DNA of 64,000 bases, taken from positions 124,001 to 188,000 of the IMG/VR virus record IMGVR_UViG_3300027749_002876; one strand, 5' to 3'. The notes beneath the pieces were generated by a model that saw nothing but the letters and a program-made list of their open reading frames with translations, was not told the DNA's origin and did no database searches. How positions within the stretch are numbered: the first letter of the stretch is position 1; each line of letters begins with the position of its first letter. Positions 1 to 64,000 of the stretch are shown here, in pieces. Both the position numbers and the translations under genes were made by a program.

Positions 1-19
1 ATATAAAATATAAATGTTT

Positions 20-289
20 TTACGGAGCATCTAGTATTTGAGTACTAACAATATTACAATTATATTGAGTTGCTTTCTGCATAATAAAATCAATATATTC
101 TTGTGCAGCCGATTGATCTATCCAATATCTATCACAGGTAACATCATCAACCATTATTCCAATTCCGTCTGTTTTGTTTGCCGCAGTCATTTCTTGAATT
201 TTAATTTCTCTATCACTATCAAGTGCCTCATGTCCTGCCCAATCTGCAACCGTTAGCCATTTAATTTTAGTAATTTTAGTTAGTGCCAT
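20..289 (-). CDS. hypothetical protein (89 aa)
   Basis: ORF with upstream AGGAG SD and ATAAATA motif; no recognisable family. Confidence 0.7.
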   Translation of the reverse strand: MALTKITKIKWLTVADWAGHEALDSDREIKIQEMTAANKTDGIGIMVDDVTCDRYWIDQSAAQEYIDFIMQKATQYNCNIVSTQILDAP

Positions 290-352
290 TTATGTTCTCC
301 TGTATACTCTATTTATCTAAAAATAACATTAATTATTACAAATGTACTTATT

Positions 353-428
353 TGGTGCCAACAGCTGGACTTGAACCAGCAACACAAGAATTTTCAATCC
401 TCTGCTCTACCATTGGAGCTATGTCGGC
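353..428 (-). tRNA. tRNA-Phe(GAA)
   Basis: Cloverleaf GCCGACA...TGTTGGC-A-CCA, anticodon loop TTGAAAA, T-loop TTCAAGT. Confidence 0.95.
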
Positions 429-433
429 TTGTT

Positions 434-508
434 TGGTGGATGATAGTGGGGTCGAACCACTGACCTCTTTCTTGTCACGAAAGTATTCTACCGCTGAAAT
501 AATCATCC
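434..508 (-). tRNA. tRNA-Val(GAC)
   Basis: GGATGAT/ATCATCC acceptor, CTTTC-GTGACAA-GAAAG anticodon arm (unusual G32), encoded CCA. Confidence 0.9.
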
Positions 509-584
509 TGGTGCTCCTAGATGGATTCGAACCATCGACTTCTCCATACCAAAGAGATATTTTACCATTGCAAACTATGGGAGC
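509..584 (-). tRNA. tRNA-Thr(GGT)
   Basis: GCTCCCA/TAGGAGC acceptor (one mismatch), loop TTGGTAT, encoded CCA directly abutting tRNA-Val. Confidence 0.9.
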
Positions 585-590
585 ATATAA

Positions 591-742
591 AAGTGGGAGC
601 CTAGCTATCTTATTGTTAATAAACCTCACTAGATTGTCTCGTATAGGCAAGTTTATACACCCATCAATCATACTATAGTGTCATCACAGTTAACCCCACC
701 GTGACTAGATTGACAGGGACTCAAACCTATCGTCTATCCCTA
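591..742 (-). ncRNA. candidate structured RNA between tRNA-Gln and tRNA-Thr
   Basis: ~150-nt spacer with several G-U-containing hairpins on the minus strand (GATAGG/CCTGTC, CACGGT/ACTGTG, GTATA/TATAC, GGTGGGG/TCCCACT). Confidence 0.4.
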
Positions 743-745
743 AAC

Positions 746-819
746 TGGCACCCGGGGTAGGAATCGAACCTACAATAGCAGAGTCAAAGTCTGTTGTGTT
801 ACCACTACACTACCCGGGA
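746..819 (-). tRNA. tRNA-Gln(TTG)
   Basis: Loop CTTTGAC, U1 start, T-loop TTCGATT, CCA. Confidence 0.93.
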
Positions 820-826
820 ATAAATT

Positions 827-903
827 TGGTAGCCTCACCCTGACTCGAACAGGGGACCTTCCGCTTATCAAGCGGATGCTCTAACCAACTGAGCTATGAG
901 GCT
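827..903 (-). tRNA. tRNA-Ile(GAT)
   Basis: TCCGC-TTGATAA-GCGGA arm, canonical D and T arms, CCA. Confidence 0.95.
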
Positions 904-911
904 AAACTGTT

Positions 912-986
912 TGGTGGATGTAAGTAGATTTGAACTACTGACCTATTCCGTATGAAGGAATTGCACTACCGCTGTGCTATACATCC
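912..986 (-). tRNA. tRNA with CAT anticodon (elongator Met or Ile2)
   Basis: ATTCC-TTCATAC-GGAAT arm; G1-C72 paired, so not initiator-type. Confidence 0.88.
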
Positions 987-988
987 AT

Positions 989-1064
989 TGGGGTGAAGGA
1001 CGAGACTTGAACTCGCAACAACTGGAATCACAATCCAGGGCTCTACCATTGAGCTACCGACACC
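989..1064 (-). tRNA. tRNA-His(GTG)
   Basis: CTGGA-TTGTGAT-TCCAG arm, G-1 and C73; two acceptor-stem mismatches. Confidence 0.9.
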
Positions 1065-1070
1065 ATATGT

Positions 1071-1157
1071 TGGAGGAAGATAACAGAATCGAACTGTCAC
1101 CGTGTAAACAGTGGGACGGTTTTCAAGACCGTGTCCGCGCCATGCAGCCTATCTTCC
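1071..1157 (-). tRNA. tRNA-Ser(TGA), probable 8/4 cloverleaf
   Basis: ACGGT-CTTGAAA-ACCGT arm, long variable arm, GGAAGATA/TATCTTCC 8-bp acceptor plus 4-bp T-stem. Confidence 0.88.
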
Positions 1158-1159
1158 TA

Positions 1160-1345
1160 TTATGCTTTTTTATCTACTTGATGATTACTATGTGTAGGTT
1201 CTAATTTACCTACTTTATCATATAGATACTGTACAACTTCTAAGTATTGTTTATTAGTTGCAGGATCTTGTAATGTTTTATAAACTGTTGTACGATATTG
1301 ATGATTGGTAATATCGTTTACCGCTGATATAGTTTGAATTATCAT
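1160..1345 (-). CDS. hypothetical protein (61 aa; start moved to MIIQT)
   Basis: ORF just downstream of the ATAAATA motif. Confidence 0.6.
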   Translation of the reverse strand: MIIQTISAVNDITNHQYRTTVYKTLQDPATNKQYLEVVQYLYDKVGKLEPTHSNHQVDKKA

Positions 1346-1352
1346 AATGTAT

Positions 1353-1370
1353 GTATTTATTAATAAATAC
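1353..1370. promoter_or_regulatory. palindromic back-to-back late-promoter motifs GTATTTATTAATAAATAC
   Basis: Perfect 18-bp palindrome giving ATAAATA on both strands between two divergent ORFs; resembles T4 late TATAAATA. Confidence 0.6.
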
Positions 1371-1373
1371 AGT

Positions 1374-1925
1374 ATGATACTCACAACAACTCCAATTAAG
1401 CAACATACTCAGTTAGTACATTTAGATATGCCATACACATATGAAGAAGTTTTAAATGAGCTAAACACATATGAGTTTAATGAAATTCATCCTTATCGTT
1501 ATAATTCTGCAATAACCACCAAAATTCTTAGTGAAATAAGACAACTAATAGTTGACTACTCTTTTATAGATAAATTTTATGAAATAAAAGATTTTCAAAA
1601 GTTGTGGAATAATGTATCTAAGGAAGAACTTAAAAAAAAATGTAAGTTCGATTGTTCTTTACATCTTGATAAACCTAAATTTTCTCTTACACCCCACCTT
1701 GATAGTAGACAAATTGTAATAGTTGGGATGATTTTCTTGAACCCAGTGAATGATATTAAACAAAACTCTGTACTATATGATACAGAAAATATGCTGAATC
1801 CACAATATGTACCTTCATCATTTGGAGAAGGATGGGTTATGGCTAATGCACATAACACATGGCACTCAGGTGGAAACTCATCTGACTATGATAGATATAG
1901 TATATTGTTCACCTATACCATATAG
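1374..1925 (+). CDS. 2OG-Fe(II) oxygenase-like protein
   Basis: HxD (PHLD)...H (TWHSG)...RYS motif pattern. Confidence 0.7.
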   Translation: MILTTTPIKQHTQLVHLDMPYTYEEVLNELNTYEFNEIHPYRYNSAITTKILSEIRQLIVDYSFIDKFYEIKDFQKLWNNVSKEELKKKCKFDCSLHLDKPKFSLTPHLDSRQIVIVGMIFLNPVNDIKQNSVLYDTENMLNPQYVPSSFGEGWVMANAHNTWHSGGNSSDYDRYSILFTYTI

Positions 1926-1945
1926 ATATTTATACTATCATGATT

Positions 1946-2022
1946 ACAATGTAAATTGGATTTGAACCAACATTTCCAGGACAAGACGCCGGGTTTCCTA
2001 GCTATTTAGAAGATTACATTGT
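1946..2022 (-). pseudogene. degenerate tRNA-like element
   Basis: 9-bp closing stem ACAATGTAA/TTACATTGT, intact T arm GTTGG-TTCAAAT-CCAAT, D-like arm, irregular anticodon arm, no CCA. Confidence 0.55.
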
Positions 2023-2110
2023 TACCATATAGAAACACACTGGCTTGCAAGACTCCTACTAACCTTTCGATAGATGTCGCAGTTAGTATTCAATGTGTTT
2101 TTATATGGTA
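2023..2110 (-). other. long stem-loop pairing with the 3' ACCA end of tRNA-Lys(TTT)
   Basis: TACCATATAAAAACACATTG...CAGTGTGTTTCTATATGGTA, ~20 bp. Confidence 0.6.
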
Positions 2111-2179
2111 GGGGTGTTCGGGAACGATCCGAATTTTACCGGTTAAAAGCCGGTTACTTCACCTTAAAGTTTCACCCCC
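2106..2179 (-). tRNA. tRNA-Lys(TTT), non-canonical A8/U14 and A54/U58
   Basis: ACCGG-CTTTTAA-CCGGT arm, T-loop ATCGTTC, CCA. Confidence 0.88.
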
Positions 2180-2182
2180 ATA

Positions 2183-2256
2183 TGGTCCCACACCACGGTA
2201 ACGATCCGTGTTTTACCGGTTAAGAGCCGGTTACATCACCTTAATGTTTGTGAGGG
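2183..2256 (-). tRNA. tRNA-Lys(CTT), non-canonical A8/U14 and A54/U58
   Basis: ACCGG-CTCTTAA-CCGGT arm, T-loop ATCGTTA, CCA. Confidence 0.88.
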
Positions 2257-2319
2257 ATGGATTCGTAAATATTTTCTTTTACGTGCCATCCAGGACCATA
2301 CGGGGGTCTAAGATGACAC
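2255..2319 (-). promoter_or_regulatory. putative two-state RNA switch between the MKRSGKR leader and tRNA-Lys(CTT)
   Basis: GTGTCATC/GATGGCAC stem excludes the GGATGG/CCATCC stem that pairs with tRNA nt -4..+2. Confidence 0.6.
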
Positions 2320-2342
2320 TATCGTTTACCTGAACGTTTCAT
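2319..2342 (-). CDS. leader peptide MKRSGKR
   Basis: AAGGAGA SD 5 nt upstream of ATG AAA CGT TCA GGT AAA CGA TAG. Confidence 0.65.
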   Translation of the reverse strand: MKRSGKR

Positions 2343-2363
2343 GTCGTTCTCCTTTTAAAAATT

Positions 2364-2442
2364 TGGTACCCTGCCCCGGAGTCGAACCGAGAAAACTCTT
2401 CCTTTTGAGAGAAGCGACTTTGCCAAATTTGTCTAGCAGGGC
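2364..2442 (-). tRNA. tRNA-Leu(CAA) with short variable region
   Basis: CTTCT-CTCAAAA-GGAAG arm, A73, only 6-nt variable region. Confidence 0.87.
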
Positions 2443-2449
2443 ATATGTT

Positions 2450-2526
2450 TGGTGCGACCGGAGAGATTCGAACTCCCGACTCCTAAGTTCGTAGCCTAGT
2501 ACTCTATCCAACTGAGTTACGGTCGC
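2450..2526 (-). tRNA. tRNA-Arg(ACG)
   Basis: GCGACCG/CGGTCGC acceptor, loop CTACGAA, A20, CCA. Confidence 0.95.
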
Positions 2527-2601
2527 ATTCTATAACACACTGAATGCCTTTTCCTTGCGTCAGGGGTAAGGGGCAGTGTTCGTCAATGTATTATAGAATG
2601 C
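2525..2601 (-). other. long stem-loop abutting the 5' end of tRNA-Arg
   Basis: GCATTCTATAATACATTGA...TCAGTGTGTTATAGAATGC, 19 bp, with G-U pairs only on the minus strand. Confidence 0.6.
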
Positions 2602-2721
2602 CGTGTATTGCTACACAACATGATAGGGTTGATACCCTATCCAGTAGTCTTACTAACATGTTGTCTCCATGTTTTCATGTATACTGTCCGCCCATTCTAT
2701 ACATTTTGCGCTGTATTACGG
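2601..2721 (-). ncRNA. candidate multi-branched structured RNA in the tRNA operon leader
   Basis: ACAACATG/CATGTTGT closing a 3-way junction with TTAGTA/TACTGG and ATAGGGT/ACCCTAT; ATGTATA/TATACAT; CCGT/ACGG ends. Confidence 0.45.
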
Positions 2722-2747
2722 CTCTCGTTGCCTATTCACGCTGTCTA

Positions 2748-2894
2748 TCAGTTTACCTTATACAGGATCTGATAGACCTTTGCACGTTGTAACTTGTTAG
2801 CTATCAACTGTGCTAGTTGTTCCTTTGTCAAAACATGATTGCTAAACCAATCACGCTTTGTTTCAGAAGTTTTGTATTGTATCTCTTTATCCAT
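2748..2894 (-). CDS. possible small protein MDKEIQYKTSETKRDWFSNHVLTKEQLAQLIANKLQRAKVYQILYKVN (48 aa)
   Basis: Open frame just after the terminator; its start lies within the spacer of promoter P2, so it is uncertain. Confidence 0.3.
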   Translation of the reverse strand: MDKEIQYKTSETKRDWFSNHVLTKEQLAQLIANKLQRAKVYQILYKVN

Positions 2895-2904
2895 TTATTG
2901 TCAA
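2876..2904 (-). promoter_or_regulatory. sigma70-type promoter P2 (TTGACA-17-TACAAT)
   Basis: Consensus -35, 17-nt spacer, near-consensus -10, facing the tRNA cluster. Confidence 0.7.
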
Positions 2905-2917
2905 ATCCTCTCTGTAC

Positions 2918-2952
2918 AAAACAAAAAACCTGAGAGTCTTGCGATTCCCAGG
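2918..2952 (-). terminator. intrinsic terminator (attenuator) upstream of the tRNA cluster
   Basis: CCTGGGAATC-GCAA-GACTCTCAGG followed by TTTTTTGTTTT. Confidence 0.8.
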
Positions 2953-3000
2953 GTCTTGATAAATTTAGTTATAATGTTAACTTGTTACCTAGTCCCCGGG
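2947..3000 (-). promoter_or_regulatory. antiterminator hairpin overlapping the leader stop codon and the terminator 5' arm
   Basis: CCCGGGG/CCCTGGG, CT/AG, GGTAA/TTATC, AGTTA/TAACT stacked stems. Confidence 0.7.
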
Positions 3001-3122
3001 CTTCTCTCTTGGTTATCATTTGAGCCGCGAATACTTGTTGGATATGCTGGTACAAAGGATACACTGGCTATCGTTAGCCACTGTCCGGTATGTTTCAGCA
3101 TGTTACAAGTTTTATTCATCAT
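2985..3122 (-). CDS. leader peptide MMNKTCNMLKHTGQWLTIASVSFVPAYPTSIRGSNDNQERSPGTR (45 aa, all 20 amino acids)
   Basis: Translated by hand; 36 distinct codons; ends in the antiterminator stem; CTAAATA late-like motif 7 nt upstream. Confidence 0.7.
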   Translation of the reverse strand: MMNKTCNMLKHTGQWLTIASVSFVPAYPTSIRGSNDNQERSPGTR

Positions 3123-3197
3123 AGTCTTTTATTTAGTCCTGGTTGTAAATTAGTGTAATTAACATATGTTTTTACACCTTTTTTCAATTCATGCTGA

Positions 3198-3226
3198 AGT
3201 ATAGCATAGATTGGAATTAATGTCAA
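3198..3226 (-). promoter_or_regulatory. sigma70-type promoter P1 (TTGACA-17-TATACT, extended -10 TG)
   Basis: Near-perfect consensus in an intergenic region upstream of the leader peptide. Confidence 0.8.
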
Positions 3227-3248
3227 CTTCTTTTTTAGGCGGTTTACC

Positions 3249-4181
3249 CTAAACGTTTAGACCTAAACGTTTAGAGATGTGTCTTTGCACCCTGGCATCA
3301 GTGTTTTTATAGAAAGAAATCAATTCTTGTATTGGTATTATGATATGATGTTTGTCATATCTAACTTTATTAAGCAATGAATCGTTTTCTATCCAATCTA
3401 TTTTTTCAAATCCTGTCAATTTTGGAAAGTATAATAATTCATCTCTCCAATACTTAGCCAAGAAGAAAGGTTTAACATAATACTCGTATCTTAGCACGTG
3501 GGGTATTTTTTTATGTTCTTGATTAGCTGCCTTTTCCATAATCAACCCGTTATCTTCAAAATATTCCCAACTGTGCAGGAACTGTTCAACTAGAGGATCT
3601 GATATGCAACTAAGCCACAACTCACTGGTGTCACCAAATATTACAATTTTACCTGATCGGTTTTCTATAGCAGTCAATGCTCTATGTCTGGATACGTCAG
3701 GATCAAACCAACCATAATAAACATAATGTAATTTTTTTCTAAGCAACAACCATGGGGTTGACATACATTGCACTATATCATAATCATTTGGTAATTCTTT
3801 AACAAATAAATGTTGTAATGCGTGGTTAGGATGAACATCTGTTTGTTGCGCTATGTGTTCTATTTCTTCTCTTCGGGTATTTGGATTAATGTTGATTACG
3901 TTAGTCTTAAAACCATACTTTTTTTCTAAAAGTTTTACATTTTCGTATTCAGTTTCATTATAGCCGTCGACTCGTAGAAATGAGCATTCTACTGGAATGT
4001 CTTGAGTCTTTAGACTATGAAGTACTAATTGACTATCTAATCCACTACTTAAACAAAGCATCAATTTATCAGACGCAATTTCTCTAGCACGCCTGTCAAA
4101 TTCTTCTCTATAGTTACCAATTTTTCTATTACTACTAGTGATATCTATATAGAACTTATAATCGTCAAATCCATATATCAT
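3249..4181 (-). CDS. PP-loop (adenine nucleotide alpha-hydrolase-like) protein
   Basis: LCLSSGLDS motif near the N-terminus; C-terminal KLTGFE shared with paralogs. Confidence 0.7.
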   Translation of the reverse strand: MIYGFDDYKFYIDITSSNRKIGNYREEFDRRAREIASDKLMLCLSSGLDSQLVLHSLKTQDIPVECSFLRVDGYNETEYENVKLLEKKYGFKTNVININPNTRREEIEHIAQQTDVHPNHALQHLFVKELPNDYDIVQCMSTPWLLLRKKLHYVYYGWFDPDVSRHRALTAIENRSGKIVIFGDTSELWLSCISDPLVEQFLHSWEYFEDNGLIMEKAANQEHKKIPHVLRYEYYVKPFFLAKYWRDELLYFPKLTGFEKIDWIENDSLLNKVRYDKHHIIIPIQELISFYKNTDARVQRHISKRLGLNV

Positions 4182-4182
4182 A

Positions 4183-4920
4183 TCAAATTAAATTAAAGTG
4201 TTCGGTAATACCTGCTTTTTGAGCCCATTCTTTAGTAAACATTCCGTCTACTCTAAGACTCCATGCAGTGTATTGGGGATGACCGATACTAGAGTGAATG
4301 TTGTTCGTATTAAACACGCAGGCTTTAGCATTAGAGTAATGCACTTCATTTGTATCAGGATCTAACAATCTTAGTTGTTTTGGAATTTTACCAGTTAACC
4401 AAATAAAAGGATCGTTTTTTTTTACCGTACTATCTGCAGGATAGTCTCTGTGATATGCGGTAGTTTGTCCAGGTTCGTTTATCCAAAAAATTACTCTACC
4501 ATATGTGCTGAAACAATTTTGTGAATCTATCCAATCAAATAAAAATTTAAATTGGTCATCAAAAGAAAAAAGTGATGTAAATTCTCTTAGGTGTTTTGCC
4601 GAATATGTTGCCGGGTATCCTATATTTCCCCTTAGTACAAAATTAGTACCCAATGTAGCAGTGCCCAATAATTTGGCATAAATCCCTGCTTCTTTAAGTG
4701 TCATCTTATCGTGTAAGGAAGATTTTAATATTTGATCACGTTTTGCATAAACTGATACAGTGTTTTGGTCAAATAATGTATTTTGCGAGGTACCGGATGG
4801 AGAAAAATGTTGATGGTTTTTTGATAATGTATAACATATTTTATCGTTTATAGCATCAAATGACGCCATATCCAAATAACTTTCTAAGTTATAGAATATC
4901 TGATTGTTGATTAATTTCAT
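4183..4920 (-). CDS. 2OG-Fe(II)/cupin-fold oxygenase-like protein
   Basis: YHRD...FNTNNIHS...SLRVDG motifs. Confidence 0.6.
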   Translation of the reverse strand: MKLINNQIFYNLESYLDMASFDAINDKICYTLSKNHQHFSPSGTSQNTLFDQNTVSVYAKRDQILKSSLHDKMTLKEAGIYAKLLGTATLGTNFVLRGNIGYPATYSAKHLREFTSLFSFDDQFKFLFDWIDSQNCFSTYGRVIFWINEPGQTTAYHRDYPADSTVKKNDPFIWLTGKIPKQLRLLDPDTNEVHYSNAKACVFNTNNIHSSIGHPQYTAWSLRVDGMFTKEWAQKAGITEHFNLI

Positions 4921-4934
4921 TTACTATTATTTAC

Positions 4935-5231
4935 TTAAACTTGTTCTTGCCAGAAAAAAAGTATATCATGCTTGGAATTGTATTGTGCTCTAGCACGCCA
5001 ATTTGGTACTAAGACAGGGTCATCTCTAAATGGTTCCCAATCAGCTTTGCTTGTCCATGTAGCATTGATTGTTTGAACATATTTATCCTCGCTAATAGTG
5101 GTTAAATATTCCTCAATTGCCCCGGTATTTTTATAGGTTGTGTTAATGTGTTCCTGTATTTCTTCGGGAAACTGCCAAAAAGGTATTGTTTTATCTGACC
5201 TAAAAGATGTTATTGTATATTTAAAACTCAT
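4935..5231 (-). CDS. hypothetical protein
   Basis: AGGAG SD; 98-aa ORF. Confidence 0.7.
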   Translation of the reverse strand: MSFKYTITSFRSDKTIPFWQFPEEIQEHINTTYKNTGAIEEYLTTISEDKYVQTINATWTSKADWEPFRDDPVLVPNWRARAQYNSKHDILFFWQEQV

Positions 5232-5256
5232 ACTTATGTGCTCCTATCTGTATTTA

Positions 5257-6438
5257 TCATATAGCTATTATATTAGGTGGTAAACTATTTTCAATCTTTC
5301 CTATCAGGTACTGGTGTCTAAAAGTAACTAATGCATCTGGAACTCCCGCTTGGGTAAAGTATACATATTTTGGTATAGTCTTTACTAGATGCTGAATTCC
5401 TCGTTTCCAAATTTCTCTCTCATTTGAGAATAAAGCTGATTTACGAAACCAATTATCAAACTCAGTATTCCACCAAGCAGTAGCTTTGTCCGTCTGAAAC
5501 CAAGTGTTATCCCAAGTAGTATATATTATATTACGCAACCATTTTTCGTGATATTTTCGGCGAGTATACATAGAAGTGTTGATCCAAAATCGCTGTTTAC
5601 CTGGATTTTTTTCTAACCATCGTTTAATAACATGTGCCTGTTTACACATGATATCTGTCGCATCCTTACTCCAGTAAAACAATTCAGTTGTTACATTTGT
5701 ATAGTCTCTATTAAAATCGTTTATTGTAGTAATATTAGCAGTGGCGTCGTTAAAAAACAAATAAAAACTAGTGTTATCAATGTTGGATATAAATGTTTTT
5801 GGTTTATCTACTCCTACAATAATAGCAACTTTCAAGTTTTTATCAAATTGTTTTTTCATATTTCCAAAATGAAAGTAGTTGTATCTAAATAATTGACCAA
5901 CTGACAAATGATCATTTTTATGTAGGACCCAATCACCATCGGTACTTGTATTCAACTCACTCAAAACATTATTACTCACATCTAATACAGTAATTTTGGT
6001 TTTAGGTAATTTTTCAGAAATATATTTTAACCGCGGAATTGCTTGTAATTCATGTTCGGCTGAAAAGTTCCAACTTTCTTTAAACTCTGTGTCTAATACA
6101 GTTGATTTTTTGGTAATTTCGCTTATATGATTAGTTACAATTTCATCAATATGCAAACCCTGTCTGATGAAACTTTCTAATATGTTGTTTGTATCGGAAC
6201 CCCCGCTATAACTTAAAATAATATAATCATATTTTTCTCTAAGTTGTCGTGTTCTTTTATCGTATAATTGGTCTAAACTCTCAGATGGTTCAATATGCCA
6301 TAGGTATTTTGAAAACGTATCTTGATTAAACATCCATTCAATGGGTTTATCTACTGTAGTGCTATAGATACAAGCATCAATTTTTGATCCAAAATCAATG
6401 CCGTTGCAACGGTAGTAACTAAGATCCGTGTTAAGCAT
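5257..6438 (-). CDS. PP-loop protein
   Basis: LSYSGGSDT motif; GVDKP. Confidence 0.7.
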   Translation of the reverse strand: MLNTDLSYYRCNGIDFGSKIDACIYSTTVDKPIEWMFNQDTFSKYLWHIEPSESLDQLYDKRTRQLREKYDYIILSYSGGSDTNNILESFIRQGLHIDEIVTNHISEITKKSTVLDTEFKESWNFSAEHELQAIPRLKYISEKLPKTKITVLDVSNNVLSELNTSTDGDWVLHKNDHLSVGQLFRYNYFHFGNMKKQFDKNLKVAIIVGVDKPKTFISNIDNTSFYLFFNDATANITTINDFNRDYTNVTTELFYWSKDATDIMCKQAHVIKRWLEKNPGKQRFWINTSMYTRRKYHEKWLRNIIYTTWDNTWFQTDKATAWWNTEFDNWFRKSALFSNEREIWKRGIQHLVKTIPKYVYFTQAGVPDALVTFRHQYLIGKIENSLPPNIIAI

Positions 6439-6682
6439 CTATTTTTCCCACATCAGTAATATCTTTTCCCCAGCCGGAGCGATTCCAAACCCGTTCGTGG
6501 AAGAAATATAAAGTGCTATTAACTATAGTAGTAAGGCTAGCTAATCCTAAACCAAATACTATACTACCCGTAGTGTAATAACCAATAATAAAATATTGAA
6601 AAATAATTAACAGTCTCCAACTAATCATTTTTGCTAATGAGCGTGGTATCTTTTCTTGAAATTTTGATTTTAAACTATTCAT
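6431..6682 (-). CDS. DUF2061-like small membrane protein
   Basis: RSLAKMISWR...YFFHERVW pattern. Confidence 0.7.
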   Translation of the reverse strand: MNSLKSKFQEKIPRSLAKMISWRLLIIFQYFIIGYYTTGSIVFGLGLASLTTIVNSTLYFFHERVWNRSGWGKDITDVGKIDA

Positions 6683-8130
6683 GTTATATCCTTATTAATG
6701 TAATCAATAGGTCGGGATACTAAAGAATAATTATTTAATACCTCGTAGCCTATTTTTGGACCGGCATGTTCAGTCATTTGTTTATTGGTGTGTAATATAG
6801 TAGAATAAACCGTTTTTCGATTTTGTGACTTTGCAATTATATCAACACATGCATGTAATTGCTTATGTATGCCATGTCCTCTATGCTGATTGTTTACATA
6901 TGCCAATCTAATAAACAGAGAGTCTAGATATGATGCACTATGATAAAATATACCTGCAATAATTTCAGTTCCTTTTTTGAGTAACACACCACCATCTATT
7001 GAATGCGGCTGTGGTCTATTTAAATAATCTGCTGTATCCGTTTGGTATAATTGAAACATTTTTTCATATTCAGCAACTAGCATAGGATTAGAATGACTAT
7101 ACAATACAAAGTCATAATCTAAATATTTTTCGCTAGGGGCTATACTTACATTGGGTTCTTCAATTACTTTATCGGTATTTTCTTTAAATTCTGCGTTCAT
7201 CGAAACAAATCTAGCATCCTCACCGTACATCCATTCGCTATAATCTTTATATGTGGATCTAGAATTTTCTAAAAAGTCTACAAGATCCCAGTAGGGCACT
7301 GATACTTTTGTTTCCTTAATCATACAGGAATCTTTGAACCAGCTAGGATATGTTTCGTATCCGCTTAATTTACCATACCATAATATATCATTTTTAAAAT
7401 GTCTGGCCTTCATCATACCTTTGCCGTAGTAATTCCAATAATTGCCGGGCTTTAAAATAGAACCATAAGAGAAAGACAATTTATTTTCATGGTAATATTG
7501 AATTGAGTTACAAAATGATTTTACAAAATCATCAGTATAATAACTTGCAATTGATTCCGGGCTATATGGGAAATCAATAACTTTTCTACTCTTGCCCATC
7601 ATTCTAAAACGCTGTTGCATTGTTTCAAAATAATTACAGTATATCGACATTTTAGCTGTGTTACTACCAATAATCTCAGGATCGTTTGCACCTTGAGTAA
7701 TGATAGGGTAATCTCCGTCTAGTTGTTGGCTAAGCCACTCAAACGGATAATGAAACATGGAGAATGGGTGCTCTGTTTTACTACGTTCTATCCATTTCTC
7801 TTTATGTTCATCTAAGTTAATATCAACGATTCTAACTTTAAATCCAAAGAATTTTTCACATTCACGGACATGTGCTAATTCAACATCACTATGACCGACT
7901 GAGTTTAAAAAAACATATTCAGCATCTACACCCATATCTAAAAATGTTCTAGCTATGACTTGACTATCGACACCCGAGCTAAACAACACATATACTTGCC
8001 CATATGTGTTCTTAATCTGCACAGCATCATTATTTGCTTCAGTTCGGAAATCAGAAAAATTTCTATCCGGAGCTTGATATCGGACAATACATTGTTGTCC
8101 TTCTAATCTATATTCTAACCCTTGTTTCAT
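6679..8130 (-). CDS. PP-loop protein fused to a C-terminal GNAT acetyltransferase
   Basis: VLFSSGVDS; C-terminal YVNNQHRGHGIHKQL acetyl-CoA motif A. Confidence 0.7.
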   Translation of the reverse strand: MKQGLEYRLEGQQCIVRYQAPDRNFSDFRTEANNDAVQIKNTYGQVYVLFSSGVDSQVIARTFLDMGVDAEYVFLNSVGHSDVELAHVRECEKFFGFKVRIVDINLDEHKEKWIERSKTEHPFSMFHYPFEWLSQQLDGDYPIITQGANDPEIIGSNTAKMSIYCNYFETMQQRFRMMGKSRKVIDFPYSPESIASYYTDDFVKSFCNSIQYYHENKLSFSYGSILKPGNYWNYYGKGMMKARHFKNDILWYGKLSGYETYPSWFKDSCMIKETKVSVPYWDLVDFLENSRSTYKDYSEWMYGEDARFVSMNAEFKENTDKVIEEPNVSIAPSEKYLDYDFVLYSHSNPMLVAEYEKMFQLYQTDTADYLNRPQPHSIDGGVLLKKGTEIIAGIFYHSASYLDSLFIRLAYVNNQHRGHGIHKQLHACVDIIAKSQNRKTVYSTILHTNKQMTEHAGPKIGYEVLNNYSLVSRPIDYINKDIT

Positions 8131-8138
8131 AGCTATAT

Positions 8139-8807
8139 TTATATGTATTCCGGTGGTGCTAAAATCTTCTTTAAATACCCAGTAACTTCATTTATATTTT
8201 CAATTGTTACTACATCTTTTGCATTTTGAATAACATACTTAGTGCTAGGTTTCCACCAATTATTTTTTGGTAAAGTTAACATATCCTCATAACAAATCTC
8301 TAAAGGATTAAATCTATTTGTTACCATTTCTGTGTTTTTATCACATTGGTCTAATATATACAATGCATCGTCAATCAATGCGTTAGTTACCCTTATACTT
8401 TTTTTGTTTATTGTATTATGTAATTCTAATGTATTAAGTGCTATTAATAAACTCCAAAATGTATCTCGTTTGTTTTTTCTTTTTAAAAGAATATATTGTA
8501 AATCTTTCTTTTCAAAAAAGTCACATATAGGTTCAGTAAGTAAATGCAGGTGCGTTTTTACTGATATTGCTTTATGTTTTTCTAAAAACATGTCAAATAA
8601 ATCAAATCGATAATCTAAATCATTAGCCGCAGTGGTTGAATAATTATATTGTATTCCTGTATCTAAATTTACACTTTTTATACCACAATACATAGTAAAC
8701 AATTCACTTAAATTAAATTGAGGTAAGCTATCTTGTATCCAAGTGCTACCGCTTCTGGGATGGCTTAAGATAACAATTGGTCGTGTTATGTCAATAGTAA
8801 ATGCCAT
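8139..8807 (-). CDS. sulfotransferase-like protein
   Basis: SHPRSGSTW 5'-PSB loop; LKRKN...S; ICYED. Confidence 0.7.
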   Translation of the reverse strand: MAFTIDITRPIVILSHPRSGSTWIQDSLPQFNLSELFTMYCGIKSVNLDTGIQYNYSTTAANDLDYRFDLFDMFLEKHKAISVKTHLHLLTEPICDFFEKKDLQYILLKRKNKRDTFWSLLIALNTLELHNTINKKSIRVTNALIDDALYILDQCDKNTEMVTNRFNPLEICYEDMLTLPKNNWWKPSTKYVIQNAKDVVTIENINEVTGYLKKILAPPEYI

Positions 8808-9364
8808 GGGTCTTTTATAAATCTAAAACTAATTGTAATACGAACTTCATTTGTGTCATTGCTAATAGCATGCGGAACAGTGTTATTCATAAGTGTTGGA
8901 TTATTTAAAACATACCTATCAATTTCTTTCAACTTGGATTCTGCATAAAATATATAAGATCCTTCAGATGGATCAGGAAGAGGTATATACTGTTTTGGAC
9001 CGCTTAGATATTCATAAAATATCACCGGTGTTTCATTATAGTTTTGTATTCCAAAATTTAAACTTAAACAACCTGAAGTATCACCTGATTCGGCCGGTGG
9101 TTCTATATTTCTATCTACATGAGCATCTCTTTCTCCTGCCCCGGGATGTACAACTATATAACAAACCTTTTTTAAGTTGTCATTTAATTGTATTGATGTA
9201 AGATAGTTAACTGCGCTAGTGCAATTTGCAAAAAACTTGAGTAAGTCTACACTCCATAAACCTGTTGGTTTGCCCTCACAATAAGGTAGAATAAAATCTG
9301 TTAATTCTTTATGTATTTCTTTCAGATTTGGTATATCTAATTGCTTATACGTGATGTAGGTCAT
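8786..9364 (-). CDS. 2OG-Fe(II)/cupin oxygenase-like protein
   Basis: AHVD...NTVPHAI...RITISFRF. Confidence 0.65.
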   Translation of the reverse strand: MTYITYKQLDIPNLKEIHKELTDFILPYCEGKPTGLWSVDLLKFFANCTSAVNYLTSIQLNDNLKKVCYIVVHPGAGERDAHVDRNIEPPAESGDTSGCLSLNFGIQNYNETPVIFYEYLSGPKQYIPLPDPSEGSYIFYAESKLKEIDRYVLNNPTLMNNTVPHAISNDTNEVRITISFRFIKDPWHLLLT

Positions 9365-10062
9365 TTTATTAAATGCTGTATATCTTCAGTGCCGTTAATA
9401 GAAATCATAAACGTATATCTGTCGTGTTTACTAAAATTTATTACAGCGTGTTTAAAGCCAGTATTTAAAAAATATGCATTACCCGGAATAAATGTAACGC
9501 ACTCAACATTATTTTTAACCCAGAATAGATTAACACATTCACTATCCGCAAATATAGGAATTATAATACGTACTGCGTAGCTAGGATCATAGTCAATATG
9601 TGGTGAAATACTTGTGCCTGCACCTAATTTAACTAAACGAATTCTAGTAGGTTTGCCTTTAAACTTTTCAATTATTTTGTCAAATATAGGTGCATATCTA
9701 TTATAGGTATCATTTTTTACAGTATATGTTGATTCATTCAATACACTATTTTCATCAACCACCAAAGATTGTTTGTATCGGTATCCACTAGTATGTAATG
9801 TATCATGTATTACTTCGCATTCATCTATTGTAATAAGCTTATTTTCATTTATGCTATCAGTTAAACCAATTTGAAAAAAGTTGTCGTAAACTGATTTAGC
9901 TAATTCATGGTGTACACCGCACAACCCTTTATTAACTTCTAATACTGATTTAAATTCATTATTCAGTTCAACTATACATTTTTCTAATTCGGATAATAAC
10001 AATCCATCTAAACACAAATGGTCTATTACACTATAAGTAGGTAATCGATATTTTAACTTCAT
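9361..10062 (-). CDS. aspartyl/asparaginyl beta-hydroxylase-like 2OG-Fe(II) oxygenase
   Basis: RIRLVKL...ISPHID...RIIIPI...NTGFKHAVIN...R. Confidence 0.75.
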   Translation of the reverse strand: MKLKYRLPTYSVIDHLCLDGLLLSELEKCIVELNNEFKSVLEVNKGLCGVHHELAKSVYDNFFQIGLTDSINENKLITIDECEVIHDTLHTSGYRYKQSLVVDENSVLNESTYTVKNDTYNRYAPIFDKIIEKFKGKPTRIRLVKLGAGTSISPHIDYDPSYAVRIIIPIFADSECVNLFWVKNNVECVTFIPGNAYFLNTGFKHAVINFSKHDRYTFMISINGTEDIQHLIK

Positions 10063-10766
10063 TTGATGCTCAATAACTTATGAAAATGGCCGCCCCAATC
10101 AGCCCAGTGTCTAAAAGAGGGGTTAGCTGGCTGGTCGTGATGATTCTTGTGCCATCCTTCGCCTCCATTTAAAAAACCTAATAGGGTTACATTAGCTGGT
10201 CCATTTTTATCATGGCAAAACACATTTACTAAACTTCCACCCATCCACATTAATATAGCAGGTACTACAAGAATCATCCAATAATATTGAAACGGTAATA
10301 ATATCAAACCTATGATATGAAGTGAATGTAATACTTGAAAATAGTATTTGTGTTGAAAGACATACAACGGCTTTCTAAGTAAGTCTGGAACATATTTGAT
10401 AATGTCTTTATCATTATTTGACATTTGCCAATATGACCTAAATCGACCCATTACAATTGGGCTGTGTGGATCTTTTTCTGTATCACTATATCTGTGATGT
10501 TTTCTATGTACGCCTGCCCAAGCAATTGCAGATGATGTTGCACCCAACCACGATAACATTAATAATATTTTTTCAGCTAGTGGATGTATTGAATTTTTGT
10601 GTGATACAGTCCTATGAAATAACATGGTCCCGCACAACCCCACGTATACTATTTGTGATAATATAAGTGTGGGGACAGTTACATACCATGGGAATAAAAA
10701 TAATCCCACTATAAATAAAATATGCAAGTATACTTGCGTTGTAATGAGTTTTTGTTTGTAGGTCAT
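10059..10766 (-). CDS. fatty acid (delta-9-like) desaturase
   Basis: His boxes HRTVSH, HRKHH, HKNHH. Confidence 0.88.
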   Translation of the reverse strand: MTYKQKLITTQVYLHILFIVGLFLFPWYVTVPTLILSQIVYVGLCGTMLFHRTVSHKNSIHPLAEKILLMLSWLGATSSAIAWAGVHRKHHRYSDTEKDPHSPIVMGRFRSYWQMSNNDKDIIKYVPDLLRKPLYVFQHKYYFQVLHSLHIIGLILLPFQYYWMILVVPAILMWMGGSLVNVFCHDKNGPANVTLLGFLNGGEGWHKNHHDQPANPSFRHWADWGGHFHKLLSIK

Positions 10767-10778
10767 ATTATTATTTAT

Positions 10779-11309
10779 TCACAGCTTCATAGTTAGTAAC
10801 CATTGTTCAACTCCGTTAAACATTACCGGTTCATTAGATGCAACAAAAGTGTGATTAGGGAAAGCTTTAGGTAAAAGATATCTTTGATTTAAAACAAACA
10901 ATGTGTAATTATAATCATTAAACGAAATAATAACGCTATCACAATTTAAATTTTTGGCTCTTTCAATTTGATATGTAGTATTATACATGTGAGTATAAGA
11001 TTTGACACCTAATCCTTTATGTCTGTTGTCAGCATTAGAGAACCCACGAAATACTGCTTGATACACTTTGTTACCTTCAAACTCTCTAATCATTCCACCT
11101 GTTGCCGTCCAAAATTTATCATTTACATATAATAATTGATATGTATCAATTTTCTCATCTCTAATTAAACTTAATAAACTCCATGGATGAAGAGTGCTAT
11201 AGTTTTCAGGTATATTTTCCCCAAATTTTTCAATTAACGCCAACTTCAATTTTATAGTAAACTCACTTTTATTTTCTTTGGTGAGTGTAACCATTTCTAC
11301 CTTATCCAT
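10779..11309 (-). CDS. hypothetical, possible GNAT fold
   Basis: RHKGLGVK motif; weak. Confidence 0.5.
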   Translation of the reverse strand: MDKVEMVTLTKENKSEFTIKLKLALIEKFGENIPENYSTLHPWSLLSLIRDEKIDTYQLLYVNDKFWTATGGMIREFEGNKVYQAVFRGFSNADNRHKGLGVKSYTHMYNTTYQIERAKNLNCDSVIISFNDYNYTLFVLNQRYLLPKAFPNHTFVASNEPVMFNGVEQWLLTMKL

Positions 11310-11310
11310 A

Positions 11311-12807
11311 TTAAAATTTCAAATTAGTATGCTTCTTCAATAATTCTATTGCCCTAGCTCTTTCAAACGAAGGACCAACATCAAATATTTTTAATTGATT
11401 AACTGTTTTATTTTCTATGTCATCATCTGAAATACCCATATGCCACGCAGTTGGTAATATCCAACCACCGGCTCGTCTTTTTATATTAGATATATTATTT
11501 AAGGTAATTCCCAATTTATGAGCGGCTGGCATATCTATGAATTCATTTTTCCAATGTATGAAGTGACCCGGAGCTCCGGGAATTACGGGTATTTTATTTA
11601 CAACCTCATATCCAAATTTTTCAGGATTATTATCTATTTCACTTGCACCTTTACCATATTTGTCAATATACATACCGAGGCCACTGAAGTGCCAACTAAC
11701 ACAAAATTCATCTTGATTTTTTATCATGTATGTTAGTGTTTTGTATTGATTATCAACCGTGTCATGTGGTAATCCTACAATGAAACTAGCTTCTAGTTTT
11801 ACATTAGTACGTTGTCTGAACAGTTTAACTGCGTCTGCAACTCTGTCAAAATCCATGCCCTTCTTTACAGCTTTTCTAGATTCGTTGTTCATACTTTCCA
11901 TACCCAAAAACCCACCTGACACACCTAACGCTTTCATTTTGTCAATCATTTCAGGTTTAGTTGCCAGTAGTTCAGGCTTAAGATATGACATAAATTTAAA
12001 ATCCGGTAACTTAGCCATATCAATTGCTCTATGTAATCTATCTAGTTTTTCCATGCTATCATTAAAGGTGTCATCCATTAAAATATATCGTGTTGTACCA
12101 AACTGCTCATAATTGCGTCTTAATTCTCTTGCTAAACTTTCAGGTGTTCTTTGATAGCTATCATAATCTTTTGCCCCTTGAAAAGGATGACTGCAAAACG
12201 AACATCTAAATATACATCCACGTGCTACTTCTAATGGCACAGGTTGATAAGATAAAAAATTATCTTCTACATCAAGTACAGTTTCAATTTCATCCGGATT
12301 CATAATTTTATGATTGATATCACTCTGTACTACTTTCTTACCATTATCAGTATCTACAAAATATTTTAATCCATGATTTGGTTTGCCACTGAATAAGTCT
12401 AATAGTTTAGTATAAGATATATCACTAAAACCCACTAGAACCCAGTCACAATTTCTATATACAATTTGAGAACCCTTGACCCATGGACCACCTGGTCCAC
12501 CGCATACAAATTTTACATGAGGGTATTTAACACGCAAGTCGTTAAAAAACTTATCATTAATCCAATTAATATCAGATTTTTGATATCCATCTAACCACGC
12601 AATACTAAAACCCAACATCAATGTTTTTTCGGTTACTACACTGTCTAACAATGTTGTTAATTCATCCCAAGACATTGAAGGTGCTGTATCTATAACAAAA
12701 GTTTCATAACCATATTTTCTTCCTTCTGTTCTTAATCTATAACCGGCTAATATCCTACCACCAATCAAATGTCTATTACCGCCTATAAAAATTGCATCAT
12801 ATTCCAT
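11311..12807 (-). CDS. radical SAM protein with a putative N-terminal cobalamin-binding-like domain
   Basis: EVARGCIFRCSFC (CxxxCxxC), DDTFND, GMES, FIVGLP. Confidence 0.85.
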   Translation of the reverse strand: MEYDAIFIGGNRHLIGGRILAGYRLRTEGRKYGYETFVIDTAPSMSWDELTTLLDSVVTEKTLMLGFSIAWLDGYQKSDINWINDKFFNDLRVKYPHVKFVCGGPGGPWVKGSQIVYRNCDWVLVGFSDISYTKLLDLFSGKPNHGLKYFVDTDNGKKVVQSDINHKIMNPDEIETVLDVEDNFLSYQPVPLEVARGCIFRCSFCSHPFQGAKDYDSYQRTPESLARELRRNYEQFGTTRYILMDDTFNDSMEKLDRLHRAIDMAKLPDFKFMSYLKPELLATKPEMIDKMKALGVSGGFLGMESMNNESRKAVKKGMDFDRVADAVKLFRQRTNVKLEASFIVGLPHDTVDNQYKTLTYMIKNQDEFCVSWHFSGLGMYIDKYGKGASEIDNNPEKFGYEVVNKIPVIPGAPGHFIHWKNEFIDMPAAHKLGITLNNISNIKRRAGGWILPTAWHMGISDDDIENKTVNQLKIFDVGPSFERARAIELLKKHTNLKF

Positions 12808-13669
12808 AACTATTATTTTTTTCTATTAATTTAAAATATTCATGGTTGCTGGAGCCCCACCATTTTTCTTTCCAACTATTAACTAATTGGATATCGGGGT
12901 GATTGAATATAGGACTTTGTTCTACTATTTCATACCCGTGTTTCTTACTACGTTGTTCTAACTTAAATTTATTTTGATTATTGTATACATGTACTTTACT
13001 TGAATAAGAACCCGTTTTACCAGGTATAATATTATTTATTAATTGTTGCATTGTCGGGTCTGTCAAAAACGCAAAAAACTGTTCGGAAGTATAACTTAAA
13101 AAGAAAGGAGTCCCGTATATGTTGTTGTTTTTAAAGAATTCAAATTGAGTGTAAACCGGTTCTATTTCATCCACATACCATTTGCCATCAGTATGTAATA
13201 GTAAATGAGGATTAGAATCACCTGTAATTACAGTGCCGTCGATCTGAGTAGTAAGCCACAAATTACTAGGAAGCTGATATGCGGCTATTTTATATTCTGT
13301 TGCAATTTTTAAAAATTCACCCGATTCAACAAACTTGTCATAGTCTAAATCAATAACAACAGGTGTAATACTATTTTCATCACAATACTTAAATGCATAT
13401 TGAGTTTCATGGTGATTATATTGTGTACGCATAATTACTGGAGTAATTGGCATACCCAAAGATTTAAATACAGCTAATGCATATTCACTATCAAGTCCAC
13501 CGCTATAACACAAAAACAAGTTACCTTGCTTTTGTGACCATACTATTTCTGCTACATTAACTGTTTCTTCATAATAGGAACTAATGGGTCTAACAGGACT
13601 GCTTATTTCAACATTCCATGTAGACCCATTGCCACTACTTTGTAAGTAGTTAGAATAAAGTAACTTCAT
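12797..13669 (-). CDS. PP-loop protein
   Basis: LCYSGGLDSE motif; C-terminal KKHGYE. Confidence 0.7.
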   Translation of the reverse strand: MKLLYSNYLQSSGNGSTWNVEISSPVRPISSYYEETVNVAEIVWSQKQGNLFLCYSGGLDSEYALAVFKSLGMPITPVIMRTQYNHHETQYAFKYCDENSITPVVIDLDYDKFVESGEFLKIATEYKIAAYQLPSNLWLTTQIDGTVITGDSNPHLLLHTDGKWYVDEIEPVYTQFEFFKNNNIYGTPFFLSYTSEQFFAFLTDPTMQQLINNIIPGKTGSYSSKVHVYNNQNKFKLEQRSKKHGYEIVEQSPIFNHPDIQLVNSWKEKWWGSSNHEYFKLIEKNNSYGI

Positions 13670-13674
13670 TAGTG

Positions 13675-14220
13675 TTACGGTGCTACTTTACCAATCGCTG
13701 TAACAACTGCGGCAATACGACCCACTGCCATCAATTCTTGCGTAGTCATGCCTTCAGCCTTTAGAGTGTTATAGTGTGCTTTAACACAGAAATGACATTT
13801 ACCAACAATACTTGCGGCTAATGAATACATTTCGAATTTCTTCTTAGATACACCACCGTGAGTAGCATACGCATTCATACGTAATCCTGCAGGTAAACCC
13901 TTCATGCCTTCATCACCTGCCATTTCAACGAATGGATACCATATATTGTTTTGACCCATGAGACTTGCGGCTGACTTTGCGGCTTCACGTTCTTCTGCAC
14001 CCATTAGTGGCCCGTTCATTTGAATTTCAAATGCTAGTTCACCGTTTCCTGATGCAATAGCGGCTGCTAATGCACAAGCATGTGCATCAATCAAATCTAG
14101 ACCACTGCGATTAATAACCGCATCTAAATTCAACTTAATGTCTTTAGAATGATCTGGTATAGATTCTTTTATGTTTGCAACCCAGTCGCCTCCGATTGTG
14201 ATTGGATTGATTTCATTCAT
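13675..14220 (-). CDS. ahpD: alkyl hydroperoxide reductase AhpD
   Basis: KDIKLNL, NNIWY, SIVGKCHFCVKAH CxxC motif; adjacent to ahpC. Confidence 0.9.
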   Translation of the reverse strand: MNEINPITIGGDWVANIKESIPDHSKDIKLNLDAVINRSGLDLIDAHACALAAAIASGNGELAFEIQMNGPLMGAEEREAAKSAASLMGQNNIWYPFVEMAGDEGMKGLPAGLRMNAYATHGGVSKKKFEMYSLAASIVGKCHFCVKAHYNTLKAEGMTTQELMAVGRIAAVVTAIGKVAP

Positions 14221-14756
14221 AGCGTTGCGCCACCGATAGCACGATTACATGGGCATAGTTCGCCAGTTTGTAATGCGTCTAATACACGCAATGTTTCTTC
14301 TGGGCTACGACCAACGTCTAAGTTGTTAACTGTGATGTGTTGGATAACATTTTGCGGATCAACAATGAATGTTGCACGTAGTGCCGCACCTGCCGGAGCA
14401 TAGAATACTCCTAACTGATTAATCAAGCTACGCTCATCACGTGCTGTGTCAGCAAATTGATTATGACTAATTTTTGCTAAGTCTGGGTGTGCTTTTTGCC
14501 ATGCTACTTTACAGAACTCGTTATCTGTTGAACCTGTTAACAATACTGCGTCTCGGTCAGCAAAATCACTTGCTAGCTTATCAAATGCTACGATTTCTGT
14601 AGGGCATACAAAAGTAAAATCTTTTGGATAGTAAACGATAATTTTCCATTTACCTGTAAAACTTTCTTCTGTAATTGGGAAGAATGCATCTTCCGATTGT
14701 CCTGGTTTAACACCTGTTAATACAAATGCTGTTAATTTATCACCGACTGTTTTCAT
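14217..14756 (-). CDS. ahpC: peroxiredoxin AhpC
   Basis: YPKDFTFVCPTE, GRSPEETLRVLDALQ, LCPCN. Confidence 0.95.
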   Translation of the reverse strand: MKTVGDKLTAFVLTGVKPGQSEDAFFPITEESFTGKWKIIVYYPKDFTFVCPTEIVAFDKLASDFADRDAVLLTGSTDNEFCKVAWQKAHPDLAKISHNQFADTARDERSLINQLGVFYAPAGAALRATFIVDPQNVIQHITVNNLDVGRSPEETLRVLDALQTGELCPCNRAIGGATL

Positions 14757-14826
14757 AATTTCTCCTTGTGTGTAGTCTGTATGAGTATAACATACTCAGC
14801 ATTATTTATACAAGAAAAAGGGTGAA

Positions 14827-15126
14827 TTAATCTTCTGCTGGGATTAAACCATTACTATGTTTGTCTGATGTTTTTTCAACATCTTGGAATAGACGTTTTT
14901 CTTGCTGTGTTAATTCATTAAATGTCTTGCGAGGATTACCGCACATCAGACAACCGGGTTGACCGCAATCCATAGCATGGTGTTTTGCTAAACGATGTGG
15001 CTCTTTGATTGTTTTGTCGTAAAAGCCTAAACCATGCTGTTTAGCAATACGAACTTGTCTTGCGACTGCTATATCATTTTTATGACGGCGGCGACTGTTT
15101 ATAAATTTTGCGATTTCGTTGCTCAT
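14827..15126 (-). CDS. hypothetical basic protein with CxxxxCxxC
   Basis: DCGQPGCLMCGNPRK. Confidence 0.65.
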   Translation of the reverse strand: MSNEIAKFINSRRRHKNDIAVARQVRIAKQHGLGFYDKTIKEPHRLAKHHAMDCGQPGCLMCGNPRKTFNELTQQEKRLFQDVEKTSDKHSNGLIPAED

Positions 15127-15138
15127 ACTAATATTTTA

Positions 15139-15807
15139 TCAGATATCTATAAATTTGTCAATACAGTATTGAGTTTTATTTCTCCAATGTATCAATGATT
15201 CACGTGAGAAATTATTTGTATCAATCTCTGTAAATATACTTATCTTAGATATCAATTCTTCAACATTTCCTTTAAACAACTCTTTCCAAGAGATGAATAA
15301 CACATTAGGCATGTTTTCTATTTTGGTAAATTTTGATTTCCAAGATATAGCCCCATGTTTAATAGTTCTCGGGGTTTGTTTCATAAAATTATGTTTTATT
15401 GGATCATATGTATCTACTACAAACTTACCATAAAACACTGTTGCGATTTCTGAAATATCATCCAAATCATAAGTTATTCGTATAGACCTTTTAAAATTAT
15501 CATTAATTAAATTTATATCGGTAATGTGTGAAGGTGTATAATATGGTTTTTCTGCGGTATCTCGCAATAGTCCTGATAATATAAAATTTATTTTTTCAAT
15601 ATCAGGGTCTGGTATTCCGGCTGGATGACCAGATATATCTCTCAAATTATGCTGATGTGCATTCCCATGTTCACTGAGTTTAATTACAGTTTTTATATTT
15701 CTTTTTGCACTTATTATAAAATGACATAAAAAATTCCCACCAGTACCTGCCATATACGTAATAGGAATTATATCTTCATTGGGAAGCATGTCTTTGTTTA
15801 TAATCAT
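15139..15807 (-). CDS. hypothetical, sulfotransferase-like P-loop
   Basis: YMAGTGGNFL N-terminal motif; ISWKELF. Confidence 0.5.
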   Translation of the reverse strand: MIINKDMLPNEDIIPITYMAGTGGNFLCHFIISAKRNIKTVIKLSEHGNAHQHNLRDISGHPAGIPDPDIEKINFILSGLLRDTAEKPYYTPSHITDINLINDNFKRSIRITYDLDDISEIATVFYGKFVVDTYDPIKHNFMKQTPRTIKHGAISWKSKFTKIENMPNVLFISWKELFKGNVEELISKISIFTEIDTNNFSRESLIHWRNKTQYCIDKFIDI

Positions 15808-16165
15808 TTACTGCGGCTTTGATGGCGTCTTCCGCAAGGATTGAGCAATGGATTTTGACTGGGGGGAGTGCAAGTTCTTCTGCGATTTGAGAGTTTCGGA
15901 GCTTGGCAGCTTCGTCAAGTGTTTTACCTTTGACCCACTCAGTGACAAGACTTGAGCTAGCAATAGCCGACCCGCACCCATATGTTTTAAATTTGGCATC
16001 TGTTATTAATCCTGTTAATTTATCTACTTTAATTTGCAACTTCATTACATCCCCGCATGCAGGGGCACCAACCATACCTGTACCTACATCGTTATCGTCT
16101 TTTGCAAAACTCCCGACGTTTCTTGGATTTTCGTAGTGGTCTATTACAGCGGTTGAGTAAGCCAT
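15776..16165 (-). CDS. iscU: Fe-S cluster scaffold IscU
   Basis: DHYENPRNVG, GAPACGDVM, GCGSAIASSS, LPPVKIHC. Confidence 0.97.
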   Translation of the reverse strand: MAYSTAVIDHYENPRNVGSFAKDDNDVGTGMVGAPACGDVMKLQIKVDKLTGLITDAKFKTYGCGSAIASSSLVTEWVKGKTLDEAAKLRNSQIAEELALPPVKIHCSILAEDAIKAAVNDYKQRHASQ

Positions 16166-16168
16166 ATA

Positions 16169-16285
16169 TTAATCCTTTTTGAACATAGTGAAGATTTTTG
16201 CTTGTATGTTCTTTGCAAACTGCGGTTGAGGGAAATTCCAACCAATAAAAGCACCTAGTGCTAACCAAAATAATGTTTCTAACAT
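16169..16285 (-). CDS. small membrane protein MLETLFWLALGAFIGWNFPQPQFAKNIQAKIFTMFKKD
   Basis: Translated by hand; AAGGAG SD; fills the gap before iscU. Confidence 0.65.
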   Translation of the reverse strand: MLETLFWLALGAFIGWNFPQPQFAKNIQAKIFTMFKKD

Positions 16286-16312
16286 ATTATATACTCCTTG
16301 TGTATGATGTAT

Positions 16313-16879
16313 TTATGCAATTGATTCTTCATCGTCTAATACAATCCAACCCAATTTCAACAAATCTTCTCGTATCTCATCAGTTACCATACCTTCACCT
16401 ACATACGCTTTGTTTTGCATATACATTTCTTGCTGTTTAGTGGTTAGTTTTTGAAATTCATCATCATCTAATTCTTTTGCATTTCTGATACCACTACAAT
16501 ACCAGTCAATATAGTCGCCTTTTTCTTGCATATCAGCAACAATACCGCCGGCGTGTCTCCAACTGCAACTCCAGCGTTTTTCAGTTAATATAGGCCATAC
16601 ATCATTTTTAGTAAAGTCTCGGTTACACATTGCGGCATACAAGTTTTGTGCATACACAGCATCACCTTTAACTTTATCAACAATCCATTGAGTACTACGC
16701 AAATCATACTCCATGTTATCTTTTTGCCAATTAGGATCTACTATGTTTTCTTCATCCTGTTCACGCCAAGATTTATACATATCAATGTAGTCAGGATTGG
16801 GCTCTTTGCCTTCTTCTTCACAGCGTTTAACATACCCTTCTTTTTGAAAGGTATGTCGTTCTGGGCTACTACTTATCAT
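16313..16879 (-). CDS. hypothetical phage protein
   Basis: YAQNLYAAMCN...SCSWR...DYIDWYCSG. Confidence 0.7.
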   Translation of the reverse strand: MISSSPERHTFQKEGYVKRCEEEGKEPNPDYIDMYKSWREQDEENIVDPNWQKDNMEYDLRSTQWIVDKVKGDAVYAQNLYAAMCNRDFTKNDVWPILTEKRWSCSWRHAGGIVADMQEKGDYIDWYCSGIRNAKELDDDEFQKLTTKQQEMYMQNKAYVGEGMVTDEIREDLLKLGWIVLDDEESIA

Positions 16880-17345
16880 CTTCTACCTCTATCCATGTGT
16901 GGTCACCTAACCATTTAACTTTGCAAATATACTCATAGTCTACTGGCTTGCTAGTAGACCAATCATAGGGTCCATTAATACTCAATCTAGTAAACTGTTT
17001 ACGTGTGTCAAACAATAACCAATATACATTACCATTCGATAATTGAAAATCGTATTTGGCTGCATGTACCATATCAGTTAAATCAAGTCTATGTTTAATC
17101 TGATCTGCTTGTTTTTGCAACACAGTAACTAATTCCATAATTCTATCATACTCTTGCTTGGCATGCAACCGTGCAACATTAAGCATAATGTCTTTATATT
17201 TCTCTACCGGTACTAGATCAAATTTAGGGCCACTACTTTCAGTAGCATATGGAGTAACATTACGGTTAAAAAAAGGAATAAGTGAACCGGTTGAAGTAGA
17301 GTCATAACTACTGACACCATTTGCTGAATTAGGTTTATCACTCAT
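16869..17345 (-). CDS. hypothetical protein (DUF2452-like)
   Basis: PYAT...PKF, coiled coil, AKYDF...YWL, DHTW. Confidence 0.6.
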   Translation of the reverse strand: MSDKPNSANGVSSYDSTSTGSLIPFFNRNVTPYATESSGPKFDLVPVEKYKDIMLNVARLHAKQEYDRIMELVTVLQKQADQIKHRLDLTDMVHAAKYDFQLSNGNVYWLLFDTRKQFTRLSINGPYDWSTSKPVDYEYICKVKWLGDHTWIEVEDDK

Positions 17346-17351
17346 AAGTTA

Positions 17352-17975
17352 TTATATCTTATCTTCATTTGCTACAACAGTCTTTTGGGTGTTCTTTGAT
17401 TTTATCTGTTTGCTATAAAAAATATGATTACCAATTTTAGCCACTTGTTTATAAGGCCATAAAGGATCTACCTGCAAATTATGAAAGAATAATGTAGATT
17501 TTGGAACTACATCTTCATATGCATCGTAAGCCATTACATCATATGCAATGGCTTTTGCTTGTACATAACCAAGATTGTTTTTATTTGGTTCACCTTTGTT
17601 TTCACATACCCAACTAAACTGGCATATTTTAGCTTTGTACATATCACCATATTCATTTTCTTTTTCAATATAAGTTGCTTGATATATAACATTGCATGGG
17701 GTAGAACCAAACCCATGACGAATGCGATTCATTACTACTCTGGCTATTGCGGCTTGTCCATTTAATGATTCCCCATTTGATTCATAGAAAATGTTTTTTG
17801 CCATACAGGCTAGTTGTTTTGGATCTACTGCTTTTGCTACTCTAGCTACTTCAGCGACAGGCTCAGGTGTACTATTAAATAAGAAATATCTTTCTTCAGT
17901 ATTAGTAAGAAATAAACCAACTACTAGTACTAGTAAGCCGGTGAGTACTCTTAAAAATTTAATTTTATCGCTCAT
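17352..17975 (-). CDS. cell wall hydrolase, SleB/Hydrolase_2 family
   Basis: CMAKNIFYESNGE...VVMNR...CQFSW...IGNHIFY; N-terminal TM segment. Confidence 0.9.
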   Translation of the reverse strand: MSDKIKFLRVLTGLLVLVVGLFLTNTEERYFLFNSTPEPVAEVARVAKAVDPKQLACMAKNIFYESNGESLNGQAAIARVVMNRIRHGFGSTPCNVIYQATYIEKENEYGDMYKAKICQFSWVCENKGEPNKNNLGYVQAKAIAYDVMAYDAYEDVVPKSTLFFHNLQVDPLWPYKQVAKIGNHIFYSKQIKSKNTQKTVVANEDKI

Positions 17976-17992
17976 AAGAAACTTCCTTTTGT

Positions 17993-19969
17993 TTATGCAA
18001 GAAGCCAGCAATCACAGTTGCAACGGATAACCTCTTCAATTGCTTGATTAACAGTGTAAGTACTTGGCATTAATGTTGATGATGTATACCATGAATTTAA
18101 GTTAGGCGATATTAAGTTAGAATACGGTGATCCTGCAAATGAGCCCGGTTCTGCTGGATCACCAATATCAATAGGTTGACCTGGTACTTGTCCTCCAAAA
18201 ATAGGATTAGTTATTATATATTCTCCGGTACCAACATTTATACTGCCTCCTGGTTGAGGCTTTATATCTACTCTATTACGAATTGTAACAGGTGTAGATG
18301 GTGTTGTGGTATTAGGAATAAACGGTGTTACTGGCCCAGCAGTAATAGCACCACTAGGGATATTTGGGTTAGCCAATCCAGTTGGTAATGTTCCGTTTGC
18401 TATTAATACTTTTTGCTGGTCATATGGTAATTTGTCAAGTATATTGTTATCTAACGAAACACCGATTGCTGACAAGCGATCTTGGTTACGATTCTCTCTC
18501 ATCATACCAACAATACTCTGTCCACCTATTGTGTCCCAATTAGTAATGTTTTCTATTGTTTGAGCATACATGTGTGGTTCAGTATTTTTTCCATATTGCG
18601 GTACAGAATCAACAAATGTGTAAATTGTTGTTGGGTATAATGATAAAAAATTCTGTCTAGGATTATCTAATGGTGGACGCAATCCTTCTTGTCTAGCACG
18701 TTGTTCAATAGTTAATTGAAAACCAGTAGAGTTCCAGTAGTCATTTAACTTCTGACAATCTGCTTTGTTGTTGATATTAATAGAATCAATTTCTGCATTT
18801 GCTTGACCGATATAACCTGATATAGGAGTGTTCATACCCGGGCTAGCGCCGCCTGCTGGCCAAAACCAAGTTCCCTGACTGACAATTCTTTTATAAGAGA
18901 TTGAAAACCCGGGAGTGTTCTGTCCATCAGTAGAAAAATCACCATTGGCCTGTACAGGTAACATTTGAATAGGAGGTGATTCAATTGTGATGATTTCTTC
19001 TGGCATGTTAGCACGAACCCAACCATCATCTTTAGGTGGATAGTGAGGCGGGGTAGTCACTGGATATATTGTCACAGCCCAATTATCTTGTACAGTGTGT
19101 GCCCATAAATAAGACCCACCAAAATTATCACTAGTTGATACTCTACCAAACATACCGGGAATCTCGTTATCATCTCTACCCACGTTTGATACAGAAGTTG
19201 CACCTACATTGTTAGGGACAATAGTAACGATAGGATTAGGTGCAGTACCGCGTCCATAACCGCCACCAACTACATCTAATTGGAAAGTAATTCTATAGTA
19301 CCAATCATATTCTTCAGCCGAACCCGGGTCTACCCAGTATACCGGTGAGTCTGTCGGGGGATATGTATATTCGACCGGATCATATTTAGGGCTTTCAGGA
19401 TCCGGGTCATAATTTGGATTAGCTGGATTAGCACCCGGCGTTGGTGGTACATATGGTTTAGTAATTACATACCAATATGGTTGTGCGATACCCATTTTAG
19501 CTCGTTGTTCTGTTACTGCAAGATATGTTTCATGGTATATGTTGAATAACTTGCGTGTTGCTAATTGTTTTAGCTTGTTATATATACCTTCAAGACCACA
19601 TTCAGGTAATAGAGGGCCTAAATATGAGCGCCCATTGTAGGGTAATCCACTCATGCAACCAAAAAAGTCACTCATTGTATAAGACCCTTGTGGGCCACTT
19701 CCCAATGCAATCTTTGGTCTACCGGCAGTGCGTAGCGGTAAATTAGTAGGAACTAAATTAGTGCTATTACTATTAGTATTCAATCCTACCATTGTTTCAA
19801 TATTAGTCACAACTTGTGCAAACTTTTCAATTGATACTTCTTGTATGTTTTGAATCTGTTGCATTGTTGCGCTAAATGCTCCGGCACCTACGGCAATTTC
19901 AGGAGGCAGTATACCTGATAGATATGAACCATATCCTTTTGCTGGTTGTTGTATTTGTATGGTTGCCAT
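17993..19969 (-). CDS. hypothetical virion/baseplate-region protein
   Basis: 658-aa ORF between the PAAR-linked gene and sleB; ends CNCDCW. Confidence 0.65.
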   Translation of the reverse strand: MATIQIQQPAKGYGSYLSGILPPEIAVGAGAFSATMQQIQNIQEVSIEKFAQVVTNIETMVGLNTNSNSTNLVPTNLPLRTAGRPKIALGSGPQGSYTMSDFFGCMSGLPYNGRSYLGPLLPECGLEGIYNKLKQLATRKLFNIYHETYLAVTEQRAKMGIAQPYWYVITKPYVPPTPGANPANPNYDPDPESPKYDPVEYTYPPTDSPVYWVDPGSAEEYDWYYRITFQLDVVGGGYGRGTAPNPIVTIVPNNVGATSVSNVGRDDNEIPGMFGRVSTSDNFGGSYLWAHTVQDNWAVTIYPVTTPPHYPPKDDGWVRANMPEEIITIESPPIQMLPVQANGDFSTDGQNTPGFSISYKRIVSQGTWFWPAGGASPGMNTPISGYIGQANAEIDSININNKADCQKLNDYWNSTGFQLTIEQRARQEGLRPPLDNPRQNFLSLYPTTIYTFVDSVPQYGKNTEPHMYAQTIENITNWDTIGGQSIVGMMRENRNQDRLSAIGVSLDNNILDKLPYDQQKVLIANGTLPTGLANPNIPSGAITAGPVTPFIPNTTTPSTPVTIRNRVDIKPQPGGSINVGTGEYIITNPIFGGQVPGQPIDIGDPAEPGSFAGSPYSNLISPNLNSWYTSSTLMPSTYTVNQAIEEVIRCNCDCWLLA

Positions 19970-19995
19970 ATTATTTTATTCGATTATTGAAAGTA

Positions 19996-22311
19996 TCATA
20001 CACTTTGCCGCCCCGGTGTAATTGCAGTTTGCGTAATATTATTTAATTCGGCTGAGGCATTGGCCGTAGCTGATGCAGATTGTATAATATCTCTGATAGG
20101 CGGGGTACCTATTGGAGTTTGTGTTCCAATTTGAGCTAATATAGCAGTGCTAGTTAAGTTGGGATTGATTGATCCATTAACATATATTGGATAATAAACT
20201 TTACTATTGGGATATGTTACTACAGGCTCTTCGGGTGGAGGGGGTTCAATGATGATAACGTCACCGGCTGGACCCCATGTAATAGTTTTATTACTAATGG
20301 TTACAGACCAGGGTGAAGCCCCAGAATTTTTAGACACATGTCCAATTACGATTCCAGATTTTTTGGGGTCATAGTAAATATTGTAATCATATATCAATAT
20401 TTGGTCATATATTACGGTTGTCCCTTGCATAATCTTGTACCCGGTAAAGCTCTTACCTGACGCTGATATTTCACTTATTACAGTAAATTTATATTCAACC
20501 CCATCAAGCAACACAGGATTAGCACCGTTGGTATTAGCCAATAATGTATTTCCATAATAATTGACACCGTTTGGTTGCACAGCAACTCCAGCCCAAAATG
20601 ATTCAATTTGTGTAGATGGATATACTGGGTTGGGGGCAAAAGGTACATTAGGTGGTAATGGTGGAACTGTGGGAGTTGGCGCTTGACTCACATTATTAAT
20701 AATCATACCTTGCCCTTGTATATAACCTTGAGCGATTGCGGCATTATTACAACGAACTACCACTGCAAAATGTCCAGTAGGATTTTGAGCAAAATAACTA
20801 TTAGATTTAAATGTGAACTCAAATGTACATCTACCAGAACCAATGTTGTAATTATTAGTAGTTGTAGATGTTAACTCATAGTAATCATTTGGTGGACTAG
20901 TATTAGTATATACCCATGGTGTTGCGTCAATAGTAACGCCAAGAGGGGAAGCTGGTGCGGGAGGTAACGGGGTAGGTGGTATTACAGTTGTGGATGGGGC
21001 GGCCATGTTATAAACAGGAACAGTTAATGTATCATAACTATTTGGAAACATTTTCTTTGGGTTCAATAAGTCAGCCAGTGATGATAATCCTGCTGTCTTA
21101 CAGTTTAATGGAACTAACACTTCAGCTAATGTTTCTCCTACTGTAATATAGTAAGCGGCATATAATTTGCGTTCTTGGTCTTGAGTTGGTTGTGATATAT
21201 TTGATATGATTTCTCCCAGTACATCAACCGGGATACCGGCCGATATAATTGCTAAACTTAAATTCTTAGTTAACGCATTATATTTCACTAATGTTTTTAA
21301 TAAGTTTGACGGTAAACCATAGGTAGCAATAGTAGATAAATCAATTGCTTTGCCCAATGTTATCAAGTCTTGACCAAATGCTTTTGTTGCTAAACTTATA
21401 TTAGTAATATCTGCTGATATTAGGTCATTCATATTACTAAATGTTCCACTTAAAAAGTCTTTACTATTATCTACACTAAGAATAGCATTATTAGAATAAC
21501 CAATGAAGCCATAAGCACTTTGCCATTGTTGTAGGAAATCTCGGTAACCTGCAGGATTAAGACTGTTACCTTGCTCTAATGTAGAATTGTAGTTAAACTC
21601 CATCCACGCCTGTAATGGAAGTAATCTTAAATATGCCCATTGAGTTGCCGGATTAGGATCGGGTCCTTCTAAGTTATTTTTATAAGTTGATCCGCCCCAT
21701 CCTTTAGTATCACCTAAACTAAATGTTCCAGTGCCAAATCTACCAATTAATTCTTCCCAAGTATAGACTAAAGCTTTGGCATTACCTAACCCCGGCACTT
21801 GATTATCAATAACAAATGTGCCCGGAGTTGTTGCTTTACCATATGATGCAGTAGAAAATACTCTGAATTTACCAGCAGTTCCACTTTCAACTAGCCAATT
21901 GCCATTATACCCATCGGGAGTAGCACCGTTGATTCTCACATATGACCCGGATGTTAGTGCAAATGATTGATTATATTTTACATCAAAATAAAATTGTTCT
22001 GTACCTAAAACTACCCCAGAAGTAATACTAGTGATAGGAATAGCCCTAGTACCACCACCTATACTAATTAAGTTGTTATAAACTGAGGTATATGGTATAC
22101 CATCTGCGTTGCCATAGTATCCTTCATGTATAGCATGTGTAATGACACGCAACACGGTTTCTTGTACTACTCTACCAAAAGTATAGCTAGGAAAGTTGTG
22201 TGATGTTCCCATCCATGAAACAAATTTAGGGTTTATTTGTAAACCCTGTACATTTAACAGTGCATTGAGGCTATTAACCCCTAATGGACTTTGCTTTCCT
22301 GTATCGCTCAT
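19996..22311 (-). CDS. hypothetical virion/baseplate-region protein
   Basis: 771-aa ORF overlapping the PAAR stop; internal Pro-rich linkers. Confidence 0.65.
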   Translation of the reverse strand: MSDTGKQSPLGVNSLNALLNVQGLQINPKFVSWMGTSHNFPSYTFGRVVQETVLRVITHAIHEGYYGNADGIPYTSVYNNLISIGGGTRAIPITSITSGVVLGTEQFYFDVKYNQSFALTSGSYVRINGATPDGYNGNWLVESGTAGKFRVFSTASYGKATTPGTFVIDNQVPGLGNAKALVYTWEELIGRFGTGTFSLGDTKGWGGSTYKNNLEGPDPNPATQWAYLRLLPLQAWMEFNYNSTLEQGNSLNPAGYRDFLQQWQSAYGFIGYSNNAILSVDNSKDFLSGTFSNMNDLISADITNISLATKAFGQDLITLGKAIDLSTIATYGLPSNLLKTLVKYNALTKNLSLAIISAGIPVDVLGEIISNISQPTQDQERKLYAAYYITVGETLAEVLVPLNCKTAGLSSLADLLNPKKMFPNSYDTLTVPVYNMAAPSTTVIPPTPLPPAPASPLGVTIDATPWVYTNTSPPNDYYELTSTTTNNYNIGSGRCTFEFTFKSNSYFAQNPTGHFAVVVRCNNAAIAQGYIQGQGMIINNVSQAPTPTVPPLPPNVPFAPNPVYPSTQIESFWAGVAVQPNGVNYYGNTLLANTNGANPVLLDGVEYKFTVISEISASGKSFTGYKIMQGTTVIYDQILIYDYNIYYDPKKSGIVIGHVSKNSGASPWSVTISNKTITWGPAGDVIIIEPPPPEEPVVTYPNSKVYYPIYVNGSINPNLTSTAILAQIGTQTPIGTPPIRDIIQSASATANASAELNNITQTAITPGRQSV

Positions 22312-22580
22312 GGGACATACACATCAGGACTACCTTGTGCCATATGATGACCACAACTATTACCTGACCCTACTCTAGCTACTGCTATACCGTCGGCGTA
22401 TACACTAGGGCTAGCATCTGTTATTGTAGCACTATTATGAGGGCCTTTAAAAGGATTATGTGGGCTAATCTTGCTGCCTTGCTGTGCTACTAATATTCCA
22501 TTAGCAAAGACTGTGCTGGCACCTGCAATGATTGCACCCTTCATCTCATTTGTATCACCTATGCGGCATATTTGTGGCAT
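22308..22580 (-). CDS. PAAR-repeat spike tip protein
   Basis: CRIGD, STVFANG, SVYADGIAVARVG, CGH, GSPDV. Confidence 0.9.
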   Translation of the reverse strand: MPQICRIGDTNEMKGAIIAGASTVFANGILVAQQGSKISPHNPFKGPHNSATITDASPSVYADGIAVARVGSGNSCGHHMAQGSPDVYVP

Positions 22581-22583
22581 TAA

Positions 22584-22889
22584 TTATCCTAATACAATTT
22601 TTTTATCTGGTACTTTGATACCAGTCGTTGCTTCTAAATACTTCATTTTGATACTATCATCAGTTTCAGCATAGAGAGCAATACTAGTAGTATTTAGCTT
22701 AAATTCACCCTTTGGATTTGCGGTAAATACGCTAGGGATCATTTGCATACCCTGTTGAGTAGGAGCGATAGAGACCGGCTCTTCAATTTGAATAAACTCA
22801 CTACCTGCTTGAATTACTTTTGCTATAAGTTCTTCTCCTGAGTTGAGTTTAAATGTATATACTGTATTTGGATGTATTGCTATTTGCAT
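22584..22889 (-). CDS. hypothetical phage protein (Sm-like fold possible)
   Basis: FKLNSGEELIAKV...YLEATTGI. Confidence 0.65.
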   Translation of the reverse strand: MQIAIHPNTVYTFKLNSGEELIAKVIQAGSEFIQIEEPVSIAPTQQGMQMIPSVFTANPKGEFKLNTTSIALYAETDDSIKMKYLEATTGIKVPDKKIVLG

Positions 22890-23119
22890 TAATTACTTTC
22901 TGTTAATTTTTGTTTAAGTTCAGTGAAACCACCGATTAGTACGCCATCTAAAATGATTTGTGGTACTGTACGTGCTGACGGGATTGCTTCAAGCAATTCT
23001 TCTTTGGTAAATCCATCTCCAATCTTACGTTCTTCGAATGCTATACCTTTACTTGTTAATAGTGCCTTTGCTTGATCGCAATAGGGACAATGATATTTAC
23101 TCCATACGATTGCTGTCAT
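22889..23119 (-). CDS. glutaredoxin
   Basis: CPYC, RTVPQI, IGGFTEL. Confidence 0.95.
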   Translation of the reverse strand: MTAIVWSKYHCPYCDQAKALLTSKGIAFEERKIGDGFTKEELLEAIPSARTVPQIILDGVLIGGFTELKQKLTESN

Positions 23120-23130
23120 TTTGTTCTCTT

Positions 23131-24021
23131 TTATTTTGTAGTTACTTGAATATTACTTACACTCCAATATGAGCTACTGTTATTACATAATGCTCCCCAA
23201 CCGCAACTACCATTCCACCATGGTGCAGAGCCTGGACCAGTTGGACTGTAACCTTGCCAGAATGAAATAACAGGCCAATAGCCATTCTTCATTGTGGTTA
23301 CTAAATCATTCATGTCAACTGTGCCACTACCTTGCGCCCCGGTTCCATCATTTGTGTCATATACTACAACACTTGTAGAACCTTGTTGATAAGTCACTAT
23401 CATTCTAGGTGTATCGTATGTGATAGTTGTAACCATGTCAAACGGCTTACTCATATCAATACTAGTTATATCATGCAACCCATTAGTTGGATCATTTTTC
23501 ATATTAGCACTAGTAAAGCAACTGTTGTTCAGTGCGGTGCTGGCATATGAATATTCATACCGCTGTGGTGCTGAACTACCCCCGGCACCTAAATGTAGTG
23601 TAGTTTGAAACAACTTGTTACCGTTTGTTTCCATAAAATCAAGTTCTCTACAGTTCCATTGGGTATTGTTTCCGCCTGCGTCACAATAATTGTTTCCAAT
23701 TGGTTGCACTGACGGGTTATTTGGATTCTGTATCAAGTAGATACTAGCGTTAACATAGTTGTTTGACAACTTGCTTAAATCAACAGTGGCTCTGAACTCA
23801 GTGATGTTGGTATAGCTTTGTGTTGAAACAATTCTGCCGGCTTGACATTGAGTATTTGATCCAAATGTCACAGAGTTCCCACTGATAGTAGGTGCACCAC
23901 CTGATGTGCAATTTGCTGTGTAATCTAATACAAATGCAGGCGCAATTGATTTGGGGGCGTCTGTTGTCTTTGAGCATGCCGCTAGAAAGACTAAACTTAA
24001 TATAACTAATAATTTTTTCAT
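23131..24021 (-). CDS. lipoprotein with a GH7-like (clan GH-B) glycoside hydrolase domain
   Basis: LAAC lipobox; YCDA, CRELDFMETN (ExDxxE), IDMSKPF, VISFW. Confidence 0.65.
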   Translation of the reverse strand: MKKLLVILSLVFLAACSKTTDAPKSIAPAFVLDYTANCTSGGAPTISGNSVTFGSNTQCQAGRIVSTQSYTNITEFRATVDLSKLSNNYVNASIYLIQNPNNPSVQPIGNNYCDAGGNNTQWNCRELDFMETNGNKLFQTTLHLGAGGSSAPQRYEYSYASTALNNSCFTSANMKNDPTNGLHDITSIDMSKPFDMVTTITYDTPRMIVTYQQGSTSVVVYDTNDGTGAQGSGTVDMNDLVTTMKNGYWPVISFWQGYSPTGPGSAPWWNGSCGWGALCNNSSSYWSVSNIQVTTK

Positions 24022-24031
24022 ATTTTTCCTT

Positions 24032-25132
24032 TTAAATATTTGGTAACTCGTCATAGTCTAATGATTCTCCCATTACACCAATGACATAATTTGTGCTTTC
24101 TGTTTCTTGTAATGCAGATTGCTTTTTACTTGTATCGCTATGTTTATTGAACCAAGGAATAGGTGTTGTTTTAGGAGCACTGGATTGATATTTAATACCA
24201 ATTTCCTTCAAGGCAGAAACAGCCGTGTAATCAACAAAGTCTTTCAATACAGTTGCATTCAATCCAATGACTGGGCCCATCTTAAACAAATAGTCTGCCC
24301 AATCTTTTTCTTCACGAATAACATCCATATAAAGTTGATAGACTTCATTTTCACATTCAGATTTAACTTGTGCAAAACGACTATCTTCTTTAACTACTTG
24401 GTTAATAAGGTAGGCAGTCCAGCCTTTATGGAGAAGCTCATCTTGGAGAATTAAACTGATAATATTGCCATTACCAATAAAGATTTTGTTCTCAACCATT
24501 GCTAACGATGTAGCGAATGATACCATAAAGCGGAATGCTTCCAATGCGTAACTGGCATGTAATGCCATATAAATTGCCTTGATATGTTCTTTTTCAGTAA
24601 CTAGTTCACCTAGTTGTTTGCGGCAATTGACTACATGCAATGCCTCATAATAGTCACCTACACTGCTTGCCATATCTACGATCTCTTTAGTGTCATGTAT
24701 AGTAGCGAACACATCCTTGGGAACGTTGTAGATATTACGAATAATGTGACTGTACGATTTACTATGAATGTTTGTTTCAAAGAATGTCCAGTTGTAGACC
24801 AATGCTTCTAATTCTGGCAAACTGATTACCGGCATAAAGATTTGACTTGGGCCACGACCTTGTAAACTGTCTAGTGCTGTTTGTCTTAGCAAGTTACTAG
24901 TAAAAATATGCTTGACTGCATCGCTGGCATCTTTGAAGTCGTTGCTGTCTTTGGTAAGACTAATCTCTTCCGGTTGCCAGAAGAAACCACGTGCAGTAGC
25001 TTCAAAGTCTGCAATTTTCTTGTACTTGACTTCTTCAAAGCGTTGAATAGTAACTGGACCTGCTGGGTCTAGAAACATCTTACGATTGAGATAATCTGTT
25101 TTTGTATTTAGGTTATATTGTTGTTTACTCAT
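24032..25132 (-). CDS. nrdB: ribonucleotide reductase class Ia beta subunit
   Basis: FFWQPEE, ETNIHSKSY, EAFRF, DELLH, QETE...Y. Confidence 0.95.
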   Translation of the reverse strand: MSKQQYNLNTKTDYLNRKMFLDPAGPVTIQRFEEVKYKKIADFEATARGFFWQPEEISLTKDSNDFKDASDAVKHIFTSNLLRQTALDSLQGRGPSQIFMPVISLPELEALVYNWTFFETNIHSKSYSHIIRNIYNVPKDVFATIHDTKEIVDMASSVGDYYEALHVVNCRKQLGELVTEKEHIKAIYMALHASYALEAFRFMVSFATSLAMVENKIFIGNGNIISLILQDELLHKGWTAYLINQVVKEDSRFAQVKSECENEVYQLYMDVIREEKDWADYLFKMGPVIGLNATVLKDFVDYTAVSALKEIGIKYQSSAPKTTPIPWFNKHSDTSKKQSALQETESTNYVIGVMGESLDYDELPNI

Positions 25133-25138
25133 TTTAAT

Positions 25139-25957
25139 TTACTTTTTGTTATAATAATATTCTATAGGATGCTCATGCACTATTTTAGGATAATTCCAAT
25201 TCCACTCATTTGTTATTAATTTATTAAAAACAATTTCAGATACAACTGTGTTCATTTCTAGTGTGAAATGACATCCCATTACTTCTGGCTTTTCTATGTA
25301 GTTTTCACTTTCAGCATATTTTAATCCAAACGTAGACCATTGATACTCAACTAAATCACTTAGTCCTATATTTATATAAGGAGCCGATTGCTTGAAACAA
25401 GGGATTATTATTGTTTTTGGCGCTTTTTTTAGAATATCATCAACCATAAGTTGCTGGGCCATTGATAGGAATTTATCATCTTTAATCATGTGCCAAGTGG
25501 TTAGATCATAAACCATTCGTATTTCACTGTTAGTTAGCTTATATGATTGTTTTATAGACTCTAATTGCTTAATACTAGATGCTTGGTATGTTGGATTTGG
25601 GGCAACAGTTGGTAATAATACTTTTTGAGTATATCTATTTGGATCTGTGACTAAAACTATATTAATATCATAGTTTTGATAATTATTCATAAAAGTATTG
25701 TACGCAAAGAGAAATGGTGTTCCACCAGCACAAAAATTATCTATACTTTTTAATTGTAATCTAATAGCTAGCCGTGTTGGCCACCAATCACCTATATTTG
25801 CAACAACAAATTCATTCTCTTTTGGTAATGGTGGTCCATCGCCGAAGCTGTCACCGTATATTGCCATACGTAAGTTGCTGTTAGGATTTATGTCAACAAC
25901 ATACCGACCTTCGGGCCACTCACCACCGGTTCTATATGTGATACTTTGATATTCCAT
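25139..25957 (-). CDS. hypothetical SGNH/GDSL-like protein inserted between nrdA and nrdB
   Basis: IYGDSF, WPTRLA, C-terminal CHF...N. Confidence 0.55.
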   Translation of the reverse strand: MEYQSITYRTGGEWPEGRYVVDINPNSNLRMAIYGDSFGDGPPLPKENEFVVANIGDWWPTRLAIRLQLKSIDNFCAGGTPFLFAYNTFMNNYQNYDINIVLVTDPNRYTQKVLLPTVAPNPTYQASSIKQLESIKQSYKLTNSEIRMVYDLTTWHMIKDDKFLSMAQQLMVDDILKKAPKTIIIPCFKQSAPYINIGLSDLVEYQWSTFGLKYAESENYIEKPEVMGCHFTLEMNTVVSEIVFNKLITNEWNWNYPKIVHEHPIEYYYNKK

Positions 25958-25959
25958 AT

Positions 25960-28278
25960 TTATAATTTACACGCTTCGCAATCTTCTTCATCCATATCAT
26001 TAAAGCCAGTGGGCAAATCTAATACAGTTTCATCTTGACTCTTACTACCTTGTTTGTTAATCAAGCTATAGTAGAAAGTCTTTAAGCCCCAGTAGTGACT
26101 TTGCATCAAGTTCTTAGCAATTAATGTTGTTGGAACTTTTCTGTCAACAAAGTGAGCCGGGTTATAGAATGTGTTTGTACTGATTGACTGGTCAACATAA
26201 GCCGCAATCACCGCCGCTGTTTTTAGATAACCATCACAATCTTTTTGATCCCACATCATTTGATATTTGTTTTTCAATTTGTGATATTCGGGAACAACTT
26301 GAACAAAGCTACCTGCTTTACTTTCTTTAACACTGATTAAACTCATTGGCATTTCAATGCCATTGGTACTGTTAATAACTATACTACTTGATTCTACAGG
26401 AGCTACAGCCATTTGTGTAGCATTACGAACACCATGTTCTTTCATATTTGTACGTAATGTTTCCCAATCTAATTCTGGTGTAAAATTTGTCAACTCATTA
26501 ACACCATTGGCACGTAGTTCCCAAGGGAATGTCCCTTGACCATATCGTGTTTGATCACTACCCTGGCACTTACCTCGTTCTTTGGCAAGTTCAACTGACG
26601 CTTCGGTTAAGTAGTATGCTTGGTGTTCTGACCATGTCTTAACCTCTTGTAGTGCATCTCGTTCCCCATACTTTAAACTACGCTTTGCATGCCAGTATGC
26701 TAAGTTAGTGACACCGATACCCAATGGGCGAATCTCGTCATTGCTTAGTTTACTTTGAATGCTTAGAAAGTCTTGATAGTCCAATATATTATTGAGGCTA
26801 CGGTGTAGAATACGACAAGCACGGCGCATATCTTCAGGATTGCGGAACGCACCCCAATTAATAGATCCAAGCGTACATAAAGCGATACGACCGTCACTAT
26901 CATCAAGACGTTTAAAAGATTTAGTAGGAAGAAGAATCTCACAGCATAAGTTACTCTGGTAAATTGTATGATACTCAGGGTCAAATGGTCCTTGTTTCAT
27001 AACATTGTCAATGAATACTAGATAGATGCGTCCAGTGTCTGTTCGTTCTTTAAGAATTCCACCTTTAAACACATCTTCTGCATTCATTGTTTTCTTGCGT
27101 AGGTCGTTACGCTTTTCGTATTTTATGTACAATTCTTCAAATAGTTCTGTGTTTTGATAAAATGCTTCATACAAATCAGGTACTTCATTAGGATCAAAGA
27201 ATGTTATGTCTTCTTTGTTTTTGAATCGTCTCCAGAAGAAAGCACTAAGCACAACCCCATAATCCATATGACGGACTCGGGTTTCTTCGGTTCCTTGGTT
27301 GTTCTTAAGGACAATAAGATCATCAAACTGATGATGCCAGATAGGATAAAAAACAGTAGCACTTGCATTACGAATACCTCCTTGACTGCAACTACGCAGG
27401 TCGCCAAACCACTTCTTCAAGAAAGGTATCATACCTGTGTGCATAATCTCACCACCGCGGATGGGACTACCTAATGGGCGTAGTCTTCCAATCTCTAACC
27501 CAATGCCCGCACGTTTGCTGGCATACTTTGCCATCATTTCCCCACTGGCGAAAATACTGTCCAAATCATCATCCGAACGAATAAGTACACAACTACTAAA
27601 CTGCTTAGTAGGCGTACCAAGCCCTGCCAATACTGGCGTGGCCAGCGTAAATAATCCATCACTCGCGGCATTGTAATATTCCTTTATGTAACGCATACGT
27701 GCGCTATTAGGTTCTTCCTTGTGAAAAACCGTAGCGGCTGCAACCATGTATCTAACTTGTGGTGTTTCATATATTTGTTTTGTACTACGATTCTTAACTA
27801 AGTACTTTTCAATTAATTGTTCAATGGCGGCATAAGAATATTGTTCATCTTTAGAATGATCCAGAATGTCATTCATCTTGTTCCAATCTTCTTCACTATA
27901 CCATTCTAATAATTCATTTGTGTAAAGCCCAGTATCCACATTCTTTTTAACAATCTCGTATAAATGAGGTACAGTATAACTTCCATATACATCTTTTCTT
28001 AACATACTCAATCGTTGCTTACCTGCTACATATTGATAATTGGTGTGACCTACATCTGGATTTTGTTCTACATCAATTAAGTCTACAATAGCACGTAATG
28101 TTATTTCATCAATTTGATGTGTAGTGATACCATCATAAAAGTGCAATTGCGATTTAATCTCTACCATTGAGGGGCTTACATCTGCTATTCCTGTACATAC
28201 TTTTGCTACTTGCGCTTGCCATTTTTCTAGCGTGAGAGGCTCTTTTACCCCAGATCGCTTGATGACGTTTATTATCAT
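25960..28278 (-). CDS. nrdA: ribonucleotide reductase class Ia alpha subunit with ATP cone
   Basis: VIKRSG ATP cone, QFSSC, SCSQGGIR, SNLCCEI, C-terminal CEAC. Confidence 0.97.
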   Translation of the reverse strand: MIINVIKRSGVKEPLTLEKWQAQVAKVCTGIADVSPSMVEIKSQLHFYDGITTHQIDEITLRAIVDLIDVEQNPDVGHTNYQYVAGKQRLSMLRKDVYGSYTVPHLYEIVKKNVDTGLYTNELLEWYSEEDWNKMNDILDHSKDEQYSYAAIEQLIEKYLVKNRSTKQIYETPQVRYMVAAATVFHKEEPNSARMRYIKEYYNAASDGLFTLATPVLAGLGTPTKQFSSCVLIRSDDDLDSIFASGEMMAKYASKRAGIGLEIGRLRPLGSPIRGGEIMHTGMIPFLKKWFGDLRSCSQGGIRNASATVFYPIWHHQFDDLIVLKNNQGTEETRVRHMDYGVVLSAFFWRRFKNKEDITFFDPNEVPDLYEAFYQNTELFEELYIKYEKRNDLRKKTMNAEDVFKGGILKERTDTGRIYLVFIDNVMKQGPFDPEYHTIYQSNLCCEILLPTKSFKRLDDSDGRIALCTLGSINWGAFRNPEDMRRACRILHRSLNNILDYQDFLSIQSKLSNDEIRPLGIGVTNLAYWHAKRSLKYGERDALQEVKTWSEHQAYYLTEASVELAKERGKCQGSDQTRYGQGTFPWELRANGVNELTNFTPELDWETLRTNMKEHGVRNATQMAVAPVESSSIVINSTNGIEMPMSLISVKESKAGSFVQVVPEYHKLKNKYQMMWDQKDCDGYLKTAAVIAAYVDQSISTNTFYNPAHFVDRKVPTTLIAKNLMQSHYWGLKTFYYSLINKQGSKSQDETVLDLPTGFNDMDEEDCEACKL

Positions 28279-28718
28279 GTTTTACCTATCTTCTCTATTA
28301 TTTTTGTTATATCTAATTTTTGTACTACCGTAAATTCTGCTAGACTATTACTTATGACCGTATTGGGCCAGTAATTCAGTATATATTTTGCGTTGTCAAC
28401 TAGGACTAGTACCACATCTTCACCTATATTATTCTTTGCTAAAACCAATTCTATGTTGATTATACCTATCAACAATAGAGTATAACACATTCCTAATGCT
28501 CTTGCAACCTCACAGTAGGTATTTTCGGACAAAAGTACCCAGGGATCAGGCCAGGCGTCCATATCATATGGGTGTAGATGATGGGTAATCAATGGTGCAT
28601 GTTGCCACCATTCATCTATGGTTATACACTGTTGTTCTATGGGTAAACTAGTTACGGACGTCCGTAATTGAAACCAATCTTGAAGCCTTGCTTCATACGA
28701 TGATTGAAAGATATTCAT
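28275..28718 (-). CDS. hypothetical phage protein
   Basis: WWQHAP...WPDPW...ALGMCYTL. Confidence 0.7.
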   Translation of the reverse strand: MNIFQSSYEARLQDWFQLRTSVTSLPIEQQCITIDEWWQHAPLITHHLHPYDMDAWPDPWVLLSENTYCEVARALGMCYTLLLIGIINIELVLAKNNIGEDVVLVLVDNAKYILNYWPNTVISNSLAEFTVVQKLDITKIIEKIGKT

Positions 28719-28765
28719 ACATCACTACTTATCATTTCTAAGTAGTGTGTATGAATTTGATATAG

Positions 28766-31700
28766 TTAAGCGTAAGTTGCTTGAAAACGTGAACCAGTTG
28801 TTAATACAAAGTTACCAGTCACGTTACCAGCATTAGTATTTGCACCAGTTGTCAATTGCATGTTATTAGCACTGATTACTGCGGCGTTAGCTAATGTTAC
28901 GTTACCTGCTGTTACATTACCCGTTGCGCTTAATGTAGTATAGAAACCACCAGTTGCACCAATGTTACCAACGTTAGCATTACCTGATACTGAAACAGTT
29001 GTTAATGTACCAACTGAAGTAATATTACCTTGAGCCGCAGTTGTTACAGTACCTGCTGTAGTAGCACTAGTTGCAGTACCTGCTGTTGCAACTGATAAGT
29101 TAGCAACTTGAGTAGTTGAGGTAACAACTAATGGTGCAGTACCTGTTGCAACAGTACTAATGTATTGACCAGTAATGTTTGCTGTTGTACCAGTGTGATT
29201 AGTAGCACTAATATTACCAGCAGTAATATTACCAGAAACACTCAATGATGCTAGTGTTCCAACCGCTGTCAAGCTAGACGTAACTACTGTAGCACTTAAC
29301 GCAGTACCAACAATGTTAGCGGCTTGAACACTTGAGATACCATTAGCGTTACCAGTAATAACACCTGTATTAGCTGTCAATGCGACTGCTGTGATAGTAC
29401 CATTAACACCTAAACCAGTCAATGTACCAACTGATGTAATATTACCTTGAGCCGCTGTTGTTACTGTACCTGCTGTAGTAGCACTTGTAGCCGCACCTGA
29501 TAATGCACCTGTGAATGTCGTTGCAGATACATTACCTGCAGTTACGTTACCAGAAACACTTAAACTTGTTAATGTACCGAGTGAAGTGATGTTTGGCTGT
29601 GCGTTAGTTGTTATTGTACCAGTGAATGTGTTAGCACTAATATTATTAGCCCCGGAAATATTACCACCTGTACCACTTGATACAATATTACCAATTGTTG
29701 CATTACCACTTACACTAAATGTACCATTAATGTTTGCTCCGGTACCGGTTACTACAACAACGTTAGCGTTACCCACTGCACTAATGTTAACATTGCCGTT
29801 AGCTGATGGAACGCTTACGTTACTGTTACCATTAGATATACTTGATGTAGACAATCCAGTCAATGCTGAACCATTACCAATGAAGAAGTTAGCAGTAACG
29901 TTACCGGTAGCACTTACGATGCCACCTGTAATAATGTTACCTGCATTTAAGTTACCAGTGGCAGTTATTAAACCACCTGTACCAATGTTACCAATGTTTG
30001 CATTACCTGATACTGAAACACTTGTTAATGTACCAACTGAAGTAATGTTAGGTTGTGCCGCAGTTGTTACTGTGGCTGCTGAACCAGTTGCACTACCAGT
30101 TAATGCACCTGTAAATGTTGTAGCAGATACATTACCTGCTGAAATATTACCTGTTACTGCTAACGATGTCAGTGTACCAACACTAGTAATATTAGGTTGT
30201 GCCGCAGTTGTTACTGTACCCGCTGTAGTAGCACTTGTGGCCGCACCACTTAGTGCACCAACAAATGTTGTAGCAGTAATAGACGCATTACCCAAGTTCG
30301 CACTAATGCTTGTATTAATTACCGCAGATGAATTCCCATTTGCAGATGAAGTAGAGAATGTAGGGTATGCAGTTGTTGAGGTAGATGTATTTTGTAACAA
30401 TGCAGATGCATTAGTTGCACTTGTTGCCGTACCAGTTAATGCACCTGTGAATGTCGTAGCACTTACATTACCTGCCGCAATGTTACCTGATACTGATAAA
30501 CTAGTTAATGTACCAACTGAAGTAATTTGTGATTGAGCGGCATTGACACTGAATGCTGTTCCAGTTAATGTTAAACCTGTTCCTGCTGTATAACTACCTG
30601 CACCAGAGAATTGTGCCCAAGTAATAGCCGTAGTACCTAATGTACCACCTGCATTTGATGTACATACCCAACCAGTATCTGATTGTGTAGTACCACCTTC
30701 AACGAATACATATGCACCTGGAACCTCTGCCCAAGAATCCATATCTGTTGTTCTTGTCCAAGCACCTGCGGCACATAGATATAGTCCGTTATTCTGATCC
30801 AATGTTTGGTTCTTAACCAATACTCTGTTACCGGCCACTAAAACAACACCATCAACTGTTTGTGTCCCTGATAAAGTAATATTAACTGTAGTTGCGGCTA
30901 CAACACTAGCTTTAGTATCAAGACCTTGTGCTACTGTATCTACATATGCTTTAGTTGCCGCATCTGTATCAGCAGACGGTGTTGCAAGGCTTGTAATGTT
31001 AAAGTTATTCATATTAACATTACCACTGAAACTACCTGTTCCAGTTGCAACTAAGGCTGCTGTACCCAAATTACCTACGTTAGCATTACCACCTGCACTT
31101 AGTGTGCCGGCGGTTGCTAAGTTACCTGCTGTTGCAGTACCGGTTACACTTAATGAAGCTAGTGTGCCAGTACTTGTGATGTTTGGTTGTGCATTAGTTG
31201 TTACAGTACCCGCTGTAGTTGCAGAACCAGCAGTACCTGCACTGGTTGCATATGTTGCATTAGCTACTGTACCACTTACATTAGCCCCTGCTACACTATT
31301 AGCTGTCGTTGCAAATGATACGGCACCGGTAACATTAGCACCTGTGATTGAACTTAAACTTGATCCGTTACCACTTACATTAGTAAATACGCCAAATGTT
31401 GCACCTAAGTTACCAACGTTTGCATTACCCGATACTGACACACTTGTTAATGTACCTGTACTTGTAATGTTTGGCTGTGCCGCGGTTGTTACTGTGGCCG
31501 CAGATCCAGTTGCACTACCTGTTAATGCACCAGTGAATGTTGTAGCAGATACATTACCTGCGCTTACATTACCTGTTACTGATAAAGAAGTCAATGTACC
31601 AACTGATGTAATGTTACCTTGAGCCGCTGTTGTTACAGTACCGGCTGTAGTAGCACTTGATACAGTACCACTTACGTTAGCACCTGCTACTGCATTTGCT

Positions 31701-33142
31701 GTTGTTGCATAAGCAACTGCACCAGAGACGTTAGCACCTGCTACTGCATTGGCTGTTGTTGCGAATGCAACTGCACCACTTACGTTAGCACCTGCTACTG
31801 AGTTAGCTGTTGTTGCATAAGCAACTGCACCGGAGACATTTGCACCTGCTACTGCATTTGCACTTGCTGCCACTGTTGCACTTGCTACAGTACCACTTAC
31901 GTTAGCACCTGCTACTGCATTTGCTGTTGTTGCATAAGCGACTTCTCCTGATACGTTAGCACCTGCTACTGAGTTAGCTGTTGTTGCATAAGCAACTGCT
32001 CCTGATACGTTAGCACCTGCTACTGAGTTAGCACTTGCTGCCACTGTTGCACTTGCTACAGTACCACTTACGTTAGCACCTGCTACTGCATTTGCACTTG
32101 CCGCTACCGTTGCACTAGATGCAAGACCAGTCAATGCACCAGTGAATGTTGTTGCTGATACGTTACCTGCACTGATATTACCTGATGCACTTAGTGTTCC
32201 GGCAACATTAGCACCAGTTCCAGTCACGACTAAAATATTTGCATTACCGGACGCACTAACAGTAACATTACCATTATTAAATGTTCTTACATTTGCTGTA
32301 CCGTTTTGTATTGCAGTTGCATCAATACCAGTTAACTGGCTACCATTACCAATAAAGAAGTTACCACTGACATTACCAGTTGCAGAAACAATACCTGCAG
32401 TTACTAAATTAGCACCAGTGATGTTACCAGATACACTAACAGTTGTACCAGCAATATTTGTTGCAGTTAAAGTATTTGTTGTGGAATTAAAAGTGAAGTT
32501 TGCGCTTGCACCAAAATTGTCAGCATTATTATACTGAACTTGTGTGTTTGTACCACTTGGTTGTTGCATATCCCAAGGACTACCGTTAGCATATAAAATG
32601 TTGTTAGTTAGTACATTGCCGGCTGCTACATTACCAGTAACACTTAAACTTGTTAGTGTACCTGTACTAGTAATATTTGGTTGAGCCGCAGTTGTTACAG
32701 TACCGGCTGTTGTTGCCGCACCTGATAATGCACCAGTGAATGTTGTTGCTGAAACATTACCACCGGAGATGTTACCTGCTACAGATAGTACACCGGTTGC
32801 TTTGTCAAAACTGAACCCACTGTTACCACCTAATGAACTACCATCATTAAATTGAACTTGTGTATTAGTGCCGCCCGGGGTAGCACTGTCAGTTCCCCAA
32901 TATACGTGCCCGTTAGCTCCGTATGATTTGAGTACCTGACCATTAGCACCGTCTGCAATAAAAATATTGCCTACAACACCTAAATCAACGTTACCGGTTG
33001 CAACGAAAGCACCGTTAAATGAACCGTACCCTCCATTACTATTCAATACGTTGAAGTCACCGTTTGTATCAACGAATAACGTTGACTTTCCGGCTGGCGG
33101 GTTGGGGACATTTGAACTTGCTCTTTGTAGTAAAATCAGCAT
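28766..33142 (-). CDS. long repeat-rich tail fibre/appendage protein
   Basis: Repeats AQPNITSVGTLTSL and ANVSG; DAATKAYVD and RVLVKNQ...NGLY fibre motifs. Confidence 0.75.
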   Translation of the reverse strand: MLILLQRASSNVPNPPAGKSTLFVDTNGDFNVLNSNGGYGSFNGAFVATGNVDLGVVGNIFIADGANGQVLKSYGANGHVYWGTDSATPGGTNTQVQFNDGSSLGGNSGFSFDKATGVLSVAGNISGGNVSATTFTGALSGAATTAGTVTTAAQPNITSTGTLTSLSVTGNVAAGNVLTNNILYANGSPWDMQQPSGTNTQVQYNNADNFGASANFTFNSTTNTLTATNIAGTTVSVSGNITGANLVTAGIVSATGNVSGNFFIGNGSQLTGIDATAIQNGTANVRTFNNGNVTVSASGNANILVVTGTGANVAGTLSASGNISAGNVSATTFTGALTGLASSATVAASANAVAGANVSGTVASATVAASANSVAGANVSGAVAYATTANSVAGANVSGEVAYATTANAVAGANVSGTVASATVAASANAVAGANVSGAVAYATTANSVAGANVSGAVAFATTANAVAGANVSGAVAYATTANAVAGANVSGTVSSATTAGTVTTAAQGNITSVGTLTSLSVTGNVSAGNVSATTFTGALTGSATGSAATVTTAAQPNITSTGTLTSVSVSGNANVGNLGATFGVFTNVSGNGSSLSSITGANVTGAVSFATTANSVAGANVSGTVANATYATSAGTAGSATTAGTVTTNAQPNITSTGTLASLSVTGTATAGNLATAGTLSAGGNANVGNLGTAALVATGTGSFSGNVNMNNFNITSLATPSADTDAATKAYVDTVAQGLDTKASVVAATTVNITLSGTQTVDGVVLVAGNRVLVKNQTLDQNNGLYLCAAGAWTRTTDMDSWAEVPGAYVFVEGGTTQSDTGWVCTSNAGGTLGTTAITWAQFSGAGSYTAGTGLTLTGTAFSVNAAQSQITSVGTLTSLSVSGNIAAGNVSATTFTGALTGTATSATNASALLQNTSTSTTAYPTFSTSSANGNSSAVINTSISANLGNASITATTFVGALSGAATSATTAGTVTTAAQPNITSVGTLTSLAVTGNISAGNVSATTFTGALTGSATGSAATVTTAAQPNITSVGTLTSVSVSGNANIGNIGTGGLITATGNLNAGNIITGGIVSATGNVTANFFIGNGSALTGLSTSSISNGNSNVSVPSANGNVNISAVGNANVVVVTGTGANINGTFSVSGNATIGNIVSSGTGGNISGANNISANTFTGTITTNAQPNITSLGTLTSLSVSGNVTAGNVSATTFTGALSGAATSATTAGTVTTAAQGNITSVGTLTGLGVNGTITAVALTANTGVITGNANGISSVQAANIVGTALSATVVTSSLTAVGTLASLSVSGNITAGNISATNHTGTTANITGQYISTVATGTAPLVVTSTTQVANLSVATAGTATSATTAGTVTTAAQGNITSVGTLTTVSVSGNANVGNIGATGGFYTTLSATGNVTAGNVTLANAAVISANNMQLTTGANTNAGNVTGNFVLTTGSRFQATYA
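31660..32105 (-). repeat. eight in-frame copies of AN(A/S)VAGANVSG, 54/63-nt units
   Basis: Repeated GTTAGCACCTGCTACTG cores. Confidence 0.85.
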
Positions 33143-33202
33143 AATTTTTTCCTATTATATTATATTTATCTCTTTATCATTTAATACTGTAATTTTACAA
33201 TA

Positions 33203-33895
33203 TTATGGGCTATAATTCAATATTGGGTATGCACTTAAGATCCAACCACGAGGACCATTGTAGTATACCAGTGTTACCGCAGAATCATTGACTCCCAGTA
33301 TATACGCATTAGCATCACCTAATATATTTGCACCGTTTCCGGAAATTGATATTGGGCTTAGATACGCATTACCAGTACCATCAATGATTGTTACTTGATC
33401 ACCAAAACCAGAATCTGAGGGCAACAATACTGTTCTAGAAGTTGTTGTATCTACGATGTATGATTTACCAACCTCCATCAGAACATTATTAGATGTGACT
33501 GATTCAAATAAGGCTGCAGGATCTGGATTACCTACTTCAATCAATTCACCATCAATTACAAAATCACCGTTAATTGTTATAGTGTTTGCAAATAAACCTT
33601 GAAAGTTATCATACACAATGTATGAGGTACCATCTGGAATTAGATAGGGCATAGGGCCCGCAACATTACTAACCGCTGAGGGCACTGCGAATGATAGATT
33701 ACCAGAACCATCAGTTTGCAAGAATTGACCATTTGTACCACCAGTAATAACGATGTTTGCTACGTTACCTAGATTTGCATCGAGACTTACGGTTATAGCA
33801 TCAGTGGTAATATTACCAGCAGAATCAATGATAACAATGTTAGCATTTGATCCTACTGCGAATCCACCTAGCGAACTTAAGGGTTTTTGTGCCAT
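33203..33895 (-). CDS. virion fibre-associated protein
   Basis: GGTNGQFLQTDGSGNLSF; YIVDTT...GDQVTIID...GW domain. Confidence 0.65.
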   Translation of the reverse strand: MAQKPLSSLGGFAVGSNANIVIIDSAGNITTDAITVSLDANLGNVANIVITGGTNGQFLQTDGSGNLSFAVPSAVSNVAGPMPYLIPDGTSYIVYDNFQGLFANTITINGDFVIDGELIEVGNPDPAALFESVTSNNVLMEVGKSYIVDTTTSRTVLLPSDSGFGDQVTIIDGTGNAYLSPISISGNGANILGDANAYILGVNDSAVTLVYYNGPRGWILSAYPILNYSP

Positions 33896-33914
33896 TTTTA
33901 TTCTTTACTAGTTA

Positions 33915-36900
33915 TTAAATTGTTCTGAACTGTGTTGTCCAAACAGTGCTATTAGAGCTTGCCGGAGTTACTTGCAATTGAATGTTGCCACCGCTCAACA
34001 CAACGCTTAGTGTCCCAGTTGGTGCTCCATTAACTAAAACTGTTCCAAACGTTGCATAATCAGCAACAGTAGCACCATCTGTAACTGTTTGAACAGTTGC
34101 GATAGAGTATTTACCACCGGCTGCATCTACCCCTTTAACTAAGAACTCTACACCAGTGATTCCAGAAACCGGTACACTTGCAATCACTTGACCTGCAGTA
34201 ATTGAAGTTGTTGTTGCTGTTCCCCACTGAATATTAGTGTTACCCAATTTTACAAAAGTAGATATATTTGCAGTGTTGGCTGCAATTTCACCTGTAGTTG
34301 ATAAATTACCACCTGATACATTACCTGACACTGACAAGTATCCATTAATATTTGCACCAGTACCAGTAAATGTAACAACGTTAGCATTACCTGCTACTGA
34401 GAATTCAATATTGCCATTAGCAACAGGAATACTTACATTACTAGTACCATTACTGATACCAGCTGAGTTAATAGCTATCCAACTTAGTACGCCGTTGCCA
34501 TCAGTTCGTAATACATAACCACTAGTACCACCAGTAATTGTTACATTACTAACTGGACCTAAATTGCTTGTACCAGTTACTGACAATGTACCAATGTTTG
34601 CTGTACTAATGTTTGCTGTACCAGTTGTTGCTATGTTACCAGCAGTTATATTACCTGTAGCACTTATGTTATTACCAACGTTTAAGTTAGCAGTAACGTT
34701 TGCATTGTAAGCTGTTAATGTATCTGTACTGAATGTTAAGTTACCACTATCACTTAATACACCACCGGTGCCTGCTAATGTTACACGACCTGAAGTCAAA
34801 CTTGTAACTTGAGCATTTGGAGTTTTTACTAATGTAGCAACGTTAGCATAAGCGCCAATGTTTGCATTACCCACAACTAATAAATCTGTAACTCCATTGT
34901 ACGTAAATGTTGATGCATCAACTAATTGTCCACCTGTATTAGAGAATGTAACACGACCGTTTGACAAATTATTAGAACTTAAGTTTGCTGCCACTAAGTT
35001 AGCAGTAAAGTTACCCATACCAGTTGATAAACTGTTCCAGAATGAATCGTATGTTAGATTTGAATTGTCAACTAACAAACCATTTGTATCAGCAAACGTT
35101 ATTCGTCCGGCAACTAATGATGTTACTTCAACGTTTGGAGAGTTAACTAATGTTCCAACGTTTGCATATGAGCCAACGTTTGCATTACCAACTGATAATA
35201 AATCACCTATTGCCGCATATGTGAACTGTGAGTTACCTGCTAACAAACCACCTGTACCAGCGTATGTGACATATGTTGCTGTTAATGCGTTTGATGTTAA
35301 GTTTGCCGCAACAACGTTGCCACTTAAATTAGCATTTACAGTTGATAGTGTATTTGTTACAAATGTAAGATTAGCACTATCTGTTAATAAACCACCTGTA
35401 CCAGCAAATGTTATTCTAGTTGAAGTCAACCCATTTGATGTTAAGTTTGCCGCAATTGCGTTGCCAGTTAAGTTAGCATTTACAGTTGATAGTGTATTTG
35501 CTACAAATGTAAGATTAGCACTGTTTGTTAGTACTCCGCCTGTACCAGCAAATGTAACATAAGTTGATGTTAAATTATTTGATGTTACATTACTAGCAAT
35601 AACATTGCCACTTAAGTTAGCATTGACGGTTGATAGAGTATCTGCTACAAATGTAAGATTTGCGCTATCGTTTAGGATACCACCTGTACCAGCGAATGTA
35701 ACACGTGTTGATGTTAAATTATTTGATGTTAAGTTTGCCGCAATTGCGTTTCCACTTAAGTTAGCATTTACAGTTGATAGAGTATCTGCTACAAATGTAA
35801 GATTTGCACTATCTGTTAATATACCAGCAGTGCCAGCAAGTGTAACACGTGTTGATGTTAAATTATTTGATGTTACATTACTAGCAATAACATTGCCACT
35901 TAAGTTAGCATTTACAGTTGATAGAGTATCTGCTACAAATGTAAGATTTGCACTATCTGTTAATATACCAGCAGTGCCAGCAAGTGTAACACGTGTTGAT
36001 GTTAAATTATTTGATGTTACATTTCCTGCAATTAAGCCATTTGTAATGTTTGCAGTATTTGAACTTAGTGCATTATTAGCAGTGATATTATTAGCAGTAA
36101 AATTACCTGTTAATGAAGAACTTCCGTTAACTGTTAAGTTACCAACTACTAAGTTACCACTAACGTTTCCAGAATTTGCAGTAAACTCATTAGTGATGCT
36201 TAAGTTGTTAGTAGTGCTATTACCTGTTACAGACAATGAGCCTACGTTTGCTGAAGTTGTAACACTTAATGTGTTAGTAAAAACTACACCATTAGAATTA
36301 ATATTGGCTGCTTGAACATTACCGGTTAAGTCTACGCTCGTACCTGTTGCCGCACCAAGATTTGGTGTTGTGAATGCGGCATTTGCTTTAACAATAATGT
36401 TACCGCCGTTGATTTCAGTTGTAATATTATCAACGTTAGCAGTGATTAGTGTACCAATAACACTGATACCATTGGAGCCTGTATATTGTCCTGCGGCACT
36501 AAACTGAGAGAAAACAATATTACTAGTACCAATATGAATCTCACCGGGCGGTGCCGTCAATACATACGAAGAACCTGCATAAATAGCCCCGTCCATAATA
36601 AAGAAGAACGACCCAGTGCATAATGCAACAGCACTCTTTGGTTGATATGAATCACCGTCGCTTGAACGTGTAAGTACCCAGTTAGTTGCACCTGTACCAA
36701 CTGTTGTTACATCGTATATACCATTTTCAATTTGATTTGTCTGACCTTGAACAAGTACTCTTGCTCCAACTGTCATTAATGTATTATCAATAGTTAATGC
36801 GGCTTGTGCACCTGAATTAGTAAGAGTAGCACCAACGCCACCGTTACCTAGTGCTGGTTGTGTTAAACCTGTAGCATTTGTTAATGTCGTGACTTCAGCT

Positions 36901-39900
36901 CCAAAGTAACCATTTTTAATAGTAATAGAATTTAATGTTGGTGCACTGTATACGAAATATCCTTCACCTGCAATAATTCCATTGAATGAATTCGTGAATT
37001 CAATATCATCGTCAACAACTAATCCATGATTAGTACTAAATGTAATTGTTTTACCACCAGCAATAGTAGTAACTGATAATACAGTACCACCATTTAAGTA
37101 ACTAGCAGTTAAATTAGATACCGATGTAACATTAGCTGCCGGGTGAATGAATAAACCTTGACTGATGTTATCAACATATTCTTTTGTTGCCGCATCTGTT
37201 GGTGTAGTAGGTAATGCAAGACTTGTAATTCTTACACTACCCACATCAACTGTACCAGTACCAAAAGTGTGCAAGTTGATATTTGTATTACCAGTTTGCT
37301 GAGAATAAATGTCTAATGCACCAACATTAGATGTTAGAGTTGGTGAGTATAATGCACCTGCATTAACATTACCAGTAGCATCAATATAACCTGTTACGTT
37401 TGCGCCAAGTTCAGATACAACAATAATATTAGCAAAACCGTTTGCACTAAAAGCAATATTACTATCTTGGAAGATTGCTATGTTTGATGTTCCATTTGCT
37501 AATATACCATACAAGTAATTAGCACTGACAATATTTGCAGTTACGTTACCAGATGCAGTAAAGTGGTTAGCAGATGCTAAATTACCTAAATTAGCATTTA
37601 GTGATGTTAAGTTACCAGTAAAGTTACCATAACCCGTAATATTAGCACCAGTTGGTGTTATTATTACTGTTGTGTTTCCACCTGCTGTTACACCAACGTT
37701 ACCATTATTTGCAATAGTTACATTAGATGAACCGTTAACTAATACACCAGTGAAGTAATTGGCAGATGCCAAGTTACCTAAATTAGCATTCAATGATGTT
37801 AAGTTGCCACTAAAGTTAGCAACATTACCAGTCAATATATTTGCCACTGTTGCATTGTTTGCTGTCAAATTACCAGTTACATTAGCAGTCAATGCTGTTA
37901 ATGTATCACTGATGTTTGCATTGTTAGCAGATGCTAAATTACCTAAATTAGCATTTAATGATGTTAGATTACCACTGAAATTAGCGACATTACCGGTTAA
38001 CAGATTTGTTACTGTTGCATTGTTTGCACTTAAATTACCAGTTACATTAGCTTGAGCCGCTGTAAGAGCTGTTGTAATATTAGCATTAACTGATGTAAGA
38101 TTTGCTGTTACATTTGCATTGTTGGCTGTTAAATTACCAGTTACATTAGCTTGGGCCGCTGTAAGAGCTGTTGTAATGTTAGCATTAGCTGATGTAAGAT
38201 TTGCTGTTACATTTGCATTGTTGGCTGTTAAATTACCAGTTACATCAGCAGTTAATACTGTTAATGTAGCACTGATATTTGCATAGTTAGCAGTTAACAA
38301 GTTACCAGCTGAAATATTACCAGCTGAAATATTACCTGATACACTGAACGCATTAGCATTTAACGTATTAATATTTGCAATGTTTGCAATCAATGTGTTT
38401 GTTACATTAGCATTACTTGTTGTCAACAATGTTGTTACATTGGCATTACTTGTTGTCAACAATGTTACGATGTTTGCGCTATTTGCTGTTAAAACGTCAG
38501 TTATGTTTGCGTTAGCAGATACTAGATTGCCAGAGAAATTAGCAAAGTTTGCTGTTATTAAATTACCTAAATTAGCATTACCGGATGTGATATTACCGTT
38601 AATATTTGCTACGTTTGCAAGAATTGTTCCTAGAACGTTAGCATTATTAGATTGTAAGTTACTAGAAACTTGCAAGAAGTTAACAATTGCATAATTACCT
38701 AAGTTAGCATTACCTGCTGTCAAGTTTGCACTAATGTTAGCGTATTGTGTTTCTAAGAACTGTGCAATGTTTGCATTACCTGCATACAAGTTGCCAGTTA
38801 TGTTTGCTGTGCTTGCATTAATATTACCAGAAATATTTGCAGTGTTTGCATTTAATATTCCAAAGTTTCCATAATTAGCTGTTGCTAAATTACCTAAATT
38901 AGCATTTAGTGCAACGATATTACCAGAAAAGTTTGCTGTATTACCAGAAAGTGCTAGGTTAACTTTTAAGTTAGTTGTTGCATTGATATTACCGGGACTT
39001 GTAAATGAACCGTCTTGTGCAAATGTCCAAGTATTAGCAATTGAACCACCTGTACCAACTTGTACAGTTACATTACCACCACGATTTTGGTATAAATCTG
39101 TTTGACTTCCACCTAATGTAAGTCCAGAACCACCAAATGTTCCACCAACAATTTGTGAAGCACCACCTAATTCTACTTGACCACTTGGTTTAAATTGTGT
39201 TGCGTTGCCAGCTGAGTAGATTGCTACGATACCACTACCGTTGCCCATACCAATACTTGTATTAGCTGTTATATTAACTATGTTTTCAGTTTGTACGTTT
39301 CCAGCTGTTACTAAGTTACCACCAGTGACGTTACCACTAAAATTACCAACGTTACCGTTTAAGGCGCCGCTGATATTTGCAGTGCCAGTAACATTTAATG
39401 TTTGAGTAGCATAATCAAACGTAAAGTTTGCGCTTGCGCCAAAATTGTTACTACCGTCATTGTATTGAATCTGTGTATTTGCACCGGCAGCTTCTTGTAA
39501 ATCCCAAGGTTGACCGTTTGCATATAATAGATTGTTTGTACGAACATTGCCAGCTTGCATTGTATCTGTAACATTAATATTACTTGATGCGTTAACAAAG
39601 TTAGCTGTTGCTAAATTGCCTAAGTTAGCATTTGTTGATATGATGTTACCATTAACATTTAGATATCCAACTACATTTGCGCCTGTTGTAGTAACAACTA
39701 ATGTTGTATTACCACCTGCAGTAAGATTAATATTACCATTTGCTGTAGGGATGCTTAAATTACTAGTACCGTTGCTCACACCAGACGTGTTTAGTCCTGT
39801 TAATTGACTACCATTACCAATAAAGTAACCAGCAGTGATGTTAGCAGTAGATGTTAAATTACCACCAATAACTACTTGCCCGGTTCCATTAGGATTAATG

Positions 39901-40520
39901 TTTAAATTTGCATTAGTATCGGTACCTGCAATATTAGAACCTGAAATTTGAAGGTTGCCAATATCAGTACCACTTGGTAAATTTGTTACACCTGTTAAAC
40001 CAACATATCTGTAACCAACAATATAAAGAACTTTACCAGCAGTCAATGCCGCAGGGATAGTTTCACCAATGAAGTTTAATACACCAGATTCATAATTATA
40101 ATAATATTGACCAGTGCCGCCTGAACCATCAGCAAAGATTTGTGTACCTGTAACCGTTGGGTTTGCGGCGCCAGAAGTATCGACCCACACTTGAACCACA
40201 TAGGTAGCGCCAAATTCTTGTGGAATCCAGTTAGTTAATTGAGTTTCCCAAGTTGGGTATATACCACCAACTGGTACTGTTGTGTTATCTGCAATAGTTT
40301 CTACAGCAGTTGCACCAACGTATGCTTGAACAATACTTGTTACTGCGGCAGCTGGATTGGGAATTGCATCTGCTTGTGTCCAAGCAGTGTCTCCGCGATT
40401 TAGTGCGGGGCTAGGAATTGATTCGTTACTAGGACTTTTATTTTGTGCAGTGTCAGTTTTAGTGACACCAAACGCTTGTTTGTATAATAAGTCAACGATT
40501 TGTGCTTGTGATACGGCCAT
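33915..40520 (-). CDS. giant (2201 aa) repeat-rich fibre/appendage protein
   Basis: ANLGNL repeats, DAATKEYVD, RVLVQGQ...NGIY, WVLTR. Confidence 0.75.
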   Translation of the reverse strand: MAVSQAQIVDLLYKQAFGVTKTDTAQNKSPSNESIPSPALNRGDTAWTQADAIPNPAAAVTSIVQAYVGATAVETIADNTTVPVGGIYPTWETQLTNWIPQEFGATYVVQVWVDTSGAANPTVTGTQIFADGSGGTGQYYYNYESGVLNFIGETIPAALTAGKVLYIVGYRYVGLTGVTNLPSGTDIGNLQISGSNIAGTDTNANLNINPNGTGQVVIGGNLTSTANITAGYFIGNGSQLTGLNTSGVSNGTSNLSIPTANGNINLTAGGNTTLVVTTTGANVVGYLNVNGNIISTNANLGNLATANFVNASSNINVTDTMQAGNVRTNNLLYANGQPWDLQEAAGANTQIQYNDGSNNFGASANFTFDYATQTLNVTGTANISGALNGNVGNFSGNVTGGNLVTAGNVQTENIVNITANTSIGMGNGSGIVAIYSAGNATQFKPSGQVELGGASQIVGGTFGGSGLTLGGSQTDLYQNRGGNVTVQVGTGGSIANTWTFAQDGSFTSPGNINATTNLKVNLALSGNTANFSGNIVALNANLGNLATANYGNFGILNANTANISGNINASTANITGNLYAGNANIAQFLETQYANISANLTAGNANLGNYAIVNFLQVSSNLQSNNANVLGTILANVANINGNITSGNANLGNLITANFANFSGNLVSANANITDVLTANSANIVTLLTTSNANVTTLLTTSNANVTNTLIANIANINTLNANAFSVSGNISAGNISAGNLLTANYANISATLTVLTADVTGNLTANNANVTANLTSANANITTALTAAQANVTGNLTANNANVTANLTSVNANITTALTAAQANVTGNLSANNATVTNLLTGNVANFSGNLTSLNANLGNLASANNANISDTLTALTANVTGNLTANNATVANILTGNVANFSGNLTSLNANLGNLASANYFTGVLVNGSSNVTIANNGNVGVTAGGNTTVIITPTGANITGYGNFTGNLTSLNANLGNLASANHFTASGNVTANIVSANYLYGILANGTSNIAIFQDSNIAFSANGFANIIVVSELGANVTGYIDATGNVNAGALYSPTLTSNVGALDIYSQQTGNTNINLHTFGTGTVDVGSVRITSLALPTTPTDAATKEYVDNISQGLFIHPAANVTSVSNLTASYLNGGTVLSVTTIAGGKTITFSTNHGLVVDDDIEFTNSFNGIIAGEGYFVYSAPTLNSITIKNGYFGAEVTTLTNATGLTQPALGNGGVGATLTNSGAQAALTIDNTLMTVGARVLVQGQTNQIENGIYDVTTVGTGATNWVLTRSSDGDSYQPKSAVALCTGSFFFIMDGAIYAGSSYVLTAPPGEIHIGTSNIVFSQFSAAGQYTGSNGISVIGTLITANVDNITTEINGGNIIVKANAAFTTPNLGAATGTSVDLTGNVQAANINSNGVVFTNTLSVTTSANVGSLSVTGNSTTNNLSITNEFTANSGNVSGNLVVGNLTVNGSSSLTGNFTANNITANNALSSNTANITNGLIAGNVTSNNLTSTRVTLAGTAGILTDSANLTFVADTLSTVNANLSGNVIASNVTSNNLTSTRVTLAGTAGILTDSANLTFVADTLSTVNANLSGNAIAANLTSNNLTSTRVTFAGTGGILNDSANLTFVADTLSTVNANLSGNVIASNVTSNNLTSTYVTFAGTGGVLTNSANLTFVANTLSTVNANLTGNAIAANLTSNGLTSTRITFAGTGGLLTDSANLTFVTNTLSTVNANLSGNVVAANLTSNALTATYVTYAGTGGLLAGNSQFTYAAIGDLLSVGNANVGSYANVGTLVNSPNVEVTSLVAGRITFADTNGLLVDNSNLTYDSFWNSLSTGMGNFTANLVAANLSSNNLSNGRVTFSNTGGQLVDASTFTYNGVTDLLVVGNANIGAYANVATLVKTPNAQVTSLTSGRVTLAGTGGVLSDSGNLTFSTDTLTAYNANVTANLNVGNNISATGNITAGNIATTGTANISTANIGTLSVTGTSNLGPVSNVTITGGTSGYVLRTDGNGVLSWIAINSAGISNGTSNVSIPVANGNIEFSVAGNANVVTFTGTGANINGYLSVSGNVSGGNLSTTGEIAANTANISTFVKLGNTNIQWGTATTTSITAGQVIASVPVSGITGVEFLVKGVDAAGGKYSIATVQTVTDGATVADYATFGTVLVNGAPTGTLSVVLSGGNIQLQVTPASSNSTVWTTQFRTI
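35230..36020 (-). repeat. in-frame 144-nt (48-aa) tandem repeat, about 5-6 copies
   Basis: NLTSTRVTLAGTAGILTDSANLTFVADTLSTVNANLSGN recurring at 144-nt period. Confidence 0.85.
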
Positions 40521-40522
40521 GA

Positions 40523-43069
40523 TTAGTTACTCGCAGTTTGTAATGATAATGCAGTCACAGATTGACCGCTTGTTAATGCTATTCTTATATAAATTTCGTT
40601 TGTTGCAGTACCTGAACTACTTACAGTACCAAAAGTAGCAGTTACTGCCTTATTAGTTTGTGCAGAATTTAATGGTGCAACACCACCTAATGCACATCCA
40701 TCAGATCCGTTACCACCTGATCCAATATTTTGACCAGGGGCGCCTGAACCTGCATATGCAACATTCATATTTACCCAGCCATTAGCGCCGGATGTTGCGT
40801 CAATGATACTTCCCGGTAATGCTACCCATAAACCGGCAATTGTACCTGTCCATTTAACATCAAATTTAGAAACAGATGTTCGAACAACTTTAAACGTAAA
40901 GTATTGTGTACCACTACGACCTGTACTTAAGTTGGGACCAACTGGTAAGTAACCGGTTGAATAATTAGTTTGATCGTGTTTTAATATGTTTGCAACAACA
41001 GTGCTATCGTATGCTTGTAATGGACCAGTCTGACTGTTAAATGCAGCCTCACTACCTGTAAACGACGGAGTATTTCCTGAACCTGGATTAGCAATTCTAA
41101 ACGCTAGACCAGAACCACTACCAACTGTTGAACCAATGAATACATTTGCTTCTTCAATTCTAGTTGCAGAACTTACAGTGCCTGTTTTGTACAACACGTT
41201 TGCTCCAGTACTGAATGTTTGTGTTCCTGTAGCATAACTGTTTAGTGCGCTTAGTGAAGGGGCACCAGAACTTGCACCAAATCCAGAAATAATAGTTGAA
41301 TTTGTATTAGCTGTTAAGCTACCAGAAGCAACATATAAATTCTGTGCTAGAGGAGTACCAACTCCTGCTGTCGTGTATGTTACACTTGTAGGGGTACCAA
41401 ATGCACCACCTGCTGTACCAGTAATAAATGTATCACTTACTGGATACATATTACCCGATAAACGATTTACGTTAAATGCTAAGTTGAATGCATTCGTACT
41501 ATCATAGTGGGGAACTGTACTTGAATACGCATAGTTTGGTGAGCCCGGTGCAGTAATACTTGTTGAACTAAACTGAGGTGTACCCGGAGTACTTGAGTCA
41601 TAGAACCAATAAGGAATGTTAGTGCTTGTTGCGGCACTATCTGCAATATATACTTCGTTCCAACCTTGGCCAACCGTTCCACTAGCTCTAGCAGAGAATA
41701 CACTCCAGAAGCCTGCAGGAACATTTGCATTGGCAACATTGTAATCAAAGTTATTGAATATAACCAAATTACTATAAGTTCCGTTACCATCAAGATTTGC
41801 AGTTAGTGTTCTAGAACCTGCAAGTGATCCGTTTAGATATGTAGCAATTGTACCGCTATCTCCAGGACCCACTGTACTAATATTTGATGTTGAATAACCA
41901 CTTGCTCTTAATACACTTGATACGGTTGTTCCACCTGCTACACCTTTGTTTGCACCTGACGTGTTATCAGTCTGCGTATAGTTAGCCATACGATATGTTG
42001 ACAAACTTCCAATACTTAGTGTTTGTCCACCTGGGAAGTTTGATGGTGAGTTAGGAACTAATTTTCCTAAAACATTGTTTAATAATGCAATAGCATTTGA
42101 TACTGATGAACTGTTTGTTAGTGTTACTGCATTACTTACTAGATTACCTTGAGTTGGATCACCTAATTGTAAACCTGTGCTACCACCTACTGTATTTGCA
42201 ATAACAACTAAACCAGTACCATTTGGTGACAAGTCTAAGTTAGCATTGCTTGCTGTTGAAATAACACCATCTTCAATTGTAGCGTTACCGGTAGCAGTAA
42301 GATTTCCACCAACTGTTACTCCTGTACTAGCAACAACAAATACGTTTGCTTGACCAGCTACGCCAAATAGAATGTTACCGTCTACAGTTGGAATACTGAT
42401 GTTTGAAGTACCATTACTAATACCTGATGTGTTTAATCCCGTTAAATAAGCACCATTACCTAAGATAAAGTTGCCAGTGACATTACCTGTTGCACTAACT
42501 TGACCAATGGTTGTAATATTTCCACCAGAAACATTACTTGTAGCAGATACAATACCACCTGTAAATAAATTAGCACCAGTAACGTTACCAGTTGCAGTAA
42601 TTAATGTTGTGCCGATGTTTCCAATGTTTGCGTTACTTGATATGTTTGCAAAACTAACCGTCAACAAGTTACCAGCATCTACGTTACCTGCAACTAAGTT
42701 ACCAGTTAAGTTTCCTGTAACACCGTAGAATCCAGTAGCGCCAATATTGCCAACGTTGGCATTACCTGATACGCTAAAGAGTCCTGTGACATTTGCACCT
42801 GTACCACTTACAAGCAATACATTTGCATTACCGGTTGAAGATAGTTGTATGGCACCATTAGCTACAATAACTATATTAGAGTTACCGTTAATAAAATTAC
42901 CAGTAAAGTTGTTAGATGTAGTTAAATTTCCTAAATTAGCATTTAGGGCAGTAAGATTACCGATAAAATTAGCAGTATTACCTGTAATGTTACCAGTATT
43001 ACTGATTATGACCGTTGGCGATTCCCCTACTGAGAAACCGCTTACCGAATTAAATGGTTGTAGTGCCAT
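40523..43069 (-). CDS. virion structural protein
   Basis: N-terminal GNV repeats followed by a S/T/G-rich beta domain. Confidence 0.7.
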   Translation of the reverse strand: MALQPFNSVSGFSVGESPTVIISNTGNITGNTANFIGNLTALNANLGNLTTSNNFTGNFINGNSNIVIVANGAIQLSSTGNANVLLVSGTGANVTGLFSVSGNANVGNIGATGFYGVTGNLTGNLVAGNVDAGNLLTVSFANISSNANIGNIGTTLITATGNVTGANLFTGGIVSATSNVSGGNITTIGQVSATGNVTGNFILGNGAYLTGLNTSGISNGTSNISIPTVDGNILFGVAGQANVFVVASTGVTVGGNLTATGNATIEDGVISTASNANLDLSPNGTGLVVIANTVGGSTGLQLGDPTQGNLVSNAVTLTNSSSVSNAIALLNNVLGKLVPNSPSNFPGGQTLSIGSLSTYRMANYTQTDNTSGANKGVAGGTTVSSVLRASGYSTSNISTVGPGDSGTIATYLNGSLAGSRTLTANLDGNGTYSNLVIFNNFDYNVANANVPAGFWSVFSARASGTVGQGWNEVYIADSAATSTNIPYWFYDSSTPGTPQFSSTSITAPGSPNYAYSSTVPHYDSTNAFNLAFNVNRLSGNMYPVSDTFITGTAGGAFGTPTSVTYTTAGVGTPLAQNLYVASGSLTANTNSTIISGFGASSGAPSLSALNSYATGTQTFSTGANVLYKTGTVSSATRIEEANVFIGSTVGSGSGLAFRIANPGSGNTPSFTGSEAAFNSQTGPLQAYDSTVVANILKHDQTNYSTGYLPVGPNLSTGRSGTQYFTFKVVRTSVSKFDVKWTGTIAGLWVALPGSIIDATSGANGWVNMNVAYAGSGAPGQNIGSGGNGSDGCALGGVAPLNSAQTNKAVTATFGTVSSSGTATNEIYIRIALTSGQSVTALSLQTASN

Positions 43070-43105
43070 GTTATTATCCTTGTTATATTATATTTATCAT
43101 TTTGG

Positions 43106-45151
43106 TCAAATATCATATGATTGAATCGATATTTTGTGTACTATATTATGGTTCGTTGTCGGAGTGACATACAGAACAAATTGTGGTGTGACAGAAACAT
43201 TACCCGGCAAATAAGCCATTGAATAGTATCCTGTAGCACCGTTAACAGCCAGTGTGCTGTATTCGTTATACTGGTAAGCTTCACCTAAAAAGATTGAAGA
43301 TATTTTACTTACCTGTCTTGTGTTTGCACTAGTATCAGTTGCAATGATTGTAAAATCTGCACCTGATATTGTATTTGCCTTAATAGAATACAACTCTTGT
43401 GTTGAATTACTACTGGTTATTGCAAAGAATACATTAGAGCGAGAAAAAGCGTACCCGCCTGATCCTAATGTTAATGTGTTCGCAATTAAATTACCTGCTA
43501 CTTGAACGTTATTGGTATTTTCATTGAACGTAAAGAAAGAACTACCATTGAACAAGCCCTGGTCATTATATTGTATTTGTGTATTGGCTCCGCCTGGACT
43601 TCCATTTCCACCGCCTCCGCCTGCACTCCAACTTAGATTTCCTGTACCATCAGTCTGTAATACTTGACCGTTCGTTCCACCTTGAATATGTAAATTTGAG
43701 ATTGAACCTAAATTTACATTTGGAGACATTGATGCATTAATATTACTTGATGCTGTCAATATACCATTAATATTAGTTGTGTATAAATTTGCAGTAGTGT
43801 TTACTGTTAATGAATTGGCAATAGAAACAGTAGTTGTATTAATAGTAGGTACTGCTAATACATAACTGAAGGGATTAAACGTGAAGTTTGCGCTTGCTCC
43901 AAAAGTACCGTTATCGTTAAACTGAACTTGCGTAGTATTACCACCTGGTGTTCCATTTCCGCCACCACCACCTGCACTCCAACTTAAATTTCCTGCACCA
44001 TCTGTACGTAAAAAGTATCCTGAGATACCACCACCAATATGAATATTAGCTACACTGCCCAATGTTACATTTGGTGCGGCTGTAAAGTTTACATTACCAA
44101 AAGAAGTAATAGTACCAGTATTAGTTACAGTAACTATACCTGATAAATTAATAGTTCCAGTAATGTTTGCATTTAATGCATTAAAGTATTGATTTGCAGT
44201 AACATTGGCACCAATAATATTGGCTGTTGCTGTAACATTACCTGAAGTAACTACATCAAGTAATGTACCAACACTTGTAATATTTGGTTGACTACTTACG
44301 GTAACATTGCCTGCATAGTTAGCAAAGTTAGCTAATGGTGTGTAATTTGCATTACCAACACCGGTTAAAAATGCGCCATTGCCATAATAGAAATTAGCTG
44401 TAGCAATATTTCCTAAATTACTATTACCTGCTGTTATATTTCCAGTAACACTTAAACTAGTTAATGTGCCAACTGAAGTAATATTTGGTTGAGCATTAGT
44501 TGTTACTGTTCCTGCTGTATTGGCATTCCCGTAAAATCTACCAGTAAAATAGTTTGCAACAGCACTATTTCCTAAATTACTATTGCCTGCAACACTTAAG
44601 CTAGTTAATGTACCAACGCTTGTTATATTTGGTTGACTACTTACAGTAATATTACCGGCATAGTTAGCAAAATTTGCAGATGATGCTGATATACCAGTTA
44701 ACTGGCTACCATTACCTATTAGATAATTTGCTGTAACATTGCCATTGGCATTTATATTAGCAATAGTTATGTTGCCGGTACCAATGAAGTTATTAGATAT
44801 GATGTTACCGGAGACAGATAAAATATTGTTTATGCTGTCATATGTAAATCCGGCGTCGCCTCCAAAGTTTCCGGCGTTATTATATTGAACTTGTGTATTG
44901 GCGCCGCCTGGACTTCCATTTCCACCTCCACCATTACCACCGGGCGCCCAAGTTAATCTGCCTTCACCGTCTGTTTGTAGGAAATATCCGTTCTCACCAC
45001 CTAAGATGATTACATTACCAATTGATCCTAAGTTTGATAATCCTGTTACTTGTAAGCCGTTTAGGGTGGCTACGCCGTTATCATTTATAACTAGTATCGG
45101 TGGTATACCTACTGATAATCCACCAACTAAACCAAAAGGTTCAAATGCCAT
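43106..45151 (-). CDS. virion fibre-like protein
   Basis: Three TDGxGxLxW...PGGxxTQ(V/I)Q(Y/F)N modules. Confidence 0.7.
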   Translation of the reverse strand: MAFEPFGLVGGLSVGIPPILVINDNGVATLNGLQVTGLSNLGSIGNVIILGGENGYFLQTDGEGRLTWAPGGNGGGGNGSPGGANTQVQYNNAGNFGGDAGFTYDSINNILSVSGNIISNNFIGTGNITIANINANGNVTANYLIGNGSQLTGISASSANFANYAGNITVSSQPNITSVGTLTSLSVAGNSNLGNSAVANYFTGRFYGNANTAGTVTTNAQPNITSVGTLTSLSVTGNITAGNSNLGNIATANFYYGNGAFLTGVGNANYTPLANFANYAGNVTVSSQPNITSVGTLLDVVTSGNVTATANIIGANVTANQYFNALNANITGTINLSGIVTVTNTGTITSFGNVNFTAAPNVTLGSVANIHIGGGISGYFLRTDGAGNLSWSAGGGGGNGTPGGNTTQVQFNDNGTFGASANFTFNPFSYVLAVPTINTTTVSIANSLTVNTTANLYTTNINGILTASSNINASMSPNVNLGSISNLHIQGGTNGQVLQTDGTGNLSWSAGGGGGNGSPGGANTQIQYNDQGLFNGSSFFTFNENTNNVQVAGNLIANTLTLGSGGYAFSRSNVFFAITSSNSTQELYSIKANTISGADFTIIATDTSANTRQVSKISSIFLGEAYQYNEYSTLAVNGATGYYSMAYLPGNVSVTPQFVLYVTPTTNHNIVHKISIQSYDI

Positions 45152-45248
45152 TGTTCATCCTAAATTTATGTGATATGTTATTTATCAATAAATATGAATC
45201 ATTGCCACAGAAAAAAACACCCAGGTGTGCTTTTTTATTAAATAACCC

Positions 45249-45614
45249 ATGCTTACAAGACAGCCAAACAGACCCTTATGTACAAATTGCAATGCATCAT
45301 TGGCCAAACCAAATGGTGTTAGTAAGCACGGCTTTACCAAATGGCACAAGTATTGTGTTGACTGTGCTAAGGGTGCATATAACAACAAGTACGGCTACTT
45401 ATTATATAAAAAAAACAAATGCGAGAACTGTGATTTTGTACCAGAAGATAAATGTCAGTTAGATATTATCTATAAAGATAATAATAAAAAGAATAAGGAT
45501 AAAAGAAATCTAAAAACACTATGCGCCAACTGTAATAGAATACTTCAAAAGAAATTAAAAGAAAAGCGTAAGAGTATTTTAGATATCACAAGTGATACTG
45601 ACTATACTCTTTAA
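45249..45614 (+). CDS. Zn-finger/HNH-like protein, apparently catalytically degenerate
   Basis: CxxC pairs; QLDIIYKDNN...NLKTLCANCNR lacks the HNH histidines. Confidence 0.6.
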   Translation: MLTRQPNRPLCTNCNASLAKPNGVSKHGFTKWHKYCVDCAKGAYNNKYGYLLYKKNKCENCDFVPEDKCQLDIIYKDNNKKNKDKRNLKTLCANCNRILQKKLKEKRKSILDITSDTDYTL

Positions 45615-45994
45615 TAACTTTTTTCTTCAATGATATCACTACCAACTATTAGATTGATATCACGTTTAATCTTAGCACGTAAATCATTTTTTAAATAAAC
45701 TTGTCTAGCAAGTTGAACAAATTCTTCATTAAATTTTTGCTCACTTTCATGTTTACGTTTTGAATCTTCTATGTCCCATAGTTGATTGTTCACATGATAT
45801 AATTGCTGAAACAAAGGACCAGTGTCAGCAAGTTGGTTTAGAGTTAATATTCTACTATGTATATCAATCAATTGATCTAATTCTTTAAGAACATTCTTTA
45901 GTTTAATTGGATCTTGAATACGTTCTTGTTTGATTTGTAGTATAGTAATCTTGTCTATTAATTCACCCACTGATATTGGAGCATGTATAATCAT
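45611..45994 (-). CDS. DUF6165-like protein
   Basis: APISVGELIDKITILQIK...LWDIED...EEKSY. Confidence 0.7.
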   Translation of the reverse strand: MIIHAPISVGELIDKITILQIKQERIQDPIKLKNVLKELDQLIDIHSRILTLNQLADTGPLFQQLYHVNNQLWDIEDSKRKHESEQKFNEEFVQLARQVYLKNDLRAKIKRDINLIVGSDIIEEKSY

Positions 45995-45998
45995 ACTA

Positions 45999-46706
45999 TT
46001 ATATAGCACGTACTTTAGCTAACCTAAAGAATTTAAAAATTGATATCCATATCCATCCAATGTCAAACTCAAACCAACGACGGCTCAGTTTAGGATTAGC
46101 AGGATCTAAGTGATGATTGTTATGTAATTCTTCTCCCCCAATCAATATACCCCATGGACTTACATTGTGTGAATGGTCTTTGGTTTCACCATTGCGATAA
46201 CCCCACCAGTGACCAACACCGTTGATAAAACCAGCTGCCCAGAATGGAATCCAAATCATTTGTACGCCCCAAATTAAGAAGCCCCAATAACCAAACAATA
46301 ATAAGTCTATGGCTAACATTAAAAGAATACCGTATCGACTGTACGGAGTGTATAGATTACGTTCAATCCAGTCTTTAGGAGTTCCCATGCCATAATTCAT
46401 AATCATATTGGCATCGCGTCCTGCTTGGTTATAGTATTTGACTCCACCTAATACTAATTGCCATATTCCATATATATGAGGACTATGTGGGTCTCCCTCT
46501 ATATCTGTATTTTGATGGTGCTTACGATGTATTGCTACCCATTGCTTAGTGGTCATGCCAGTTGTCGTCCACAACCAAAAACGCATAAAGTGACTTAAGA
46601 CAGGATGAAACTCTACTCCACGATGTGCCTGACTTCTATGTAGATATAGTGTGACACACAATATAGTAACATGAGTAGCTATTAATATATATAATAATTC
46701 GTTCAT
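45999..46706 (-). CDS. fatty acid desaturase (DesA-like)
   Basis: YLHRSQAHR, HRKHH, GEELHNNHH, EFDIGW. Confidence 0.92.
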   Translation of the reverse strand: MNELLYILIATHVTILCVTLYLHRSQAHRGVEFHPVLSHFMRFWLWTTTGMTTKQWVAIHRKHHQNTDIEGDPHSPHIYGIWQLVLGGVKYYNQAGRDANMIMNYGMGTPKDWIERNLYTPYSRYGILLMLAIDLLLFGYWGFLIWGVQMIWIPFWAAGFINGVGHWWGYRNGETKDHSHNVSPWGILIGGEELHNNHHLDPANPKLSRRWFEFDIGWIWISIFKFFRLAKVRAI

Positions 46707-46724
46707 TGTATATTTATGCTCAAC

Positions 46725-46749
46725 AAAAAAGGCTCCGTAGAACCTTTTT
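46725..46749. terminator. probable intrinsic terminator
   Basis: AAAAAAGGCTC-CGTA-GAACCTTTTT hairpin with A/T tails. Confidence 0.55.
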
Positions 46750-46789
46750 ATTATTTACTATTGTTGTTTAACCGTAGGCTGCGGCTATA

Positions 46790-47644
46790 TTAAAACGTTA
46801 TTGACCCGGAACCAACTGTGGTCCACTTGTACACTCTGTAGCCGCCGGCTACTGTAATGTTGGGTGATCCTGTTGTGGCTGTAGCGGCTGCATATGAGTC
46901 AGGGTAGCGAATGACAACAATGCCTGAACCACCATTCCATCCAACACTAACTGCATTGGAAGACCTGGAACCACCACCACCATTTCCTGAGTTTGCCGGA
47001 GCATCAGCACTAACTGTGCTTGAATAGTAGGCCTGACCTCCAGCCGCATACACTACAGATGAACCGGTTATAGATGATGCTAAACCTGCACCACCTAAAG
47101 CTCCATAAGGAGGAGAAGCACCAGTATCATAATTACTAGCACTTGCTCCTACAGCTCCGGCACCACCACCACCGGCTCCTACCCAACCATAATAAGAACT
47201 AGCAGTTGCACTTCCACCAGCATTTCCCTGTCCAGATGTTGCTGTACCACCAGTTGCAGTTCCTGTATATCCAGAGCCAAGTGAACCGCCTCCTCCAGAA
47301 CCTCCATCTAATCCATTAGTAAGTGCATAACCACCGCCGCCTCCGCCGCCACCAATTGATGTAATTGAACCAAATACAGAGTTGCTACCGCTTGTTGCAC
47401 TAGCTGATCCTTGTGTTCCGGCCGTGCCACCGGTGCCAACTGTGACTGCGATGGGTATGCCTGATGCAACTGCAAATCCAGTCGCTGTTCTAAAACCACC
47501 GGCACCGCCGCCACCTCCAGACCCACCACCACCACCACCAACTACTAGATATTCCACTGTGGGGGTGGTTGAGCCGCCACCTCCGGGTGCAAATGTTAAT
47601 CCGCCACCACTAAATGTTATTCCACCTGTTACTGTTATTGTCAT
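46790..47644 (-). CDS. glycine-rich virion-associated protein
   Basis: VEYLVVGGGGGG...GGSGIVVIRYP. Confidence 0.75.
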   Translation of the reverse strand: MTITVTGGITFSGGGLTFAPGGGGSTTPTVEYLVVGGGGGGSGGGGGAGGFRTATGFAVASGIPIAVTVGTGGTAGTQGSASATSGSNSVFGSITSIGGGGGGGGYALTNGLDGGSGGGGSLGSGYTGTATGGTATSGQGNAGGSATASSYYGWVGAGGGGAGAVGASASNYDTGASPPYGALGGAGLASSITGSSVVYAAGGQAYYSSTVSADAPANSGNGGGGSRSSNAVSVGWNGGSGIVVIRYPDSYAAATATTGSPNITVAGGYRVYKWTTVGSGSITF

Positions 47645-47670
47645 ATAAGTAATCCTTTATTTTATTTATC

Positions 47671-47696
47671 AAAAAAAGGCTCATAAGAGCCTCTTT
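47671..47696 (-). terminator. probable intrinsic terminator
   Basis: AGGCTC-TTAT-GAGCCT-TTTTTT on the minus strand. Confidence 0.65.
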
Positions 47697-47713
47697 GTAT
47701 ACAAAAAACTATA

Positions 47714-48379
47714 TTACTTTGCTCTTTTTATTTTCTTCTTAGGTGTAGCTGTTTCTAATTCTTTGACTGGTTCTGCTGGTATTGATTGATTGGCAATAGC
47801 AGTCATAATATGTTTTTGTTCTAATAATTCAGTACCTTGTGGCACTAATCCAACCAACTGCAATGATTGTAATGATTCTGGATTACTCATAGCGTTTAGT
47901 AGTTTAGCTGGGCTAGGTCTGCCATTGGCAATGATCTCTGCTTGTAGTTCACGACCAATCGTTACTGTAAACTCATAGTTAGCATTAGCTTCAAACATTT
48001 CGTCATCGGTATACGCGGTACCATCTGGATGCGTTAATCTAGTTGGTTCTACTTCAGCATATAGTTCAGTCATTAACTTCTCTAGTATTTTAATCTCTTT
48101 ACGATTGAGTTCAAAAGCATGAGCCTGGTCATCCAAATGTGATTCTAACTCAATGATTTCTGCTTGTAGATTAAGCATAATATGCGGTAGTGCTGGAACT
48201 GTTTTTAGATGTTTGAGTTCTTCAAGTTTAGCTTGATATTTTAAGTCAGCCACTGTTTCTAATACCGCGGCACGTTTGCGTCCCACCAAGAAGCCTTGAA
48301 GTGTTTTGAGTTTTTCCCAGGGTGTTGAACCGATAACTTGGTAACGATAGTTAAATTCTGAATTTAGATTTGAAGCCAT
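47714..48379 (-). CDS. hypothetical coiled-coil protein
   Basis: NSEFNYRYQVIGSTPWEK; helical. Confidence 0.7.
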   Translation of the reverse strand: MASNLNSEFNYRYQVIGSTPWEKLKTLQGFLVGRKRAAVLETVADLKYQAKLEELKHLKTVPALPHIMLNLQAEIIELESHLDDQAHAFELNRKEIKILEKLMTELYAEVEPTRLTHPDGTAYTDDEMFEANANYEFTVTIGRELQAEIIANGRPSPAKLLNAMSNPESLQSLQLVGLVPQGTELLEQKHIMTAIANQSIPAEPVKELETATPKKKIKRAK

Positions 48380-48456
48380 TATATCTCTCTATAAGTTGTG
48401 TATAGAGATATTTAATAGATTTTTTGTGTGAGTAAAAATTTTATGTTTAAAATTCC

Positions 48457-50469
48457 TTAATAAGTTGGTAACGCCGCTGTGGGTGGCGTGAAGTTGGCGG
48501 TGTATCTGGCGTATCCCTTGGTGATGCGGAGATCGTCAATGTAGCCATTGAATGCAAATGGATCAAATGCAGTAGCAACGTATTTGAAAGGCACTGTATA
48601 ATTTGTAGAATTAGAACCAGTACTAACCGAAGTTCCGTTTATGTATAATTTCATTGTGCCACTTGACCTTACAACTGCTACGTGATTCCAAGTACTTTGA
48701 GTAACAGTTCCAGTGACTACATTTGTTGTATTGTCTTTCCATCCAATCTGATTTGCAGTACCTGTGTAACCAAAATAAACTAATCCGGTGCCATCTCCGC
48801 TTGTTCTTGAATCTAATAGACCAGCATATGTTGAACCATATGTTAAATTTGGATACATCCACATTTCTACAGTGAAATCTCCAGAACCCAATGGTAGTGT
48901 TGTACTAACAGGTAATAATAACCAATCACCTGAGCCATCAAACGCCATACTTGAACCGCCAAACTTGCTTTGTGCAGTGGATATTTTGGCATCGCCCACT
49001 GTTTCTAATTCGGTAATCATTGCATTGTCAATGATACCAGCGTTGGTGTAGTTGAGTAGTAGGCTTGTGTTTGTGATTGCTGTTAGTGGTGATGTGGGTA
49101 CGGTTACAGTGGTAACACCCGAACCTTTAACTATGCGAAGGTCTTCTATGTATGCTTTTGCATAAACAGGAGCACCGTCATTTGATGCACCAATCAACAA
49201 GGTGCCACTTGTATCGATATTTGCAGTAACAGAAGTTGGTGTCATTGCTGATACACCATTGATAAATTGATACAATGTTCCGCTAACTCGGCTAGTAACT
49301 ACATGAGTCCAGGTATTCAATGGAAAAGTTGAAGTGGTAATATAATTTGTGCCGGTATAAAAATTAAGTTTTCCGGCAGTATCCGTGTACCAAACCCAGG
49401 GAGCAACAGATCCAGTAGTAGTTCGTTTATCAAGTATTCCACTATTACCAGAAAAACTAGTTATATAAATCCACGCTTCTATTGTAAAATCACCAGTACC
49501 TAAATTTAGGGCAGCATTATTGGCCACACTCAAATAATCCCCTGAGCCGTCAAAGTATCCTGACCCACCGATTGTGCTGGCACTGTATGCGGCTGTGGGT
49601 TCGAATGGTGAGAATCGTTGTACAGTTGGTGAACCTGTTAGTGTAATGGCAAAAGTGTTTGCGGAGTTGTCAATGAATCTATTGCTTTGACAGGTTAATA
49701 ATCTTGTACCCGATATAGCAGTCAATGGAGTTGTGCTTGGAGTAAATGCTGATGAATAAACAACTGTATTTGTCAACCGGTAATTAGAAATGTAGCCAGA
49801 AAAATATGTTGGTTGATTGCCTTCAACACCAATATTGTCATTTTGGTTAAGACCAGCGGCTGCTACACCAGTATAAGTTGCAGAAGTTGTACTTAATACC
49901 CCGTTGACATAAATTTTAATTGTAGTGCCATTAATTGTAGCCGCAATATGAGTCCATGTATTAAGTGGAACATCACTTGTAGACGCAGAATCTACATTTT
50001 TATATCCCCCGTCATACCAGTAAAATCTAACAGCTCCATTACGAATACCAAAATTAAAGTATGTTGCACCTTTAGCCTGAACGGGAGAAAACATCCAAGC
50101 AGATGCACCTGTGTTATATGCTGTTGGATACACCCATGCTTCAAATGTGGCAGTTATACCAGTAGCTGAACCTGTACAAAGAAAGTTTGATGCAGTTGTT
50201 CCTGCGGTTAAATAACTGCTACCTGTAAAGAAATTACTCCAATTACTTCCATAAGGACTAAACGTGCCTTGTGTTGTATTACCGTTGCGAGTTATTGCAA
50301 AGTTGTTTGTACTACCATCTAAAAATGTATTGTTCTGTGCAAGATTTGTACCATTCCCTGGTAACAACAATGAGTTGTACATAAAGTATGGGTCGTTTGC
50401 GGCAGCTCCCGAAGGTGCAAACGTCAATCCACCACTAAATGTTATACCTCCGGTTACTGTTACTGTCAT
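48457..50469 (-). CDS. protein with three LamG/concanavalin A-like domains (receptor-binding/appendage)
   Basis: Three copies of (FT/TF)xExWxY...W(T/N)H...(Y/F)(V/I)NG...YI. Confidence 0.85.
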   Translation of the reverse strand: MTVTVTGGITFSGGLTFAPSGAAANDPYFMYNSLLLPGNGTNLAQNNTFLDGSTNNFAITRNGNTTQGTFSPYGSNWSNFFTGSSYLTAGTTASNFLCTGSATGITATFEAWVYPTAYNTGASAWMFSPVQAKGATYFNFGIRNGAVRFYWYDGGYKNVDSASTSDVPLNTWTHIAATINGTTIKIYVNGVLSTTSATYTGVAAAGLNQNDNIGVEGNQPTYFSGYISNYRLTNTVVYSSAFTPSTTPLTAISGTRLLTCQSNRFIDNSANTFAITLTGSPTVQRFSPFEPTAAYSASTIGGSGYFDGSGDYLSVANNAALNLGTGDFTIEAWIYITSFSGNSGILDKRTTTGSVAPWVWYTDTAGKLNFYTGTNYITTSTFPLNTWTHVVTSRVSGTLYQFINGVSAMTPTSVTANIDTSGTLLIGASNDGAPVYAKAYIEDLRIVKGSGVTTVTVPTSPLTAITNTSLLLNYTNAGIIDNAMITELETVGDAKISTAQSKFGGSSMAFDGSGDWLLLPVSTTLPLGSGDFTVEMWMYPNLTYGSTYAGLLDSRTSGDGTGLVYFGYTGTANQIGWKDNTTNVVTGTVTQSTWNHVAVVRSSGTMKLYINGTSVSTGSNSTNYTVPFKYVATAFDPFAFNGYIDDLRITKGYARYTANFTPPTAALPTY

Positions 50470-50478
50470 AATATTCCT

Positions 50479-50916
50479 TTATTCACGGTTCTTTAATATA
50501 CTACGCAACATCCAACTATGTTTTTCGTGTGCGTCTAGTCGTTCAGCAATGAAGTTTGCGATACCTTGTTTGTTCTCATCTTCAGCAGAAACAAAACAAC
50601 CATTTAGTAAATCAATCATCTTTTCATTATCAGATAATAACTCAGCAAACATTAAGTGTGGACGAGGAACTTTAAGTTGGTCCTCAATGATAGTTAGTTC
50701 TGCATAACGTGACAAACTACCCGGTGCATAGCTATCTAGTGTGCGAATATACTCTCCAATCGGGTCAATGGAATTATACACCTCAGCATAAAAATCACCT
50801 AAAAACTTGTGGTATTGCGGGAAGTTATCACCCTCTATATTAAAATGAAAACCATGTATTTTTACATAAAATGCAAAAGTACTACCTAACAATACCTTAA
50901 GATTATCTACTAACAT
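50479..50916 (-). CDS. dps: Dps/ferritin-like DNA protection protein
   Basis: HGFHFNIEG.NF.QYH, D.IGE.IR, HEKHSWML. Confidence 0.9.
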   Translation of the reverse strand: MLVDNLKVLLGSTFAFYVKIHGFHFNIEGDNFPQYHKFLGDFYAEVYNSIDPIGEYIRTLDSYAPGSLSRYAELTIIEDQLKVPRPHLMFAELLSDNEKMIDLLNGCFVSAEDENKQGIANFIAERLDAHEKHSWMLRSILKNRE

Positions 50917-51023
50917 TTGAAATTCCTTATATAACTATATTTATCTATTTTAGCATAAATAAAAGTGAGGATCGCGGTACTGGAAATACCCACCCTCTCT
51001 AATGCTAAAAAGGAGCAATCAGC

Positions 51024-51620
51024 TTGACTATTTATTCAACTTCGGACCATCGTAAGATTTACGAAACACACATTGGTCCAATTCCAAAAGACATAGAAGG
51101 TCGTAGTTATGAAATTCATCATATTGACGGAAATCACAATAACAATGAATTGTCAAATTTATTGTGTGTTTCTATTAGAGAACACTATGAAATACATAAA
51201 TCTCAGGGAGACCTTAAGGCTTGTTTAATTATGTCTCAAAGAATGGGTGTTTCCCCTGAAGAAAAATCACACCTAGCAAAATTATCAAATACAGGAAAAA
51301 ATAATCCAATGTATGGTACTATTTGGATTAACGACGGAATTATTAATAAGAAAATTCGCGGAGATATACCCGAAGGCTGGGCACGAGGCAGATTAATATC
51401 ACACGAACACGCTTCAAAATTTACAAAACGATCCAAAGTTGGTACTAATAACACTAGATTTAATAAGACAATTTATTGTTTTGAGAATATTAAAACACTA
51501 GAACAAATTCATAGTACATCATATGAGTTTGCTATTAAGTATGGAGTTAGCACTGTTGGAATAAGAGGTCTCATTCAAAAAAACAAGACCTCTTATAAGG
51601 GTTGGCGAATGGTTTTTTGA
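51024..51620 (+). CDS. HNH homing endonuclease
   Basis: YEIHHIDGNHNNN..NL...EHYEIH; NUMOD-like GKNNPMYG; opposite strand to neighbours. Confidence 0.85.
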   Translation: MTIYSTSDHRKIYETHIGPIPKDIEGRSYEIHHIDGNHNNNELSNLLCVSIREHYEIHKSQGDLKACLIMSQRMGVSPEEKSHLAKLSNTGKNNPMYGTIWINDGIINKKIRGDIPEGWARGRLISHEHASKFTKRSKVGTNNTRFNKTIYCFENIKTLEQIHSTSYEFAIKYGVSTVGIRGLIQKNKTSYKGWRMVF

Positions 51621-54600
51621 TTATTCATTTCTAGGCAATACGAATACTCTACCGCCTGCTAAAATAGCCATATAGTTTCCTATGCCACGCTCACCCATTA
51701 CAGCTTGGGGGATAACAATTTGTTGCCCGCCGCGTGGTCTGATGCCACCAGGTTCTAACATAATCATTTTATATTCTTGTCCATCAACTGTAACAGTACC
51801 TGCTTGTCTATCAGCACGTTCTGCACGAACTAATCCTTGACCGGGTATAGTTGCAGTAGATGGTGTTGCCGCCGGAGCTGGATCAGTTGCTTGTTGTGTA
51901 GCAGTGGGTTTCATTCCACCTACTTGATTACCGTCAGCATCATATGTTACACGACCGTGTGCGGCACCTGTACCTAATGCCATTGCACCAGTCAATGCGG
52001 CGGCACCTAATTTTTGTTTCCAACCTTCGTCTACATTTTCATTAGACTTTTTCTTTGTATCAACATTGATAGCTTTACCACTACGATCTGGATTAGGATC
52101 TTCTCTACGCTTACGTTGAGCGGCACTTGCACGACCCTTCTTACCTAAACTATGCGCTTTACTTTGAGGCAAGCATTTTGGTTTACCTTCTCCTGGTTCT
52201 CTAGCACACGGACCTTTAATCTTTCCTTTAGTATCCATGCGAACCCATTTTTCTTTGTTGAACCAATCGTGCAAACTTTCATCTGCTTGTTCAATACCTT
52301 CTAGTATAGAACTTTCATTCTTCTTTCCACCGTTGCCCCAGTTACTTGCACCTTTTTTACGACATTTAACTAATGCCCCAGACGCATAAGCACTTGGCCA
52401 TACTTTATAACGACTCTTTACTTTATAGTAGCAAGCATCTTTCTTTTCGTTCATTAGTTCTTCGCTAACCATTTCACCACCACAGTGTGGGCAACTATGT
52501 TGTGCTTCCGCCACACCTTGCTGACCCGGCACTGTATCAACAATGTTTATCATTTTATCAGGAACTATTTGTACAGGAACATTGCCGTTGTATCCGGCGG
52601 CTTGGTATGCGATAAATCTATGATTCCCATCTATTACAAAAAGTTTACCTTTGTTATTCCAAACAACTAACGGACCTAATTTCCCATTTTGTTTTAGTTG
52701 TGGTAAAAGATTGTTATTGACCCATTGAGCAACCTTTGGATCCTTCATTGACTTACCATTTTCCCACATTTGTAATTTATTAAAAGGTGCTTCAGTTACT
52801 GGCAAACTTTTCTTTATCCTGTCATCAACAGTAGCACCTTTATAAGCAGGATTTGTGTAGATAGTTACTAGTTGCTGTTCCAAGGCTTCCGCCACACCTT
52901 GCTGTCCTAGTAATGATTGCACCCAAGGAATGAACGTGTTAATGATCCAGTCATTGTGCTGTTTGCTTTTGTCCAGTGTGCTGGAATCTGCCACACGACC
53001 GTTTATGGTCACAGGCTTGATATTGTTCACAGCATCTGTAATTTTCTTCTGCACAGCAGGATCAGCATCCTTGATAACTGTTTGCAGTCGGCCAGCGGCT
53101 TCACTTTGTCTGCCTTGCATGGCCAACAATGCCACACGTTGCAGATTGGCAAACACAGGATCGCCTAGGTTGTTGAACGCCTTGGTGATACCAGCGGCGG
53201 TGTTATTTTCTGCCACACCTTCCGCCACACCTTCGTTCTTCACACAGTTGGGATATGTTTTTCCAAACATTTTTTTGTTACCTTCTTTGTGATAACCTTT
53301 CCAACAAGCTTCATCTAAATTTTCATGGTCTCCGTGAGTTTCACACATACCACAATCAGGACAAGTCATCTCCATAACATTGTCAATACTTTCATTGTGC
53401 TTCTTCTTACCTGCACAATGAGCCTTTTGACTAAAGCCTTTAGGATGACTACAGTTGATACTGGATTTATATTTTTGACTCCACTCTTCCTCTACATTTT
53501 CAGGCATCATACCGTGTTTTTTAACGTGTGCATCTAACTCATCACGTTGCTTATTCAATTCCTGTATACGTGCTTTGTCACCCATCTGAATAGCGTGTCT
53601 GAGTTTTTCCTGAATACTATCTGCTAAATCCATATAATCATTCATTCTCATTCTAGTAGGAACACTATCATCTTCATCAATACCTTTTGGTTTAGCATAT
53701 GCGGCTTTGTTAGTCAATAATCTATTCTTAACATATTCTAATGCTTTGTCTAGTTTTCTATTCAACTCAACATAGTTATCTCTTGCACCATCACGTGCTA
53801 ACATACCTGTATCAACACCGGCTTCAATGTTTGGTGTCAATAAGCCTTTCTTATCAAGTCTCTGAACTAAGTTATCTAATATACCTTGTTTCTCAATAGC
53901 TTTGTTTAATTGACCTAATCTAGTTTTTAGGTCAGAATGTTTCTCACCTGGCATCGCTACCATAGGACTAGATGTTGCTCTTTGTCTAAGATTAGGTTCT
54001 CTTGCCGTGAACTTAGCAACTGTGTTTTGTTTAAAATCTTTTTCCCACTGTTCTAACTCAGCCATACGTTGTTGTTCAAGTTGTTGTTTAACTTGTTGTA
54101 ATGCTTGTATAGACTTAGATGTTAGTTCATCACCTAAGCTTTCTGGTAATGGTTTATCTAGTTTCTTTATTGGTGGTCTAGTAGGTGGATGATAAGCTGA
54201 TTTAGCTCTATTCTGTGTTCCTAATATTTTAGGATTGTTTACTCTAGGGTAACCAGTTTTGAATGGGTCAATTGGTTGTTCAGTAGCTTCATCCATACCT
54301 TGCTCTATAACTTCTACGAATTTTTTACCAATAGGATTAATATAAGGTTCTGTAGGGTTGAATGTAGCTAGTTTGTGTGCCAATGTTTCTGCCATATCGC
54401 GGCCAGAAATACCATCAGCAACTATTGCACTGCCGGATCTTTTAATTTGATTTAACACGCTAGCTTGTGGGCTGGCTAACTGTGCCCCGTAGCTGTTGAA
54501 ATCTTTTGGAGGATACTGTTTAGGAAATACAGCACTTAGAGCTTCCCAAATTGCGGCGGCTGCAGGGCCACCTCGTCCAAGTGGCCCATATACTTTGATA

Positions 54601-55142
54601 GCAAAACCATGACTAGGTGGTTTGTTAGTAGCAGGCGCAGTGAATGTTTCTACATCACCTTCAAACTCATTTATTCCCTGGCTGATGCTAGATTTCTTTT
54701 TATCATTATCAAATTGTTTCTTAGTTGCTTTAACAATACCACTAAAACGTTTGTTACCACGCTTATGATTACCTTCACTGTCAGCCTTACTTGCATCAGA
54801 CGCAGCCGCTGTTTTATATTGACTTAACTTGGTGTTAGATAATTCATCTAGTTGAGATTCCGCTACACTGCGACTTACTAATCCAACTTCTAATTCTGGA
54901 CGCTTTGCTAATAGTGATTGTCTTGCTTTTAATGCTTGTTCTTTACTAGCAAACGTAACTGTCTTGCCATCTTTACTCCAAACTTTGCCATTAATCTTTA
55001 ACGCCCATTCTTGTTTAGATGGTTGCTGAACATCTAAATCGTGTCGTTCATCATCTCTTGGACCGCGACTGAAGCCAGTACGATTATCACCATATCTTCT
55101 ATGTGTAGCTTCGTTTAATAAACCTTTAAGAATTTTACTCAT
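51621..55142 (-). CDS. modular head-associated polyprotein including a ParB/Srx-like module
   Basis: Short modules separated by (V/L/I)xE and QQGVAE linkers; PLVV...VIDGNHR. Confidence 0.7.
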   Translation of the reverse strand: MSKILKGLLNEATHRRYGDNRTGFSRGPRDDERHDLDVQQPSKQEWALKINGKVWSKDGKTVTFASKEQALKARQSLLAKRPELEVGLVSRSVAESQLDELSNTKLSQYKTAAASDASKADSEGNHKRGNKRFSGIVKATKKQFDNDKKKSSISQGINEFEGDVETFTAPATNKPPSHGFAIKVYGPLGRGGPAAAAIWEALSAVFPKQYPPKDFNSYGAQLASPQASVLNQIKRSGSAIVADGISGRDMAETLAHKLATFNPTEPYINPIGKKFVEVIEQGMDEATEQPIDPFKTGYPRVNNPKILGTQNRAKSAYHPPTRPPIKKLDKPLPESLGDELTSKSIQALQQVKQQLEQQRMAELEQWEKDFKQNTVAKFTAREPNLRQRATSSPMVAMPGEKHSDLKTRLGQLNKAIEKQGILDNLVQRLDKKGLLTPNIEAGVDTGMLARDGARDNYVELNRKLDKALEYVKNRLLTNKAAYAKPKGIDEDDSVPTRMRMNDYMDLADSIQEKLRHAIQMGDKARIQELNKQRDELDAHVKKHGMMPENVEEEWSQKYKSSINCSHPKGFSQKAHCAGKKKHNESIDNVMEMTCPDCGMCETHGDHENLDEACWKGYHKEGNKKMFGKTYPNCVKNEGVAEGVAENNTAAGITKAFNNLGDPVFANLQRVALLAMQGRQSEAAGRLQTVIKDADPAVQKKITDAVNNIKPVTINGRVADSSTLDKSKQHNDWIINTFIPWVQSLLGQQGVAEALEQQLVTIYTNPAYKGATVDDRIKKSLPVTEAPFNKLQMWENGKSMKDPKVAQWVNNNLLPQLKQNGKLGPLVVWNNKGKLFVIDGNHRFIAYQAAGYNGNVPVQIVPDKMINIVDTVPGQQGVAEAQHSCPHCGGEMVSEELMNEKKDACYYKVKSRYKVWPSAYASGALVKCRKKGASNWGNGGKKNESSILEGIEQADESLHDWFNKEKWVRMDTKGKIKGPCAREPGEGKPKCLPQSKAHSLGKKGRASAAQRKRREDPNPDRSGKAINVDTKKKSNENVDEGWKQKLGAAALTGAMALGTGAAHGRVTYDADGNQVGGMKPTATQQATDPAPAATPSTATIPGQGLVRAERADRQAGTVTVDGQEYKMIMLEPGGIRPRGGQQIVIPQAVMGERGIGNYMAILAGGRVFVLPRNE
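52504..52904. repeat. 20-bp direct repeats GCTTCCGCCACACCTTGCTG (52504-52523, 52885-52904) flanking the ParB-like module
   Basis: Exact match; partial copies at 53211-53233. Confidence 0.85.
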
Positions 55143-55143
55143 A

Positions 55144-56214
55144 TTACTTCTTACCAGTTATTTTATCTACGGCACGGTCAATACCAGCCTGACGTTTTTC
55201 AATCTTGGCATCTTTTTCAAAACGACTTGCAGGTAATTTTGAATTGAAAGCGGAAGTAGCTACTCTAGCACCTTTCTGAAACTGTGTATCACCTTTACGG
55301 TTAGCCATATCACCTGATGCTGATTTTACATAACTACCTAATGCTTTTGGACTTAATTCGTCAAGTTGACTCTCACCCATTTCACCATTGGTCATAGCAC
55401 CAGTAGTACCTAAACTTTCATTAGCACCTTGCTGACCATATGCATCAATCATTTGCCTAATATAGAAATTATAAAAACCACGACGGCTATTGTATTCTCT
55501 ATCTCCTAATACAGTCTTTAGTGCCTTTACAGCATCATTTACATCTGAACCACGCATTATTTTTAATGCATCAGTAACAAGTGAATCAACTCTATCATTG
55601 CCTTCATTCATAGCATCTGGATCAGTTTGCATTTCTTTTGCGCTGATTAAGTAATCCATAACTGTTACCATGTTACTCTTTACAGCACCAATCTTTTCTG
55701 AAACCCATTCTGGGAAGTTATCTCTAGTCGATAGCTCTTTATCTAAATGACTTGCTACACGAACAATAGTATGTAAACTATTTTTTAATGTTTCACCTTC
55801 GTGTTCTGATTTATCAGGATCGTGCTTAACAAAACCAGACTTTTTTAAACGACCTTGACCAGGAACAACTATTAAATCTTGTTCGCTTAAATCAGTTTCA
55901 TTGACTGGTGGTGCGGGTCTTTGTTGAGGCTGCTTATTCATTGAAGCCTTCATTTCTTCTCTACTTTTACCGTATTTCTTTTGAAATTCAGCTGGTTTCA
56001 TATTCTGTAAGTCATATGCTAAATCTTTCATTGCGGCTTCGTTTAAACTGTTAGCAAATGCTTTATTAGTTTTCTTGCCTTTAAGTAGATTACCTACTTT
56101 ATTGCCACCATAAACACTTGGATTACGTGTTTGCATTTTGACAAAACCCATTTCAGTGGGTGCAACTGAACCTGCTGTTGTGCTTGTTTCTTGGATAATT
56201 TGACTGATTTTCAT
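55144..56214 (-). CDS. modular head-associated protein
   Basis: MKISQIIQE N-terminus; ESQLDELS module shared with the neighbouring gene. Confidence 0.65.
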   Translation of the reverse strand: MKISQIIQETSTTAGSVAPTEMGFVKMQTRNPSVYGGNKVGNLLKGKKTNKAFANSLNEAAMKDLAYDLQNMKPAEFQKKYGKSREEMKASMNKQPQQRPAPPVNETDLSEQDLIVVPGQGRLKKSGFVKHDPDKSEHEGETLKNSLHTIVRVASHLDKELSTRDNFPEWVSEKIGAVKSNMVTVMDYLISAKEMQTDPDAMNEGNDRVDSLVTDALKIMRGSDVNDAVKALKTVLGDREYNSRRGFYNFYIRQMIDAYGQQGANESLGTTGAMTNGEMGESQLDELSPKALGSYVKSASGDMANRKGDTQFQKGARVATSAFNSKLPASRFEKDAKIEKRQAGIDRAVDKITGKK

Positions 56215-56264
56215 ATGGAATCCCGTTTGATATAGTATTTATCAAAATACCATATTAACGAAAC

Positions 56265-58685
56265 TTAAGAGATTTTGCCGTTTGCTTTTGCTGTAGGAGG
56301 AACGCCGGCTCTACTAGTTAACCAACCAAACGCTTTTGCGTTCTTTTTGATACTGTAGGGATTAACATCTACTGTTAGTGCTGTCTTAAATCGTGGATCG
56401 TTTTTTTGTTTTTCACTTGGTATATAACCTGAGGCTTCATTAATTGGCTGTTTTAATATTTCAATGACTTTATCTGCGGCGGCTTTTAATGCTTGGTCAT
56501 ATCCCATTTCTTCTGCTTCTTTATCACTTTTACCTAAGAATGGTTTAAGCATACTTTTAGCAACATTTAACCTTACTTTTTCCTCGTCAGGTTGATTGTA
56601 CACCCGTTGTAATTGGCTTTCACGTTGAAAATAGCTAGACCATCCAATAGCATCAGCTAATCCTTGTATATCGTATCGTCTATGTTGTAGTGTTGGATTA
56701 CGATTATCAAACATCTTATGCTGTTTAATAATTCGTGGATCTAACACAACGCCTTGTGTTGGTTCATTGTGAGCAATCCAACCACCACCATCGTCATACA
56801 CACTGGTAAAGCCTAAATCACGCAATACTTTATTCCAACGAACAACATTAGTTTCATCATTTTGTCCTAGTCTACTTAAGCAGTCGTAGATAAACCAGTA
56901 TGGCGTATCATCATATTCATCTTCTTCACTTGCTTGTTGTATTACTTCTTCTGGGCAATATTGAAGTAATGCTTGTTTTAGTTTGGCAGGATCAACTTTG
57001 GTTTGTTTAGTCATTTCGCCTGAACGGTTATACTGAAACAACTGTAGATAGGGGAAGTTATCTCCCCATGGTAGTGATTCATCACGGTCAGCCATTTGCA
57101 TAAAATATTGCAATGGATAAAAGTAAATACCTTTAGGTGTGTCTTCGCTAACAGCCGCACGTGGGTTAATGCCTAACTTAGGCTCCATAGTCATACTAAC
57201 AGCCCAGTTATCTTTATCACTGATATTATCTTCAGCGTAATTAATAAGGTCATATTTTCCAGAGCCACTTTTTCTATTCTGTTCTGGGTTTCTACGTGCT
57301 TCTGCTACATCTTTCTTTACCCTACTCAATTCGTAGATAACTTTATTGCCGGTGTCTGCTCTAAATGCTTTAAAGCCCCAAGACTTAGAATAACGCTGAA
57401 CTAATTTGTCATATAGATTAGCTCTGCTTTGTGAGTCGTGTCCGGTGTCATCTACTTTGTTTGCAGAAAAGGTTATTTTATTGGGCGTATACTCTTTAAT
57501 AAATGTTTGTATAGCACTTAACACAGTGGCAAATACACGTTGTTGATCACCTTCGCCGGTGACTTCTTGGCTATTGTTTCTCCAAAACTCAACACTCCAT
57601 GCTTCCTCTTTTGAATCTTTACTAAATCCCTTGTTAAACATAATACTTAGAAAAGTTCCGTCATCTAATCGTGCTATTGCATCTACATCACCATAGTCAC
57701 CCTTTTCCCACCGAAGTACTTCATACGGTTTATCAAAACTTTCTTCTAATCCAATTTTAGCTAATTTGTTGTAATAATGAGGATCTTCGCCAATATGGTC
57801 TAGTGCAATTTTACGTGCAATATTACGTTCACTTGTATGCTCTAATTCAACTTTGATTCCTTTGTCTAACTGTATCAATATATCACGTTTAGGTACTTTA
57901 TACTTGATAACAAGTTGCTCAATAGTAGGAGTAGTTTTATACATCAGTTCATTATCTTCTTCAACGGAATACATACCTTCAATACTCAATCGTTGGCTAT
58001 GTAGCTTGTCCCGTAAATCATATAATTTAGTAATAACACCCTGACTACGTAACACTTTATAAGCTAGGTTCTCTGGGCCAAACTCACCACCAAAGTCCAA
58101 TCCAGCTTGGCGATATCGTTTGATAGTATCTAATACGTTTTTTACCTTACTTAAATCTTTTGAATGTAATGCATATTCTATTATTTTAGCTAACTTTTCA
58201 TACTTCTGCTTAGTAGCAGTTTGGTCTAAGTTGCTTCTACGTTTACTGGGGACTCTGATCCATTTGTTCTTTATTATACTATATTCACCTAAACTAATTA
58301 CCGGTAAATTTGCATCCTGAACATATAACTCTACTGGAATTCCATTGATAGTGATATCATGTGATTCATTATACAGATTCTTTTTAGCGTGAAACAGTTC
58401 TTGGTAAACTGCATCATCTGAGTATTGAGTTAAATCCACTAAGATATGTAAATCTAAATCACTATTGGGAGTGTAACTAAATGCCGCATTACTGCCGGAT
58501 ATAGTAATATCTTTAACGTCTAAGTCTTTGACACCTAATTCAGAAATAAAATCTTGTGCAATAACTTTAAGTTGTTCATCAACATCAGGACGTAGTTGTT
58601 GCCCATGAAATAACTTAGGGTTAAGTTGGTCGTGAAATGCTATTGCATCTGACATTTTAAATGAGTCGAGTTCTTTTAGGTCCAT
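56265..58685 (-). CDS. polyvalent protein: pol-beta-type nucleotidyltransferase, DUF5661-like and further modules
   Basis: GSNA...SDLDLH; GIKVELEH...IALDH..EDPHYY; TPKGIYFYP...EPTQGVVLDP. Confidence 0.7.
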   Translation of the reverse strand: MDLKELDSFKMSDAIAFHDQLNPKLFHGQQLRPDVDEQLKVIAQDFISELGVKDLDVKDITISGSNAAFSYTPNSDLDLHILVDLTQYSDDAVYQELFHAKKNLYNESHDITINGIPVELYVQDANLPVISLGEYSIIKNKWIRVPSKRRSNLDQTATKQKYEKLAKIIEYALHSKDLSKVKNVLDTIKRYRQAGLDFGGEFGPENLAYKVLRSQGVITKLYDLRDKLHSQRLSIEGMYSVEEDNELMYKTTPTIEQLVIKYKVPKRDILIQLDKGIKVELEHTSERNIARKIALDHIGEDPHYYNKLAKIGLEESFDKPYEVLRWEKGDYGDVDAIARLDDGTFLSIMFNKGFSKDSKEEAWSVEFWRNNSQEVTGEGDQQRVFATVLSAIQTFIKEYTPNKITFSANKVDDTGHDSQSRANLYDKLVQRYSKSWGFKAFRADTGNKVIYELSRVKKDVAEARRNPEQNRKSGSGKYDLINYAEDNISDKDNWAVSMTMEPKLGINPRAAVSEDTPKGIYFYPLQYFMQMADRDESLPWGDNFPYLQLFQYNRSGEMTKQTKVDPAKLKQALLQYCPEEVIQQASEEDEYDDTPYWFIYDCLSRLGQNDETNVVRWNKVLRDLGFTSVYDDGGGWIAHNEPTQGVVLDPRIIKQHKMFDNRNPTLQHRRYDIQGLADAIGWSSYFQRESQLQRVYNQPDEEKVRLNVAKSMLKPFLGKSDKEAEEMGYDQALKAAADKVIEILKQPINEASGYIPSEKQKNDPRFKTALTVDVNPYSIKKNAKAFGWLTSRAGVPPTAKANGKIS

Positions 58686-58692
58686 ACAGTAT

Positions 58693-59340
58693 TTATCTCT
58701 GCATTAATAGGTCAACAAACTCTAATAGTAGTGTATGATGTTTCTCCTGATGCCAGTGTTTATTGATATATTGCCATGGTTTTTGATACCAATATTCCTG
58801 ACTTTCTAAATGACAGCCTATTAATCCTATTCTATTTTGTATGATAGCCATTGGATCGCCGTTAGCATATGTTGATATTGTTGTGAATTTATCACTATTT
58901 CCTATCATTGCACATCCATCATAAAAAAACATATTTTCATTGTTACCATTCCATATTACCGATGCTACTGTACCATAAGATTTTTTAATGTCGCTAGTTG
59001 GTCTCTTAATGTATTGTACTGGCTCAACGTTATCAAGTATGTCAAAATAATAACTTCCGGCCCAATATGCCCCCATACATATTCCCAAATATCTACCGCC
59101 ATTACTAATGTAATCAGCAAATTTGTTTTGTATTTTTCTTCTAAAAAATTTATCATAAGAACTAGCGTCTCCTATTCCTCCTGGAAATGATACCATATCA
59201 TATGATTCTAAATTAATAGTGCTACATTCATCAAATGAGAATAAAGTAATAGCATATGAATTAGATAGTGCTTTTATCATACCTTCACAACAATCCTTAC
59301 TACATTCAGGATGGTTTATGAATAATGCTATTGTTTTCAT
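58693..59340 (-). CDS. BPL_N-like / class I glutamine amidotransferase-like protein
   Basis: FPGG, GGRYLGICMGAY, GCHLE. Confidence 0.8.
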   Translation of the reverse strand: MKTIALFINHPECSKDCCEGMIKALSNSYAITLFSFDECSTINLESYDMVSFPGGIGDASSYDKFFRRKIQNKFADYISNGGRYLGICMGAYWAGSYYFDILDNVEPVQYIKRPTSDIKKSYGTVASVIWNGNNENMFFYDGCAMIGNSDKFTTISTYANGDPMAIIQNRIGLIGCHLESQEYWYQKPWQYINKHWHQEKHHTLLLEFVDLLMQR

Positions 59341-59347
59341 TTAGTTA

Positions 59348-60058
59348 CTAACTCCAGTATTTAGATGAGTCTAAACTATCCCAATATCTTTTATTATTGC
59401 GGTTGATGAAGTTTTTAATTAAGTAAGTAGCCATACCAAAGTATCCCATCTTTTTAAATCTACGACTGTCCTGTCCAAAATAGTGATTGACAATACTAAA
59501 CTTTTTAGGACTATACATTCTGGATAGGAAATAATCTTCAGACGTTACTGTCTTTTCGGGGAAACCACCCAATTCTTCAAACTTGTCCCTGCGAGTCAAC
59601 ATAAATGCTCCAATTGCAAAGGGTGAGAAATATTTCAGTATATGGTTTATAATATTAAAGATAGTAAATCCAATACTTGCACGTATATCGTTGTCATAAG
59701 ACTTGATGTTTAATCCAACCAGATCCAATTGATTAACTTCTATTTCTCTAACAGCATCTTTAATTACATCATTTTTAAAAAAACGTACATCGGCGTCAAT
59801 GAATAGTATGTATGGTGTTGTAACTAATTTAGCTCCATTGTTCTTAGCAATAGAAACAGGGCCACCTTCAATAACTTCCACGTTCAATGAATAACTATTA
59901 TCTTTTATAACGTGTCTGGTATTATCAGTAGAACAGTCTGCAATGATAATTCTAGTATCACCGATGTATTGTAAACGCAGTGATTCTAATAAATGATGGA
60001 TATAATTTTCCTCATTTTTGCAAGGAACTACGATAGTAATTTTATCACTGACTTTCAT
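59348..60058 (-). CDS. glycosyltransferase family 2
   Basis: IVVPCKNEE, DCSTDNT, FIDAD, SEDY. Confidence 0.9.
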   Translation of the reverse strand: MKVSDKITIVVPCKNEENYIHHLLESLRLQYIGDTRIIIADCSTDNTRHVIKDNSYSLNVEVIEGGPVSIAKNNGAKLVTTPYILFIDADVRFFKNDVIKDAVREIEVNQLDLVGLNIKSYDNDIRASIGFTIFNIINHILKYFSPFAIGAFMLTRRDKFEELGGFPEKTVTSEDYFLSRMYSPKKFSIVNHYFGQDSRRFKKMGYFGMATYLIKNFINRNNKRYWDSLDSSKYWS

Positions 60059-60225
60059 TTCTTTACACACTTTCCTTCAATTTTAAATTGATTAAATTTT
60101 AACCAATATGTCATACTTTGTAGACTTTGTTCACATGCCACTCGGTCCTGAAACATCAACTCCACTCTCGCCGGCACGTCTTTTGAGTCGTTTAAGTGAA
60201 CTGCCATTAACATCAATATCCACAT
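60055..60225 (-). CDS. small protein MWILMLMAVHLNDSKDVPARVELMFQDRVACEQSLQSMTYWLKFNQFKIEGKCVKK
   Basis: Translated by hand; AAGGAG SD; ATGA overlap with the GT2 start. Confidence 0.55.
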   Translation of the reverse strand: MWILMLMAVHLNDSKDVPARVELMFQDRVACEQSLQSMTYWLKFNQFKIEGKCVKK

Positions 60226-60973
60226 TGTCCTTCTCCTTAGTCCAGGTTACTATTTCCCAACTACCATTGTGATGTTCTACTAATGCTGTACAACTTTCAA
60301 CCCAGTCACCATCATTCATGTAGATGACACCATCTATCTCTTTAATCTCTGCGTGGTGTATATGTCCACATATGACACCATCATAACCACGTTTTTTACA
60401 ATAACCTGCCAAGTTCTTTTCAAACTGGAACATGAAGTCTATTGCTTTTTTTACTTTGTATTTAATATATTTACTAAGACTAAAATACCCAAAACCCATG
60501 CGATGACGGATCCAATTGAATTTGCTATTAAGCGATAAAATAAAGTCATATGCTTTGTCTCCTAAAAATGCTATCCAGGGTGCTAATCTAGTAATGCCAT
60601 CAAACAAGTCACCGTGTGTAACTAGATAATGCTTCCCATCAATACCTATATGTTCTATTTGATTGTGTATCTCTACTAGACCAAAGCTAAAACCATATGG
60701 TATCATTGGTCTGAGAAACTCATCGTGATTGCCTGCTATATAAACAACTCTAGTTCCTCGTTTAGCATGTCCTAATACCCTACGAACAACGTTAGTATGA
60801 CTTTGTTTCCAACGCCATTTATTCTGTTGTATGCGCCATGCATCAATGATATCACCCACAAGATATAATGTGTCGCAGGTGTTGTGTTTAAGAAAGTTGT
60901 TTAACTTATCCGCTTTACTATCTTTAGTACCAAGATGAACATCACTAACAAAGATAGAGCGGTATGTTTTCAT
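60131..60973 (-). CDS. UDP-2,3-diacylglucosamine hydrolase-like metallophosphoesterase
   Basis: SDVHLG, VGDIID, GNHD, HGD, CGHIH, NDGDW. Confidence 0.88.
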   Translation of the reverse strand: MKTYRSIFVSDVHLGTKDSKADKLNNFLKHNTCDTLYLVGDIIDAWRIQQNKWRWKQSHTNVVRRVLGHAKRGTRVVYIAGNHDEFLRPMIPYGFSFGLVEIHNQIEHIGIDGKHYLVTHGDLFDGITRLAPWIAFLGDKAYDFILSLNSKFNWIRHRMGFGYFSLSKYIKYKVKKAIDFMFQFEKNLAGYCKKRGYDGVICGHIHHAEIKEIDGVIYMNDGDWVESCTALVEHHNGSWEIVTWTKEKDNVDIDVNGSSLKRLKRRAGESGVDVSGPSGM

Positions 60974-61022
60974 CTTGTATTTATTTGTAATATTATGACA
61001 AATATGTGACAAGATAGCCATT

Positions 61023-61045
61023 AAAAAAGCCCCTTTCGGGGCTAG
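61023..61045 (-). terminator. intrinsic terminator
   Basis: AGCCCC-GAAA-GGGGCT-TTTT. Confidence 0.8.
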
Positions 61046-61046
61046 T

Positions 61047-61970
61047 TTAAGTTTGAATCGTAACGTTTCCGTCTGCATCCGGAACAGCTTGTTCTGCTAA
61101 CTTTTTCGCTTGTTCTTCGGCATACATAGGTCCGATTGTGTTCATCAAGTGTTGTTGATTTTCCATGCAGAATACATATGATCCTGAATGACGTAACAAT
61201 ACACGTTTATCCATCCAGATACGACCGCCCATATCACGCCAGTTTTCGCAGAATGTCCAGTCTTCACTGTAGTAACGATTCTGACGAACTGCTGTATCAA
61301 AGTAAGTCTTCAAGTGTTGGTCATACTTTGGATCTAAACCAATGTCGTTCTTATACTGCTTAACTGCAGGATGAGTCTTCATCTTCTCAAATACATGTTT
61401 CTTCATTAATAAGAAACCTGTACCTGCCTTAGATACTTCTTGTAAGCCATCTGGTCCTTCTTCAGCACCTTCAAATCCATTGACTACCCATTTGATTGGC
61501 ATAGTCTTCATAGGGTATAGTCCACCGATAACATCTACGTCACGGTTCAATAATACTAATAGATGCCATGGCTCCCAACCAATGTCTGCATCAACAAAGA
61601 ATAAGTGTGTTGCATCTGGCATGTCCAAAAACTTTGCAGTTAGTGTATTACGTGCCCGGCTAATGAGTGATTCATTGACCATTGTTTCTAATGTCCAATC
61701 GATACCAAGTTGACGGGCTGTGTTTGCCCACTTAATAAATGACATAAATGTAGATTCGGTTAGCATACCACCATAACATGGCATTGCAATATGTACTTTA
61801 GTTGTACGTAGAAAATCTACGTTAACTTGTACTTGTCCGGGAGTTGCGGCAGCTGGAGTTTCCGTTGGTGCAGCCGGGGGATTTTCAGCCGCTTGTTGGG
61901 CTATTTCTTGTACCTGTTCGACGGGTATTGTTTTTTCTTCAGTTGTTGCTTTGGTTTTTTTAGTTGCCAT
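61047..61970 (-). CDS. glycosyltransferase-like protein (GT-A fold)
   Basis: IAMPCYGG, ESLISRARN, FVDADI, GTGFLL, SEDWTFC. Confidence 0.8.
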   Translation of the reverse strand: MATKKTKATTEEKTIPVEQVQEIAQQAAENPPAAPTETPAAATPGQVQVNVDFLRTTKVHIAMPCYGGMLTESTFMSFIKWANTARQLGIDWTLETMVNESLISRARNTLTAKFLDMPDATHLFFVDADIGWEPWHLLVLLNRDVDVIGGLYPMKTMPIKWVVNGFEGAEEGPDGLQEVSKAGTGFLLMKKHVFEKMKTHPAVKQYKNDIGLDPKYDQHLKTYFDTAVRQNRYYSEDWTFCENWRDMGGRIWMDKRVLLRHSGSYVFCMENQQHLMNTIGPMYAEEQAKKLAEQAVPDADGNVTIQT

Positions 61971-62026
61971 GTGGTCCTCTTAAATGATGTAATTATTTAC
62001 ACTAGTTAAGAGGTGCCGAAATATTT

Positions 62027-63502
62027 TTATTTTTCGTCTAAGTAATCTTCATTTAGTCCTAAATCGCTATGAGGGAAAGCTATATAGCTATCGCCGTGCT
62101 CATCACCTATTCTAATGACAAATACTCCCGCATCGTCATCCCCGGATTCATTTTGTCCTATTTCCCAGCCCATTGAGTGTAATGTTTGTTGGGCTTGCCT
62201 CATTTGTTGCTCAGTACCATTCCACCACATTGCGGCTAACTTACGTAGTATTTCTTCATCAGGCTCTCTATCATCACTGCCGTTAGGGGCAAACTCTGTC
62301 AAATCAGTTATACGCATTGGCCCTCTACGTTTGAACTTATTGTTCTCTTGTTCATATGTAGTGGGGTAAGGAATACCTAAGCTCTCATCAACTTCACTGC
62401 CTGTAATAGCTTGCAACAAAGCACGTGCAACTACACGATCCTTTTCCTTTTCATCTTCAGGAAGTTGACTATAAGATTGCATAGCTAACTTAGCACGTTT
62501 TAATTTCTTCTCATCTGGTGTGGGAGTATCTAACTGTAGTTGGCCTTTATAGTCAGCTGCCGCTGTTACATTCCAACCTTTGTGAATAGCATCACTGATA
62601 GCTTCAATATCGGTTACACCTGCATCAATTAGTCGCTTTGCGGCTTTTGCTGATTGCATATTTGCCATCCAACCAAAGTTTGCACCCGGTGTACTACGAC
62701 CATAATGGTAGGCGTCATCTAACGCTTTATCGCTGATATGTGCAAGTTGTTCTACTGATAGACTTGCACCCTCTTTTACTTCTCGCGGTTTAATATGATT
62801 TATAACTGCTGGGGTTTTCTTCTCAGGAGGAATATATACATGTTGTTTAGGCTGTGTTACTGTTTTTTGGATAGGCACTGATTTTACTACTGGATCAACT
62901 TTGATATTCTCTGCTAACTCATTACCCATACCCATGTCTAACATTTTAACAACATTGGCAGCAAGCTTAGGGTTCTTTTGAGTGACTGGATATAAACTCA
63001 TAACCATTGCAGTCTTACGTTTATCATTCAATGTAGGCCAAGCATCACGTATCTCACTTGCACTTGTGATACCAGGACCAAACTCTACTGTAGGTAGATA
63101 TGTAATATATGCATGTTTGCTGAATGGTTGTAACCTTTTAGGTGGCCATGGTTGGAAGTAAGCCGGACTGCCATCTTTCTTCGTCCCACCTGGCTTAGGT
63201 TGTTCATTCTTATCTTTCTCACTACGAACAAAGATTAATACATCTTCGTTAGGATTGTAATGACTTGTGATTTCTTCTGCTTTGAAAGGACTTTTAACTT
63301 GTACAAAGTGTTTGTCAGCAACACCTGCAAGTTTTGCTAGTTTCTCTTTGATACTAAAAGGAAATGGTCTTGTTTTTGTATCATTGGTGGCGGCTACGTA
63401 TACATCAGCATCAGGAAAAGCCTTGATAGCACTTTGATACAGTGAAGCATGTCCTGCGTGAAACGGATGAAAGCCTCCCGGCATGACTACAATTTGTCTC
63501 AT
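62027..63502 (-). CDS. HxGH cytidylyltransferase-like domain plus RyR-like module
   Basis: PGGFHPFHAGH; SASEIR; AIHKGW...YSQLPEDEKEKDR. Confidence 0.75.
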   Translation of the reverse strand: MRQIVVMPGGFHPFHAGHASLYQSAIKAFPDADVYVAATNDTKTRPFPFSIKEKLAKLAGVADKHFVQVKSPFKAEEITSHYNPNEDVLIFVRSEKDKNEQPKPGGTKKDGSPAYFQPWPPKRLQPFSKHAYITYLPTVEFGPGITSASEIRDAWPTLNDKRKTAMVMSLYPVTQKNPKLAANVVKMLDMGMGNELAENIKVDPVVKSVPIQKTVTQPKQHVYIPPEKKTPAVINHIKPREVKEGASLSVEQLAHISDKALDDAYHYGRSTPGANFGWMANMQSAKAAKRLIDAGVTDIEAISDAIHKGWNVTAAADYKGQLQLDTPTPDEKKLKRAKLAMQSYSQLPEDEKEKDRVVARALLQAITGSEVDESLGIPYPTTYEQENNKFKRRGPMRITDLTEFAPNGSDDREPDEEILRKLAAMWWNGTEQQMRQAQQTLHSMGWEIGQNESGDDDAGVFVIRIGDEHGDSYIAFPHSDLGLNEDYLDEK

Positions 63503-63503
63503 A

Positions 63504-63869
63504 TCAATAACTTAACTTTACGAAATTAACTACACCTTGTGAAAAATCTTCAACTTTGGCTCTCATATAAACATAGCTACCTTCAATGTTAGTATACGTT
63601 GAAGCATTGGAATTTGCATTGCCATCAGCTACTAATTCATATACTTTGAACCAATCATTTTCAGTCGGAGTTGTAGCTAATGTAGCTTGTATAATGATAT
63701 TACCATTAACTTCTGTTAGGTTAATGTTAACAGTTTGCAATGCTCTAGGTGTTATGATATATGATGCGGCTGGTTGTTCATCACCTACTACTGTATAAGC
63801 ATTACCGTTATCTACGGTTGCACTCCATGCAGTTTGTGGCAATAAAATGAGTGTAGTTGTTTGGCTCAT
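63504..63869 (-). CDS. hypothetical structural protein
   Basis: IQATLATTPTENDWF...NIEGSYVYMRA. Confidence 0.7.
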   Translation of the reverse strand: MSQTTTLILLPQTAWSATVDNGNAYTVVGDEQPAASYIITPRALQTVNINLTEVNGNIIIQATLATTPTENDWFKVYELVADGNANSNASTYTNIEGSYVYMRAKVEDFSQGVVNFVKLSY

Positions 63870-64000
63870 TATGCTTTTACAACCTCAACAACAACACTGT
63901 CGCCAATTAATTCTTGGGCAACTTGTTCTAAAGCCGTTTCTATTTCAGGACTAGTGATACTAGTACCTGAATCATTGTCTTTTACTATTTTACTAAAAGT
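63869..64000 (-). CDS. partial hypothetical protein (3' end)
   Basis: Open frame ...ALEQVAQELIGDSVVVEVVKA* with TAATG overlap. Confidence 0.6.
   Translation of the reverse strand, partial: TFSKIVKDNDSGTSITSPEIETALEQVAQELIGDSVVVEVVKA

Follow-up and report, generated by a model that had tools for sequence, protein, structure and literature searches.

Candidate modular polyproteins with prohead protease-like joints in a T4-related giant phage

The locus described here raises the question of whether phage proteins that are injected with the DNA can be encoded together, as polyproteins that are divided at standard joints. T4 internal proteins are the textbook example of anti-defence cargo that is injected with DNA, and in the known cases each is a single small protein. 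The window that we analyzed comprises 64,000 nucleotides (positions 124,001 to 188,000 of IMG/VR record IMGVR_UViG_3300027749_002876) from the 524-kb genome of a T4-related giant phage. A first-pass annotation had described four ORFs in this window as strings of unrelated modules joined at (L/I/V/M)xE motifs, and had proposed that these chains are matured in the phage head into many small effectors delivered at infection.

Results

Four ORFs consist of modules that recur in other orders

The four ORFs, termed P0001 to P0004 (1173, 356, 806, and 491 aa), lie where the first-pass annotation had placed them, all on the minus strand, and are indeed strings of modules joined at (L/I/V/M)xE (Table 1). 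Each of the motifs that had been quoted as joints (LLNE, VAE, LDE, INE, MDE, VDE, VKE, and LEE) was found in the translations. When the presence and absence of modules in relatives were surveyed, a check suggested at the outset, the same modules were found in other orders, both on 62 contigs of related phages and in a second, diverged copy of the system within the genome. Disparate domains, representing at least two activities per chain, were recognized in each of P0001, P0003, and P0004 by Pfam, PHROG, and module analysis. These findings indirectly support the assignment of P0001 to P0004 as modular polyproteins with a gp21-type site at the joints.

The stop codon of P0002 and the start codon of P0001 are 1 nt apart. 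The interval between P0003 and P0004 (58693-61970) holds ordinary single-domain enzyme genes and no polyproteins. A 703-aa neighbor gene rich in the hydrophobic-x-Glu motif (phi-x-E) was considered as a further polyprotein and rejected as a ClpB-like AAA+ protein. Isolated phages yielded no match to the region in a DNA search at near identity, and neither phage polyproteins joined at prohead-protease sites nor the QGVAE linker discussed below were described in the literature that we searched.

Table 1. Positions of the modular ORFs, their modules, and associated motifs in the window (slashes mark known or predicted cleavage positions)
Feature	Position	Strand	Remarks
P0001	51621..55142	minus	predicted 1173-aa polyprotein, ~13 modules
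CTS-like N-terminus of P0001, MSKILKGLLNE/A	55110..55142	minus	L/I-x-E kept in 11/11 aligned relatives
LDELS..L..Y helical module, P0001 96-159	54666..54857	minus	recurs in P0002
Cys-rich module, P0001 553-641, 7 Cys	53220..53486	minus	phi-x-E before, 15 different contexts
Linker 13-mer GGTGTGGCGGAAG	53219..53231	minus	encodes GVAE, joint 641; second GVAE follows
Linker 13-mer GGTGTGGCGGAAG	52886..52898	minus	encodes QQGVAE/A, joint 752
P0001 module 753-879	52506..52886	minus	weak ParB-like similarity, below Pfam cut-off
Linker 13-mer GGTGTGGCGGAAG	52505..52517	minus	encodes QQGVAE/A, joint 879
P0001 mini-modules 880-899, 900-948, 949-1039	52026..52505	minus	match DUF5872, PHROG 727
P0001 C-terminal module 1040-1173	51624..52025	minus	Sec-signal-like start GWKQKLGAAAL... 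directly behind NVDE/
P0002	55144..56214	minus	356 aa; conserved part 1-204, C-terminal modules vary among relatives
Late-promoter-like motif GATAAATA	56236..56243	minus	29 nt upstream of P0002 start
CTS-like N-terminus of P0002, MKISQIIQE/TSTT	56188..56214	minus	resembles T4 gp24 propeptide MAKINELLRE/STTT
LDELS..L..Y module, second copy, P0002 282-356	55147..55371	minus	
P0003	56265..58685	minus	predicted 806-aa polyprotein, five modules
Late-promoter-like motif GATAAATA	58690..58697	minus	12 nt upstream of P0003 start
P0003 Pol-beta-type nucleotidyltransferase module 1-243	57957..58685	minus	GS...DLD motif; 36% identical to S-CREM2 ORF156
P0003 DUF5661 module 244-315	57741..57956	minus	
P0003 GNAT-fold module 316-462	57300..57740	minus	related to DUF6934; fold = 318-458, flanked by joints 315 and 462
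P0003 module 463-750	56436..57299	minus	sole hint, Atlas lead to ART-PolyVal cluster
P0003 basic 56-aa C-terminal module	56268..56435	minus	terminal position throughout; behind phi-x-E/AS
P0004	62027..63502	minus	491 aa; HxGH nucleotidyltransferase module, then at least 3 further modules
P0004 cytidylyltransferase-like HxGH module 1-198	62909..63502	minus	Pfam CTP_transf_like above cut-off

The activities that had been ascribed to individual modules fared differently. The nucleotidyltransferase and the HxGH transferase were recovered as the first modules of P0003 and P0004, respectively, and the sharing of ESQLDELS..L..Y between two genes was verified (P0001 residues 95-110 and P0002 residues 281-296), with the same module also forming the N-terminus of an in-genome paralog. 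Cys-rich peptides are likewise present, as the seven-Cys module of P0001 and as its three mini-modules, all of which contain Cys and the two larger of which are basic. Part of the seven-Cys module also occurs in a protein of cyanophage T4-GC0119, whose "structural protein" carries the last two mini-modules in reversed order. The ParB-like similarity in P0001 is weak (sub-threshold Pfam E 0.018; PHROG 5e-5), and the possible ADP-ribosyltransferase was not upheld: its only trace was a sub-threshold Atlas lead (0.87), and Pfam gave no match up to E 1.

Profile searches against PDB sequences with the alignments of P0001 (collinear full-length relatives) and P0003 found nothing, and P0004 gave weak phosphopantetheine adenylyltransferase matches only (E ~0.04). 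A fold search with the P0001 model was uninformative, yielding generic helical-hairpin matches with Z < 10. The top Foldseek match for P0003, ICL2, was rejected as evidence of an isocitrate lyase, as the part matched is the GNAT-like C-terminal domain of ICL2. P0004 was also considered as an ortholog of a cyanophage virion cytidylyltransferase; the two belong to the same superfamily, but their identity is limited to 28% over a 53-residue stretch around HxGH.

Module boundaries coincide with phi-x-E motifs

The phi-x-E motif occurs 1.42 times per 100 aa in the proteome background and 2.56 times per 100 aa in P0001 (30 observed versus ~16.7 expected), where G-phi-x-E is found 8 times against an expectation of ~0.9. 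The densities in P0002 (2.25), P0003 (1.74), and P0004 (1.63) were judged indistinguishable from background. The motif is short, and copies also occur inside folded or conserved modules (e.g., P0003 residues 37, 49, 134, 170, and 398). Motif density is weak evidence by itself, whereas the positions of the motifs provide strong evidence.

Breakpoints were derived from BLAST comparisons with 62 related loci and with in-genome paralogs. They cluster at motif sites 95/100, 159, 490, 552, 641/645, 879, and 1039 of P0001; 243, 315, 462, and 750 of P0003; and 198, 244, 373, and 403 of P0004. An all-against-all test placed 36% of internal breakpoints within three residues of phi-x-E, compared with 14% of random positions. 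The motif precedes the WSQKYK Cys module in 15 of 15 contexts, whatever lies upstream, the P0003 C-terminal module in 14 of 15, and the FDxPY module in 8 of 8. Across contexts, P3 is hydrophobic throughout, P1 is Glu throughout, and P2 is free.

The commonest joint is QGVAE, for which one identical 13-mer with rare codons occurs in hundreds of contexts among environmental phage contigs, a new finding of this analysis. Because this joint is identical at the nucleotide level, part of its conservation does not derive from peptide selection. At the non-GVAE joints, only hydrophobic-x-Glu is kept while P2 is free and the codons vary, which indicates a constraint at the peptide level.

Structure prediction, which had been proposed as a check of the linker boundaries, placed the joints of P0001 and P0003 outside the regions that AlphaFold models as folded with confidence. 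In P0003, low-confidence segments (234-255, 270-317, 459-563, and 746-756) contain all four joints, and none of the conserved P0001 joints is within a folded segment of the model. Because overall model quality is low (mean pLDDT 55 and 49, with two thirds of P0001 below 50), this placement of joints in predicted linkers is a weak test for P0001.

The genome encodes a gp21-type protease and proteins with matching sites

T4 gp21 has the specificity L/I-x-E, and the capsid-targeting sequence (CTS) of T4 is 10 residues long (PMC9026906). The T4 gp21-type protease of the present genome matches Pfam Peptidase_S77 (PF03420, 1.9e-27) and is 35% identical to T4 gp21. Its gene resides in a T4-ordered head operon with those for the portal, an acidic core protein, the scaffold, and a gp23-type capsid protein, ~170 kb from the polyprotein cassette; large virion-like genes lie near the cassette. 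The scaffold adjoining the protease contains 27 phi-x-E motifs in 367 aa, and, in an alignment of the capsid protein with T4 gp23, L-A-E43/S matches the cleavage site L-T-E65/A. The closest relatives of this capsid protein are from PA5oct, Rak2-like phages, and Vibrio phage 2.275.O, which places the phage there and not with phiKZ.

The N-termini MKISQIIQE and MSKILKGLLNE had been singled out as resembling the T4 CTS, and they are comparable to the N-termini of T4 IPII and IPIII (MKTYQEFIAE/A) and of T4 gp24 (MAKINELLRE/S). Starts of the form M[KR]xx[EQ]-phi-phi-x-E, a pattern chosen post hoc, are present in 9-10 proteins of the genome, including P0002, versus 0.1 expected. Linker-bearing ORFs on other contigs are enriched for CTS-like starts (43% versus 20%). 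P0003 (MDLKELDSF...) and P0004 (MRQIVVMPGG...) have no CTS-like N-terminus.

Late-promoter-like motifs, virion homologs, and putative export signals

The motif [GCT]ATAAATA precedes P0002, P0003, the head operon, and the large structural genes, whereas small genes have sigma-70-like promoters in front of them. The exact T4 late promoter, TATAAATA, is absent before the cassette and before the head genes.

A homolog of the P0003 nucleotidyltransferase module, S-CREM2 ORF156 (E 7e-38), has been detected in virions by mass spectrometry. The S-CREM2 virion proteome also holds the neighboring ORF155 and the cytidylyltransferase ORF154, the latter with the N-terminus MKNFSSFLTE/A.

Putative export signals recur immediately downstream of the motif. 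A Tat-like SRRxFLK sequence lies 2-3 residues behind phi-x-E in seven of eight ORFs, and a Sec-like signal lies behind phi-x-E in four of four. In the in-genome P0003 paralog, a Tat-like signal behind phi-x-E directly precedes a Peptidase_M48 module (1.6e-8). Signals in this position, directly behind joints, would be exposed only if cleavage occurs. In one sequence, L146, a CTS-like start is followed by a Tat signal and then by a putative lysozyme (GH19-type) motif.

Discussion

The linker resembles the cutting site of the phage head protease, and therefore one gene probably yields many small, capsid-packed proteins. We propose, with a probability of about 0.62, that P0001 to P0004 are late-expressed modular polyproteins that are packaged into the prohead, cut at their joints by a protease, and injected in pieces along with the DNA. 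A 9-11-residue N-terminal capsid-targeting peptide would draw P0001 and P0002 into the assembling prohead core and would then be removed by the gp21-type serine protease of the phage, cutting after (L/I/V/M)-x-Glu. The same enzyme is predicted also to cut this motif between modules, and the many small proteins thus released would remain associated with the DNA and pass into the next host upon infection. Among them would be Cys-containing basic peptides, the nucleotidyltransferase and GNAT-fold modules of P0003, the HxGH nucleotidyltransferase of P0004, and, in relatives, peptidase or lysozyme modules with Tat or Sec signals. The linker may double as an exchange joint for modules, both between genes and between phages. 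The original suggestion of head-matured polyproteins that supply delivered effectors is therefore retained in part. The modular build, the gp21-type joints, the protease, the CTS-like starts of P0001 and P0002, the late motifs, and the S-CREM2 homolog argue indirectly for it; against it, P0003 and P0004 lack a CTS-like start and the cassette is ~170 kb away from the head operon, and the P0001 pieces may be DNA-associated instead.

Alternatively, the chains could remain uncleaved, as multidomain proteins of the "polyvalent" type in which phi-x-E and QGVAE form a flexible linker kept for recombination and the likeness to a protease site is coincidental. Polyvalent proteins have been described as large multidomain virion proteins (PMC5512222), and the DNA-level conservation of QGVAE with its rare codons is unneeded for peptide selection. 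Nevertheless, we consider this improbable, given the peptide-level constraint at the non-GVAE joints, the presence of the same motif at N-terminal propeptides and at capsid-protein and scaffold sites, and the Tat and Sec signals 0-3 residues behind joints, which would be useless within an uncut chain. These signals could instead point to cleavage within the producing cell, since they normally serve the cell that makes the protein. The chains might be cut there by a phage or other Glu-specific protease and act late, with signal-bearing modules sent to the periplasm, or they might provide core or scaffold pieces that are lost before DNA packaging. The late promoter motifs fit this reading, and T4 gp22, gp67, and gp68 fragments mostly exit the head (PMC9026906). 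However, CTS-like starts favor prohead targeting, head maturation in T4 involves gp21 acting on proheads (PMC9026906), purified S-CREM2 virions retain homologs of the nucleotidyltransferase module, and enzyme modules make improbable scaffolds, and so we attach little weight to cleavage without delivery.

A further reading concerns what the pieces do. Because the predicted P0001 pieces are mostly small (most 49-156 aa) and basic (pI 9.2-10.0 in 9 of 13), they may, instead of anti-defence effectors, be internal proteins associated with the DNA, serving mainly as DNA-condensing, charge-neutralizing peptides for the 524-kb genome. The counterpart in the cyanophage bears a structural-protein annotation, and the T4 head holds ~1000 internal-protein copies embedded in its DNA (PMC3012670). 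As a main role this seems rather unlikely to us, for it leaves unexplained both the enzyme modules of P0003 and P0004 and the fast module turnover that is typical of conflict genes; it is nonetheless compatible with packaging, cleavage, and injection of the polyproteins and does not exclude them.

More tentatively, and with doubts still outweighing our confidence, we suggest that in a clade of environmental jumbo phages the standard joint (Q)GVAE/G, encoded by the fixed word CAAGGTGTGGCGGAAGG, acts at once as a prohead-protease site and as a patch of DNA homology for module insertion, deletion, and swapping, creating combinatorial cassettes of capsid cargo. In some of this cargo, cleavage would be needed to bring a Tat or Sec signal to the N-terminus, and these injected proteins would be re-exported by the new host to its periplasm. 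We know of no precedent for the re-export of injected proteins by host Tat or Sec.

If the polyprotein form is correct, a few giant-phage genes would load dozens of quickly renewed cargo proteins, and a universal joint would combine a protease site and a recombination site in one. Thousands of giant-phage ORFs labeled "hypothetical" could then be resolved into functional units by the simple rule of splitting them at phi-x-E joints, and the CTS, standard linker, and protease would together provide natural tools with which foreign proteins could be loaded into capsids. The analysis also raises the testable idea of export signals on injected proteins that are meant for the next host.

Comparison with known systems

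The P0001 to P0004 system extends T4 internal proteins and "polyvalent proteins" and is a new form of both. With T4 IPI/IPII/IPIII, Alt, and gp21/CTS it has in common a gp21-family protease, a hydrophobic-x-Glu site, and a short N-terminal targeting peptide (MKTYQEFIAE/A in T4 versus MRIKEFINE/A and MKISQIIQE/T here), and T4 internal proteins are likewise basic or enzymatic, highly variable, late-made cargo. However, T4 cargo is single-module and trimmed at one or both ends, whereas a chain here has up to ~13 modules with internal sites predicted to be cut. Also unlike T4, the modules are shuffled among genes and phages, the most frequent site has a fixed DNA sequence, and some modules bear export signals.

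Polyvalent proteins similarly combine many unrelated domains per chain, with predicted head packing and injection, and the class is anchored on MuF, Alt-type ART, DarB, N4 vRNAP, and others, with an embedded zincin peptidase as the proposed processor (PMC5512222). Nucleotidyltransferase, GNAT, ParB-like, and zincin-type domains occur in both systems. No Pfam or PHROG match to the anchor domains (MuF, Alt-like/ART-PolyVal, DarB-type, vRNAP, and ArdC) was found in P0001 to P0004, which also lack an embedded zincin-like metallopeptidase; Peptidase_M48 is present only in the in-genome P0003 paralog. Unlike in polyvalent proteins, the predicted processor here is a T4-type prohead protease acting at standard inter-module sites, and many modules are only 20-90 aa.

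The phiKZ-like inner-body proteins (gp175; SPN3US gp245) also belong to giant phages with a gp21-related protease and many head-internal proteins cut after Glu. The phiKZ protease site has small P3 residues (S/A/G-x-E), whereas P3 is hydrophobic in the present phage, which is of another lineage, and shuffled cassette polyproteins are undescribed in phiKZ-like phages. Some of the phiKZ-like head-internal proteins are multiply cut, and products are ejected into the host (PMC9026906, PMC10052503).

True homologs of individual modules are found in cyanophages: the T4-GC0119 protein for the P0001 Cys and basic mini-modules, with a virion link by annotation only, and S-CREM2 ORF156 for the P0003 nucleotidyltransferase module, with virion association of the S-CREM2 ORFs by mass spectrometry. 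These homologs are short, with one to few modules, whereas the chains here are 800-1200 aa and use a standard linker. The polyproteins of RNA viruses share the general plan of one ORF, many products, a virus protease, and short conserved sites. They differ in that the virus class and protease are unrelated; in the present phage, cleavage is predicted to take place in the prohead and would yield accessory cargo rather than replication machinery.

Gene content of the modular cassette

The four modular ORFs proposed in the first-pass annotation (P0001–P0004, putative polyproteins) are real ORFs whose translation (translation table 11 only) and coordinates were confirmed, and every gene in the cassette region lies on the minus strand. 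The interval between P0003 and P0004 holds ordinary enzyme genes (BPL_N/GATase-like, family-2 glycosyltransferase and metallophosphoesterase), together with one further gene that gave no Pfam match. Family scans of P0001–P0004 returned scattered matches, most of them to uncharacterised families; these include DUF5872, DUF5661 and DUF6934, PHROGs 727, 3477, 26930 and 36119, and a CTP_transf_like match that exceeds the cut-off. Enzyme modules are present in P0003 and P0004. The ParB-like module named earlier corresponds to a match that exists but is weak and sub-threshold, and the possible ADP-ribosyltransferase could not be upheld, its sole basis being an Atlas lead (0.87). Most predicted P0001 pieces are 49–156 aa long and 9 of the 13 are basic (pI 9.2–10.0); these basic pieces could be DNA-associated internal proteins.

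A 129-aa ORF abuts the 3′ end of P0001 on the opposite strand and is also found in a copy of this region at the contig end. Because it has a weak match, below cut-off, to NUMOD3 (homing-endonuclease DNA-binding), it may be a mobile endonuclease remnant.

Coordinates of features in the window (bases 124001–188000 of the 524,565-bp source record), elsewhere in the genome and on a related contig
Feature	Coordinates	Strand	Remarks
P0001	window 51621–55142	−	1173 aa
P0002	window 55144–56214	−	356 aa
P0003	window 56265–58685	−	806 aa
P0004	window 62027–63502	−	491 aa
ORF beside P0001	window 51231–51620	+	129 aa
[GCT]ATAAATA examples	window 56236–56243, 58690–58697		
tRNA genes	window 353–2526	−	12: Phe, Val, Thr, Gln, Ile, Met, His, Ser, Lys x2, Leu, Arg
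Class Ia ribonucleotide reductase, large subunit	window 25960–28278		adjoins very large ORFs
Large ORFs	window 28766–43069		1458, 2201, 848 aa
Duplicated segment	window 48924–53012 (genome 172924–177012)		
Contig-end copy	genome 520477–524565		last 4.1 kb of contig
Chaperone and J-domain genes (L005)	window 64778–66889		partly outside window
Paralogous region (L003)	genome 1–14.5 kb		inverted
Paralogous cassette	genome 4.4–14.5 kb		
Very large ORF	genome 311466–329135	−	5889 aa
Head operon	genome 350–357 kb		
Paralog family (L002)	genome 356776–361735		~310 aa
Further family copies	genome 218–220, 270–278, 287, 358–361, 452–455, 512, 518 kb		
L146 protein (related contig)	L146:11404–12042	−	212 aa

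Module breakpoints cluster at φ-x-E motifs

The bare count of (L/I/V/M)-x-E (φ-x-E) motifs is only modestly enriched in P0001 (30 observed versus ~17 expected) and is not clearly above background in P0002, P0003 and P0004; the decisive evidence for the motif is comparative. A paralogous cassette in the same genome carries the same modules, reordered and with other inserts, and in 62 related loci from an IMG/VR scan the P3-P2-P1 gene order is kept and the module content is shuffled. Across these loci and the paralogs the motifs are the points at which alignment breakpoints cluster, with 36% of internal breakpoints lying ≤3 residues from φ-x-E versus 14% at random positions in an all-against-all test. 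For three modules, hydrophobic-x-Glu precedes the module whatever stands upstream of it (15/15, 14/15 and 8/8 contexts), with site position P2 (x) free to vary, and among relatives that are collinear, alignment shows a conserved Glu at the junction and variation at P2 and P3 (φ). Breakpoints, junction contexts and the collinear alignment agree with the earlier proposal that modules are joined at these motifs.

The paralogous region has ~78% DNA identity to window 51.6–64 kb and beyond, and a radical-SAM/SPASM gene separates its P3 and P2 paralogs. Beyond P0004 stand genes for a ClpB/ClpA-like double AAA+ chaperone and, after it, a J-domain protein; each has a second copy in the paralogous region where the contig begins. 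The contig stops inside the 99.6% identical contig-end copy, which spans a baseplate-wedge-like gene, a gene for a DNA-binding protein and the 3′ portion of P0001; it is either a true duplication or a repeat at which the assembly was joined.

The commonest joint, GVAE, has a fixed DNA spelling. The sequence GGTGTGGCGGAAG occurs three times in P0001, each copy coding for a GVAE joint, once in the paralog and nowhere else in the 524 kb when the contig-end copy of P0001 is set aside; two of its codons are rare in the genome (GTG, 9%; GCG, 6%). In 672 kb of related loci there are 62 copies, all in frame and in >40 different contexts, and the same 12 bases spell 62 of all 95 GVAE. The 15-mer AAGGTGTGGCGGAAG was found in at least 119 stretches of IMG/VR, and among the matches listed 165 of 180 are in the GVAE frame within ORFs of ≥150 codons. 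Entire modules flanked by two such linkers distinguish P0001 from relatives (one, for example, has NCVKNE-GVAE-EQHSC at the position of two additional P0001 modules), so the linker is, judging from these alignments, also a site of module gain and loss. The fixed spelling may be due to recombination, to a site-specific enzyme or to a role at the RNA level.

Joints, predicted folds and export signals

The first-pass annotation had raised the question of whether the motifs fall inside folded domains. In the AlphaFold model of P0003 (mean pLDDT 55), residues 20–233 and 320–458 are folded, and all four joints, at 243, 315, 462 and 750, are held by the low-confidence segments 234–255, 270–317, 459–563 and 746–756. 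In a fold search, residues 318–458 matched GNAT acetyltransferases (Z 8.4, rmsd 3.1 Å, 111 residues), and the top 50 matches were GNAT-type proteins or domains except for the antizyme chain 4zgy_B; this fold therefore occupies the space between the joints at 315 and 462. The P0001 model is poor (mean pLDDT 49) and places folded units at ~100–151, 341–482, 497–546 and 648–709, between joints, but offers a weak test of joint placement because much of it is low-confidence.

Export signals lie directly behind several joints. In the P0003 paralog, a textbook Tat motif (SRRGFLK, a hydrophobic stretch and AKA) starts two residues past VDE/ (a slash marks a predicted cut) and ahead of a Peptidase_M48 module, and across the family 7 of 8 Tat motifs stand 2–3 residues behind φ-x-E. 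The last P0001 module opens with a Sec-like signal, GWKQKLGAAAL...AHA/R, which follows φ-x-E in 4/4 cases. A signal peptide hundreds of residues deep in a chain would be pointless unless cleavage occurs at that place.

A 212-aa protein of the related contig L146 has a start, MRAIEFLVE, resembling a capsid-targeting sequence (CTS) and then directly a Tat signal. The sequence GRGYVQLTG behind this signal was read by eye as a lysozyme (GH19-type) motif, and the protein could be a wall hydrolase that is loaded into the capsid and competent for export.

Putative capsid-targeting starts, head operon and promoter-like motifs

T4 gp21 cuts after L/I-x-E, and T4 internal proteins are loaded via a 10-residue CTS (PMC9026906; PMC3012670). 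The N-termini of P0002 (MKISQIIQE/TSTT) and P0001 (MSKILKGLLNE/A) resemble those of T4 IPII and IPIII (MKTYQEFIAE/A) and gp24 (MAKINELLRE/STTT), so the T4-like starts claimed at first pass stand for these two proteins; inspection of the N-terminal sequences of P0003 and P0004 revealed no CTS-like start. Starts of the form M[KR]xx[EQ]-φ-φ-x-E, a pattern picked after the data were seen, occur in 9–10 proteins of the genome versus 0.1 expected (for example, MRIKEFINE/A and MRATEFLIE/A).

The head operon follows T4 order, with genes for a gp20 portal, an acidic core protein, a gp21-type protease, a scaffold and a gp23-type capsid protein. The protease, encoded at genome 353668–354312, matches Pfam S77 (1.9e-27) and is 35% identical to T4 gp21, and the 367-aa scaffold contains 27 φ-x-E motifs. 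In the capsid protein, L-A-E43/S aligns with L-T-E65/A of T4 gp23, the position at which gp23 is cut; judged by this protein (62–67% identity), the nearest isolates are Vibrio phage 2.275.O, Sinorhizobium phage Phosso, Pseudomonas phage PA5oct and Rak2-like coliphages. Five members of a ~310-aa paralog family with internal repeats and ~70% DNA identity lie immediately behind the capsid gene, and the family could have a decoration or fibre role.

Among words upstream of genes, GATAAATA shows the strongest enrichment across the genome; it is a variant on the late promoter of T4, TATAAATA, and lies upstream of P0002 (−29) and P0003 (−12), as well as of the P0003 paralog, the head operon and large structural genes; TTGACA-N17-TATAAT lies upstream of small genes. 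Genome-wide, [GCT]ATAAATA is found 12–35 nt upstream of 98 genes, those of the head operon and the large structural ones among them, and TTGACA-N15-19-TA[TA]AAT upstream of 34, mostly small. The two motif classes resemble late and early promoters, respectively. Late-type motifs also precede the large ORFs of the window, which have few or no PHROG matches.

Interpretation and comparison with known systems

We favour the reading, judged somewhat probable (about 0.6), that the four ORFs encode polyproteins made late in infection, that a CTS loads at least P0001 and P0002 into the prohead, and that the gp21-type protease would convert the chains into many small cargo proteins by cuts at the joints.

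Mass spectrometry of purified virions of cyanophage S-CREM2 detected the products of three adjacent genes, ORF156, ORF155 and ORF154 (PMC10665884). ORF156 shares 36% identity with the nucleotidyltransferase module of P0003 (E 7e-38), and ORF154 is a cytidylyltransferase with the N-terminus MKNFSSFLTE/A. Homologous modules are also carried by two other T4-like cyanophages, S-SM1 and Syn9. The cyanophage protein T4-GC0119, which bears a structural-protein annotation, has homologues of the small Cys/basic P0001 modules, with the mini-modules in another order.

No description of phage polyproteins with prohead-protease joints was found in the literature searched. Two known concepts come closest: the CTS-bearing internal proteins of T4, and what Iyer et al. 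(PMC5512222) describe as polyvalent proteins. For the polyvalent proteins, processing by embedded zincin peptidases has been proposed (PMC5512222), whereas for P0001–P0004 we propose the prohead protease instead.
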